Shown here: in pieces, positions 1-64,000 of the stretch
Layout of the letters: every line of letters begins with the position of its first letter
How positions within the stretch are numbered: position 1 is the first letter of the stretch
From: Eledone cirrhosa
Taxonomy: Eukaryota
NCBI GenBank assembly: GCA_964016885.1
Contig: OZ024743.1
Coordinates: 215,202,001 to 215,266,000, forward strand
Direction of reading: 5' to 3'
DNA: 64,000 bases
Translations under genes and position numbers: made by a program
Notes under the pieces: generated by a model
The model's database searches: none
Seen by the model: the letters and a program-made list of their open reading frames with translations, nothing else
Told to the model about the DNA's origin: nothing

Positions 1-989
1 ACAATACTGTGTGTTCCATCTGCGCAGCTGCGCGTGTGAAGACGGATGAGGGGGTACTCATCAAGTATATGCCTCCGGTATGGTACCACGCGGGTGCATG
101 AATGTATGTGTGTCCACACAGACATGCATGAGCATGGGTGTGCGCATGCCTGGGTCGATGTATCTGTCTCAGCATGTCTGCGTGGGGGTATGGATGAGTA
201 TCTATGGATTTTCTTTTCATCTGTCTATATATGTGCGGCGTCTTGGCTATGCGCGCTCCCCTGAGTCCAGTGTGTGAGTGTAGAATTGGGTGTATTTGTT
301 GAAAACACCTCTGATATTGCCTTTCTGTTTGAAAGGCTGTTGCAAGCTTTCATTTAAAAACGTTCTAATACAGGTTTTTTCTTTTTCATTTTGAAATATG
401 TATTGGTGGAGGGTATTCTAAGGCTGTATCCTAGAAATGTTATGCTAAATATCCCTATGATTTGTTTAAAAGTAAAAGAATATTCCCGCCAAACATTATT
501 TACAATGACTGCCGCATACATCATAGTTGCGGGTGTGTAACTGGCCGCTGTGGACAAGGGAGCCTAGGGACAATGAAGACGTCGAAGTGATGCCAACCGT
601 TTAAGAACTCAGCGGTTCTCCCACCACAGTAGTAAATCTGATATATGTAGAAATTCTGATTGACAGGTGGAGAACGAGAAGAACCAAACAGTGGGCAACC
701 ATGAGTGGCTAGAAATACCGGTGACGTGTAGAATTCTTGACCACTCATGGGATGGCAACAGGATCTAAATCAGCAAACGAAAGAATTCGATGTTAAAAGA
801 CAATAGGAACATCTGCTTCGTAGATTCGAGACGTTTCCGAGGACCGCGCGATTTCAGAGTCAGGTTTGATCACGACATCGATCGTGCCTCGAGCTGGTGG
901 ACCGAGAAACAATTGTAATATGTCCAATAAATTCCTTTCGTCGCGACACTAATTCTCTTTTTTCTGTGATATATATATATATGTGTATA

Positions 990-1435
990 TAAGAGAGTAT
1001 TATAGTTTGCTTGTAGCATTGTGGAATAATTAAAAAAAATTGAACGTTTTAGAAGCCTCAACAATGCAGATGGGTAAATCTCCGGGAAACAGAATCCGGT
1101 GGTGAAGAGAGAAATGTAAGAGGAAATGTAGAATGAGATGTATAGTTTGTAAGGCGACGTAGGAAATAGCGTAAAAATAAAAAATAAATACTTTCCCCCT
1201 CGGAAACCCCCCAGTTGATGGATGCGAAATCCGAAATATAGGGACAATTAAATCTCACCCAAGGTAACTCTATCTCTTGTTATTATTTTTATTCTTATGC
1301 TCTTTCCAACGTTCCTCTACACAGTATATATCTCATTCTACATTTCCTCTTACGTCTCTCTATTCACCACCGGATTCTCTTACCCGGAGATTTACCTATC
1401 TGCATTTTTGAGCCTTCCAAAACGACCAAATTTAT
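990..1435 (-). mobile_element. Fold-back remnant of a PLE pseudo-LTR (family B-related terminus)
   Basis: Imperfect inverted arms ~1035-1190 and ~1280-1435 between (TA)n tracts. The left end reads ATG CTA CAA GCA AAC TAT AAT (MLQANYN) on the minus strand, like the family B termini at 47346 (MLQVNYN) and ~52410 (MLHVNYN). Confidence 0.55.
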
Positions 1436-1452
1436 AAATATATATATATATA

Positions 1453-1600
1453 TATCTCAAAGGTATATATTGACTTAGCAACTCAAAATAGTCTCTTACA
1501 ATTAAATAGCTCAAAGAAAGAGGTATTGCACGGCTCAGAAAAACCTATTTAATTGTAAGAGATTATTTTGAGTTTCTAACTCATTATATACCGTTGATAT
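1453..1600. repeat. Short inverted repeat (~55-bp arms) next to (TA)n
   Basis: ctcaaaatagtctcttacaattaaatag (~1482-1509) versus ctatttaattgtaagagattattttgag (~1545-1572), with flanking extension. Confidence 0.7.
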
Positions 1601-1765
1601 AGTCGGCTCCAGTGATAATTTAAATCTCCTGTAAACTTGGCTGCTATTTTTAGTAGCGTACGTTTATGAGACACACTAGTTTCTGATGCCATGTGCGTTA
1701 TTTTATATTCGCACACTATTTAGTCTTCTGAGATACTTTTGAAGTGAAGGGTTTACTAATTTCAC

Positions 1766-1861
1766 ACCACTGATGAGCAAAGTATTGGTAATTCCCTTCG
1801 CTAAAATTGCGAAACAGCCTACCAAAGCTTTCTGGGCGTTAGGCAGTTACCCAATATTGGT
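1766..1861 (+). ncRNA. Candidate expanded hammerhead ribozyme
   Basis: CTGATGA at 1770, stem II GCAA/TTGC, GAAA at 1811, stem III C-a-GCCTA/TAGGC-a-G-T, triplet GUU. Stem I does not directly flank the cleavage site. Confidence 0.4.
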
Positions 1862-2016
1862 TTCTTTTTCTTTCTTGATTTATTGATTTATATTGAGTCT
1901 GGCAAACCGTATTCTTATTAGTTAGGATTTTTTCAACCAAACGAATCTGGTCCCTTCGATTTGAACACATATATGTTTATATCTGTGTTTATCTCTCTTT
2001 TATATTCAATTATATA

Positions 2017-2077
<61 letters not shown>

Positions 2078-2080
<3 letters not shown>

Positions 2081-2640
2081 CATGTATCCCAGTACAACCT
2101 GTCCCATGGTCGGGTCGTTGGCGACTAAACTGGCAACCCCACCAAGTTTTCTTGGTGAGGAGGGTGACTTTGGACATCCTGCAGAACTAAAAACAAAACC
2201 TCTCAAAGGCCAAAGGAGCTCTTAAGAGTCAGTGGCCATCCAAAATCACCGGGATAGATGACCCCTTAACCATTGTCAAGGCAGAATTCTAGGAGAAGGA
2301 AAACTCTGATATAACACCTGCAACCCTGATGGTATTCAATGATGTTGACTTGTTCTTCTTTTTGGTAAATATCATCTTGGTTAAGAGAGTGGGACTGGCT
2401 CTGTGCACTATAAAAGCTTCACGGCACAGGCATTGTTTGTATCTGGAGATCTCTCTGCACTTGTCATCACATGATACCATGGGCCCAGCACTGTCAATAA
2501 TTGTCACAAGTGTTTATGTTTGTACCAAAGTTTTCAAGTCGCTGGCTGGACTAAAAATTCACACTCGTTCAGCGCATCGGTAGGGGTTCTCCTACATATA
2601 AAGTAGTGCCAGTACACGAAAACGTGTTGGCAGCCACCAT
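2078..2640 (+). mobile_element. Short RTE-clade-derived non-autonomous fragment
   Basis: 3' part encodes ...CTKVFKSLAGLKIHTRSAHR*, resembling the C-terminal C2H2 finger of RTE/BovB-type ORFs. The 5' part resembles an RTE 5' UTR. Flanked by microsatellites. Confidence 0.35.
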
Positions 2641-2711
2641 ATATATAATGAAATAATTAAAAATTATTATAAACATATACACAACACTTTAGCTTTCATT
2701 ATCTAATGTCA

Positions 2712-2814
2712 CTCGCCGTGGTTAATTTTGCCTTTAATCCTTACGGGGTCGATAAAATAAAGTACCAGTAATACACTAGGATAATTGCTGGCCGTGTGCC
2801 AAAAGTAGAAACAA
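2712..2814 (+). mobile_element. SINE, 5'-truncated
   Basis: Core gcctttaatccttacggggtcgataaaataaagtaccag and tail ...gtagaaacaa shared with the full copies. Confidence 0.85.
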
Positions 2815-3882
2815 GTATCTAATGTCAGAATCTTTTCTAATTTTTCACATTTTTATATAAAAAACATACGTTATCGGTTCCAATTATATTCAGTGTATAT
2901 TTGTATATTATTTTACTATCTCTATAAAACTGACATATCACAAAGATATAAAAATGTCATGAAAATTACCTAAATGTTTTTTGATGCTAATATTACACGA
3001 ATCCAAGTAAACATGAAACTATTAAAAGTAAAATTTAGCTTGTTACGTCACTGTAAATTTAACTGTAGTATAATAGTTCAACTAGCGAGTCTTAAATACC
3101 ATGAATAACTAAGATTCATTTAATTGGCGTCAATTATTTGAAAACTACTATGAAGTCCATGCTGGTGTAGTAACTTTTCACATGAAGTAGTTATTTTTCC
3201 TTGCATTAATACACATATAATTAATACCGAGGAAGATAACGACGGTGTATATTCATCGAAAAACATGATTCTCATTTATTCTTAAACCAACGGCTGTTTA
3301 CATCCGATGCGATGCTGTTTGTCAAGTTTGAAACTTTAGTAGTCCTAGTAGTACAAATATTCCATAAGTTTATCTCGCATATTGACATAAAATATGGCGT
3401 CGAAATATCTGCAGTTATAAACCTGAATCAAGGAGTATACTCCTATGTAAATGGCATCAAATTATTATCTACTAGTGAACCAGTGTATTCTTCGAAATAT
3501 GATGGGAAATGTTACCTAAGAATCCTAGAGATTCATGTAAGGCTTCATGGGAAATTGAAAACCATTATATTCAATCCAAATAGCATGCACAAATGTGATT
3601 CTTGCTGTAAACATGTAACACGTTACAATGCTAAGAAACGCACGGAGGCTACGGCTGACGTTAATGAGAAAAGAAAACGAGAAACGTCATAGTTATTCAT
3701 AAGACATTACACACAAAAGCAAAATGCGCAGCTGGAGAGAAATGCTTATAAGTGTTCCATCATATATCTAGAATGAAATACGAACCATTAATTGCCAACT
3801 CATTTATAGCATTTTGCAATATGTCTTTCCTTTTCTATAGATGCATTTCTTAATAATTCATATTCATTATATATATTACATA

Positions 3883-4071
3883 GGGCGTGGATGTGCAGTA
3901 TGGGTAGAGGGTCGGACGCCATGCTTTGACGTATAGAGTTACGGCCCTTGCCTTTCTGAGTTCAAATCCCGCCAAGATTAACTTTGCCTTTCATCCTTAC
4001 GGGGTTGATAAAATAAAGTACCAGTAATGCACTGGTTAATTGCTGGCATTGTGCCTAACGTAGAAACAATT
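3883..4071 (+). mobile_element. tRNA-derived SINE with Deu/Nin-like core
   Basis: Pol III box A-like head, box B GAGTTCAAATCC, core GCCTTTCATCCTTACGGGGTTGATAAAATAAAGTACCAG; more than 10 copies or fragments in the window. Confidence 0.9.
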
Positions 4072-5829
4072 ATATATATTATATAAATTGTGTTTATATG
4101 TACAAATGGAACGATTTAAACTGATAAATTGTAATGAAATATATCTACACCATGGCTTAAATGTAATGGGCAATGAACAAGGAATGACGGAGAGTAAAGA
4201 AGAATCTAAAGGATAAAACTACAGATTAATGATAGGCAGCAGATGGAGAAATACTGTGTGATCAATTTCAACGACAAACGTCTGTTTGAAAGTTGTTGAG
4301 AGGGGCTTTTGTGCCTTGATCTTAAAAGGAAAATTGAAACATTGTTGTTGAAACTGATTGCAGCTTAATGACAATATTTATATAATACGACAATGACTAA
4401 AGACGTATATCACACTGGTGAAACTATGAAATTCTGTTCGCATGGAAGTATTAGGAAACGTGATGAACATAGTGAGCACATCGAAAATGCCAAGAAAAAA
4501 CTGGGACTATGAGCACTTAGTGATATTCCAGTTCGTAAATAATTCTCTGTCTTCACTTAATCCAACACTTCAGTTCTCTTAAATATTCAGACTGGAGACG
4601 AACTCGTCTGACAAACGATGCCTACACTTGCCTACCATCAAGTTGCAGCCAAAACACTTTCACTTTGCTGTAAATGCCAGTCCATACCTAGATCGACTGA
4701 CCATAGGAATACCTCTCTTCAGAAAAAAAAGTGCGAAAGAGTAGAATCTCCAGTCCAATCTAACGCCAACTGAGGCAAGACAGAGCAGAGGTGATATACA
4801 TGTCTATCACTTCCGTTTAATATTTCAGGGATAGCTTACACCTAACTAGTACCGTCACAAGCTTTGTATAATTTCACTATCGCTCGTAATCTAATATAGT
4901 TTTTTTCTATCACGATTCCCACAAGCAACTTATCGATTCTACTGTTATCGCCCATTTCAGGGCGAACCACCATTTCTTGTTTACAATGAACGACCAGTAT
5001 CTGTAAGCTTTGCCTACCACCGAGAACGACATTTACAGCCTCGTACTGAATGTAAAAGCATTCATTCTTACCTTCATCTCAAACGCACATATATCTGTAA
5101 ACATTAATTGTAGTTAGAAACGTCATAAATGGTATTCAGTGAAACTAGGATTTTGATAGTATTCTCCTCACGGCTAGTGAATCCTGCAATGTGAGGCCGG
5201 ATTTAAGTACGACTGATAATAAATTAAATGCATGAAATAGTTCATGATCAAATAGTGAACCATTTTGCTGTAACAGACAAGATTGGAATGTTACGAAATT
5301 AACCAACCTCAATTAGAAGAAGAATATTCTGTAGTATATGTCCTTCAAAATTCTCTTAAAAAGTAGTTAACTTTGGACTCTGTAGACATGTTTTGCATTA
5401 GGATTCTGCTATAGACATCGGCAACACATGCAACCACACGGCCATGTGTTACTATCATGAAATCAAATAATTGAAACACAATAATGAAATCTAATAAATG
5501 AAATGTTTGCACGACTTTGTGTTTCGGTGTGAAAATCTACGGACCATAGATGTCTCTATAATTAAAGATCATGAGAGAAAATTTGAAGTATATGACGTTT
5601 AGCATAAACCATAGCGTAAGATGATATTCAACGGAAATCAAATACATCACATACCTCTTTATATATAAGCCATAATAATAACCCTAACCATAACGACAAT
5701 AGATTGTGATGTTAGTAGCGATAAAAGCTATGCCAACAATCACCAATAAAAAAGCAATAACCAGTGGCAACAACACAAGTTATAACAATAAACAGCTGTA
5801 GTAACATCAACTACAACATCCAGCTATAC

Positions 5830-6027
5830 TGGCTTCTGATTTAGGCACAAGGTTCTTTGGGGGTAGACAAGTCCAATATATCGAATCAGTATATTACTGC
5901 TGCTTTATTTTATCGATGAACGGCTAGGCTAAACTCGCCGGTATTTGAACTCAGAATGCATAAAGCCACGACTCTATACGGCAAAGAATGGTGTTCGACA
6001 CTCTACAGATACTGTCAATCCACATCC
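5830..6027 (-). mobile_element. SINE, diverged copy
   Basis: Diverged reverse complement: tttattttatcgatg...atttgaactcagaatg...ctctacagatactgtcaatccac. Confidence 0.7.
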
Positions 6028-6103
6028 TTCACATCCAGCTATAATAACCATATATATATATATCAATAAATTATACAATTATCAAAGTTGTGTTCAAATC
6101 ATT

Positions 6104-6157
6104 TAATAGCTGACAATCGTTTCTTCCAAACTCTCGTTTGGATTCATCGGAGCATTA
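6104..6157 (-). ncRNA. Minimal type I hammerhead ribozyme, variant core (inverted arm copy)
   Basis: Reverse complement: taatgct CCGATGA atccaaac gaga gtttggaa GAAA cgattg TC agc tatta. Confidence 0.55.
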
Positions 6158-6391
6158 TCAATTTTTGCACATATAATTCACCTCCTATTACATGAACAAT
6201 AATATAGATACATATAAATTGATGTTGTGAGCAACAGTTTCGTATTTACAGGGTGGGATGGATGCACCATAACACTTATGTCGCATCCATCCCACCCTGT
6301 CAATACGAAACTCTTGCTCACAACATCAATTTATATGTATCTATATTATAGATCAGTTGAATAGGAGGTGTATTAAATGTGAAAACATTGA

Positions 6392-6445
6392 TAATGCTCC
6401 GATGATTCCAAACGAGAGTTTGGAAGAAACAATTGTCAGCTATTA
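6392..6445 (+). ncRNA. Minimal type I hammerhead ribozyme, variant core CCGAUGA
   Basis: taat-gct CCGATGA ttccaaac-gaga-gtttggaa GAAA caattg TC agc-t-atta: 8-bp stem II, palindromic stem III ACAATTGT, GUC triplet. Confidence 0.65.
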
Positions 6446-6619
6446 AATGATTTGAACACAACTTTGATAATTGTATAATTTATTGATTTAACTACGCTGT
6501 AAAACAACTGGTGTTCATACATTGAGCTATTTCCCTTACTGGTAATAAGGTTATTAAGAAATTACTGACCTTCCTGTTTGTCGTTGTTTATACTATATAC
6601 ATAACTACAAATAGTATTA

Positions 6620-7665
<1,046 letters not shown>

Positions 7666-7764
7666 TATATATACCAGCTTTTACAACAAGCATCACCTAT
7701 AGCAACAATAATTAACATTAGTAAAACAATAGCTATAAAGTTAACACCAATTAACTCCAGCTAA

Positions 7765-8030
7765 CCCTCAATGTGACGGTTTTGTTCTCGTCTGTCATCA
7801 TCAGCGTTACTATGCACCAGCTCATACTACTGGGAATACTCCCAATCTGATGCCAGTTACAGTAGACCACTTATATGACATCGGAAAACAAGTCTGGTAT
7901 GAAACTCATACGCCTGACCATCCAAACATGTTGACATGGTAAATTTCATAATGGATGTGGTGGCGGTGGTTTGACTCTTGGCTGTGAGTGAGCTGTTGTC
8001 AGGTAACAGCTGGCCCAACGTAAGTGCCAT
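7765..8030 (-). mobile_element. Degenerate Tx1/L1 ORF2 fragment
   Basis: Minus-strand frames give CLDGQAYEF and VVYCNWHQIGSIPSSMSWCIVTLMMTDENK, matching GLDGLPYE...AVYCNWQQNGRIPCSVTKGVVTLVRKDENK of the LINE at ~32170-32330. Confidence 0.6.
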
Positions 8031-8553
8031 ATTCCGTCCGTATTTTTTGTCAGAATATTTTTGAAAAAAGTAAAGTATAAATACTGAATGAAGTTCACTA
8101 CTAGATATCATCAACACTTCCCCTTGCACACTTTTCATCCTTACCGCTTCTCTTTCTTCCTTTCATGCCTCACTTCTCTTTCTATTCATTTTATTTTCAT
8201 TTATTGTCCTATCCTCTCTACCTCATCTCGAACAACCAATGAAAAAAAGAACAACGGAACACTGCAGGTGAGTAGGATATAGTGATTTAAAATTGTACGA
8301 AGGTATTTGCCGATATTTACGAAGGCACGAGTCTGATGAGCTAATGAGTCAGGCCTTGTCGATAGAATTGCATCTTGATCCGATCAATTGTGAGATGCCC
8401 ATCACACTTGAATGAACATACTGATGATACTTTGGCCCATAGTTCCTACCCATTACTATTAGTAACCATCTCCTGCATACTGTACTAAAACGGACCCATC
8501 TATGCATCGAGTGCTGAAGTTGGTGAACCAATAGTAACGTTACGAAATCAATG

Positions 8554-8610
<57 letters not shown>

Positions 8611-9267
8611 TGGATTTATATCTTTTCCTCTTCTCCCTGTTGCAACCATCCGACTGAGGCCATGCTACGGTACCGCCATTGATATATATATATATATATA
8701 TGTATATATAATAGATGTAAAATTCTAACTGATTTAACATATTTCTGCAAAATTCTCGGTAATCTTATTCAATAACAGAAGCGAGGTGTTACATTATCCT
8801 CATTTCAGATGTCAGTAACATGTTACATATAGAATATAAATTGCCTATATACCTATAGGCAGAGCTTTGTATTGGAATTCACGTCAGCACGTTTTCCAAA
8901 TAGAACCAATGCGATTCTAAACTGATGGATAATCCGTCGAGCTGTAAACGTAAACATTTTACTAAATAACACAATAACGCTACATCTACTGATTCCAACA
9001 TATTTCTTTCGTATTGCAATTACGTTTTATTTCCCCGACAGCCAAGCTAACCGGGTCAGGTTATTTGCAAATACAAATATAACCAATCATTATCTAGTAA
9101 AATGCAATGAAACCAGAAACCTAATATTATTAATAACTTTCAATATCTAAATAGGATTACAAAATTAACACTGAAAACAAGTTACTACTACTAATAATAT
9201 CGGCAATGAAAGATAACGATTACGACCAACGATGTAGATGTACGAAGATGACGTTCAGTGTGATAAT

Positions 9268-9889
9268 AATTATTTCTACATCTGACAGAAGGCCAGCAAT
9301 TACTCCAGAGCATTACTGGAGCTTTATGTTATCGACACCGTAAGGATGAAAGGCACATCTAACATCAGCCGGATTTGAAATCAGAACGTAAACAGCCATA
9401 AGTCTATGCTGCAAAGCATGGTGCCTCACGCTCTACCGATACAGCTAATCCACCTCCCGGGATTATGATAAGTGTTTTTGCTTATGGCATAAGGCCAGCA
9501 ATTATCCCAGTGCATTACTAGTGCTTTGTACATCGACTCCGTAAGGATGCAAGGAAAAGTTTACCTCGACGGGATTTGAACATGATTATGATAATAATTG
9601 TTTCTACTTTTGGCAGAAGGCCAGCAATTATCCAGTGTATTACTGGTACTTTATTTTATCGACCCCATAAGGATGAGAGGCAAAGTTAACCTCGGCAGGA
9701 TAATCATTGTTTCTACATTTGGCACAAGGCCAACAATTACCCACTGCATTACTGGTACTTTATTTTATCGACCCCATAAGGATGAAAGGCAAAGTTAACC
9801 TCGGCAGGATTTGAACACAGAATGGCAAGGGCCGTAACTCTGTGCGTCAAAGTATGGCGCCCACCCTCTGCCGATACTGCCACTCCACC
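9268..9889 (-). mobile_element. Tandem cluster of four SINE copies (about 9268-9456, 9470-9580, 9596-9699, 9705-9889)
   Basis: Four successive reverse-complement SINE tails and cores; two are near full length and two are truncated in or near box B. Confidence 0.85.
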
Positions 9890-9906
9890 AATGTTGGTTA
9901 ATATTT

Positions 9907-9984
9907 TTCTTCTTCTTCTTCTTCTTCTTCTTCTTCTTCTTCTTCTTCTTCTTCTTCTTCTTCTTCTTCTTCTTCTTCTTCTTC
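9907..9984. repeat. (TTC)n microsatellite
   Basis: Perfect trinucleotide run. Confidence 0.97.
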
Positions 9985-10269
9985 GCCACATTAAAGAAAA
10001 GGGTGGTTACTCAGGTTGTTTTGATTTGTCTCTTTAGAATTCGTACACGTTGTTTTCCTCGATCGTAAAAATGATAGAATGATAATTTACCCAACTGAAA
10101 ATTTGGGGTAAAAACATGAGAAAGATTTCACTTAGTTGACTTAGGCGAGCCATTCAGAAACCTTCGCGGGCCGCATGTTGCCAATGACTGACGTAGATGA
10201 TATTGATGGTAATAATTGTTTCTACTTTAGACACATTACTGGTACTTTATTTTATCGACCTCGTAATAT

Positions 10270-10640
10270 TGATGGTAATAATGATGAATTTGATGACGGT
10301 GTGGACGATGATATGAATCATGTCACTGAATATGATGTTGTTGTTGTTGATGTCACTGAATATGATGAAGGTGAGGATGATGATGATGAGGAGATGATGG
10401 TGATGATCATGAGGATGGTGATGATGATGATGTGAAGGAGGGTAATGATGGGGATGATTAGAATGGGGAGGAGGAGGATGAGGATGAGGAGGAAGGAGGA
10501 GGATGAGGATGAGGGGGGGGGGTGATGATGATGATGACGATGATGATTACGATGATGATGTTGATGATGATGGTGGTGTTGAGTATGATGACGGTGGTGA
10601 GGGTAATGAAGATGATGATGATGTTGATGATGATGATCTG
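10270..10640. repeat. Degenerate (GAT)n/(GAG)n low-complexity tract
   Basis: Explains the poly-Asp, poly-Met and poly-Ile ORFs in the track. Confidence 0.9.
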
Positions 10641-11380
10641 TGTAGTGACAACTACTACATACAGGAAAGTTTGAACGATCATGCTGATGATATATATTAA
10701 AAGCAAATAAGAATAATCACACGTTATGCGAGGCCAACACCACCACCATCCTTCATTTTTATCTTCAACATCAGACATCACAATAAATCCCGTAGCAACA
10801 ATTTTGATCACGAGCCAAGATTATTGACCGGAAGCTATCAACGAAGGATGTTACATCACATCAATCAGACACTTTAATATTCCGGCAGAACATTTTAATT
10901 TCATTGAATTTTTAATGTTCTTACTTACATAAATGTATGTAGAGAAGTATGCACACATTTCCTTACTAACGCACGCATACTTGCACACATACTGGAACCA
11001 ACGCATATACGTTCCCACATACATACATGTATATATACATGCGTGTGTGTATATAAATATACACACACACGCATGTATATATACATGGACGCGACGCACA
11101 CACACACACACACATGTATGCACGCACATAGACGCGACGCACACACACGCATACACACACACACAAACACACATATGTGTGGAAATTAATATAAGACGAA
11201 TGCCCAAAACTGCCTACACAATGGTTAGTTGATAAACGAGTACAACTCTTGAAATCAACAACGCAATATCTAACATCTAACAACAAGGAACCCCATATAT
11301 ATATATTGGACCTCAATGAAATATATATGTATATATATTTTCTGCACATATATACATATGTATATATATATATATATGTG

Positions 11381-11440
<60 letters not shown>

Positions 11441-11481
11441 GGATATTAAATAAATGGAAACTATATTTATAAAACCATATT

Positions 11482-11547
11482 TATTTCATTATATATATTT
11501 CAGGGATATCATATTAACAATATGTTATGCCTTCCTCAGACAAAATA
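11482..11547 (-). ncRNA. Minimal type I hammerhead ribozyme (family C)
   Basis: Reverse complement: tattttgt CTGAGGA a ggcataacatatt-gtt-aatatgatatccct GAAA tatata TA atgaaata. Confidence 0.6.
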
Positions 11548-11654
11548 CAATATAGACAGTTTTATAGATAAATAGATTTGACATACCGTTCAACATCGAC
11601 TTGTATTTGAAAAGGTTGATTTGGCAGTTAATATGATATCCCTGAAATATATAT

Positions 11655-11843
11655 AATTGTTTCTACTTTTAGCACAAGGCCAGCAATTACCCAGTACATT
11701 ACTGGTACTTTATTTTATCGACCCCGTAAGGATGAAAGGCAAAGTTAACCTCGGCGGGATTTGAACTCAGAATGGCAAGGGCAGTAACTCTATGCGTCAA
11801 AGCATGGCGTCCAACTCGCTACCGATACTGCCAATTCACCGCC
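11655..11843 (-). mobile_element. Full-length SINE with ~12-bp target-site duplication
   Basis: aatatatataat at 11646-11657 and 11847-11858 flanks the SINE. Confidence 0.9.
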
Positions 11844-11993
11844 GTTAATATATATAATGAAATAAATATGGTTTTACAAATATAGTTTCCATTTATTTAA
11901 TATCGTAAATATACTCCAAATACTTGTTGAGTGCTTTTATATCAGTTATAAATATTTACTAGTTGTAACATAACAATTTAAATATAACTTTCC

Positions 11994-12430
<437 letters not shown>

Positions 12431-12586
12431 TTGTTATACTTTGGGAGGGTCATGTTGCCAATAAGAAACACACGCACCAGTTGCTTTCACTTCAATTTAA
12501 TTTAATATATATTTATAAATTTACAAATTTATAAATTTCTGGTTGGTTGGTTGGTTCCACAACCAGATAGTTGTTTATATATATAT

Positions 12587-12631
12587 AGTCATAGTTCTTT
12601 CGTCACACACTCTGTGACCTCTTCAGTGACT
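12587..12631 (-). ncRNA. Minimal type I hammerhead ribozyme (family A pseudo-LTR)
   Basis: Exact reverse complement of 16168-16212. Confidence 0.75.
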
Positions 12632-12935
12632 GGGGATTTCTTTCTTCGTTTCTGTGCCTTTCCTTTCTTCTATCCTACGCCATTTTGTTTGTGTGTGGGT
12701 TGCGTGCTCAGTTTGCGCATGCGCCACATCCGGGTGTCTGTGTGTGTTTGTGTTCATTTTTCTATTTTTATATTTTTATATTTATATTTGTTTGTTTATT
12801 TATTTATTTATTGTTGGTTGGTTGTTTGTTCTATGTGTGTGTGTGTTTTCATTTTGTCTTGTGTGTGTTTTCATTTTGTGTGTGTTTTCAATTGTAAGTT
12901 GTTTATATATGTGTGTGTGTGTTTTCATTTTGTCC

Positions 12936-15659
12936 TTAATTGTAAGTTGTGATGTTGCTGTTCCACTCATATTTTCTATTTAATTTTGGTTTTAATTCTT
13001 TTATGCTTACTGCCTCTGTAATTTGCCTAAACATTGCGTCTTTCTTGTGTGTGGATTCTATTTTTATTTCTATGCTCTCTAATTTACCCCTGTGTTCTAT
13101 CTTAGCATGTTGGTAGAGCACAGATGATTCTTTACTATCTTGGAGGTCTCGCCAGTGTTCATTTATTCGTTCCCCTATACTACGAGCTGTCTCACCTATG
13201 TACACTATATTTTTGTTTCTACATTGTCCCTCAGTACATCTTATGCTATATACTACATTTCTAGTTTTACAGTTAATATGGGGGCTTATTTTACAGGTTA
13301 TACATTTCTTATCTATACATGAGGGTCTTTGGAACGGGTATGTCTTGCTAATAAGTGTTTTTACGGAGGTACCAGGTCTTTCTACTATCTTAATATTGAG
13401 ATTATGTTTCTTTAGGGCCCTTCTAAATTTGTAGGCTAGTTCACCTCTAGGGGTTGTATTGATGAACATTACACTCTGGTATTTATTGCTATCATACCAT
13501 GAGTTTATTCTATTGGCCTTGTTCTTAGTTCTTTCTATTCTATTCCAAAATTTGCTCCTATACAAGGGGCAGGTCCCATTTATGTCATTATTTACAATTT
13601 TTTCCCATTTGGTTTCTGGCTCCTTTATACACTCTGATTCTATCTCTCTGATTGTAGCCAGAGAACTGCATACGGTGGATGAAGTGTTGTATGTGTCTCT
13701 CTAGTTCTTCGGGGTTGCACATGCGGGACACATTTCTCATCACCCGTATCAAATCCGCAATCAGTATGTTGATTTTGGTATGGTCCGAAATGGCCGAGTT
13801 TCGGTGGATCAGATGTTTGGAAGTCATGGGTTTGGCATAATGGGAATGGAGGATTTGTTTTTGGTTGTTAATAGTATCTAACCAGAGCTCTGTGTCTAGT
13901 ACAGGTAATCGATGGTTGGGGTGTCTACTTGGGTAGTCTATAGTAACTCTAATGCTCTGGTGGATGGAGTTTGCTATTTGCTGGATGCTTTCCATTGTGT
14001 TTTTCTCAGGTTCCTGACTGTTCTTTAGTGGGGGTGTCTTAACTACGATGTTTATATCATCTACGTAGCGGGAGTACATTATCAGGGTTAATCTGTCTTC
14101 TAATTGTTCTTTAAGTTTTTGTTTAAGTCTACTGTCCCACCATACCATGAACAAGTTAGCTATGTCGCCTGCAATGCTAACACCAATGGCTGCTCCTTCC
14201 TCTTGGGCATATGTTTTACCATTAAATTTGAACATATGTTCCTTAAGGGTTAATTTTATGCTGGCCCCTACCGCATGTGCAATCATTTTCTTCAGTTCAT
14301 CGTGGTTTTCGGGTGTCCGTATGGCTCTGGTCCACCCGTTCCATCTATCTGTGTGGGTTTTCTTGGCCATTGAGGTAATGGTAGGTGGTCTGCCTCTTGC
14401 TGGTCTTGTAGGGCACAGGTTGCTAAGGTCATAAGTGTCTAGGTAACTATTACTATGGGTAAGCTTAAGTAGAAGTCCCAGCTCACTGCTATCAATCCCA
14501 CGGAACTCAACCTTGCTCTCGCTGATCATGTCGACGCATTTCTCCACAGCAAAATCCACGTCAATAGATGGATACAGGGACACAACATCCATACTGCCTA
14601 TTATGCAGTTTGTTAGGTCCCCAGATCGGTTACCCGCGTCGATTCTGCTGAGGAGTGCCTCCGTGCTGTCACACACATCTGGGGACATCTCAATGATGGG
14701 GCGTATGATCAGGGAGAGGAAGTAGGACAGTCTGTAGTTACTAGCAATGTTAGCCCCACAGACTGGCCGTGTTGGTGGTCCCGCGACAGGGTCCCAGCCC
14801 GTTTTATGGTCTTTTCGAAGCCCATACAACGCCGGCACGTCATTGTTCCAGGCCTGGAAGTTGTTGGCAGTCCTTTTGTTGGGCTGCATTATATTTGTCC
14901 ACATCACCATATGGGCATTGAGGGTTTTTTCTCTGTCCTCATGCTCCTGTGGTGTTACCTCTCTTGTGTTAGTGATGTGGGGTTGCATTGCCTGGATGTA
15001 GTTTGGCAGGCTGTCAACCGACATTCTGCCAGACTTGTCTGTTGGAAAGCATGCTATCTCTCCATTACGCGAGCGCTGCATGAGCTTACGCAAGCCATTT
15101 GCAGATTCCTCTCCCAGTTGCTGGGCCTCTATTCTATTATGCTTCTTGCTATACTGTTCTATAATATTTCTAAGTTCGGATTTAGCTATACTAAATTGTG
15201 CTTCTGTTTGTTCATCGACCTGCGACGGCAACTGCGTGCGTTTGTTAAATGGCAAAGTCGTGGCGTGGACTCGTCGTAGGTCGAATGATTTATCGGAGTG
15301 GTTATAAAACGGAGAGTTCCAGGCTGCTGCTTTATGTGTACTTGCGCTATTGTTAGTTGTGTTGTTTCTATTTCCACCAACAGCAGCAGCCTCAGCTTCA
15401 TGGTTGTTTCTATGTCTCTCATAATTACTCCTGTCTCTTTCCACTGGCTCAATGTTGTTATCTACCCTATTTTGTGTGTCTGTGTGTTCGTCTTGGTTAT
15501 TCTCTTTGTCCTTAGTCTCCCTACTCCTTTTAATCCTATTACTTTCTCTTATTTCTCTGATTTCTGTGCTACTGTCATTACTTGTTTTCTGTGTCTGTGT
15601 GTTTGTTAAGATTGTAGTGGTGGTGAGAGGCATTGAATGTGTGTGTGTTGTTGTTGTTG
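12936..15659 (-). pseudogene. 5'-truncated PLE RT/GIY-YIG ORF, one frameshift near 13615
   Basis: Track ORFs 13588-15675 (RT: MDVVSLYPS, YSRYVDD) and 12936-13565 (VVY...YIGETARS...ER..EH...RQITEAVSI...LN). Starts at the position equivalent to 17427. Confidence 0.92.
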
Positions 15660-15863
15660 GATAGTAAAGAATCATCTGTGCTCTACCAACATGCTAAGAT
15701 AGAACACAGGGGTAAATTAGAGAGCATAGAAATAAAAATAGAATCCACACACAAGAAAGACGCAATGTTTAGGCAAATTACAGAGGCAGTAAGCATAAAA
15801 GAATTAAAACCAAAATTAAATAGAAAATATGAGTGGAACAGCAACATCACAACTTACAATTAA
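15660..15863 (+). pseudogene. 3' fragment of PLE ORF (end of GIY-YIG domain)
   Basis: DSKESSVLYQHAKIEH...RQITEAVSIKELKPKLNRKYEW; starts at the position equivalent to 19946. Confidence 0.9.
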
Positions 15864-16345
15864 GGACAAAATGAAAACACACACACACATATATAAACAA
15901 CTTACAATTGAAAACACACACAAAATGAAAACACACACAAGACAAAATGAAAACACACACACACATAGAACAAACAACCAACCAACAATAAATAAATAAA
16001 TAAACAAACAAATATAAATATAAAAATAGAAAAATAGAAAAATGAACACAAACACACACAGACACCCGGATGTGGCGCATGCGCAAACTGAGCACGCAAC
16101 CCACACACAAACAAAATGGCGTAGGATAGAAGAAAGGAAAGGCACAGAAACGAAGAAAGAAATCCCCAGTCACTGAAGAGGTCACAGAGTGTGTGACGAA
16201 AGAACTATGACTATATATATATAAACAACTATCTGGTTGTGGAACCAACCAACCAACCAGAAATTTATAAATTTGTAAATTTATAAATATATATTAAATT
16301 AAATTGAAGTGAAAGCAACTGGTGCGTGTGTTTCTTATTGGCAAC
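15864..16345 (+). repeat. Family A pseudo-LTR / inter-ORF spacer (also 20132-20613, 24434-24916; inverted 12454-12935)
   Basis: ~480 nt identical between units: AC-rich tract, HHR, ctggtt...aaccag hairpin, AT-rich hairpin, then CAAC-ATG. Confidence 0.9.
16168..16212 (+). ncRNA. Minimal type I hammerhead ribozyme (family A pseudo-LTR)
   Basis: agtca CTGAAGA g gtcaca-gagtg-tgtgac GAAA gaac TA tgact: 5-bp stem I, 6-bp stem II, predicted cleavage after CUA at 16207. Confidence 0.78.
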
Positions 16346-19300
16346 ATGACCCTCCCAAAGTATAACAATATCGGTTTCAACACACGATTTCAGATAAAGA
16401 ATCTTGCTAAACAAATTCAGAAACGAAATATCGTAAGCCTTAGCCAGGCTAACAAGATACTGAAAACCACCATGTTCTGTTGTCTACGAAAAACCATAAC
16501 ATCTCGACAACTACACTTCATAAAACTGTGCACCACTTCTAGAATCTACACCAACACCATCAATACCGACGTTAGAAGATTACAACTCACCAAAAAACAA
16601 GCAGATAGGCTAAAACGAACTTTAATTCTAAACATAAAAAAGAAGATCTATAGAGAATTAAGTCATCAAGAAAAACTAAAGCGTAACCTAATAGATGAAA
16701 TATCTAAAATCACCACACCAGCAGAAAAACTAACATTTATAAGCCTTATACGCCCCGAAGAACAGTACATTACTCAAGAATGTAATAAGCACTTTAACAG
16801 AAAATTAAAGTGGCTTAAACAGGCAAAGCTAAATCGGGATACTATAGAGTATACCAATAGATATCCCGACAAAATTGACGGTATCAACATGGCCGACACC
16901 TCATTATCTGAAGAGTTCAACAATGAAAATACCAACATTTATGGAAACACGAAAATAGATAGTAATGAAATGTCTGTGTTACGTTTGCCACCCAAATTTG
17001 CGACATTCAAGAAGGTAAATATGATTAGTTGTCTGTCAGAAATAGAAAAATCATTTACGAAACTACGCTGGAGCATCAAAAACAAAAACAAAAGCAACAA
17101 TATACGCACACACATATACAACACACATCCCAACAACAACAGACACACAGACACAAACAATAACAACAACAATAGCAACATACCCAGATACAATACCAAC
17201 AATAGCAACATACCCAGATACAACAGACACGCAGACACAAACAACAATAACAACACACACGGAGACAACAATAACAACAACACACACATCAACAACAACA
17301 ACAACAGCAACATACCCAGATACAACAACAACAGACACGCAAACACAAACAACAATAACAACACACACAACAACGATAACACACACACACACGGAGACAA
17401 CAACACACATCAACAACAACACACATCAACAACAACAACACACACACATTCAATGCCTCTCACCACCACTACAATCTTAACAAACACACAGACACAGAAA
17501 ACAAGTAATGACAGTAGCACAGAAATCAGAGAAATAAGAGAAAGTAATAGGATTAAAAGGAGTAGGGAGACTAAGGACAAAGAGAATAACCAAGACGAAC
17601 ACACAGACACACAAAATAGGGTAGATAACAACATTGAGCCAGTGGAAAGAGACAGGAGTAATTATGAGAGACATAGAAACAACCATGAAGCTGAGGCTGC
17701 TGCTGTTGGTGGAAATAGAAACAACACAACTAACAATAGCGCAAGTACACATAAAGCAGCAGCCTGGAACTCTCCGTTTTATAACCACTCCGATAAATCA
17801 TTCGACCTACGACGAGTCCACGCCACGACTTTGCCATTTAACAAACGCACGCAGTTGCCGTCGCAGGTCGATGAACAAACAGAAGCACAATTTAGTATAG
17901 CTAAATCCGAACTTAGAAATATTATAGAACAGTATAGCAAGAAGCATAATAGAATAGAGGCCCAGCAACTGGGAGAGGAATCTGCAAAGGGCTTGCGTAA
18001 GCTCATGCAGCGCTCGCGTAATGGAGAGATAGCATGCTTTCCAACAGACAAGTCTGGCAGAATGTCGGTTGACAGCCTGCCAAACTACATCCAGGCAATG
18101 CAACCCCACATCACTAACACAAGAGAGGTAACACCACAGGAGCATGAGGACAGAGAAAAAACCCTCAATGCCCATATGGTGATGTGGACAAATATAATGC
18201 AGCCCAACAAAAGGACTGCCAACAACTTCCAGGCCTGGAACAATGACGTGCCGGCGTTGTATGGGCTTCGAAAAGACCATAAAACGGGCTGGGACCCTGT
18301 CGCGGGACCACCAACACGGCCAGTCTGTGGGGCTAACATTGCTAGTAACTACAGACTGTCCTACTTCCTCTCCCTGATCATACGCCCCATCATTGAGATG
18401 TCCCCAGATGTGTGTGACAGCACGGAGGACCTCCTCAGCAGAATCGACGCGGGTAACCGATCTGGGGACCTAACAAACTGCATAATAGGCAGTATGGATG
18501 TTGTGTCCCTGTATCCATCTATTGACGTGGATTTTGCTGTGGAGAAATGCGTCGAAATGATCAGCGAGAGCAAGGTTGAGTTCCGTGGGATTGATACCAG
18601 TGAGCTGGGACTTCTACTTAAGCTTACCCATAGTAATAGTTACCTAGACACTTATGACCTTAGCAACCTGTGCCCTACAAGACCAGCAAGAGGCAGACCA
18701 CCTACCATTACCTCAATGGCCAAGAAAACCCACACAGATAGATGGAACGGGTGGACCAGAGCCATACGGACACCCGAAAACCACGATGAACTGAAGAAAA
18801 TGATTGCACATGCGGTAGGGGCCAGCATAAAATTAACCCTTAAGGAACATATGTTCAAATTTAATGGTAAAACATATGCCCAAGAGGAAGGAGCAGCCAT
18901 TGGTGTTAGCATTGCAGGCGACATAGCTAACTTGTTCATGGTATGGTGGGACAGGAGACTTAAACAAAAACTTAAAGAACAATTAGAAGACAGATTAACC
19001 CTGATAATGTACTCCCGCTACGTAGATGATATAAACATCGTAGTTAAGACACCCCCACTAAAGAACAGTCAGGAACCTGAGAAAAACACAATGGAAAGCA
19101 TCCAGCAAATAGCAAACTCCATCCACCAGAGCATTAGAGTTACTATAGACTACCCAAGTAGACACCCCAACCATCGATTACCTGTACTAGACACAGAGCT
19201 CTGGTTAGATACTATTAACAACCAAAAACAAATCCTCCATTCCCATTATGCCAAACCCATGACTTCCAAACATCTGATCCACCGAAACTCGGCCATTTCG

Positions 19301-20131
19301 GACCATACCAAAATCAACATACTGATTGCGGATTTGATACGGGTGATGAGAAATGTGTCCCGCATGTGCAACCCCGAAGAACTAGAGAGACACATACAAC
19401 ACTTCATCCACCGTATGCAGTTCTCTGGCTACAATCAGAGAGATAGAATCAGAGTGTATAAAGGAGCCAGAACCAAATGGGAAAAAATTGTAAATAATGA
19501 CATAAATGGGACCTGCCCCTTGTATAGGAGCAAATTTTGGAATAGAATAGAAAGAACTAAGAACAAGGCCAATAGAATAAACTCATGGTATGATAGCAAT
19601 AAATACCAGAGTGTAATGTTCATCAATACAACCCCTAGAGGTGAACTAGCCTACAAATTTAGAAGGGCCCTAAAGAAACATAATCTCAATATTAAGATAG
19701 TAGAAAGACCTGGTACCTCCGTAAAAACACTTATTAGCAAGACATACCCGTTCCAAAGACCCTCATGTATAGATAAGAAATGTATAACCTGTAAAATAAG
19801 CCCCCATATTAACTGTAAAACTAGAAATGTAGTATATAGCATAAGATGTACTGAGGGACAATGTAGAAACAAAAATATAGTGTACATAGGTGAGACAGCT
19901 CGTAGTATAGGGGAACGAATAAATGAACACTGGCGAGACCTCCAAGATAGTAAAGAATCATCTGTGCTCTACCAACATGCTAAGATAGAACACAGGGGTA
20001 AATTAGAGAGCATAGAAATAAAAATAGAATCCACACACAAGAAAGACGCAATGTTTAGGCACATAAAAGAATTAAAACCAAAATTAAATAGAAAATATGA
20101 GTGGAACAGCAACATCACAACTTACAATTAA
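16346..20131 (+). CDS. Penelope-like element polyprotein: RT + Cys-rich linker + GIY-YIG endonuclease (1261 aa from ATG)
   Basis: Open frame from CAAC-ATG (MTLPKYNN); motifs PTDKSG, RPV, MDVVSLYPS, GAAIG, YSRYVDD, LPVLD, CxxxxCxxC linker, VVY..C...C...YIGETARS, ERINEH, H...H, LN. Carries an 18-nt in-frame deletion in the endonuclease. Confidence 0.93.
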   Translation: MTLPKYNNIGFNTRFQIKNLAKQIQKRNIVSLSQANKILKTTMFCCLRKTITSRQLHFIKLCTTSRIYTNTINTDVRRLQLTKKQADRLKRTLILNIKKKIYRELSHQEKLKRNLIDEISKITTPAEKLTFISLIRPEEQYITQECNKHFNRKLKWLKQAKLNRDTIEYTNRYPDKIDGINMADTSLSEEFNNENTNIYGNTKIDSNEMSVLRLPPKFATFKKVNMISCLSEIEKSFTKLRWSIKNKNKSNNIRTHIYNTHPNNNRHTDTNNNNNNSNIPRYNTNNSNIPRYNRHADTNNNNNTHGDNNNNNTHINNNNNSNIPRYNNNRHANTNNNNNTHNNDNTHTHGDNNTHQQQHTSTTTTHTHSMPLTTTTILTNTQTQKTSNDSSTEIREIRESNRIKRSRETKDKENNQDEHTDTQNRVDNNIEPVERDRSNYERHRNNHEAEAAAVGGNRNNTTNNSASTHKAAAWNSPFYNHSDKSFDLRRVHATTLPFNKRTQLPSQVDEQTEAQFSIAKSELRNIIEQYSKKHNRIEAQQLGEESAKGLRKLMQRSRNGEIACFPTDKSGRMSVDSLPNYIQAMQPHITNTREVTPQEHEDREKTLNAHMVMWTNIMQPNKRTANNFQAWNNDVPALYGLRKDHKTGWDPVAGPPTRPVCGANIASNYRLSYFLSLIIRPIIEMSPDVCDSTEDLLSRIDAGNRSGDLTNCIIGSMDVVSLYPSIDVDFAVEKCVEMISESKVEFRGIDTSELGLLLKLTHSNSYLDTYDLSNLCPTRPARGRPPTITSMAKKTHTDRWNGWTRAIRTPENHDELKKMIAHAVGASIKLTLKEHMFKFNGKTYAQEEGAAIGVSIAGDIANLFMVWWDRRLKQKLKEQLEDRLTLIMYSRYVDDINIVVKTPPLKNSQEPEKNTMESIQQIANSIHQSIRVTIDYPSRHPNHRLPVLDTELWLDTINNQKQILHSHYAKPMTSKHLIHRNSAISDHTKINILIADLIRVMRNVSRMCNPEELERHIQHFIHRMQFSGYNQRDRIRVYKGARTKWEKIVNNDINGTCPLYRSKFWNRIERTKNKANRINSWYDSNKYQSVMFINTTPRGELAYKFRRALKKHNLNIKIVERPGTSVKTLISKTYPFQRPSCIDKKCITCKISPHINCKTRNVVYSIRCTEGQCRNKNIVYIGETARSIGERINEHWRDLQDSKESSVLYQHAKIEHRGKLESIEIKIESTHKKDAMFRHIKELKPKLNRKYEWNSNITTYN

Positions 20132-20435
20132 GGACAAAATGAAAACACACACACACATATATAAACAACTTACAATTGAAAACACACACAAAATGAAAAC
20201 ACACACAAGACAAAATGAAAACACACACACACATAGAACAAACAACCAACCAACAATAAATAAATAAATAAACAAACAAATATAAATATAAAAATAGAAA
20301 AATAGAAAAATGAACACAAACACACACAGACACCCGGATGTGGCGCATGCGCAAACTGAGCACGCAACCCACACACAAACAAAATGGCGTAGGATAGAAG
20401 AAAGGAAAGGCACAGAAACGAAGAAAGAAATCCCC

Positions 20436-20480
20436 AGTCACTGAAGAGGTCACAGAGTGTGTGACGAAAGAACTATGACT
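20436..20480 (+). ncRNA. Minimal type I hammerhead ribozyme (family A pseudo-LTR)
   Basis: Identical to 16168-16212. Confidence 0.78.
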
Positions 20481-20613
20481 ATATATATATAAACAACTAT
20501 CTGGTTGTGGAACCAACCAACCAACCAGAAATTTATAAATTTGTAAATTTATAAATATATATTAAATTAAATTGAAGTGAAAGCAACTGGTGCGTGTGTT
20601 TCTTATTGGCAAC

Positions 20614-23600
20614 ATGACCCTCCCAAAGTATAACAATATCGGTTTCAACACACGATTTCAGATAAAGAATCTTGCTAAACAAATTCAGAAACGAAATATC
20701 GTAAGCCTTAGCCAGGCTAACAAGATACTGAAAACCACCATGTTCTGTTGTCTACGAAAAACCATAACATCTCGACAACTACACTTCATAAAACTGTGCA
20801 CCACTTCTAGAATCTACACCAACACCATCAATACCGACGTTAGAAGATTACAACTCACCAAAAAACAAGCAGATAGGCTAAAACGAACTTTAATTCTAAA
20901 CATAAAAAAGAAGATCTATAGAGAATTAAGTCATCAAGAAAAACTAAAGCGTAACCTAATAGATGAAATATCTAAAATCACCACACCAGCAGAAAAACTA
21001 ACATGTATAAGCCTTATACGCCCCGAAGAACAGTACATTACTCAAGAATGTAATAAGCACTTTAACAGAAAATTAAAGTGGCTTAAACAGGCAAAGCTAA
21101 ATCGGGATACTATAGAGTATACCAATAGATATCCCGACAAAATTGACGGTATCAACATGGCCGACACCTCATTATCTGAAGAGTTCAACAATGAAAATAC
21201 CAACATTTATGGAAACACGAAAATAGATAGTAATGAAATGTCTGTGTTACGTTTGCCACCCAAATTTGCGACATTCAAGAAGGTAAATATGATTAGTTGT
21301 CTGTCAGAAATAGAAAAATCATTTACGAAACTACGCTGGAGCATCAAAAACAAAAACAAAAGCAACAATATACGCACACACATATACAACACACATCCCA
21401 ACAACAACAGACACACAGACACAAACAATAACAACAACAATAGCAACATACCCAGATACAATACCAACAATAGCAACATACCCAGATACAACAGACACGC
21501 AGACACAAACAACAATAACAACACACACGGAGACAACAATAACAACAACACACACATCAACAACAACAACAACAGCAACATACCCAGATACAACAACAAC
21601 AGACACGCAAACACAAACAACAATAACAACACACACAACAACGATAACACACACACACACGGAGACAACAACACACATCAACAACAACACACATCAACAA
21701 CAACAACACACACACATTCAATGCCTCTCACCACCACTACAATCTTAACAAACACACAGACACAGAAAACAAGTAATGACAGTAGCACAGAAATCAGAGA
21801 AATAAGAGAAAGTAATAGGATTAAAAGGAGTAGGGAGACTAAGGACAAAGAGAATAACCAAGACGAACACACAGACACACAAAATAGGGTAGATAACAAC
21901 ATTGAGCCAGTGGAAAGAGACAGGAGTAATTATGAGAGACATAGAAACAACCATGAAGCTGAGGCTGCTGCTGTTGGTGGAAATAGAAACAACACAACTA
22001 ACAATAGCGCAAGTACACATAAAGCAGCAGCCTGGAACTCTCCGTTTTATAACCACTCCGATAAATCATTCGACCTACGACGAGTCCACGCCACGACTTT
22101 GCCATTTAACAAACGCACGCAGTTGCCGTCGCAGGTCGATGAACAAACAGAAGCACAATTTAGTATAGCTAAATCCGAACTTAGAAATATTATAGAAACA
22201 GTATAGCAAGAAGCATCATAATAGAATAGAGGCCCAGCAACTGGGGAGAGGAATCTGCAAATGGCTTGCGTAAGCTCATGCAGAGCTCGCGTAATGGAGA
22301 GATAGCATGCTTTCCAACAGACAAGTCTGGCAGAATGTCGGTTGACAGCCTGCCAAACTACATCCAGGCAATGCAACCCCACATCACTAACACAAGAGAG
22401 GTAACACCACAGGAACATGAGGACAGAGAAAAAAACCCTCAATGCCCATTATGGTGATGTGGACAAATATAATGCAGCCCAACAAAAGGACTGCCAACAA
22501 CTTCCAGGCCTGGAACAATGACGTGCCGGCGTTGTATGGGCTTCGCAAAAGACCATAAAACGGGCTGGGACCCCTGTCGCGGGACCACCAACACGGCCAG
22601 TCTGTGGGGCTAACATTGCTAGTAACTACAGACTGTCCTACTTCCTCTCCCTGATCATACGCCCATCATTGAGATGTCCCCAGATGTGTGTGACAGCACG
22701 GAGGACCCTCCTCAGCAGAATCGACGCGGGGTAACCGATCTGGGGACCTAACAAACTGCATAATAGGCAGTATGGATGTTGTGTCCCTGTATCCATCTAT
22801 TGACGTGGATTTTGCTGTGGAGAAATGCGTCGAAATGATCAGCGAGAGCAAGGTTGAGTTCCGTGGGATTGATACCAGTGAGCTGGGACTTCTACTTAAG
22901 CTTACCCATAGTAATAGTTACCTAGACACTTATGACCTTAGCAACCTGTGCCCTACAAGACCAGCAAGAGGCAGACCACCTACCATTACCTCAATGGCCA
23001 AGAAAACCCACACAGATAGATGGAACGGGTGGACCAGAGCCATACGGACACCCGAAAACCACGATTGAACTGAAGAAAATGATTGCACATGCGGTAGGGG
23101 GCCAGCATAAAATTAACCCTTAAGGAACATATGTTCAAATTTTAATGGTAAAACATATGCCCAAGAGGAAGGAGCAGCCATTGGTGTTAGCATTGCAGGC
23201 GACATAGCTAACTTGTTCATGGTAATGGTGGGACAGTAGACTTAAACAAAAACTTAAAGAACAATTAGAAGACAGATTAACCCTGATAATGTACTCCCGC
23301 TACGTAGATGATATAAACATCGTAGTTAAGACACCCCCACTAAAGAACAGTCAGGAACCTGAGAAAAACACAATGGAAAGCATCCAGCAAATAGCAAACT
23401 CCATCCACCAGAGCATTAGAGTTACTATAGACTACCCAAGTAGACACCCCAACCATCGATTACCTGTACTAGACACAGAGCTCTGGTTAGATACTATTAA
23501 CAACCAAAAACAAATCCTCCATTCCCATTATGCCAAACCCATGACTTCCAAACATCTGATCCACCGGAAACTCGGCCATTTCGGACCATACCAAAATCAA

Positions 23601-24433
23601 CATACTGATTGCGGATTTGATACGGGTGATGAGAAATGTGTCCCGCATGTGCAACCCCGAAGAACTAGAGAGACACATACAACACTTCATCCACCGTATG
23701 CAGTTCTCTGGCTACAATCAGAGAGATAGAATCAGAGTGTATAAAGGAGCCAGAACCAAATGGGAAAAAATTGTAAATAATGACATAAATGGGACCTGCC
23801 CCTTGTATAGGAGCAAATTTTGGAATAGAATAGAAAGAACTAAGAACAAGGCCAATAGAATAAACTCATGGTATGATAGCAATAAATACCAGAGTGTAAT
23901 GTTCATCAATACAACCCCTAGAGGTGAACTAGCCTACAAATTTAGAAGGGCCCTAAAGAAACATAATCTCAATATTAAGATAGTAGAAAGACCTGGTACC
24001 TCCGTAAAAAACACTTATTAGCAAGACATACCCGTTCCAAAGACCCTCATGTATAGATAAGAAATGTATAACCTGTAAAATAAGCCCCCATATTAACTGT
24101 AAAACTAGAAATGTAGTATATAGCATAAGATGTACTGAGGGACAATGTAGAAACAAAAATATAGTGTACATAGGTGAGACAGCTCGTAGTATAGGGGAAC
24201 GAATAAATGAACACTGGCGAGACCTCCAAGATAGTAAAGAATCATCTGTGCTCTACCAACATGCTAAGATAGAACACAGGGGTAAATTAGAGAGCATAGA
24301 AATAAAAATAGAATCCACACACAAGAAAGACGCAATGTTTAGGCAAATTACAGAGGCAGTAAGCATAAAAGAATTAAAACCAAAATTAAATAGAAAATAT
24401 GAGTGGAACAGCAACATCACAACTTACAATTAA
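20614..24433 (+). pseudogene. Second full-length family A ORF, frameshifted after ~22197
   Basis: Colinear with 16346-20131, with many small insertions between ~22197 and ~24012; retains RQITEAVSI. Confidence 0.88.
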
Positions 24434-24737
24434 GGACAAAATGAAAACACACACACACATATATAAACAACTTACAATTGAAAACACACACAAAATGAAA
24501 ACACACACAAGACAAAATGAAAACACACACACACATAGAACAAACAACCAACCAACAATAAATAAATAAATAAACAAACAAATATAAATATAAAAATAGA
24601 AAAATAGAAAAATGAACACAAACACACACAGACACCCGGATGTGGCGCATGCGCAAACTGAGCACGCAACCCACACACAAACAAAATGGCGTAGGATAGA
24701 AGAAAGGAAAGGCACAGAAACGAAGAAAGAAATCCCC

Positions 24738-24782
24738 AGTCACTGAAGAGGTCACAGAGTGTGTGACGAAAGAACTATGACT
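24738..24782 (+). ncRNA. Minimal type I hammerhead ribozyme (family A pseudo-LTR)
   Basis: Identical to 16168-16212. Confidence 0.78.
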
Positions 24783-24997
24783 AATATATATATAAACAAC
24801 TATCTGGTTGTGGAACCAACCAACCAACCAGAAATTTATAAATTTGTAAATTTATAAATATATATTAAATTAAATTGAAGTGAAAGCAACTGGTGCGTGT
24901 GTTTCTTATTGGCAACATGACCCTCCCAAAGTATAACAATATCGGTTTCAACACACGATTTCAGATAAAGAATCTTGCTAAACAAATTCAGAAACGG

Positions 24998-26660
<1,663 letters not shown>

Positions 26661-26794
26661 TATCTTGACTCTGTATTCCGTTTATCTTTCACCGAAAGTG
26701 ATTTTTCATTGCATCTCTTCTTTCCATGATATCCGGACTACATTGAGTTCTTCATAGGGATTGGACACTACCGTAAACTCTTGGTAGATTTATC

Positions 26795-26891
<97 letters not shown>

Positions 26892-26982
26892 CAACATCAA
26901 TGGACCTATTATTTTTATCTAAAGACATTTTTTCCATGTCCATCTCACCCGTCCCCTTAATCTATTTCATTTCTCATTCTAT

Positions 26983-27018
26983 TTTCTCATGAAGGACTAG
27001 TGTCCGAAACCATTAAGA
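26983..27018 (+). ncRNA. Degenerate hammerhead motif
   Basis: CTCATGA a ggac-tagt-gtcc GAAA c...: core G5 mutated, stems I and III weak; lies in a short TA-bounded segment. Confidence 0.3.
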
Positions 27019-27431
27019 CCCTCTTCCTGCTATCTCAAGCGGTAACCTAATATATACCTGCCATATACTGTTCCGATTGTGTTGTTATTTCTGTTTACCT
27101 TTTACATACATATATATATATATATATATATGCAGTATATAGAATGTAGATATATAATTTAACTTTGATAACATTGATTGGTTTCGGCTGGTATCGGCCC
27201 AGACCATGTCAAACTTAATGTCTCCATCAGGCAAAGTCTTTCAAATCAGGTGTTTGGCATAAAGGCTCAATCAAGTAGAAGTAGAGAGTTATTGTTTTCG
27301 GTAACATATTGCGGTGTAGGAACTTACTCCGGTATTTTAGGGAGGAATTCTTCCAGAGACACTTTCAATTTTATGGGAACTGTTTCTGTTTTAATGTGAC
27401 TTAGTGTAAGTTATGATATGCGAGGTTGATT

Positions 27432-27462
<31 letters not shown>

Positions 27463-27463
27463 A

Positions 27464-27640
<177 letters not shown>

Positions 27641-28329
27641 AGTTATATATACATACAGCGAGACAGTCATATATATACATAGATAATTTAGATAAAGGGA
27701 AATTATGTTGAGTGGGAATGATATATTATACAATGACTTTCCTGCATTTTATATATGAGTTCATTTTTCTTTAATCGCCTGCGTTTCTTCCGATTTCCTT
27801 GTGTACTCTGTTGCGACAAACTTTCTATCTTTCACTATATTCTTTTATTGTTATTTTTCTAAATCTTTCTCATTGTAATTGTCTATCAATCTATTTCACT
27901 TTTGCCTTTATCTTACTTTATTTTTACCTTTGTCGATTTTACTTTTTTTCTCCATTCGCTCTTTATCGTGATAGCACCTTATAAATCGTTTATTTTTAGC
28001 ATGTACATTGAAATGTCTTCCGTTTTCTTTACTTGGTATTTATTCGGACTATTTACGTAACACTTTGTACGCTCTGCTGCTCTTTCTCCGTAAACCGCCC
28101 TTGGTAACCGAGATTGTTAGCTGAATAGAAACCTTTCTATTCTTAGCTGTCCGCAAACATCTATGGTCTGTTAATCTTGCACTGGACATGTTAGCTTTGA
28201 TATACATTATTTCCTCTGTGTTCTATATGCTTTTGTATTTTGCACTAGATTTTCTTCGCCTTCGACTAGATATACTAAATAAATAGTATGATATTGATGC
28301 ACATATGCGTGCGTTTCCATTTTTTATTG

Positions 28330-28550
28330 GAAGTAAGTGTATAATGAGATGGAATGTCGTTATATAAGAAACTCATTGAATATTCGTCGATTTAGTTCAA
28401 TTTGAAGAACGAAATTAAAGTTGTATTTTGGGGATTTCTCTTTCTACTTTCAACATTATTGTGGGTGAAGTGCTCGTTTTGACCATTTTCTAAATGGATA
28501 TCCAATTCTTGAACAGCTGGGTATCGCATGTGAATATTAAATACTTTCAA
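28330..28550 (-). mobile_element. Helitron RepHel coding fragment (degenerate)
   Basis: FNIHMRYPAVQELDIHLENGQ..FT...TTLISFFKLN*IDEYSMSFLYNDIPSHYT matches the conserved segment between the Rep and helicase domains of Helitrons. Confidence 0.7.
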
Positions 28551-28925
28551 ATGGATTGTAAGGTACAATCCACTTATTGTCAATTGTATGTTTTTGAGTT
28601 CCTTGTTATCGTTGCTGTTGTTCCTCCATCTTCTGGTTTTCTCTCTCTAGATAAGGGATATACTGTGACATCTGTCCTGGGATTGGCAGTATCTATCTAT
28701 CTACCTTACGATGGACACATGTGCTGAGCTCGCTCGGTAAGTTTTGTTTAAATTCATCCGGAAATTGTAAACTGTTATCTTTCATTTTTGTACCATTTTG
28801 TAGAGGGACTGCCAGGTCAAATTTTGATCTGGTTGGTCTCTCAAAATATTCTGCGCCTTTGGGCGAAATAGTATTGTAAACATTTTATCTTTTGGAAAAC
28901 TTCGAAAAACCCTATTTTGAGAAAA

Positions 28926-30776
28926 ATGGCTGAAGCATCTTCACCATCAATCAAAGAAGGAAAGGGGAAGTCATACTCACAGCTTCCCCCTGCCACTGTC
29001 ACAGCAGCAGATGCCAAAGGCAGAGGTCAGAGAGAGGAAGAATTGTCTTCACCTTTTGACCGACCACTAGATGTAGCCACAACTATACAAGCATTTGAAA
29101 ACAACAACAACAACAACGACAACAACAGCAACAATAATGACAACAAAAACAACAACAACACAAACGTCACAAGTATCCACACACAAAACGAGAAAGACAA
29201 CAACAACAACAAAGATGAAAACAACTCAAACGACGAGAAACAAAACAATACTAAAATCCAAAGCGAAAACAAAATATCTTTTGCACAAACGGCTAAATTA
29301 TCAGTCGCGTATGTGCTGGAAGACATTTCAAAAGCAAAAGAAATGCTGGAAAAAGCCAAGAAATATGTATCTTTTGGCGAAAACGGTTCGTTTTCTATAC
29401 ATTCACCTCCAGAACTAAAAAAACAGACGGAATTACGAACTGTCGTATTCCGAACAATTTTAAATAAAACAAAAAAACCATCACAACCATCTCAAGCTGA
29501 AACTCAGTTAGTATTGAAAGAAGCAATGAGAGACATCACTTTTATACAAAAGGATAAACTCTATGGGAGTTTATCCATATTGATGAAAGACGAATTGGCG
29601 GCGAAAAAATACTCTGTGTCGCCAATTCGGTCCACACACTACGCCGTCTTCCCCACCTACATGGGTAAAAAAACCCAGAGGATATGGATAACCACCATCA
29701 CCCCAAACATAAACTACTGGTGGTTACTAACCGGTTTCCTCAATTTAGACGAGGACAACCTCATTTCAATAGGGAAGGCATCCGGCGACGCGTTCAGTGC
29801 AACGAGCATCGAAGTTATGACCCAAATAAGGCCAGAACGCATCGCCCAAATCCCTGACCGTGTCATGCTGGATGACCGTACCCACCTCAACATTATTGTG
29901 GAGGGTAGGCGTCCCTCCTGTTACCTCCTCTGTGGTAATAGAGGTCACCTGAGGGCTACCTGTCCCCAGCTCACACAGAAAAAAACACTGCTACCAACAC
30001 CAACACCACCCCAACAACAACAACAAAAACAACCACAACAACAACAACAGAAACCAACAACCCCACCACCACAACAACAACAACAACAACAAACACGTGA
30101 AAAAATAACACAGAATACTGTCCCACCCAATCCCTCCCCACCCAAAACAAATACAAAAACACACACACCGCAAACACTACCAGAAAACATACCCCTCCCA
30201 CCCAACAAGGAAGACGAACCCCTTTCGTCGCAAGACGAAAAAGATCCCTTCCAACAAGTAAAAAGAAAGAAGAGGAGACGCACCACAGACACACGTTAAC
30301 TTTAACCCCCCCCCCCCTCCAAGAGAACACAAACTACACACAAACCACCCCTCCCTGTCACACAACACTAACTGCTACACAAAAAAAGACCTTACAATAT
30401 ACATACATGAACACAGACAACAAATAATTACGGAAAACAATTTCAGCAAACCCTTCGGTCCAAACTGAAGGGCCTAACTTTATAACTGCTGTGGGACTAC
30501 CTCATTTAAAAATGATAAAATCCCAATGCACTTGTACAAAACACTGAAAATAAATTTCACGGAGGACGTGGGCCCCCCTGCGCCAAACCAATCAACCGGG
30601 TCCTCCTAAAAAATGTCACCCCCCACCCCACCCAGACACCCACTCAACCACAAACACCCCAACCCCACAACACACCGATGCCCCTTCACTTCCACAAACC
30701 ACCACCCCACCCAACAACCCATCCCCAACCAGCATGGAAATTGAGCGGCCCGTTTCCCGGGACGCAGAGAGGTAAG
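28926..30776 (+). pseudogene. LINE ORF1 (gag-like, CCHC knuckle), open to 30299 then disrupted
   Basis: MAEASS...VEGRRPSCYLLCGNRGHLRATCP and a Pro/Gln-rich tail; probable original stop at GAGAGGTAA (~30775), just before ORF2. Confidence 0.75.
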
Positions 30777-30799
30777 TGCCTGTTCTCCTTACCACCAAC

Positions 30800-33700
30800 A
30801 TGGCTGTGCTAAGAGTAGGGTGTCTAAATGCGCGTGGCCTGGGCTCGTCTTGGAAGCAAGAAATGCTTCTAAATGACCTCAGGTCACAATCTATAAATAT
30901 GATGGTTATCTGTGAGGCCCGGATCAGCAGCATGCGGCAGCTAGCCCCCACCTATGACGACTTTGAGATGCACGCATCTCTCTGTCAGCCCGGAGGTGGG
31001 GGTGGGGTTGTCTTTCTGCTGCAAAAACATATGGGCCTTGCAACACAGATAGTTCACTTGGACCCAGGGGGTCGACTGGTGGTGCTGGACCTTGGCAGTG
31101 GTGAAGGTAGAGCCTTTAGGCTGGTAGCCGCATATGCCCCTTTTGGGACAGAGCGGCCCGACTTTTTCCAGCGCCTGGAGTCTTTTCTAGGGACGTCCCG
31201 TTCCCTGCTCTTAGTGGGGGATTGGAATGGTATCATGGATGCACGTTGGGACTATGCAGGGGCATGTCCCGATAGAGAGGGGTGCAACAGCCTCAAGGGG
31301 TTACTCGGCCGATTTGACCTGGCCGATAGATTTCGACTAGATTTTCCGACGGTACCAACCTGGTCTTGGTCAAATCGCAGCGGGTCATCTAGGTCGTACC
31401 TAGATATATTTTTAGTTAGAAATAAGGACAGGGACTTTTTAAGTTGTCCAGAAATGCTCATGGTTGGCTACTCAGACCACAAGTTGGTGACCTGCATGGT
31501 CAACCTTGATAGAACGCATAGACAGGGCCCCGGTTACTGGAAGCTCAACTTGTCCTTGCCGGCAAGTAGAGCCTATAGGGATCGGATTAGTACGTTAGTT
31601 AAGGAACGGTTGACTGGAGCGATCGTCAACAGCAGGTGGTGTGTATCTCTAAGATTAGGTTAGTCTCGATAGAATTTAGTAAGGTTCTAGCTGCGAATAG
31701 GAAGGAAAGGGAGCTAATAGATAGATAGATAGAGTAGAAGATGCAATTAGAAGCGGAGACGTGGCCAGAGTGCTAGCGTCGAGAACGGCTTTGAGCCAGT
31801 TTTTCGACGCGAAGCACGAAGGCTGCGTTGTCCGAAGTAAAATACGTGCTCTAGGGAAGGAGGGGACCAAAGCTGTGAGCTGGGCTCGCGTGACAGAGGC
31901 CAACAGTGGAACTAAATCCACCATCCGGTCTTTGCGAGACCTGGATGGACGGGCGATTCTTGAGCCTAAGCAGATGTGTGAGGCCTTTCAAAGACAATTT
32001 GCCCGACTGCTCGGAAGGGGCGGGGAGCCGGTTGGGAATGTGGACTTCGGTCCATACCTCGACGGCCTGCCGCGTCTCTCGGACAGGGAGGCGAAGTCCT
32101 GCGAGGAGCCGATTTCAGCCGCTGAGATAGAGGACGTGCTGGGCCAATGCGGCAAACGCAAATCCCCGGGTCTCGATGGTCTTCCTTACGAATTATATCT
32201 AGCTATGCCGGACTTGTTCCCCGATCTCCTCGGGGCGGTCTACTGCAACTGGCAACAGAACGGGAGAATTCCCTGTAGTGTGACCAAGGGCGTAGTCACG
32301 CTAGTGAGGAAGGACGAGAACAAGGGGGACGAAATAAGTAACTTCAGGCCCATAACTCTGCTAAATACATAGTTACAGATTTTGGCCAAGGTGCTAGCAA
32401 AGAGGTTGGCGCTTGTCGTGGGCAACCTGGTGAGAGATGCGCAGACATGCGCTATCCCGTCCAAGTCCATCCATGACAACCTCCACCTCATGCGATACAT
32501 CATAGAGAGGGTTGGGAACGAACCCGGCTTTGGTGGGGCTCTGATCAACTTGGATCAATCTAAGGCGTTCGATAGGGTCGACCATGGTCACCTGGATGCG
32601 GTGCTAGTGGCGGCAGGTTTCGGACCCGTGTTCAGGGGCTGTATCACTGCTATGCACAGCAGCCGCATCTGCTCTAGGGTCAAGGTGAACGGCTACCTCT
32701 CGGAGCCGTTCGAAATCGCGCGGTCCATCCGACAAGGGTGCCCTCTCCTCCCTTCTGTATGTGTTGACTCTCGAGCCACTATTGCGGAAGTTGGAGTTGT
32801 TGCAGGGCATCCCTTTGGAACCGGAATTGCGGAAAACGGTGTCGGCCTACGCTGATGACGTGACAGTAATGCTGTCGACGGCCTCCGAAATCGAGGCGGT
32901 CGGCACCTTACTGGAGGAGTACGAAAGGTTCACAGGCGCTAAGCTGAACCGGGACAAGTCGATCGGTTTGCAACTCGGCACGTGGAGGGGCAGACCGATG
33001 CCCTCCGATGGCGTCGTCGGACGCTGGACGGAGGGCCCGGTGAAGTTCCTCGGGGTTTGGTTCGGACCGGACCTCCAGGTGGAGAAGAACTGGGCGGAGG
33101 TTACGAACAGGGTGTTTGCACTGACCCAGAAGTGAGCCAGTTGCAAACTATCCCTGAAAGGTCGGGCGGAGGTGGCGAACACCTATATAGCGTCCGTCAT
33201 CTACTACCGCTTGACCGTAGTGCCCTGCCCAAGGGAAACCCTCACCAAGATGGACCGCGCGCTCTTCCAATTCCTTTGGAAGAGGCGGGCGCCTATGGTG
33301 AGGAGATCCATCTGCTGTCAACACCCTTCGAAAGGAGGGCTGGCGATGCCGTGGCTAATGATGCGTAAACACGCATTAAGGCTACGGCACCTCTACGTAT
33401 TCCTCACCGGTCAACCGGTGTGGGCCTCGTTTGTGAGACGAACCTTTCCCTGACTCGTTTCACTCACAGAGCTGCAATCCTGGGTCAAGCAAAGACCGAG
33501 AAAACTGGGTGCCTGGCACACTGAGTGTGCCCAGGCGCTCACCGCCCTCTAGCAGGCGGATCCGGTTATTAGTGGAGACTCCACCGCAACATTCTATAGA
33601 GGGCTGGTACGCAGCAGGTGCGACGATGCCCTCGGAGAAGCCCTAGACATGGATGAGGATGAACTGGCCAGCCTGTTCGGTAGGACATTCAGCCCGGGAC

Positions 33701-34230
33701 CTATGGACAACTTCCAGAAGTCCCTGGCCTGGCAGTGCTACCGAGGGGCTCTTCCCGTCCGAGAAAAGCTCTACAGACACGGGCGCCCGGGTAGGGACCC
33801 CGCCAAAAAGATCTGTCCCAGATGCGTGTGCGACGAGGAAACCGTTGCACACGCATTGGTACACTGCTCGGGCGTAGCCGATCTGTGGGGCTATGTCGAA
33901 CAACTGCTGTCAAGGGTGGGACCCATCCGGTTGACCACCGAGTCTATTGTAATGATCAAGCCGCCTCCCCCCTTCAAAGATGAAGGAGACTCGGTGTTTC
34001 TGTGCGTAATAGCCATGGTGAAAGAAGTTGTATGGTGGACGCGTCTGAAAGGACTGAGGTCAGGCACCTTTCTCTCTGGCCAACAACTGGTCCGTTTCTT
34101 CCGATATCATTTCGGAAGAAGGATCAGGATGGAGAGAGAGGTGCTCTACCCCAGTCGTTTTTATGAAAGGTGGGTGAAAGTGGCGAGAATGGCCCGTGTG
34201 AATGGGCCTTCTCTTTACATAAGCCTGTAG
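30800..34230 (+). pseudogene. LINE ORF2 (apurinic endonuclease + reverse transcriptase)
   Basis: LNARGL, YAP, VGDWN, YLD, SDH, GYWKLN, SPGLDGLP, FRPITLLN, LDQSKAFDRV, SIRQGCP, AYADD, CPRC...ETVAHALVHC; several stops and frameshifts. Confidence 0.92.
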
Positions 34231-34529
34231 GTGGAAAAGAGGAAGGAACGAGGGAGGACCCCCTCTCTGTGCTCCTGAGGAAAAGGGTTGCACACTTTTT
34301 TCGGGGGTGTGTGCGACCCCCCAAGGCGCCTCCTCTCTATTGAGGATTTTGTTATAAATTTTATTTTTTGTTATATTTTATTTTATTTTTATACATTGTT
34401 ATTGCCTCCTCCTTATTGAGGACGCCTTTTTGTGTAAACTCCCCCCTTTGTACTTGTCCCACTTTTGATGCCCTGGTGGCAAATAAAAGAAACATATCTA
34501 TATATATATACATATATATATATAGCTTT

Positions 34530-36352
34530 ACATGGTTGCCTATTCAGATCACAACTAGTCACCTGCATCGTCAACCATGATAGACCTCATAGACTGGTAC
34601 CCGGATACTAGAAGCTGAACATGTCGTTAACGACGCGTAAAGCCTACAGTAGATGAATAAGTAGTTTAGTTAAGCGCCAGATGACAGGAGCCATCGTCAG
34701 CAATAGGTGATGGTGCTCTCTCAAGAGAGCAATTAGAGTAGAGTCCATAGCTTTTAGCAAAGGACTAGCTTTTGAGAAAGAATAAACAGAGAGAGAACTG
34801 GTAGCCAAGGTAGATGAGGCGCTTAGGAGTGGCAACGCAGCTAACGGGCTAGCAACGATAACGGCACTGGACCAGTTCTTCGATGCGATACACGAAGGCT
34901 GCGTTGTCAAGAGTAGATCACGTGCTCTAGCAAAAGCTGTTAGCTGGGCCCGAGTGGCAGAAGCGAAAAGTGGCAACAAGTTTACGATTCGGTATTTGAA
35001 AGACCAAAAACGTCGCGTGCTACTTCATTCCAAGAAGATGTGCACGGCCTTTCAGCGGCACTTCGCGCAACTGTTCGAGCAGAGCGATGTGCCGAACAGG
35101 CAATAGATTTCGCTTCATACTTCGACGGCCTGCCGTGACTCTCGAGCATGGACGTCAAGTTCTGCGAAAGACCGATCACAGCCGCTGAGATACGGGACGC
35201 TCTAGGCCGCTGCGGGAATCGCAAATCACCCTGTCTAGATTGTCTACCCTATGAGTTTTACATAGGCATTCCGGACTTATACTCTTGCGTGCTCGAAACC
35301 GTGTACTGCAACTGCCAGCAGCACGGGATAATTCCCAGTTCTGTAGGCAGGGGTATAGTAACGCTGATCAGGAAAGACGAGAACAAGGGGGACGAACTAA
35401 TCAACTTTAGGCCCATAACACTCATAAACACAGAGTTATAGATTTTGGCCAAGGTATTAGCAACGAGGCTGGCGCTTGTCGTCGAGAACCTGGCGGGAAA
35501 AGCCCAAACATGTAGAATTCCAACCAGGTCCATACACGGCAACCTCCACCTAATGCGATACATCATAGAGAGGGTCAGGTGTAAACCCAGTTTCGATGGG
35601 GCTCTGATCAATTTAGATCAGTCTAAGGGGTTTGATAGGGTCGATCATGGATACTTGGAAGCAGTTCTCAAGGCGGCCGGTTTCGGACCCGTCTTCAGAG
35701 GCTGGATCACAGCCATGCATACCAACATCTGCTCGACAGTCAAGGTGAACGACTACCTATCGGAGCCGTTCCGTATCACGCGTTCCATCCGACAGGGATG
35801 CTCTCTCTCCTCTATTCTGTACGTGTTGACTCTCGAGCCACTACTGCAGAAGTTGCAGCTTTTTACAGGGCATCCCTTTGAAAGCGCGACTGCGAAAAGC
35901 GGCGTCGGCGCATGCCGACAACGTCACAGTAATGGTGTCGGAAACCATGAAAATCGTGTCGTTCGGCACCTTACTTAAGGAATACGAAAAACTTACAGGA
36001 GCAAAACTCAACCGGGACAACTCGGAACGTGGAGAGGCAAACCGATGAAGTCCAACAGCGTCGTCGGACGCTGGACGGAAGGACCGGTGAAATTGCTCGG
36101 GGTCTGGTTCTCAGGTGGAGAAAAACTGAAACGGTCAAGATATCTGCGCTCAGCAAGATGTAGGCAGAGTGCAAACTATCCATGAAAGGTCGAGCGGAGG
36201 TGGCGAACAGTTTTATAGCGTTCTACCTCTACTACCGCTTAACCGCCCTGCCTTGTCCCCGTGAATATCTCACCAAAATGGAACACATGCTCTTCCAATT
36301 CCGTTGGAAGAAGCAGGCGTTCTTGTTGACGAGCTCCGTCTGCTGCCAGCAT
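34530..36352 (+). mobile_element. Older Tx1/L1-clade LINE fragment (ORF2 internal)
   Basis: SPCLDCLPYE, FRPITLINTEL, LDQSKGFDRVDH, SIRQGC; more diverged from the flanking copies. Confidence 0.85.
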
Positions 36353-36384
36353 TGTATTAATTCGGAAATAAAGACTCTACGGTA

Positions 36385-39300
36385 GTCTATCTATCCGAAT
36401 GAAAGATAAATTGACGGTCGAAAGACATTCCCTGGCCCCAATTGTGTTTACCTTCTTCCCCACTTATTCGGGAAGAAAAACACAAAGATTGACCATACAG
36501 AGTATCGATCCAGATATTGATTTCTGGGCAGATATTGATTTCTGTGCCTCCTCGACTTGAAAGAGGACGCAGTAATTTCGGTAGGTAAGTCTTCCAGCAA
36601 CGAGTTCGGTGGAACTAACCTGCAAGTTCAGGTGCAAATGCAGCCAGAACGAATTGCTAGGATCCCCGACCGCATATTGTTGGATGGGCCTGCCTACTTA
36701 CACATCACATTGGAGGGTAGACAACCCGCTTGTTACATCTGTGGTGGCAGAGGTCACCTGCGAGCTGCCTGTTCCCAAGCAAACAAAAAAACACCGATTT
36801 TGCCCACACCAACAACTACAACACTAACAACACAACCTCCACCACCACCACCACCACCACAAAAAAACTAACACCACAAGTTAAAACACAAATGACCCCC
36901 CCCCCCCACACACACAGAAAACAAATACAATAACATCCACACCACAAACACGAGCCGAAAATGAACCCCTCCCTCGAATACGGAAGACGAACCCTTTCTT
37001 CGTCAGACGAGGGGGGTGGGAACACTGTCATAAAGTTAAAAGAAAAAAAAGAAAACACACCACAGGAACACAAATACAAACAACACATCCCCAAGCCATA
37101 ACACAGACATCAAAACAAGAAAAACACACACAACAGCAAACATAAAACATCACGCAAAAAGAAAAATTTGCATATACCTACATAAATACAATAAAAAAAA
37201 AAACTGTTAAACATTATGGCAGTATCGGTAGAGAGTCAGACGCCATGCTTTCCAGCATAGTTACGTCCCTCTATGGTCTGAGTTCAAATCACACCGAGGT
37301 TAACTTTGCCTTTCATCCTTACGGGGTCGATAAAATAAAGTACCAGTAATGCACTGGGTAATTACTGGCCTTGTGCCAAAAGTAGAAACAATTATTTATA
37401 ATAAAAAGTTAATAATAACCGAAGGTTCGAATTTCGCACAAGCAACGGGGCTTCCCATCTATAAATGATAAAAGCCCCAATGGACATTTACAAAACGTTA
37501 AAAGACACTTTTATAGAGGACGTCCCCCGCCCCCGCCCCCGCGTCAGACCCATTAACCGTGTCCTCCTAAAAATACCCCCCCAAGACACCCAAACAACTC
37601 CAAACACCCCAACCCCACCACACATTGATGCGCTGTACACTTTTACAAACCACCACCCCACCCAACAACCCATACCCCATCCCCATGGAAATTGTCCGGT
37701 CCGGTCCCCGGGACGCAGAGAGGTAAGTGCCTTTTCTCTTCACCGCCATCATGGCTATGCTAAGAGTAGGCTGTCTAAATGCGCGTGGCCTGGGCTCACC
37801 TTGGAAGCAAGCAATGCTTCTAAATGACCTCAGGTCACGGTGTATAAATGTGATGGTTATTTGCGTGCGACAGCTGGCCACCATCTTTGAAAACTTTGAG
37901 ATACACGCATCTCTCAGTCAGCCCGGAGGTGGGGGTGAGGATGTCGTTCTGGTGCAAAAACATCTGTGTCTCGCTACACAGATGGTACACTTGGACCGTC
38001 TGTGTACCGTCTATTCTGGACATTGGCAGTGGTGAAGGCGGAGCTTTTAGGCTGGTCGCCGTCTAAGGCCCGTTTGGGTCAACGCGGCCGTACGTCTTCC
38101 ATCGTCTGGAGACTTTTCTAGGGACTCCCGCTCCTTGCTATTAGTGGGGGACTGGAATGGTATCCTAGATGAACGTTGGGACTACGTAGGGGCATATCCT
38201 GATAGAGGGGGTTGTAACAGCCTCAAGGGGTTAATCGGCCGAATCGACCTGGCCGATAGATATCGGCTAGATTTTCCCACTGTATCAACCTGGACTTGTA
38301 GAAACCACAGCGGTCAATCTAGATCGTACCTAGATAGGTTCTTAGTTAGAAATAAGGATAGGGACTTTTTAAGTTGTCTAAAAATGCTGATGGTTGGCTA
38401 TTCAGACCACAAGTTAGTTACCTCCATGGTCAACCTTGATAGAACGCATAGACAGCGACCCGGTTACTGGAAGCTCAACTTGTCCTTACCGGCAAGTAAG
38501 GCTTACAGGGACCGGATTAGCACTTTAGTTCAGGAGCGGTTGACGGGCGCCATCGTCAACAGCAGGTGGTGGGAATCTCTCAAAAGAGAGATTAGAATAG
38601 TCTGTATAGAATTTACTAAGGAGTTAGCCTCAAATAGAAATAGTAAGGAAAGGGAGTTGGTAGATAGTGTAGATGAGGCAATTAGAAGCGGCGACGTGGC
38701 CAGAGTACTAGCGTCGAGAACGGTCCTGGGCCAGTTCTTCGACGCGAAACACGAAGTCTGCATCGTCCGAAGCAAAATACGTGCACTGGGAAACGAGGGG
38801 ACTAAGGCTGATAGCTGGGCCGCGTGACAGAAGCCAAATGAGGGAGTAGATCCACTATCCGGTCTTTGCGAGACCAGGATGGACGGGTCATCCTTGAACC
38901 TAAGCAGATGTGCGAGGTTTTTCAAAAGCACTTTGCCAGATTGTTCGGAAGGGGCGAGGAGCCTGTTGGGCAAGTTGACTTCGTTCCATACCTTGACGGC
39001 CTTCCGCGTCTCTCGGACTAGGAGGCGAAGTCCTGCGAGGAGCCGATTTCAGCCGCTGAGATAGAGGACGTGCTCAGCCAATGCGGGAAACGCAAATCCC
39101 CGGGTTACGATGGTCTTCCATACGAACTATATCTAGCCATGCCGGACTTGTTCCCCGATCTCCTCTAGGCGGTCTACTGCAACTGGAAACAGAACGGGAG
39201 AATTCCCTGTTCTGTGACCAAGGGCGTAGTCACGCTAGTGAGGAAGGACGAGAACAAGGAGGACGATATAAATAATTTCAGGCCCATTACTCTGCTAAAT

Positions 39301-40985
39301 ACAGAGTTACAGATTTTGGCCAAGGTGCTAGCAAAGAGGTTGGCGCTTGTCGTGGGCAACCTGGTGGGAGATGCTCAGACATGTGCTATCCCGTCCAGGT
39401 CCATCCACGATAACGTCCACATCATGCGATACATCATAGAGTGGGTTGGGAACGAACCCGGCTTTGGTGGGGCCCTGATCAACTTGGATCAATCCAAGGC
39501 GTTCGATAGGGTCAAACCATGTTTACCTGGATGCGGTGCTAGTGGCGGCAGACTTCGCACCCGTTTTCAGGGGCTGGATCAATGCCATGCACAGCAGCCG
39601 CATCTGCTCTAGGGTCAAGGTGAACGGCTACCTCTCGGAGCCGTTTGAAATCGCGCGATCCATCCGACAACGGTGCCCTCTCTCCTCCCTTCTGTATGTA
39701 GTGACTCTAGAGCCACTGCTGCGGAAGTTGGAGTTGTTGCAGGGCATCCCTTTGGCATCGGGATTGCGGAATGCGGTGTCGGCCTACGCCGATGACGTAA
39801 CAGTAATGGTGTCGACGGCCTCGGATATCGGGGCGATCGGCACCTTACTGGAGGAGTACGAAAGGTTTACAGGGGCTAAGCTGAACCGGGACAAGTCGAT
39901 CGGTCTGCAACTCGGCACGTGGAGGGCTAAATCGATGCCTTCCGATGGCCTCGTCGGGCGCTGGACGGAGGGCCCGGTGAAGTTGCTCGGGGTCTCGTTG
40001 CGACCTCCAGGTGGAGAATAACTGGGGTGAGGTAACGAACAGGGTGTTTGCACTGACTCAGAAGTGGGCCGAGTGCAAACTGTCCATGAAAGGTCGGGCG
40101 GAGGTGGCGAACACTTATATAGCGTCAGCCTTGCACTACCGCATGAGCGTCGTGCCTTGCCCAAGGGAAACGCTCGCCAAAATGGAGCGCGCACTCTTCC
40201 AATTGCTGGCAATGCTACCGAGGGGCTCTGCCCGTTCGAGAAAGACTCTACAGACACGGCGCCCGGGTAGGGACTCCTCGAAATAGATCTGTCCCAGATG
40301 CGTGTGCGACGAGGAAACCGTTGCACACGCATTGGTACACTGCTCGGGCATTGCCGATCTGTGGGGCTATGTCGAACAACTGCTGTCAAGGGTGGGACCG
40401 ATCCGGTTGACCACCGAGTCTATTGTAACGATCTAGCCGCCTCCCCTCTTCAAAAACGAAGGAGAAGCGGTGTTTCTGTGCGTAATAGCCATGGCGAAAG
40501 AGGTTGTATGGTGGACGCGTCTGAAAGGACTGAGGTCAGACACCTTTCTCTCTGGCCAACAACTGGACCGTTTCTTCCGATATCATTTCGGAAGAAGGAT
40601 CAGGATGGAGAGAGAGGTGCTGCACCCCAGCCGTTTTTATGAAAGATGGGTGAAAGTGGCGAGAATGGCCCGTGTGAATGGGCCTTCACTCTACATCAGA
40701 CTATAGGTGAGGAAGATGAAAGATCAAGGGAGCAGCCCCTCTCTGTGCTCCTGAGGAGAAGGTTTGCACACTTTTTTTCGGGGGTGCGTGCGACCCCCCC
40801 CCCCCCCCCCAAAGGCGCCTCCTCCCTATTGAGGAATTTTGTTATTAAATTTATTTTTGTTATATTTTATTTTATTTTTATATCTTGTTATTGCCTCCTC
40901 CTTATTGAGGACCCCTTTTTATGTAAACTCCCATCATTGTACTTGTCCCACTTTTTAATGCCCTGGTGGCAAATGAAAAGAAAGT
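36385..40985 (+). mobile_element. Third Tx1/L1-clade LINE copy, 5'-truncated in ORF1, with a SINE insertion and an internal deletion
   Basis: ORF1 knuckle EGRQPACYICGGRGHLRAAC; ORF2 from ATG ~37751 to 40706; about 455 nt missing near 40205 relative to copy 1; same 3' UTR followed by (TCTA)n. Confidence 0.88.
37217..37393 (+). mobile_element. SINE inserted in LINE ORF1
   Basis: tggcagtatcggtagag...ctgagttcaaatc...gtagaaacaatt. Confidence 0.9.
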
Positions 40986-41489
40986 TATCAATCTATCTAC
41001 CTACCTATCTATCTATCTACATATTTATCTAGATACCTACCTACCTATGTATCTATCTCAAAAATATTATCGAGCGTGTATATTATGACTTCACAGATCC
41101 TACTCCTACTCTCACAGTTGTGACCGTCGAATCTACCTTCCCTTATAAATCATTTCACTGTAGAATATGTGCCACATAGTTTAAAGTGTAACAGTAGTTT
41201 ATCATGTTTTCTTTAGACGAAAGAAACAAAAAATTCCTCTATCGTTAATGCAATAATGCAAATCTTACAGCCTTTAACTGTCTAAAATACATTTAGCGTA
41301 CATAATTTCACAGCAGAAACATCCAGTAAAGTTACCAGTGAATTATGTTTTTAAAAATCAACATGTTATTGAAGAAAAACCTTAATGGCTTCAATTATGT
41401 TTTGGAGACTAATTTCGATTTAACATGAAGTAAAATATTCAGAAAGAAACCAGCAACTTGAAAACGTTCGTATATATATATATATATAC

Positions 41490-42351
41490 GATATTTTGAA
41501 TAGAATGAAACGAAATTTCATTTCTCACTCTTATTACGGCACTTACTTAAATGTAAGTATGCATGTATGTATACGTACATACATATATGTATCCAGACGT
41601 ACAGTAGAATGTATATATATATACATACATGCACACATATATATGCACGTATCGGTTTACCGAACATTTATTATAATGCTCCGCTTGTTTGTTTGTAAAC
41701 AAACAAACAGCCCGAATTACGCCGTACAGTGTTTGGGCAACCACGTCACCTTTTTGTTCAATACTGACACAGGAACGATGTACTAGTTTCAAGCTTATTA
41801 GCTATCGTCAGCATCGTATACCTTCCTGTCAGATGATTGAACGTCTGAAAGTATATACTTTCCTTATTCATTTTAACGGCTGAGCAGCCTAATTTGCATA
41901 TCGAGTGAGTTCAGTCGGCCGGGCACACCGAAAATATATATGTATACAGACGTACAGTAGTATGTATATATATACATACATGCACACGTATATATATATA
42001 TGCAGGTATCGGTTTACCGAACATTTATTATAATGCATTATAATAAATGTTCGGTAAACCGATACGTGTATATATATATGTGTGTGCATCTATGTATATA
42101 TATACATACTACTGTACGTCTGTATACATATATGTATGTACGTATACATACATGCATACTTACATTTAAGTAAGTGCCGTACTAAGAGTGAGAAATTAAA
42201 TTTCATTTCATTCTATTCCATTTATCGTTTTCGGTGTGCCCGGCCGACTGAACTCACTCGATATGCAAATTAGGCTGCTCAGCCGTTAATATGCATAGTG
42301 AAATTATATACTTTCAGACGTTCAACCATCTGGCAGGAAGGTATACGATGC
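41490..42351. mobile_element. Complex nested inverted-repeat element containing an HHR
   Basis: 41494-41676 is inverted against ~42039-42222; 41811-41932 is inverted against ~42228-42351; spacerless palindrome centred at 42035/42036. Confidence 0.7.
41775..41817 (-). ncRNA. Minimal type I hammerhead ribozyme
   Basis: Reverse complement: acgatg CTGACGA t agct-aata-agct t GAAA ctag TA catcgt: 6-bp stem I, palindromic stem III ACTAGT, GUA triplet. Confidence 0.8.
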
Positions 42352-42592
42352 TTCATTACGTAACTCTCTTTATCCCATTGCAGAAACTAATTAGTTGGAG
42401 TGAAAATTTAAGTAAGTTAATTTTTTTTTTTTTTTTTTTAAAGAAATTTTCTTATTTTACGTCTTATATATTATTGTTCTGCATTCTCCTGCATTGAACC
42501 ACCTAGGTACTATGACATAACCTGTGTATTTGCTGGCATTAGCGTACATCTGTGCGCTTATGTTAGTAGATATATTAAATTATCTATATATT

Positions 42593-42687
<95 letters not shown>

Positions 42688-42717
42688 AGATCAAAAGATG
42701 GTTAAAAGAGTTCCATG

Positions 42718-42788
42718 TATTTTATTATGCGCATTTCAAAAACAAATATCATCATGCAATAACATTTGTGTTTTCATCAGATAAAATA
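42718..42788 (-). ncRNA. Type I hammerhead ribozyme
   Basis: Reverse complement: tattttat CTGATGA aaacacaaat...atttgttttt GAAA tgcgca TA ataaaa; palindromic stem III ATGCGCAT. Confidence 0.72.
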
Positions 42789-43990
42789 GGAAGACATGAT
42801 ATGAAGGTTAAAAAACACTTGTGGATAGTGCAGTTTTAAATCAACATATGAAAGTAGTTTTAGATTGATGTGTCATATTGGGAAAACAAAATTTTTGAGG
42901 GGGGTGGGAGGCTCTCTCAGAACTCATATGGTCCTTGAAAGACAAAAATATTAAATATAACATCTCTTGGAAAAAGTTTTCTTCTGCTTCCTCATACTTG
43001 AACAGTTCTCTATCTAAGACTTGCAATCTCTGTCTAAATGAAAAAATTACCATTATATCTAATTTAGATTCTATAATAAATAGACGCACTGACTTGTTTT
43101 CTCTCTGCTTGCATAAATTCCACAGAACATTCCATAAATTATACAGCTAATATCCAATACTTTATCAATTTAGAATCCTTTTCTCAAAGGCACATATATA
43201 TATATATACATCTTTAAAAATATACCCATCTCTCTACCTTATTTCAAAGTTATTTATTATACATTATATAATACTTGTTACTCATTCTATATCACTCCTA
43301 TTTATCACTTCCCAATCTACCTTTTCCTTTTCTCTTCTTTTACCTTTAATTTCTAACCCCTAATCTGTACCTTTTCTAACTGGGCCTAACATAGAAACAA
43401 TTATTACACAATACAATATATTCTTACTTTATATCACCTTGAAAAAATCCTTCGTAAACATAAATATTTTTTTGACGTTAGATTATTCATCCTCAATTCA
43501 TTATTTTTTTCTCACTTTTCATGCTCATCTAACTATTTCATCCTATCTTCTACATATTATTAAACCCTTAAATATTATTCTTAATACATATTAACAATTT
43601 CTTTTCATCGCACATATTATTAAACCCTTCAATATACAAACCTTAACTTTACATTATTTTTCTCTTCGTTAATTTTCAAATTCTTTTAATTTATACATTA
43701 TCTTCCAACGGTTTTTCAACCTCTCTATGTAAAACAATATATTTTTCTCAGTTATAAAAGCTATCTCTCTCTCTCTATCACCCATCTCTAATCCTATCTC
43801 ATCCTTCCTCATTATACTCCTCCCCCTCCACTTTTTACTCTCATCTCTTCCTCTTTTTCATCCTTTCCAACCTCCCCCTATCAAAAACATTTTTTCCCAA
43901 TATCACACATCAATCTAAAACTATTTTTCATATGTTGATTTAAAACTGCACTATCCACAAGTGTTTTTTAACCTTCATATCATGTATTCC

Positions 43991-44060
43991 TATTTTATCT
44001 GATGAAAACACAAATGTTATTGCATGATGATATTTGTTTTTAAATGCGCATCATAAAATA
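43991..44060 (+). ncRNA. Hammerhead ribozyme copy with damaged GAAA
   Basis: Same fold as 42718-42788 with an 8-bp stem I and AUC triplet, but G12 is missing (ttttt-aaatgcgca). Confidence 0.5.
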
Positions 44061-44183
44061 CATGGAACTCTTTTAACCATCTTTTGATCTTTATATATTA
44101 TGTATACTCCAGTCCTACAAACTGTAGAGTGCTTCTTATCCGATATCTGCATTGCTTTATTGTACTACAATAAAACTCACCTC

Positions 44184-44271
<88 letters not shown>

Positions 44272-44294
44272 ACTAGACATAGATTGACGTATAT

Positions 44295-44580
44295 ATATAT
44301 AAAATAAACATATGGTACAGTCACAGGGAATAATTTGTAAAGTGTGTAAGCACACATAGCTAGGTAGGTAACTAATTAAAGTTTAACTAGAACTTCAAAT
44401 ATAGATACCTTTTAAAAATGATTAATCTCCTTTGTATATATGTCTTTAAGTAAAACATATATTTCACCAATTAATCAGTAAATCACAGTAATCAAATAAT
44501 GGATGGTCACAGCACAGCTATGTGTGCTTACGCACTTTACAAATTATTCACTGTAATTGTTCCATATGTTTATTTTATGA
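44295..44580. repeat. Inverted repeat (~65-bp arms) between (TA)n tracts
   Basis: aaaataaacatatgg...aagcacacatagct (44301-44361) versus agctatgtgtgctt...ccatatgtttatttt (44516-44576). Confidence 0.7.
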
Positions 44581-44702
44581 ATATATTTCAATATATTTCT
44601 AGTTTATATAAAAGGCTCGGATATATTGATTGGAATCTTTGAGCTTATTCAGCAGTGGATATGGCGCATCTCTCTCAGGCATGACAACCCATAATTTAAT
44701 TT

Positions 44703-44751
<49 letters not shown>

Positions 44752-44779
44752 ATATATAAGCAGCGATTCTTAAACTTTA

Positions 44780-45334
<555 letters not shown>

Positions 45335-45513
45335 AATATTAAATAAATGGAAACTATATTTATAAAACCATATTTATTTCATTATATATATTTCGGGGAT
45401 ATCATATTAACAATATGCTATGCCTTCCTCAGACAAAATACAATATAAACAGTTTTATAGATAAATAGATTCGACATACCGTTATAACACCGACTTCCAT
45501 TTGAAGAGGTTTA
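45335..45513 (-). mobile_element. Family C pseudo-LTR arm with HHR (45375-45440)
   Basis: Reverse complement of 47983-48165; core CTGAGGA...CGAAA tatata TA. Confidence 0.75.
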
Positions 45514-45516
45514 AAC

Positions 45517-46801
45517 TGTCAGTAGCTCCGACGAAGTTATACGTAGATTACACCAACTCCAGCCAGAACAACTTAAACTTAATAAATACGCTTTTAGCCT
45601 CGACGTTGTCTCCCTCTACACTACAGTCCCCGCTCACCCAGCTGTCGATTTATTGACGGACTGCGTGGTCGCAGAGAACATCCACTGCTACGGCCTCCAC
45701 CCGACGGACATACACCAACTTTTGTCCTTCACAGTAGACAACACGTACTTCACCTTCCACCACCACACATACAGACAGACAACAGGATTACCCATGGGAT
45801 CCAGCCTCTCTGGCCTGCTGGCCATCACTTACATGAACCAGCTAGAATGCCGAGCCCTCAACACCTGCCATTCCCATGCCTTCTTCACCCGATATGTAGA
45901 TGACATACTCATCCTTACATCATCCCGTGAAGAGGCAGAGAAAATATACACAACATTCTCCAGCATGGACGCCAGTATAAAGTTCAGCATAGAACACCCC
46001 GATGACCGCGGATCCCTATCCCTGCTGGACTTCCAACTCAGGGTAACAGAGGAAGGCAACATCCACACCTGCTTCTATAAAAAATCCGCCAGCAGGGACC
46101 TGTTCGTACATTTCAGATCGGCCCTCCCACTCGGTGCCAAGTTCGGATACATAAAGAACGAACTGGCACGTATCAAGAACAAATGCACCGACGCCAGAGA
46201 CCGAGTCACACACACCACACATTTCCTGGAAGTACTCAAACTGAACGGATACACGAGATCCACCACAAACCGTGCCAGAAAGAACAGAGGACACCACACC
46301 CGAGGCACTAACACTTGCTTCCTGAAGCTCCCACACTTCAGTGAAGAAACAACAACAGCCATCCGCAGAGCCATCAGACGAGAAGGTCTGGATATTCAAC
46401 TGGCCCATTCGGGTCCTTCTTTGCGTGGACGGCTAGCTAAGAGACACTCCACCAGACATGACAACTGCTGCAGACTAGCCAACTGCCCCATCAACGACAC
46501 AGACCTATGCCACCAGGCTTACGTAGTTTACAGACTAGAGTGTGACAAATGCAACAACTTCTACGTAGGTAGCACCACCAGACCACTCCACATAAGAATA
46601 AAAGAACACCTCAATACTAACGCTTCCTCATTTAAGAAACACCTAGTTAAATGCAAAAACACTGATAAAAACATAACAGTTAGGATAGAAACTAAAGAAA
46701 GAAACCTCGGTAATCTTAGAATCAAGGAAGCACTCATTATAGATAGAACACATCCACCAATCAATAATAGACTAGAGCTCAACACCCAATTTATAACCTG
46801 A
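45517..46801 (+). pseudogene. PLE RT (C-terminal part) + GIY-YIG endonuclease, open frame
   Basis: FSLDVVSLYT, GLPMGSSLS, TRYVDD, LSLLD, VVYRLECDKC..FYVGSTTRPLHIRIKEH, IKEALII, PPIN. Confidence 0.9.
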
Positions 46802-47177
46802 TAGGGCCTCTAGCCCCACTTTACACACCCCACACACACGCACGCACACACCTCCACTTATTCTCTCTCACACATACACACACAAAACCAGTTCTAACAC
46901 CAGATAACACCTACCCCCCACTTTTACGATTAGACCTATCTTCCCACACTCACACACACACATACCTACACCTTCATGCTTTCTCCCACACACATATACA
47001 GGCACGCATATAAAATTTAAAAAACACAACAAAAACATAAACAAACCCCTCTTAAAGGGAGACTACTCTTTACCCACCTAATTTTAATTCTTTGATATTA
47101 AAGTTAGAACTCTATACTATTTCCGGTCAGCATGGCTTCATTGGAAATTTAAGACGCTGGTCTGAGACTTTTACTTC

Positions 47178-47212
47178 CCTCCGAAGAAGAGATATTATCT
47201 CGAAAATTAAGG
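47178..47212 (+). ncRNA. Ultra-minimal hammerhead ribozyme, variant core CCGAAGA (family B)
   Basis: cct CCGAAGA a gagat-att-atctc GAAA at TA agg; stem III is only the palindrome AATT with no loop. Conserved in the minus copy at 52548-52582. Confidence 0.6.
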
Positions 47213-47430
47213 ACATTTAAATAAATTCAAGGTGAAAGACGAATTCTCATCAATATCTCTCACTATTGCATTCTTTTTTCTATGTCCATATCTGCATTGT
47301 CTTGGCCTTATTACACATATTCTAACGTTTATACCTCATTACACAATGCTTCAAGTGAACTATAACCTCCTCCCCATATATATATATATTTATATATATT
47401 TATATATATATATATATATGTATATATATT

Positions 47431-47488
<58 letters not shown>

Positions 47489-47494
47489 TATATT

Positions 47495-47533
<39 letters not shown>

Positions 47534-47660
47534 ATTTATATATATATTTATATATACGGTTTTCTACGCCTCGAATATGTCTGGCTATTTTTAACATTTT
47601 TTTCTCTCTATATATCTCTCTATATCTCTCTATATATCTCCCTTACATTAATACTTGAGC

Positions 47661-47695
<35 letters not shown>

Positions 47696-47982
47696 ATGTA
47701 TCATTGATACACTTACTCAAAATGACCTCCCACTACCTAATTTTCTATATATATATATGTATCTATCTCTATTTCCTCTCTCTCTATATATATATATATC
47801 TCTTTCTGTTTCTTTACATGAAGCTCTTCACTTTATCTATTTTTTCCATCTCTCTATTTTGTTCCATGCATTTCTTCTTTTTCTTTTTCTTCTTTTTCTT
47901 CCTTTTCTTCGTTTTGTCTTTCTTTCTTTTTTCTCTCTCTTTTTTTCTCTCTTTCTTTCTCTCTGTATTTTCACTGCTAGCG

Positions 47983-48165
47983 TAAACCTCTTCAAATGAA
48001 GTCGATGTTTATTACGGTATGTCGAATATATTTATCTATAAAACTGTTTATATTGTATTTTGTCTGATGAAGGCATAGCATATTGTTAATATGATATCCC
48101 CGAAATATATATAATGAAATAAATATGGTTTTATAAATATAGTTTTCCATTTATTTAATATTGTA
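47983..48165 (+). mobile_element. Family C pseudo-LTR arm
   Basis: Inverted partner of 45335-45513. Confidence 0.75.
48056..48121 (+). ncRNA. Type I hammerhead ribozyme (family C)
   Basis: tattttgt CTGATGA a ggcatagcatatt-gtt-aatatgatatcccc GAAA tatata TA atgaaata: 8-bp stem I with G-U pairs, palindromic stem III ATATATAT. Confidence 0.68.
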
Positions 48166-48197
48166 TATTTATATATATATATATTTATATATATATA

Positions 48198-48233
<36 letters not shown>

Positions 48234-48241
48234 TATATATT

Positions 48242-48272
<31 letters not shown>

Positions 48273-48305
48273 ATATATATATATATTTATAAATATATAT
48301 ATATA

Positions 48306-48420
<115 letters not shown>

Positions 48421-48560
48421 CCAAATATTAATAAGGTTCATTGATTACTCAATGAATATAGTTTTACAATAGATTCAAAGCAGTCAACAAAGAAGTTTTC
48501 TGGAGTTATTAATATTATTCAAAATATTAATAAATGAAGACGTTTCCATAATCAAAATAT

Positions 48561-48630
48561 ATGTATTTTTATATATATTTCGGAGGTAATGTGCTGTTGT
48601 TTCAGTACGTCCTCATCAGATAAAATACAT
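48561..48630 (-). ncRNA. Type I hammerhead ribozyme
   Basis: Reverse complement: atgtattttat CTGATGA ggacgtactg...cattacctcc GAAA tatata TA aaaatacat. Confidence 0.62.
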
Positions 48631-48979
48631 AAATTGATGTATGACATACCTCAACTGTCTTGATGGTTTAATTTCAGTCTTGGCAGTGATTTATTACAAC
48701 AGAACTCTATGTTTATATACCACAAGAAGGAATAACATGACAAACTAAATGAAGTGAATGATGTGGAGCGAGATATAAGTTTCATGAGAAAATATAGAAG
48801 ATATAAATAAACACATATGTACATAAATGTTAAAATATTTAAATATTCATGTTAGAGAAGGGACAGAAGAGAGAGAGAGAGAGTGCGAAATAGAAGAGCG
48901 GAGGGAAAGAAAAAAGATGAATATAAAAAGGAGGGAGAGGTTAATAAAAGTGGGGATGGAATACATAACTACAACAGGA

Positions 48980-49011
<32 letters not shown>

Positions 49012-49234
49012 AGAAAGGGACATGGTGCGTGACAGTTGTTTTCAAATATTAAGTCAGGTAGCAGCGACCAATTAAATACCGCTAGTATTACTCTATCTTC
49101 AATAGACACACAGTTAAAATTTCTTACTCAACAACTATGAATATTTCTCTAAATATTGCAAACATTAATAGCAAAATTCAAAATTCAAGCCAGCACATAA
49201 TTAGTGATAATAGCAATAATATTAATAATAATAA

Positions 49235-49424
49235 TAATTGTTTCTACGTTAGGCACAAGGCCAGCAAATACCCAGTACATTACTGGTACTTTATTTTATC
49301 AACCCCGTAATGATGAAAGGCAAAGTTAACCTCGGTGGGATTTGAACTCAGATCGTAAAGGGATGTAACTCTGTGCTTCAAAGCATGGTGTCCGACTCTC
49401 TAGCGATACTGCCAATCCACCGCC
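49235..49424 (-). mobile_element. Full-length SINE
   Basis: Reverse complement of the family consensus, with an (AAT)n tail. Confidence 0.9.
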
Positions 49425-50085
49425 CAAATTAAAACAAATAATAATATTACCTATAACTACATAGGTGCAACTTCATCGAACTTTAAACTTCGCTTTTCCA
49501 ATCATAAACATTCTTTCTCTAATCCACATAAAAAATGTTCTACTTCATTATCACAATTAATATGGTCTTTAAAAGAGAAACATAAAATACTCAATTTCCT
49601 GGGTTAAACTTAGAAACTCTGAATCATGTCGGAACGCTTTCATCTTACCGGTCTGCCATCTCTGCAATTTGGAAACTCTATTAATAATTACTAATTATGG
49701 TAATTTAATTAATAAGAAAATGAGTTATTTGCAACTTGCCTCCATAATTCTGGAAAATCATTTCAAGCATCATTTAATTTTAGAAAAAAAACACTGAATG
49801 AGTGAAATAAAAAATATTGACTTTTATTAATAATTCTTGAAATGCTACTGTTGTTATTATGTATAATGTTTTACCTTACCTTATAAAATTGCATATTGTC
49901 TCCTTTATATGGTGAGTTAATCTCATGATTGACTAAATACCTTTACTTCGGTTTTAGAATCGTCTTTGTATAACTTAAATTTTCTAAATTTGCGATTTGA
50001 AATACCTCCTGGCTTGCAAAGCATTTAACTAATTTAAAAGATCAGATATGCTGTACGGAGTTCATTTGTTTACATTTATCGTATA

Positions 50086-50888
50086 CTAGCAGTAAAGCCC
50101 GGCGTTGCTCGGGGTCGCTCAGTAGCTGTGTTAAAGTTACAATGTTAAGTTTCTTTTTGGCTTAAAAACTGTAGTGTCTACTGTGCAGACTTGCATGTGG
50201 TGGTTTTGATTAATATTCCCTCAACCAACAATATGCCTTATGAAGTTAAGAAAACATAACGATAACCCGAATGTTTTAACAAAAGAGGATTCTGGGGATA
50301 AAAACTGCACTGGTTATTTATTAACAAAGATCGAAAATGTAAACACTGCAACGCAGAGAAAAACATTAGCGTAACCAAATTATCAGTTATGTCTGTCTGC
50401 ACGCCTATATCACCTCTCTGCACGACTGTCTGTCTGCACGACTGTCTGTCTGCACGCCTAACGACGAAATATTTGCTTGTTTTACGTAGTCTTTAAATAG
50501 ACTTGTTTTCAAGTAAAAATATTGTTTTAAAATGCTTTTAAATGGAAATGAAGCAAAACGGAAGCTTAGTGTTCGAACTGATGAATTTTGCAGGTCAATA
50601 TTTTGCTGGCTCGACAACTGTTAAAGCCAGCGTAATTTTTTACGTAAGACGCTCAATGTAAACAGAACAAAGGGAAATAACTGATAACTTACGCTCAAAA
50701 ATCGATACATTATATTCGATTTCGTCACATAGGGTGGGTCAATTTGAAATTATTTTTTTTCCGATGTCTTCGCTAGGGCTCAATGTACAAGTATAGCAAT
50801 TTCGGTGCAATTCCGTGAGAGATTCTAAGAGCAGATGTGTGCCAAAAATCGATAGACAGACAGACAACCACAGTTTTATATATATAGA
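50086..50888 (-). mobile_element. Non-autonomous Helitron (~800 bp)
   Basis: Minus strand begins TCTATATATATAAAA with (GTCT)n and ends with hairpin CCCGAGCAACGCCGGG then CTAG; inserted between A and T without a TSD. Confidence 0.85.
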
Positions 50889-51406
50889 TAATTTTCGTTT
50901 TTATCCAAATAGAATAATTTAACATAATTTATACTGTTAACTGTAAAAGATTGGGTTGATTCGAAATAATTATACTTTGAAGAGTATATGTAACTATTAA
51001 TTAATCCTATATGTAATTGACAACTATTGATTTAAACTGTTTGTAATGTTTATAATGTTAATCATTCTAAACATTATATAAAATGCATATACAGATGGTG
51101 AAATGTGATTAATTATGATAAATATACTCATACATATTTACTTTATTTGTAAACTTCATTTGTAGGTTAAATGTGTCTGATTTTGAATTTCGTAACAAAA
51201 TATTCAATATATTTATTAATTTAAGTATACTTCTGATTATCATTAGAAATACTTCATATTGTTTAATTTTGATTTAATATATTAATATAATTTCGCTGAA
51301 ACATAACCAAGTACAATAGATAGTAATGATTTTAGCGGTATTTAATTCGTTGCTTCGACCTGACTTAATATTTGAAAACAACTGTCACGCATCATGTCTC
51401 TTTCTC

Positions 51407-51457
<51 letters not shown>

Positions 51458-51831
51458 TTTTTTCTTTCTTTCCTGTTGCAGTTAGGTATTCCATCCGCTC
51501 TTTTATCTCCCTCTTTCTATTTATTTTCATCTTTTTTTCTTTCCCTCCTCTCTTCTGTTTAGCACTCTCCCTCTCTTCTGTTTCTTCTCTAACATGAATA
51601 ATTAAATATTTTAACATTTATGTACTTATGACTTTATTTATTTCTTCTATATTTTCTCATACATACCCCCTGTTGATACTTATATCCCGCTCCACATCCT
51701 TCGTTCATCATGTTTAGTTTGTCAGGTTATTCCTTCTTGTGGTATATAAACATAGAGTTTTGTTGTAATAAATCACTGCCAAGACTGAAATTAAACCATC
51801 AAGACAGTCGGGGTGTGTCGTACATCAATTT

Positions 51832-51902
51832 ATGTATTTTATCTGATGAGGACGTACTGAAAAAACAGCACAGTACCTCCAAAATATATATAATAAAACA
51901 TA
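51832..51902 (+). ncRNA. Hammerhead ribozyme copy, GAAA mutated to AAAA
   Basis: ttttat CTGATGA gga-c-gtactg...cagtac-c-tcc AAAA tatata TA ataaaa. Confidence 0.5.
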
Positions 51903-51963
51903 TATTTTGATTATCTGAACGTCTTCATTTATTAATATTTTGAATAATATATATATATATATA

Positions 51964-52350
51964 TCACCTTAATCACTTTGACCGACCAGTCTGTCGGGCG
52001 TCCATTTGGCGCCGCTGGTCACAGCACGTCGCCCATTCCTCTCTGGATCATGCTTTCCTCATCCATGTAGTCCCAATCATATTCCTAAAATCGTAATCGT
52101 AATTGACGTGCAGGGTACTGAGGCCCTTTTCTTCGTGCTGTTTTAGCCATAAGATAACGCCAGCCCACTGTCTGGGTGTGCAGGCCGGTACCTCTTCAGT
52201 TTAGCTAGCTTTTGAACTCTAGAAGATGATGAATCATCTCTAGGACCAATAGTCTGATACCTGTGTAGCATGGTAAAACTTGCGAGGACATTGAGTCCCG
52301 CTACCATAGCTATCATACAGCAAGGGTCACTGCTGCGCCACTTTTGAGAC
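51964..52350 (-). mobile_element. Possible RTE-derived short element
   Basis: Minus-strand end reads REEWATCCDQRR... with an ACCAG/CTGGT stem, resembling RTE 3' ends; TA-bounded. Confidence 0.3.
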
Positions 52351-52386
52351 ACAAAAGTAGGATTTTGCAGAGGTATATATATATAT

Positions 52387-54720
52387 GGAGGAAGTTATAG
52401 TTCACATGAAGCATTGTGTAATGAGGTATAAACGTTTGTATAAGTATAATAAAGCCAAAACAATGCAGGTATGGACATAGAATAAAGAATGCAAATGTAA
52501 AGGATATTGTTGACAATTAGTCTTTTACCTTAGATGTATTTAAATGTACTTAATTTTCGAGATAATATTTCTTCTTCGGAGGCGAGTAAAGCGGTTAAAC
52601 CAGTGTTCTAAATAGGTTGCCAAGTCATGCGGACAGGAAATGATATAGAATATCTGTCAAAGAGTTAAGGATAGGTGCATAAAGAGTAGTCTCCCTTTAA
52701 AAGGTTTTTTTGTACATGCCTTTTTAAGTGTGTGGGAGAATGCGTGAAGGTGTAAGTATGTGTGTGTCTGTGTGTGTGAGTGAGAATATATGTCTATACG
52801 TAAATGTGGGGGATAGATGTTATCTCGTGTTAGAACTGGTCTTTGTGCGTGTATGTGTGTGTGTGAGCGAGAATAAGTGGGGGTGTAAACGTGTGTGTGT
52901 GTGTGTGCGTGCGGGGTGTGCGTGCGTGTGTTGGTATAAATATGGGGCTAGATGCTCTACCACGTTATAAATTGGGTGTTGAGTTCTAGTCTATTATTGA
53001 TTGGTGAATGTGTTTTGTCTATAATTAGTGCTTCCCTAATTCTAAGATTGCCGAGGTTTCTTTCCTTAGTTTCTATCCTAACTGTTATGGTTTTGTCGGC
53101 GTTTTTGCATTTAACTAGGTTTTTCTTAAATGAGGAAGCGTTAGTATTCTTTTATTCTTAAGTTAGTGCTCTTTTATTCTCATGTGGAGTGGTCTGGTCG
53201 TGCTACCTACGTAGAAGTTGCTGCAGTTGTCACACTCTAGTCTGTATACGACGTAAGCCTGGTGGCATAGGTCTGTGCCGTTGATGGGGCAGTTGGCTAG
53301 CCTGCAGCGGTTGTCATGTCTGGTGGGGTGTCTATTGGTTAGCTGTCCGCGTAGCGAAGGACCTGAGTGGGCCAGTTGGTTATCTAGTCCCGCAGTCTGA
53401 TAGCTCTGCGGATGGCTGTTTTTCTTTCGTCACTGAAGTGTGGGAACTTCAGGAAGCAAGTGTTAGTGCCTCGGGTGTGGTGTCCTCTGTTCATTCTGGC
53501 ACGGTTTGTGGTGGATGTCGTGTATCCGTTCAGTTTGAGTACTTCCAAGAAATGTGTGGTGTCTCGGTCTCGGTCTCTAGCGTCGGTGCATTTGTTCCGG
53601 ATACGTCTAGTTCGTTCCTTATGTATCCGAACTTAGCGCCGTCTTGGAGGGCCGATCTGAAATGTACGAACAGGTCCCTGCTGGCAGCTTTTTTATAGAA
53701 GCAGGTGTGGATGTTGCCTTACTCTGTTACCCTGAGTTGGAAGTCCAGTAGGGATAGGGATCCGCGGTCATCGGTGTGTTCCATGCTGAATTTTATACTG
53801 GCGTCCATGCTGGAGAATTTTGTAAGGATGAGTATGTCATCTACATATCGGGTGAAGAAGGTATGGGAATGGCAGGTGTTGAGGGCTCGGCATTCTAGCT
53901 GGTTCATATAGGTGATGGCCAGCAGGCCCGATAGGCATGATCCCATGGGTAATCGTGTTGTCTGTCTGTATGTGTGGTGGTGGAAGGTGATGTACGTGTT
54001 GTCCATTGTGAAGGACAACAGCTGGTGTATGTCCGTCGGATGGCGGCCGTAGCAGTGGATGTCCTCTGCGACCAGGCAGTCCGTCAATAAATCGACAGCT
54101 GGATGAGCCGGGACTGTAGTGTAGAGGGAAACAACGTCGAGGCTAAATGCGTATCTATTTAGTTTAAGTTGTTCTGGCTGGAGTTGGTGTAGTCTACGTA
54201 TGACTTCGTCGGCGCTACTGACATGCCTGGGGAAGGTGGAGAGTAGAGGCATGAGGACCTGGGAGAGGAGCCAGGACATTTTGTATACGGGTCCTTCTAT
54301 GCTAGAGACGATGGGTCTTATTTGTGTCTTAGTACTATTCTTGTGGGTCTTGATGAGGTGGTAGAAAGTGGGCAGTCTGACATTTCTAGTGGTGTAGTTG
54401 AGCTTAACTTTATTTGGGAGTTGTCTTCTCCTACAGATGTCGAACCAGATGGAGTTGGTCTGTTATTCGATCTGGGCTGCAGTCATGTCCGGGATCTCTG
54501 TATATAGTTCATTTTCGCTTGGGTGTTCAAAGGCGAGGTTGTTGTATGTGGCTTGAGATATGACGCAAAACTCTTTACCTTTGTCGGATGGTAAGTATAT
54601 AAGTTTCCTATTCCGTAGGTTCTTCAGGGCGAGTTGTTGTGTCCTGGAGAGGTTTGGGGCTATCTTCTTCTGTTTCCGTAAGATGTTAAATACGGAATGT
54701 TTTAGCCTCGAGAGTTTTTC
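52387..54720 (-). mobile_element. Degenerate family B Penelope-like element
   Basis: Reverse-complement homolog of 45517-47375, extending further 5' (PSDKG, YHLIKTHK, RPIVS, LDVVSLYT, TRYVDD); degenerate HHR at 52548-52582. Confidence 0.9.
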
Positions 54721-54756
54721 TTCAAGCTACATCACTATTTCAGAGCACCAATTCTA

Positions 54757-54790
<34 letters not shown>

Positions 54791-54939
54791 ATATAACGAA
54801 GGAAGTGTGGTAAGTAACCGGATGGACCATAACGCACCAGAGTACTCTGCCGTCGGGGTCCAACATTTTCATATATATATATATATATATATATATTGCA
54901 CTGGAGAAACACCAGGGCACTGGCTTTACTGTAGCACCG

Positions 54940-55740
54940 GCTCAGAGCAGGAGAGTTAAGGCGAAAAAGATATCGGATGCTGAATTTGCCGACGACATAG
55001 ATTTGGTGACAAATACAGTGAAGGAGGCAGAGGATTTGATGCAGGAGGTTGAGACTGTGTCGATGAGTGTGGGGCTGAGAATGAATGAGACTAAAACGAA
55101 ATATCTGGTAGAGAATGTTGAGTAGCCAGAGGGGATCATTAATGTAGGAGGGAAGCCGCTAGAATTGGTTGAGGACTTCGTGTATTTGGGAGCAAATATT
55201 GGGAATACGGAAGATGATGTGGTTGAGAGGAGGAGAAAAGCCTGGGCGGCGTGCCACAGCTTGAGATCGGTGTGGAAGTCGGACCTTCGTAGAGACCTGA
55301 AAATTCGCCTCTTCATTGCTGTAGTGGAGTCTGTGCTGATGTACAGGTCTGAGACTTGGACACTGACCAAGAAACTAACTCAGACAGTGGTTGGGTGCTA
55401 CACGAGAATGCTAAGGAAGGCACTGAAAACTAATCAGTATACACTGAAGATGAAAACTCAGAGGTGTAAGGGAGCCTCCCAAATGTCAGCTCAAAAGTGA
55501 CACAGAGGAGATTGAGGTTAGCTGGACATGCACAGCGACATCCAGTGTTGACATTTCACTCAGTGCTCCTGTGGCAGCCCCTACATGGACACACTGGAAG
55601 GGGAAACAAAGGTTAACGTATGTTGATGCCCTAAGGACAGACACTGGTCTGTTGGAGACGCAGGACATGTCAGCAATAATGACGGACAGAGACCACTGGA
55701 GAGAACTCGTCCATGGATCTCGGGAATTGTACCCGCTCTA
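54940..55740 (+). mobile_element. RTE-clade LINE 3' fragment
   Basis: EFADDIDL...GLRMNETKTK...VEDFVYLG...KIRLFIAVVESVLMYRSETWTL...CYTRMLRKAL. Confidence 0.85.
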
Positions 55741-55769
55741 GAATATATATATGTATATATATATATATA

Positions 55770-56771
55770 TATAAAGGTTTCCATATACATAAAGTTATAG
55801 ATATATATGTTGCAACCGGTCACTTTTGGCTCTATGAAGAATTAATAAATTAAATAATCAGAGCAATATATCATAAATCATGTCCTTAGAATTATTAGAT
55901 AAAATATATACCATTTCCTCTCCCAATTAGCATAATTAACCATATAAAAAACCAATTAGACCAAGCTATAAGAAGAAAGGCTCTTATGAAGAAATCTCCG
56001 ACAAATAACCTTTCTTCTTATTATTTGGTCTAATTGATTTTTTATATGGTTAATTATGCTAATTGGGAGAGGAAATGGTATATATTTTATCTAATAATTC
56101 TAAGGACATGATTTATGATATATTGCTCTGATTATTTAATTTATTAATTCTTCATAGAGCCAAAAAGTGACTGGTTGCAACATATATATCTATAACTTTA
56201 TGTATATGTAAACCTTTATATTTAATAATCTCCCGTTAGGTTGAGATACAATTTGGCGATATGTGGCTGCGCTTTCTAGCAACAAGCGTACCCGCCGTAA
56301 GCAACCAATCACATTCTTTCTAGCTTGACCACAGTCACATTGCGATTCTTAGCCATTTTTGAATCTAATTTTGGCGCGATCACGTTGGAAAACTAAGTGT
56401 CTAATTTTGAGTTTGTCTCCTGATGGATCCTAACTCAAGACATTCCTATTAATTGGATGTCTAAAAATACGGATGCAACCATGGTAGAGATATAATTACG
56501 GTATGTACACATTTCTTCTAAGATTAATTTTACACCTAATTATGTATGGTTGATGATATATTTAATCGGTTTCCACATGCTGTCGAAATGTTGGATAAAT
56601 ACTCTATTGGCGCCACCGCGAAGAGGCCACTTTCGGTTATTTGTCGGAGATTTCTTTATAAGAGCATTTCTTCTTATAGCTTGGTCTAATTGATTTTTTA
56701 AATGGTTAATTATGCTAATTGGGAGAGGAAATGGTATATATTTTATCTAATAATACTAAGGACATGATTTA

Positions 56772-56775
<4 letters not shown>
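55770..56775. repeat. Fold-back element: arms ~55770-55980 and ~56009-56220, with a third copy at ~56637-56775
   Basis: ~210-bp near-perfect inverted repeat with a 28-nt spacer; TA-bounded; no convincing HHR. Confidence 0.8.
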
Positions 56776-56837
<62 letters not shown>

Positions 56838-56839
<2 letters not shown>

Positions 56840-57016
56840 TGTTATATTTGGGGAGGGTCATATTATTATGTTGTTATAATATTGCCAGAAATAATAATAG
56901 AACACACATACTCTTTGGTCTGGATTGGTTTTAGGTCCTGTATCTTTTATATCTCCATAGTTAATTTATCTGGCAATCAATGTTAATCATTGACTGACAA
57001 AAGGTTAAAAATACAG

Positions 57017-57020
<4 letters not shown>
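56838..57020 (-). mobile_element. Short terminus of a family A-related PLE
   Basis: Minus strand ATG ACC CTC CCC AAA TAT AAC AAT (MTLPKYNN) abutting (TA)n, as at 12428. Confidence 0.55.
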
Positions 57021-57060
<40 letters not shown>

Positions 57061-57101
57061 GATATATTAACAAATGGAAACTATATTTATAAAACCATAT
57101 T

Positions 57102-57166
57102 TATTTCATTATACATATTTCAAGGACACTAGGTTAAATTTTGGTGTGCTTTCATCAGTTAAAATA
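57102..57166 (-). ncRNA. Type I hammerhead ribozyme (family C-related, different stem II)
   Basis: Reverse complement: tattttaa CTGATGA aagcacac...gtgtcctt GAAA tatgta TA atgaaata; stem II sequence replaced but still paired. Confidence 0.6.
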
Positions 57167-58830
57167 TAATATAGATTAGTTTTATAAATAAATATTGACA
57201 TACCATTAAAGTATGCGACCATTTCTGTTGGAAGCTCCCGGATAGTGGGGTTATAAATTTATTTATACTATTATGTAAATTAGTTTCGGATATTTTTAAA
57301 ACAGAGTAGATTTAAATAAGCCGTTGGGTTATGGAGAAAGAGAGAGAGAGAAAAAAAAGAGAGAGAAAAAAAGAGAGATAGACAAAAGAGCAAACTCTAA
57401 GAGGAAAATAAGAAAAGTAGAAAGAGAAGAAAAAAGAAAAGAGAAAGCGAAAGCTCTAAGTGATAGTTTGTTGTATTAGTTTAACTTTTGAGATGAAGTG
57501 AAAGAATAAATATTTAATGGATGAATAGAGAAGTGTAAATAAGCGTGAATGGAAAATACATACATAATAGGAGAATATTAACCATTGATTAAATATGATA
57601 AATGTTTAGATTATCATTTACATTATTGAGATCTATACATTAACAATCTATACATTAAGACTATATATTATTAAAAAAACCTATATATTATTAAAAGAAT
57701 ATATTTATATATATACATACGCACACACAGATATATATACATATAAATATACATCTACATATATACATCTACATATATATATATACATACAAACTATAAA
57801 GGATTTTTTAATTTAAGATATAGGAATTTTCATAAACTTATAGATTTTTCGGAGAAAATCTTAGAAAAAACAGAGATAATCATTTCTATGTAATATCAAA
57901 ACAGCGTGAAGGAAATTAAGTTATTTACTTATATTAAATGTTACAAATGTTAAGATAGTAAAGGAAATGTTAGGTTATACACACTTTTTTATATACGTTT
58001 TATATCTAATAAATCCACCTGTTATGTAGTTTTGACTGTTATTATATAAGTTTGTTTATCACGAACCTTAAGAAAATCCTTATAAACGAGTGCAATCGAA
58101 TTGTATGCATATATATATACATACAATCCCCACATAGATACACATAGACGTACTTACACATACAGGTAGATATGCATCACACATATATATATATATACAT
58201 ACATACACACACATATATGTATACATATATATATATATACACACATACATATAGAGAGAGAGATATATAAATATAGTACATAGTATAATTGAAGTACATA
58301 ATATATATAATATGAAATAAAATAAAATAAAATAAAATAAAAATAAAAAAGAATTATATTACGATTTGTAAATATAATTATAAGCAATATAACTTTAAAT
58401 CAATATAATTTAAGAAAATATTATAGAATATTTCAAGTTATAATTTTAACATAATATGTTTAATAGATTCAGTATAAAAATGTTCTTCGTATGTTTAACT
58501 TAATTTTACAGCCATAAGAAAAAGAAAGAGAAACTTTCAAAAATAGGAGAAACTTTCAAATAAAATATTTTTCCCCTTTAAAGAGGTTTCAGTATGTTTC
58601 TCTAGAACAATTTTTTTTTATTTATATTTAAGAAAAAAATGTTTTTAACTTGAGAGTTTAAGCAGTCAAATGAAGGAATCTAATGATTTATCGATAGGTT
58701 CGATATATTAATAGAATTAATTAATTATATATTACATTTTAAATTTATATTTAAACAAGCAAATTATAAACGTAAACATGTAAGTATGTTTTTGAGACGG
58801 TGAGCGAGTTTGAAATTAGAAATTAGAAAT

Positions 58831-59020
58831 TATAAGCTTTCACCGTATTTTAGACTAAAGAAATTTCTAGCCTGATAGTGGGGTTTATAACCCTCGGAGA
58901 AATGGAAAAAGATGAGTGTTGCCGTACGGCAACACTCATCTTTTTCCATTTCTCCGAGGCTTATAAACCCCACTATCAGGCTAGAAATTTATTTAGTCCA
59001 AAATACGGTGAAAGCTTATA
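58831..59020. repeat. 190-bp spacerless palindrome
   Basis: 95-bp arms centred on GCCGT|ACGGC at 58925/58926, with only a few mismatches. Confidence 0.93.
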
Positions 59021-60290
59021 TTTAAACGTTGAGTTCAATCTATGTCTGCAGCAACTGAATAAATTGTTCCTTAGGTTCAGGGAATGTTTGGTCTTTAATA
59101 TAAATAATATTTCCTCTATACAAAGATCACAATTTTCTGAAGAGGAGTTAAAAAGAGTAGATTTTGAAATAATATTCCAAAGCAACGGATATTTAACGTT
59201 CTTTAATTTGAGGTCCCATAATAAGCTAGATAGAGAAGTTGAAGATTTTTTGTTTAGACGTGTAAAAGAGTTTTTATGGTTATTGAAACGGGATTTTAAT
59301 TCACAGTTATTATTTTCGATAAGTAAAAGCATGTCGTCACGATATAAACCTCCGGTCATCTCAGGTATTTTCTTATGTAGTGAATTATTTATAAAGAGGC
59401 CCACAAGATCCGTTACCTGAGCGGAATCGGATGATCCCATAGTTGTATCAAAGTTATTATTTCTATCTGCTCTAGTCCGTGCCGATAATATAATGTGCAT
59501 TTCATTACTAGTTAAGTCTGTATGTTTAAATGCGTAAGTTAGTGCTTTATTAAGCAGATTAGGATTGATGGATGAGTAATAATTAGCAATATCCAATTGA
59601 ATAAACTTATTATTATAGTTATATTTAATTTCCTTAAACCAATCGATAACTTCACTAGTTCCTTTCCATAATTTTAAATAAGACAATTTCTTAATTTGTG
59701 GTATTATTCTGTCTAAAATATTCTTGCTAAGTCTGCCAAGGTCCGATTTAGATGGTGAAATTAATCTGACTGGTAAATCAGTTTCAAAGTTCCTTTTGTG
59801 ATCCTTCATATTAATTTTAGGTTTCCTTGGCATGAATGGTTGTGTCTTATTTTCAATGCCTAGTTCATGCATTATATAAGAGGCATCTGTATTCAATTTT
59901 TCAAGGTCGTCATTATTTGTTACTTTGTATTTCTTCCTTAGTTCCTTTAATATAAGATCGTTCTAAATGTCCTTTTGTATTCCGTAAAGATTATTGTCTG
60001 ACTTGACTAGAATTTTCTCCGTTTTCTCCAAGTTTTCAATATTATATTTGATATTTCTTAAGTAATCCTGGCCTTTGAAGTTGTTTTTGAATTTGATGCT
60101 TTGGATGATAGATATGATTTCATTTTCAAAATCCGTTAGTAGTTTGTTGGGAGGTGGATTTTTTTAGATTTGAAGATTTTATAAAGATTGGAGACATTCT
60201 CATTTACATCAGATTTATCGAAATGGAAAGCACGCCACCTGATTCTTCTTATAAAAGAGTCTGATTTTTCTATTAATTGTTTAATACATA
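58976..60290 (-). pseudogene. Hydra-like PLE RT-EN ORF with internal deletion
   Basis: LIEKSDSFIRRIRWRAF, KDHK, RLISPSKSDLGRLSK, QLDIANYYSSI, MGSSDSAQVTDLVG, GGLYRDD, then directly KSRFNNHKNSF...SLSSLLWDLK...CDLCIEE...CRH. Confidence 0.85.
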
Positions 60291-60299
60291 TATATATAT

Positions 60300-60672
60300 A
60301 TAAATAAAAATAACAAGAGGCTGAACTGGTTTAAATCCTTGAAAGGTTTATTATACTATGATCATTTCAATGACCGGATACCATATGAATCCGGTGATAT
60401 CATCAGGTATTTGAAATATAACAAAGGAATATGTATATGTAAAAACCATGGGTCCGATAAATCAGAGACGGAGAGGACGACTGACCAACTAGCCGTCCTC
60501 TCTGTCTCTGATTTTTCGGACCCATGGATTTTACATATACCTATTCCTTTGTTATATTTCAAATACCTGATGATAACACCGGATTCATATGGAACCCGGT
60601 CATTAAAATTATGATAGTATAATAAACCTTTCAAGGATTTACACCATTCCAGCCTTCTGTAATTTTTATTTA
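60300..60672. mobile_element. Fold-back mini-element (~185-bp arms) with HHR in both arms
   Basis: Arms 60300-60482 and 60491-60672; unique tail to ~60815; TA-bounded. Confidence 0.8.
60353..60410 (-). ncRNA. Type I hammerhead ribozyme (damaged mirror copy at 60563-60620)
   Basis: Reverse complement: atac CTGATGA tatc-accggat...atccggt-catt GAAA tgatca TA gtat; palindromic stem III ATGATCAT. Confidence 0.7.
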
Positions 60673-60956
60673 TAATTAAATCCGTATTCGCACCACCGAC
60701 TACACAAACGAAGACGGGTGAACTGCATTACGTTGAGTACTCTCCACAATACTACACCATGATTGCCCATACGGAATGACCAAATCTATCCAGCAGGGAA
60801 CCAACAAACCTAAAGATATGTATATATATATATATATTCTATCAAAGTTCTTTCACTACACATCTGTGACATCATCAGTGGTACTATTATGTATCCACCC
60901 GTTGTATTGTAATGCCTTTGCCATTTTTATTTAATTTATATATATATATATGTATG

Positions 60957-61008
<52 letters not shown>

Positions 61009-61047
61009 TGTGTGTGTGTGTCTGTGTGTATGCGTGTGTGTGTGTGC

Positions 61048-61089
<42 letters not shown>

Positions 61090-61139
61090 GTATATACATA
61101 TCTATCTATATGTCTATCTTTATAGTTTATTGTTATTTA

Positions 61140-61229
61140 TTAATGTTAAAGTTATATGATTTTTATGTAAAACCCCCGCCGTCACGTCTTGTAATGCCCC
61201 ATTTTTGTACGCCCCTGTGGCAAATAAAG

Positions 61230-61232
<3 letters not shown>
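61140..61232 (+). mobile_element. Tx1-like LINE extreme 3' fragment
   Basis: tgtaaaaccccc...gcccctgtggcaaataaagaaa followed by (TC)n, resembling the 3' ends at ~34480 and ~40970. Confidence 0.55.
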
Positions 61233-61312
<80 letters not shown>

Positions 61313-61362
61313 ATTATATATATATATATATATTATATATATATATATATTATATATATATA

Positions 61363-61484
<122 letters not shown>

Positions 61485-62639
61485 AATTGAAATACTAGAG
61501 TGTGTTGGAGTTAAACACCCTCTTCGTATTATAGAAATGACAGTAAATGTATAGCTCAATGTAATTAAACAGAGCCGAAGAATTATAGCTTTTCATTATA
61601 GCATTCATAATCTGTTGGCTACCATACCATTTCTATCTTCTTAAATATTATATTTTCACTATTAACACCTTATGAGTTTAAATCTGATTATATATTTTGT
61701 TTTATTTTATATTATTCTATTTTATTTTATTTGGATTCTTCTTTGGATAACTACCCCCCCCCCCACACACACACATACATACTTGTCACTCGCCCCTTCA
61801 AATATACTATAATTATATCCAATTCCCTTTTACGCTCCTTTCTATTGTATAATAAAGTATGTTGATTATGATTTTATGCTCTTTCATATCCTCCATACAT
61901 TTCTTTTTTCTGTCCCCATTGGCCTACCATAACTCTATTTAAAGTCTGTTTATTAGATAACGTTATTCAACTGATAGTTGAATATTTCATTTTTTCCAGA
62001 TACATTTTTATAGTGATATATTTAAATACTGGGATTTTGATTACTTAAACCATAGCTAATTTTGTATGGACTTATGTATTTTAAGTACTTTCAATATTAA
62101 TTACTTTAATAGGGTTTTCTAGTCATTTATCAGGGTTTGTTTCCTAAATTTTTTACTTAACTGCATGCGACACCTAAGTAAATACTTTTGTTTTTGCTTT
62201 TCGATTTCCGGTTGATTGTATTTATTTATATATACTACCGTGCGTAGTCTGTCTGTCTGGCTCTCATTCACTTATTCATAAATGTCTCTCCACCAACCAT
62301 GTAATTATGTATATTATACTATGTTCAATATGTTATATTGAAATTTTAATTCATTCCACTCTTTGTAAACCCGATTATTAAATGTACCATTATGTTATGT
62401 TAAATTCTGTAAATCCTGTAATATGTTTATATTTTTATAATTCTTGTAATGTTTGGATAATATTTATTTACACCAACTGTATAGAAATTTGAACTATTTT
62501 CTTGCAATCTGATCTATTTTCTTGGTTTTGATATTTTTCCAACATAATTTTTCCAATATAATTTAGTTCTGTACAATATTTTTTCTCACCCTGACTGTAA
62601 ATCTATATGATTTGTTAAGTTATATGCCATCATATTTTA

Positions 62640-62826
62640 ATTGTTACTACTTTAGGCACAAGGCCAGCAATTACCCAGTGCATTACTGGTACTTTATTTT
62701 ATCGACCCCGTAAGGATGAAAGGCAAAGTCAACCTCGGCGGGATTTGAACTCAGATCGTAAAGGGACGCAACTATGCTGGAAAGCATGACGTCCGACCCT
62801 CTACCAATACTGCCAATCTACCGCCC
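62640..62826 (-). mobile_element. Full-length SINE
   Basis: Reverse complement of the family consensus; flanked by a repeated atattttaat. Confidence 0.9.
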
Positions 62827-63467
62827 ATTATATTTTAATATTGTGATTTTAGTGTTATTGTAACATTTATATTTATGTGCAAATTAACCGGAGATTATCT
62901 ATTATATAATTATATAGTTTATTATATATTTTATGCTTACTTTTAATCATTTATTCTTCATTTTATACTGTAAATATTATATGTATTATATTTTAATTTT
63001 ATTTTCATTTGTATTTTTCATTTGTATTTTTCATTTGTATTTTTGTTTTTATTTTTATTATTATTATTATTATTTATATTTAAACTCTTAATAAGGGTTA
63101 GTTTGTGCTTCTATTGATGGAAATATGAATTGATAATATGTATATATGTGTACATGTGCATATATGTATATTGGGCCTTTTAACATTATTATTATTATCA
63201 TTATTAATTATATTATATTATATTATATTATATATAGTACAATAATTCCCGCTGTATATCACCACCTCTGTTTTAGCTCTTGTTTTTGCATTGGACTATA
63301 TTTGTAATATGGTTCAAAATGTTACTTACTTCCTTAGCAATTTGCACTTGATAATTTTTTACTTGATAATTTTTACCCGATTATTTTCCTATGATTTAAT
63401 CTATGTACACTCCATATTCTTCTGAGTTTTCGGCTTGCATTGGCTGATAGTGCTTCTTATAGCTTCA

Positions 63468-63512
63468 ATTGCCCTGATGAGTCCTTAATAGGACGAAACA
63501 TTGTTGGCTAAT
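63468..63512 (+). ncRNA. Minimal type I hammerhead ribozyme, canonical core
   Basis: att-gcc CTGATGA gtcct-taat-aggac GAAA catt G TT ggc-t-aat: 5-bp stem II with G10.1-C11.1, near-palindromic ACATTGT; ends a long AT-rich PLE-like UTR before (TA)n. Confidence 0.75.
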
Positions 63513-63553
63513 AAAGACTTTTGATGTATTGAAGGCTTCTTTGGTAAATTTTC

Positions 63554-63614
<61 letters not shown>

Positions 63615-64000
63615 AATACGATTGTGTAGAATTTCATATTGAAGAGACTAATACTAACCCACAACGTGTATATCAGAAGGATTACTGCGCAGAAAGCTAT
63701 GTTACATCAACTGAAAGGAAAAATACAACGTTTATTTGAAGAGAAAAAAGTGTGTATTTCACACAACATAACTGGCAAATATTTTAGGCTACTAATAAGG
63801 CACATGCACCCCAGACAACGTAATGACAAATATGATCAGTTTAGACATATGCTCTTCTCAGCCATTTCATATAATGTGTTTGACAGGAAGATTACACAGT
63901 GGAAAGCAAGAATTCGCGGATTCAGCATCATTATTCACTGTCAACCCTAAATTTTCGAAACATTTCTACTTCAGAATATTTCTTGAGAAAAGCAAGTAGA

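Follow-up and report, generated by a model that had tools for sequence, protein, structure and literature searches.

The window analysed, a 64,000-nt stretch of contig OZ024743.1 of Eledone cirrhosa, was found to contain a Penelope-type element that is very abundant; the copy is an ordinary one, not unusual in this genome, where other multi-unit arrays are also present. The array layout is real: the hammerhead motif recurs four times without change, two parts meet head to head and both outer ends lie in (AT)n (Table 1). The four-part layout originally described, with outer ends ~165 and ~225 nt past the ribozyme cut, was borne out, with measured values of +164 and +224 (coordinates are counted from the predicted cut, with 16207/16208 = 0). 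The array copies share ~99% identity over kilobases, which is far above chance, yet usual for the family; a self-BLAST of the whole window was dominated by microsatellites and was left aside. The inversion junction, which had been described as clean, was confirmed in its position, and is either blunt or formed through 3 nt of microhomology (GAT) with a single G added. Both outer ends finish in AATAT running into (AT)n and, because AATAT merges into the microsatellite, the exact end junctions are uncertain by ~4 nt.

Table 1. Features of the Penelope-type array in the window.
Position	Strand	Feature	Basis or remark
11993..12427	.	(AT)n target microsatellite, left flank	sequence
12428-15659	-	left arm overall	segment comparison
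12428..12591	-	left 3' end, short tail +1 to +164 past predicted cut	26 nt inside next ORF
12587..12631	-	minimal type I hammerhead, left arm; predicted cut 12591/12592	exact match to other three
12592..15659	-	5'-truncated unit, last 3,068 nt: RT, linker Zn finger, GIY-YIG, pLTR	sequence
15659..15660	.	head-to-head junction	blunt, or GAT microhomology + one G
15660..16207	+	548-nt 3' fragment (endonuclease end, 3' UTR/pLTR), up to first cut site	
16097..16122	+	zone -111..-86, 5' start of short sister copies; putative transcription start	
16168..16212	+	minimal type I hammerhead 1; CUA cut predicted at 16207/16208	sequence, fold, variation
16208..20475	+	full unit 1, 4,268 nt	family length 4,286
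16371..16431	+	two family-wide end points, +164 at 16371 and +224 at 16431, here read through	
20436..20480	+	hammerhead 2; predicted cut 20475/20476	exact match
20476..24777	+	full unit 2, 4,302 nt	
24738..24782	+	hammerhead 3; predicted cut 24777/24778	exact match
24778..25002	+	right 3' end, long tail to +224, then (AT)n	86 nt inside next ORF

The ORF of unit 1 (16346-20131, + strand, ATG at 16346) encodes 1,261 aa, with an Asn-rich low-complexity stretch, an RT carrying YVDD and the DKG motif in a variant form (DKSG), a CX4CxxC linker and a GIY-YIG domain. A Pfam RVT_1 match was obtained at E 9e-5, below the curated cut-off, and the Pfam scan of the full ORF returned 0 families; 179 homologues were found, the best named one being from Octopus vulgaris (69%). 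The C-terminal GIY-YIG was read from the translation as VVY-x-C-x4-C-x-YIGET with two His (CCHH motif). The homologue P0045 matched Pfam GIY-YIG above the cut-off; the query ORF itself gave no Pfam GIY-YIG match and reached PDB 1mk0 only at E 0.27. Upstream of the GIY-YIG, the linker Zn finger C-IDKK-C-IT-C fits the CX2-5CxxC pattern between RT and EN that defines the Neptune and Nematis clades (PMC8557442). By these sequence features (single RT ORF, C-terminal GIY-YIG, pLTR tandems, inverted copy and pLTR hammerhead) the element is an EN+ Penelope-like element (PLE), as originally predicted, and it carries the Neptune/Nematis linker, which places it by motif with these two clades taken together. 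The Hydra clade (without CCHH, <3 kb) was excluded by the CCHH motif and the 4.29-kb length, the Naiad/Chlamys clade (N-terminal EN, without hammerhead) by the C-terminal EN and the hammerhead, and the Penelope/Poseidon clade by the linker finger, which Poseidon lacks. A non-LTR retrozyme, which is small, non-coding and non-autonomous, was likewise excluded, the 4.29-kb unit encoding both RT and endonuclease.

Units 1 and 2 differ. Near 20061, within the endonuclease, unit 1 has lost 18 nt in frame, a deletion private to it. In unit 2, the ORF is disrupted between ~22196 and 24006, where 15 small insertions and 1 deletion are packed into 1.8 kb, a cluster that is likely unpolished long-read or assembly noise. 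The 5'-truncated left unit shows one 1-nt insertion and a T allele at -179. An active master is an unlikely role for the array as assembled, given the endonuclease deletion of unit 1, the frameshifts of unit 2 and the truncated left arm.

The hammerhead was found as an exact 43-nt stretch at 16170, 20438 and 24740 on the + strand and at 12587-12629 on the - strand. It comprises a stem I (AGUCA/UGACU), the CUGAAGA core, a bulged G, a 6-bp stem II, GAAA and a stem III of 1 bp with a 2-nt loop; the core, the bulged base before stem II and the 1-bp stem III agree with the minimal type I hammerhead of PMC4209133. An Rfam scan of the window reported none of the four motifs at E<=1, the monomer fold was weak (z -1.5) and the tail-region fold was no better than shuffles (z 0.74). 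When two copies were co-folded, the canonical stem III dimer was not the best structure, and loop III is not palindromic. All five variants common to at least 8 of 149 copies sit in 12 tolerated positions of 46 (p=6e-4), these positions having been set from hammerhead rules after the variant table had been viewed. The identification draws on the core motif read in the sequence and on the variation pattern among copies, the latter suggesting a ribozyme under constraint, for which self-cleavage is predicted. A metagenome scan for relatives confirmed none.

The genome-wide tally of 3' ends that had been proposed gave two fixed points, with 14,211 ends at +164 and 12,945 at +224 (~27,000 together) vs 452 read-throughs, and an exact +164 or +224 end was present in 87/97 hammerhead-bearing arms. 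The two sites, 60 nt apart, both finish in AATAT, and we infer that they are internal RT start sites. Unlike ends (one +164, one +224) were found in 41 of the 46 head-to-head pairs within 6 kb (p=2e-8) and in 16/16 young-lineage loci with both ends in view; the long-tail arm was not always the longer one, both orders being found. This pairing, together with haplotypes held in common, upheld the priming of both target strands, and it is likely that the two DNA strands are used simultaneously in writing each insertion. The ends beyond the cut had also been read as a pointer to a circle, which was overstated, since the PLE "tail" produced from internal RT start sites on uncleaved RNA is already known (PMC11167929), so that such ends alone do not point to a circle. 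In that study of PAc from Anolis carolinensis, internal RT start sites, cleavage and extension of both strands and a predicted dimer were reported; in vitro, the ribozyme was dispensable, most of the substrate was unprocessed RNA and none of the reads started from the cut site.

At the other end of the arms, 25/93 stop ~100 nt upstream of the ribozyme, their 5' ends being piled at -86..-111, and in a second sample 10 of ~41 arms start in the same zone. Arms reaching it from beyond +224 never stop there (0/39 vs 25/93, p=6e-5), nor do any of the 25 long arms of an overlapping young set. A sequence-intrinsic RT pause at -100 was rejected, since it is absent on second passage. The zone is likely the transcription start and, because of the pile of 5' ends, the short copy class likely comes from uncut linear RNA; the 0/39 second-passage arms imply that the long copies need a template without the -100 5' end. 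Inside the zone lies a YY1-like motif, with an NRF1-like palindrome ~20 nt upstream. The reference used for motif positions relative to transcription starts was PMC11269187. A linear cleaved template with 5' ends piled at the cut was rejected, as 0/66 5' ends lay within 5 nt of it among arms picked by 3' end, and the weak enrichment near the cut in long arms (7/77 vs 1/48) was not significant (p=0.15). As originally argued, arms of this kind cannot be derived from a simple linear monomer running from cut to cut.

Units and arms of a locus carry common locus-specific variants, unit junctions are seamless, units are mostly uniform, and both arms mostly agree in haplotype and 5' limit. A single allele at -179 was observed in 25/28 two-arm young-lineage loci and, where one arm stopped at -85..-112, its partner was longer in only 1/17 insertions (p=2e-4). 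Uniformity is not complete: an arm at C3:66.55 Mb reads T,T,G at -179, an 18-nt insertion at C4:116.27 Mb is common to two distal units and absent from the proximal one, and the window array has T in the left arm and G,G,G in the right arm, with two other variants common to both. To account for such cases, either a second RNA, a switch of template or a subsequent conversion event would be required. Three was the highest number of pLTRs found in any arm among 89 young-lineage matches and among the other matches listed; an arm with four, a possible linear master, was not seen with exact patterns that may miss mutated-pLTR copies, in assemblies that may collapse arrays. Arms with three pLTRs and further upstream sequence occur in several lineages, two-unit arms at no fewer than five other loci, and near-palindromic junctions in some short sister copies.

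Established points are the type of element, the presence of two fixed ends that pair on opposite strands, the common haplotypes and the -100 limit, which holds for first-pass arms only. An evenly balanced chance is given to the reading of the locus as a head-to-head insertion into (AT)n by two-strand priming at +164/+224, with an RNA circle of ~4.29 kb, produced by ribozyme cutting and ligation, as the template of the multi-unit arm. Transcription would begin near -100/-110 in the pLTR, and a transcript with a single minimal hammerhead would stay uncut and yield short copies ending near -100. Two hammerheads would allow dimer cleavage, with release and ligation of a cut-to-cut monomer. A protein dimer would nick both target strands, RT beginning at +164 and +224 with one site per strand. 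A circle would offer each start site once and no 5' end, so that RT could cross the seamless junction for 0 to 2.8 rounds, multi-round copying requiring strand displacement, and end-joining of the two cDNA ends would create the inversion. The upstream pLTR would thereby be regenerated, with no unit lost per generation.

As the template of the long copies, the circle fits best, at a confidence just short of even. The circular template, one of two originally put forward, gains independent but indirect support from an analysis outside the original proposal, in which 0/39 long arms stop at -100 and no four-pLTR arm was seen with the exact patterns used; it does not extend to the short class. Neither the circle nor a more-than-unit template is novel, a circle model for such elements having been published in 2014 (PMC4209133). 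Minimal hammerheads need dimers (PMC4209133, PMC7229834), and retrozyme RNAs with such ribozymes circularise (PMC7229834). Non-uniform arms speak against a single circle. Weak cut-end enrichment, the co-fold without a canonical dimer, and the sole PLE tested in vitro, in which cleavage was unneeded and unprocessed RNA prevailed (PMC11167929), also speak against the circle reading. More tentative is the broader proposal of an autonomous animal retrotransposon replicating via a 4.29-kb protein-coding RNA circle, with a pair-only hammerhead switch and a two-site RT dimer rolling round it.

Two-site priming could instead act on linear uncut read-through transcripts of long tandem masters (the scenario of PMC11167929, and the second of the two templates originally put forward), which we consider unlikely. 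Such copying was shown in vitro for the anole element, matches the uncut RNA to which the short class is attributed here, and would make non-uniform arms natural if master units were unlike. However, full-length arms would often be expected to stop at the transcript start, where 0/39 do, one unit would be lost each generation, and masters with at least 4 pLTRs would be needed in several lineages, none having been seen (exact patterns, possible array collapse). A shade less probable is a terminally redundant transcript (-100..+224 at both ends) on which the cDNA, having arrived at the 5' terminus of the RNA, jumps repeatedly to the repeat copy lying downstream, in a retroviral-like strand transfer. 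Seamless junctions, common haplotypes, strong-stop-like short copies at -100 and occasional template switches would all be accounted for, but the 0/39 stops would demand a transfer efficiency of >~92% by an RT that is not known to have RNase H, and the constrained ribozyme would be left without a role. Post-insertion unequal exchange between pLTRs, or assembly duplication, is an improbable source of the extra unit. The insertion-dominated error burst of unit 2 is typical of poorly polished long reads, distal units elsewhere carry common variants absent from the proximal unit, and no short-read contig crosses the inversion junction, where the repeat was skipped in placement, a result that favours neither side; yet the private 18-nt deletion of unit 1, which is a microhomology deletion, is absent from unit 2, two-unit arms recur at the five or more other loci, the array ends follow the family pairing rule, and the family-wide 0/39 would be left unexplained. 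Inversion through fold-back self-priming, with an antisense strand as the template, has been put forward for rotifer PLEs (PMC3846280) and is very improbable here: it would suit the near-palindromic junctions of some short sister copies, but the arms here begin 2.5 kb apart in element coordinates without a palindrome, both outer ends are of the fixed target-primed type and unlike by rule, and the anole element gave both-strand-primed products in vitro from sense RNA alone.

Ordinary in itself, the locus is valuable because it gives access to a young family of very high copy number and makes a useful test system. Its insertion footprints bear on the old question of pseudo-LTR regeneration and of tandem and inverted Penelope arrays, for which no obvious mechanism was known (PMC2377424) and mechanistic work has been called for (PMC8557442). 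The one-site-per-strand rule and the contrast between first and second passes predict a start near -100, a circle junction at the cut and starts at +164/+224. Two-strand priming on a circle, if true, would cover Penelope tails, inversions, tandems and pseudo-LTR regeneration by one mechanism, and a real circle would link the mechanism of autonomous PLEs to that of retrozymes and make a kilobase-scale coding circle a transposition template.

Among known systems, the Neptune/Nematis-type C-terminal EN+ PLEs (PMC8557442) share the single RT and C-terminal GIY-YIG ORF, linker, CCHH and pLTR hammerhead, as well as partial tandems, an inverted 5'-truncated copy and a one-end tail (Fig. 2 legend therein) and (TA)n targeting; the tail here is 60 nt vs 30–40, and the Asn-rich N-terminal stretch brings the ORF to its 1,261 aa. 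The Poseidon element PAc (PMC11167929) similarly has two RT start sites inside the ORF start that define the tail, both strands cut and extended, an AT-rich target, a hammerhead near the ORF start and a predicted dimer. In contrast, the cut precedes the ATG by 139 nt here and follows it by 26 nt in PAc, the AATAT ends could pair with an (AT)n primer whereas PAc sites were reported as non-homologous to the target, and each strand here has, as a rule, its own single site, a strand difference that was not seen for PAc in vitro. The commonest form of Penelope in Drosophila virilis (PMC2377424) is also a partial tandem flanked by inverted repeats, with the transcript start inside the upstream pLTR (as is probable here) and a short ORF-start repeat at the 3' end; it belongs to another clade and has an intron in its 5' region, none being shown here, and the arms of the present family extend to 2.8 units. 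Metazoan non-LTR retrozymes (PMC7229834; bioRxiv 10.64898/2026.07.22.740005) share the tandem units punctuated by type I hammerheads and the dimer-dependent cleavage proposed here too, and a PLE origin or mobilisation has been proposed for them; they are 50–1,000-nt non-coding units with circles seen by northern blot, whereas the present element is a 4.29-kb coding unit for which a circle is proposed.

The layout first described for the Penelope-like element (PLE) array at 12428-25002, two head-to-head arms (each one strand's copy up to the inversion junction) with hammerheads in the pseudo-LTRs (pLTRs), was confirmed segment by segment. The array holds four exact copies of a 43-nt hammerhead stretch, both outer ends read AATAT followed by (AT)n, and the arms meet at 15659/15660 either bluntly or through a GAT microhomology with one G added. 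Unit 1 retains an open ORF of 1,261 aa, whose endonuclease part lacks 18 nt through a private in-frame deletion. In unit 2, 15 small insertions and one deletion fall inside 1.8 kb, its first 1.7 kb being free of them, a cluster that probably reflects long-read noise; the number of units assembled at this locus is very probably real.

Features of the array and other elements in the window (tail, element sequence past the cut)
Feature	Position	Strand	Details
Predicted hammerhead cut	12591/2	-	
Predicted hammerhead cut	16207/8	+	
Predicted hammerhead cut	20475/6	+	
Predicted hammerhead cut	24777/8	+	
Minus-strand arm		-	truncated unit 3,068 nt, tail 164 nt
Plus-strand arm		+	in order: 548-nt fragment, 4,268-nt unit, 4,302-nt unit, 224-nt tail
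Separate type I hammerhead	63468-63512	+	Rfam RF00163, 29.1 bits, below gathering score, E 0.0047; unrelated in sequence to the array's family; adjoins (AT)n tract
Second, unrelated Penelope-like family, copy	45515-46801	+	Pfam RVT_1 and GIY-YIG matches; preceded by (AT)n tract
Second, unrelated Penelope-like family, copy	53719-54462	+	
RT-like remnant, 328 aa, YRDD	58976-59962	-	no match in Pfam search; possibly a third PLE type
Several LINE fragments (ORF1-like, AP-endonuclease, RT segments)	28872-40021		L1/Tx1-like by eye

The array's four hammerheads were undetected in an Rfam search of the window. Among 149 copies, from loci picked independently of the ribozyme, five variants were present in at least 8 copies, and all five lay at tolerated positions, in loop II or III, at the outermost pair of stem I or at position 17 (CUU for CUA) (p = 6e-4, indicative only, the tolerated set of 12 of the 46 positions having been assigned after the table was seen). 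These positions follow general hammerhead rules. On its sequence, the element is classed as a canonical EN+ PLE of the Neptune/Nematis type by the definitions in PMC8557442. The best named homologue of its protein is from Octopus vulgaris (69% identity), a species with recently active Penelope families, hammerheads being unmentioned in the available part of that report (PMC13282606).

The array's layout is the norm for its family and the locus is ordinary. The exact 41-nt ribozyme core occurs 4,950 times in the genome, and the tally of 3' ends proposed with the original prediction resolved into two fixed ends followed by AT, 14,211 at +164 and 12,945 at +224 (signed positions are distances from the cut at 16207/16208), with 452 read-throughs at +224; all are exact matches, mutated copies being missed. 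Among 97 core-bearing arms, of 100 matches listed, 50 ended at +164, 37 at +224 and 7 elsewhere, and 3 read through. Arms of two full units were likewise found at five further fetched loci (C1:63.07, C3:66.55, C4:116.27 and C10:43.90 Mb, and contig C1526). The samples were drawn mainly from contig C1, and the family is a good test system. At G000:C1:132947043-132947576, 12 tandem 46-nt repeats cover the family's +224 site, possibly through RT stuttering or as a derived minisatellite.

The two ends are distributed by strand. Head-to-head neighbours within 6 kb paired +164 with +224 in 41/46 cases (expected 50%; p = 2e-8; 191 ends among those listed, C1 0-36.3 Mb), as did 16/16 young-lineage loci with both ends visible; C1526 (164/164) was an exception. 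Either end type can be carried by the longer arm. This first footprint points to one start site per target strand. In PLE insertions the tail is often confined to one end (PMC8557442, PMC3846280). Ends past the cleavage site, from which the original note inferred a circular or uncleaved multimeric template, do not argue for a circle, because in vitro results in PMC11167929 account for the tail: it is bounded by two internal RT start sites, both target strands are cut and extended, and ribozyme cleavage is dispensable.

Farther upstream, 25 of the 93 arms reaching -86 stopped between -86 and -111, the adjacent 25-nt bins holding one each (one local duplicate among the 25, three read-through junctions among the 93). 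In a second sample 10 of about 41 stopped in the same zone, picked by 3' end, and 0/66 arms picked in that way began within 5 nt of the cut. The zone has a sharp upstream edge, contains a YY1-like motif and is closely preceded by an NRF1-like palindrome. Edge and motifs suggest a transcription start, the positional preferences of such motifs around starts being human data (PMC11269187); the copies that stop here were therefore made from RNA uncut at the ribozyme. At read-through junctions (64 of 88 listed rows examined, 12 rows of the 46-nt satellite dropped beforehand), 39/64 reached -86 and 0/39 stopped there (p = 6e-5), as did 0/25 in a partly overlapping young set. An intrinsic RT pause near -100 is thereby ruled out, and the long arms are unbounded by the transcript start, a third footprint that points to two template classes. 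Neither this contrast between first and second pass nor the strict pairing statistic was found in the literature searched; earlier papers may hold related analyses.

Some head-to-head insertions have features of their own. Two short ones, at L046/L047 (C1:23.35 Mb) and L069 (C1:75.74 Mb), have an identical junction (-105/-104) and tail variant; the junction may be a hot one, or a composite may have been copied whole. The junction at L068:772-812 consists of 41 nt of short repeated pieces from the element's 5' zone, resembling polymerase-theta-type templated insertions, and L072:3125-6150 holds two near-identical short ones separated by 2.6 kb, which probably arose by duplication in place.

Both arms of an insertion copy the same source, a second footprint. 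Variants are common to the units and arms within an insertion and differ between insertions; 25/28 young-lineage two-arm loci had a single allele at -179, the window being among the three mixed loci. Two variants common to the window's three long segments did not occur in any other segment compared, one of them being found at six other places. When an arm stopped at -85 to -112 (n = 17), 8 partners also stopped there, 8 were shorter and only 1 was longer (p = 2e-4).

Re-copying of the template is favoured, since linear transcripts of one unit and of long masters both fit poorly. Of the re-copying routes, a cut-and-ligated RNA circle ranked best as the template of the long arms, a tentative reading that falls somewhat short of an even chance. 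It is preferred because cleavage by minimal hammerheads takes a dimer (PMC4209133; PMC7229834), which matches the two template classes: transcripts with one ribozyme would stay uncut and those with two would be processed. Against the circle were counted the lack of uniformity within arms at C3:66.55 and C4:116.27 Mb, the window's split at -179 (T in one arm versus G,G,G), an only slight excess of ends at the cut (7/77 vs 1/48, p = 0.15; three ends placed by eye, one misaligned row dropped), a hammerhead co-fold that gave no canonical dimer, and the absence, in vivo, of reads beginning at the cut in the anole element (PMC11167929). Strand transfer through the terminal repeat is an unlikely route. 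Linear transcripts of unseen long tandem masters are similarly improbable: four or more pLTRs would be needed in several lineages, whereas at most 3 per arm occurred among 89 young-lineage matches and the rows listed. If the template were the linear transcript of a mother with one unit, long arms would have to end near -100, and no such ends were seen. The original circle inference is partly supported, through the 0/39 stops; a circle with more-than-unit reverse transcription had already been proposed in PMC4209133.

Neither the element nor its layout, its tail or the circle hypothesis is new. The ORF's Asn-rich low-complexity stretch (17110-17790, 28% Asn), with length differences of as much as 177 nt among lineages and the frame kept, recalls the Asn-rich inserts described in rotifer Penelopes, although the positions differ (PMC3846280). 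The array's ribozyme has the form of the minimal PLE hammerhead described in PMC4209133, and the layout is the same as that in Fig. 2 of PMC8557442 and in D. virilis Penelope (PMC2377424).
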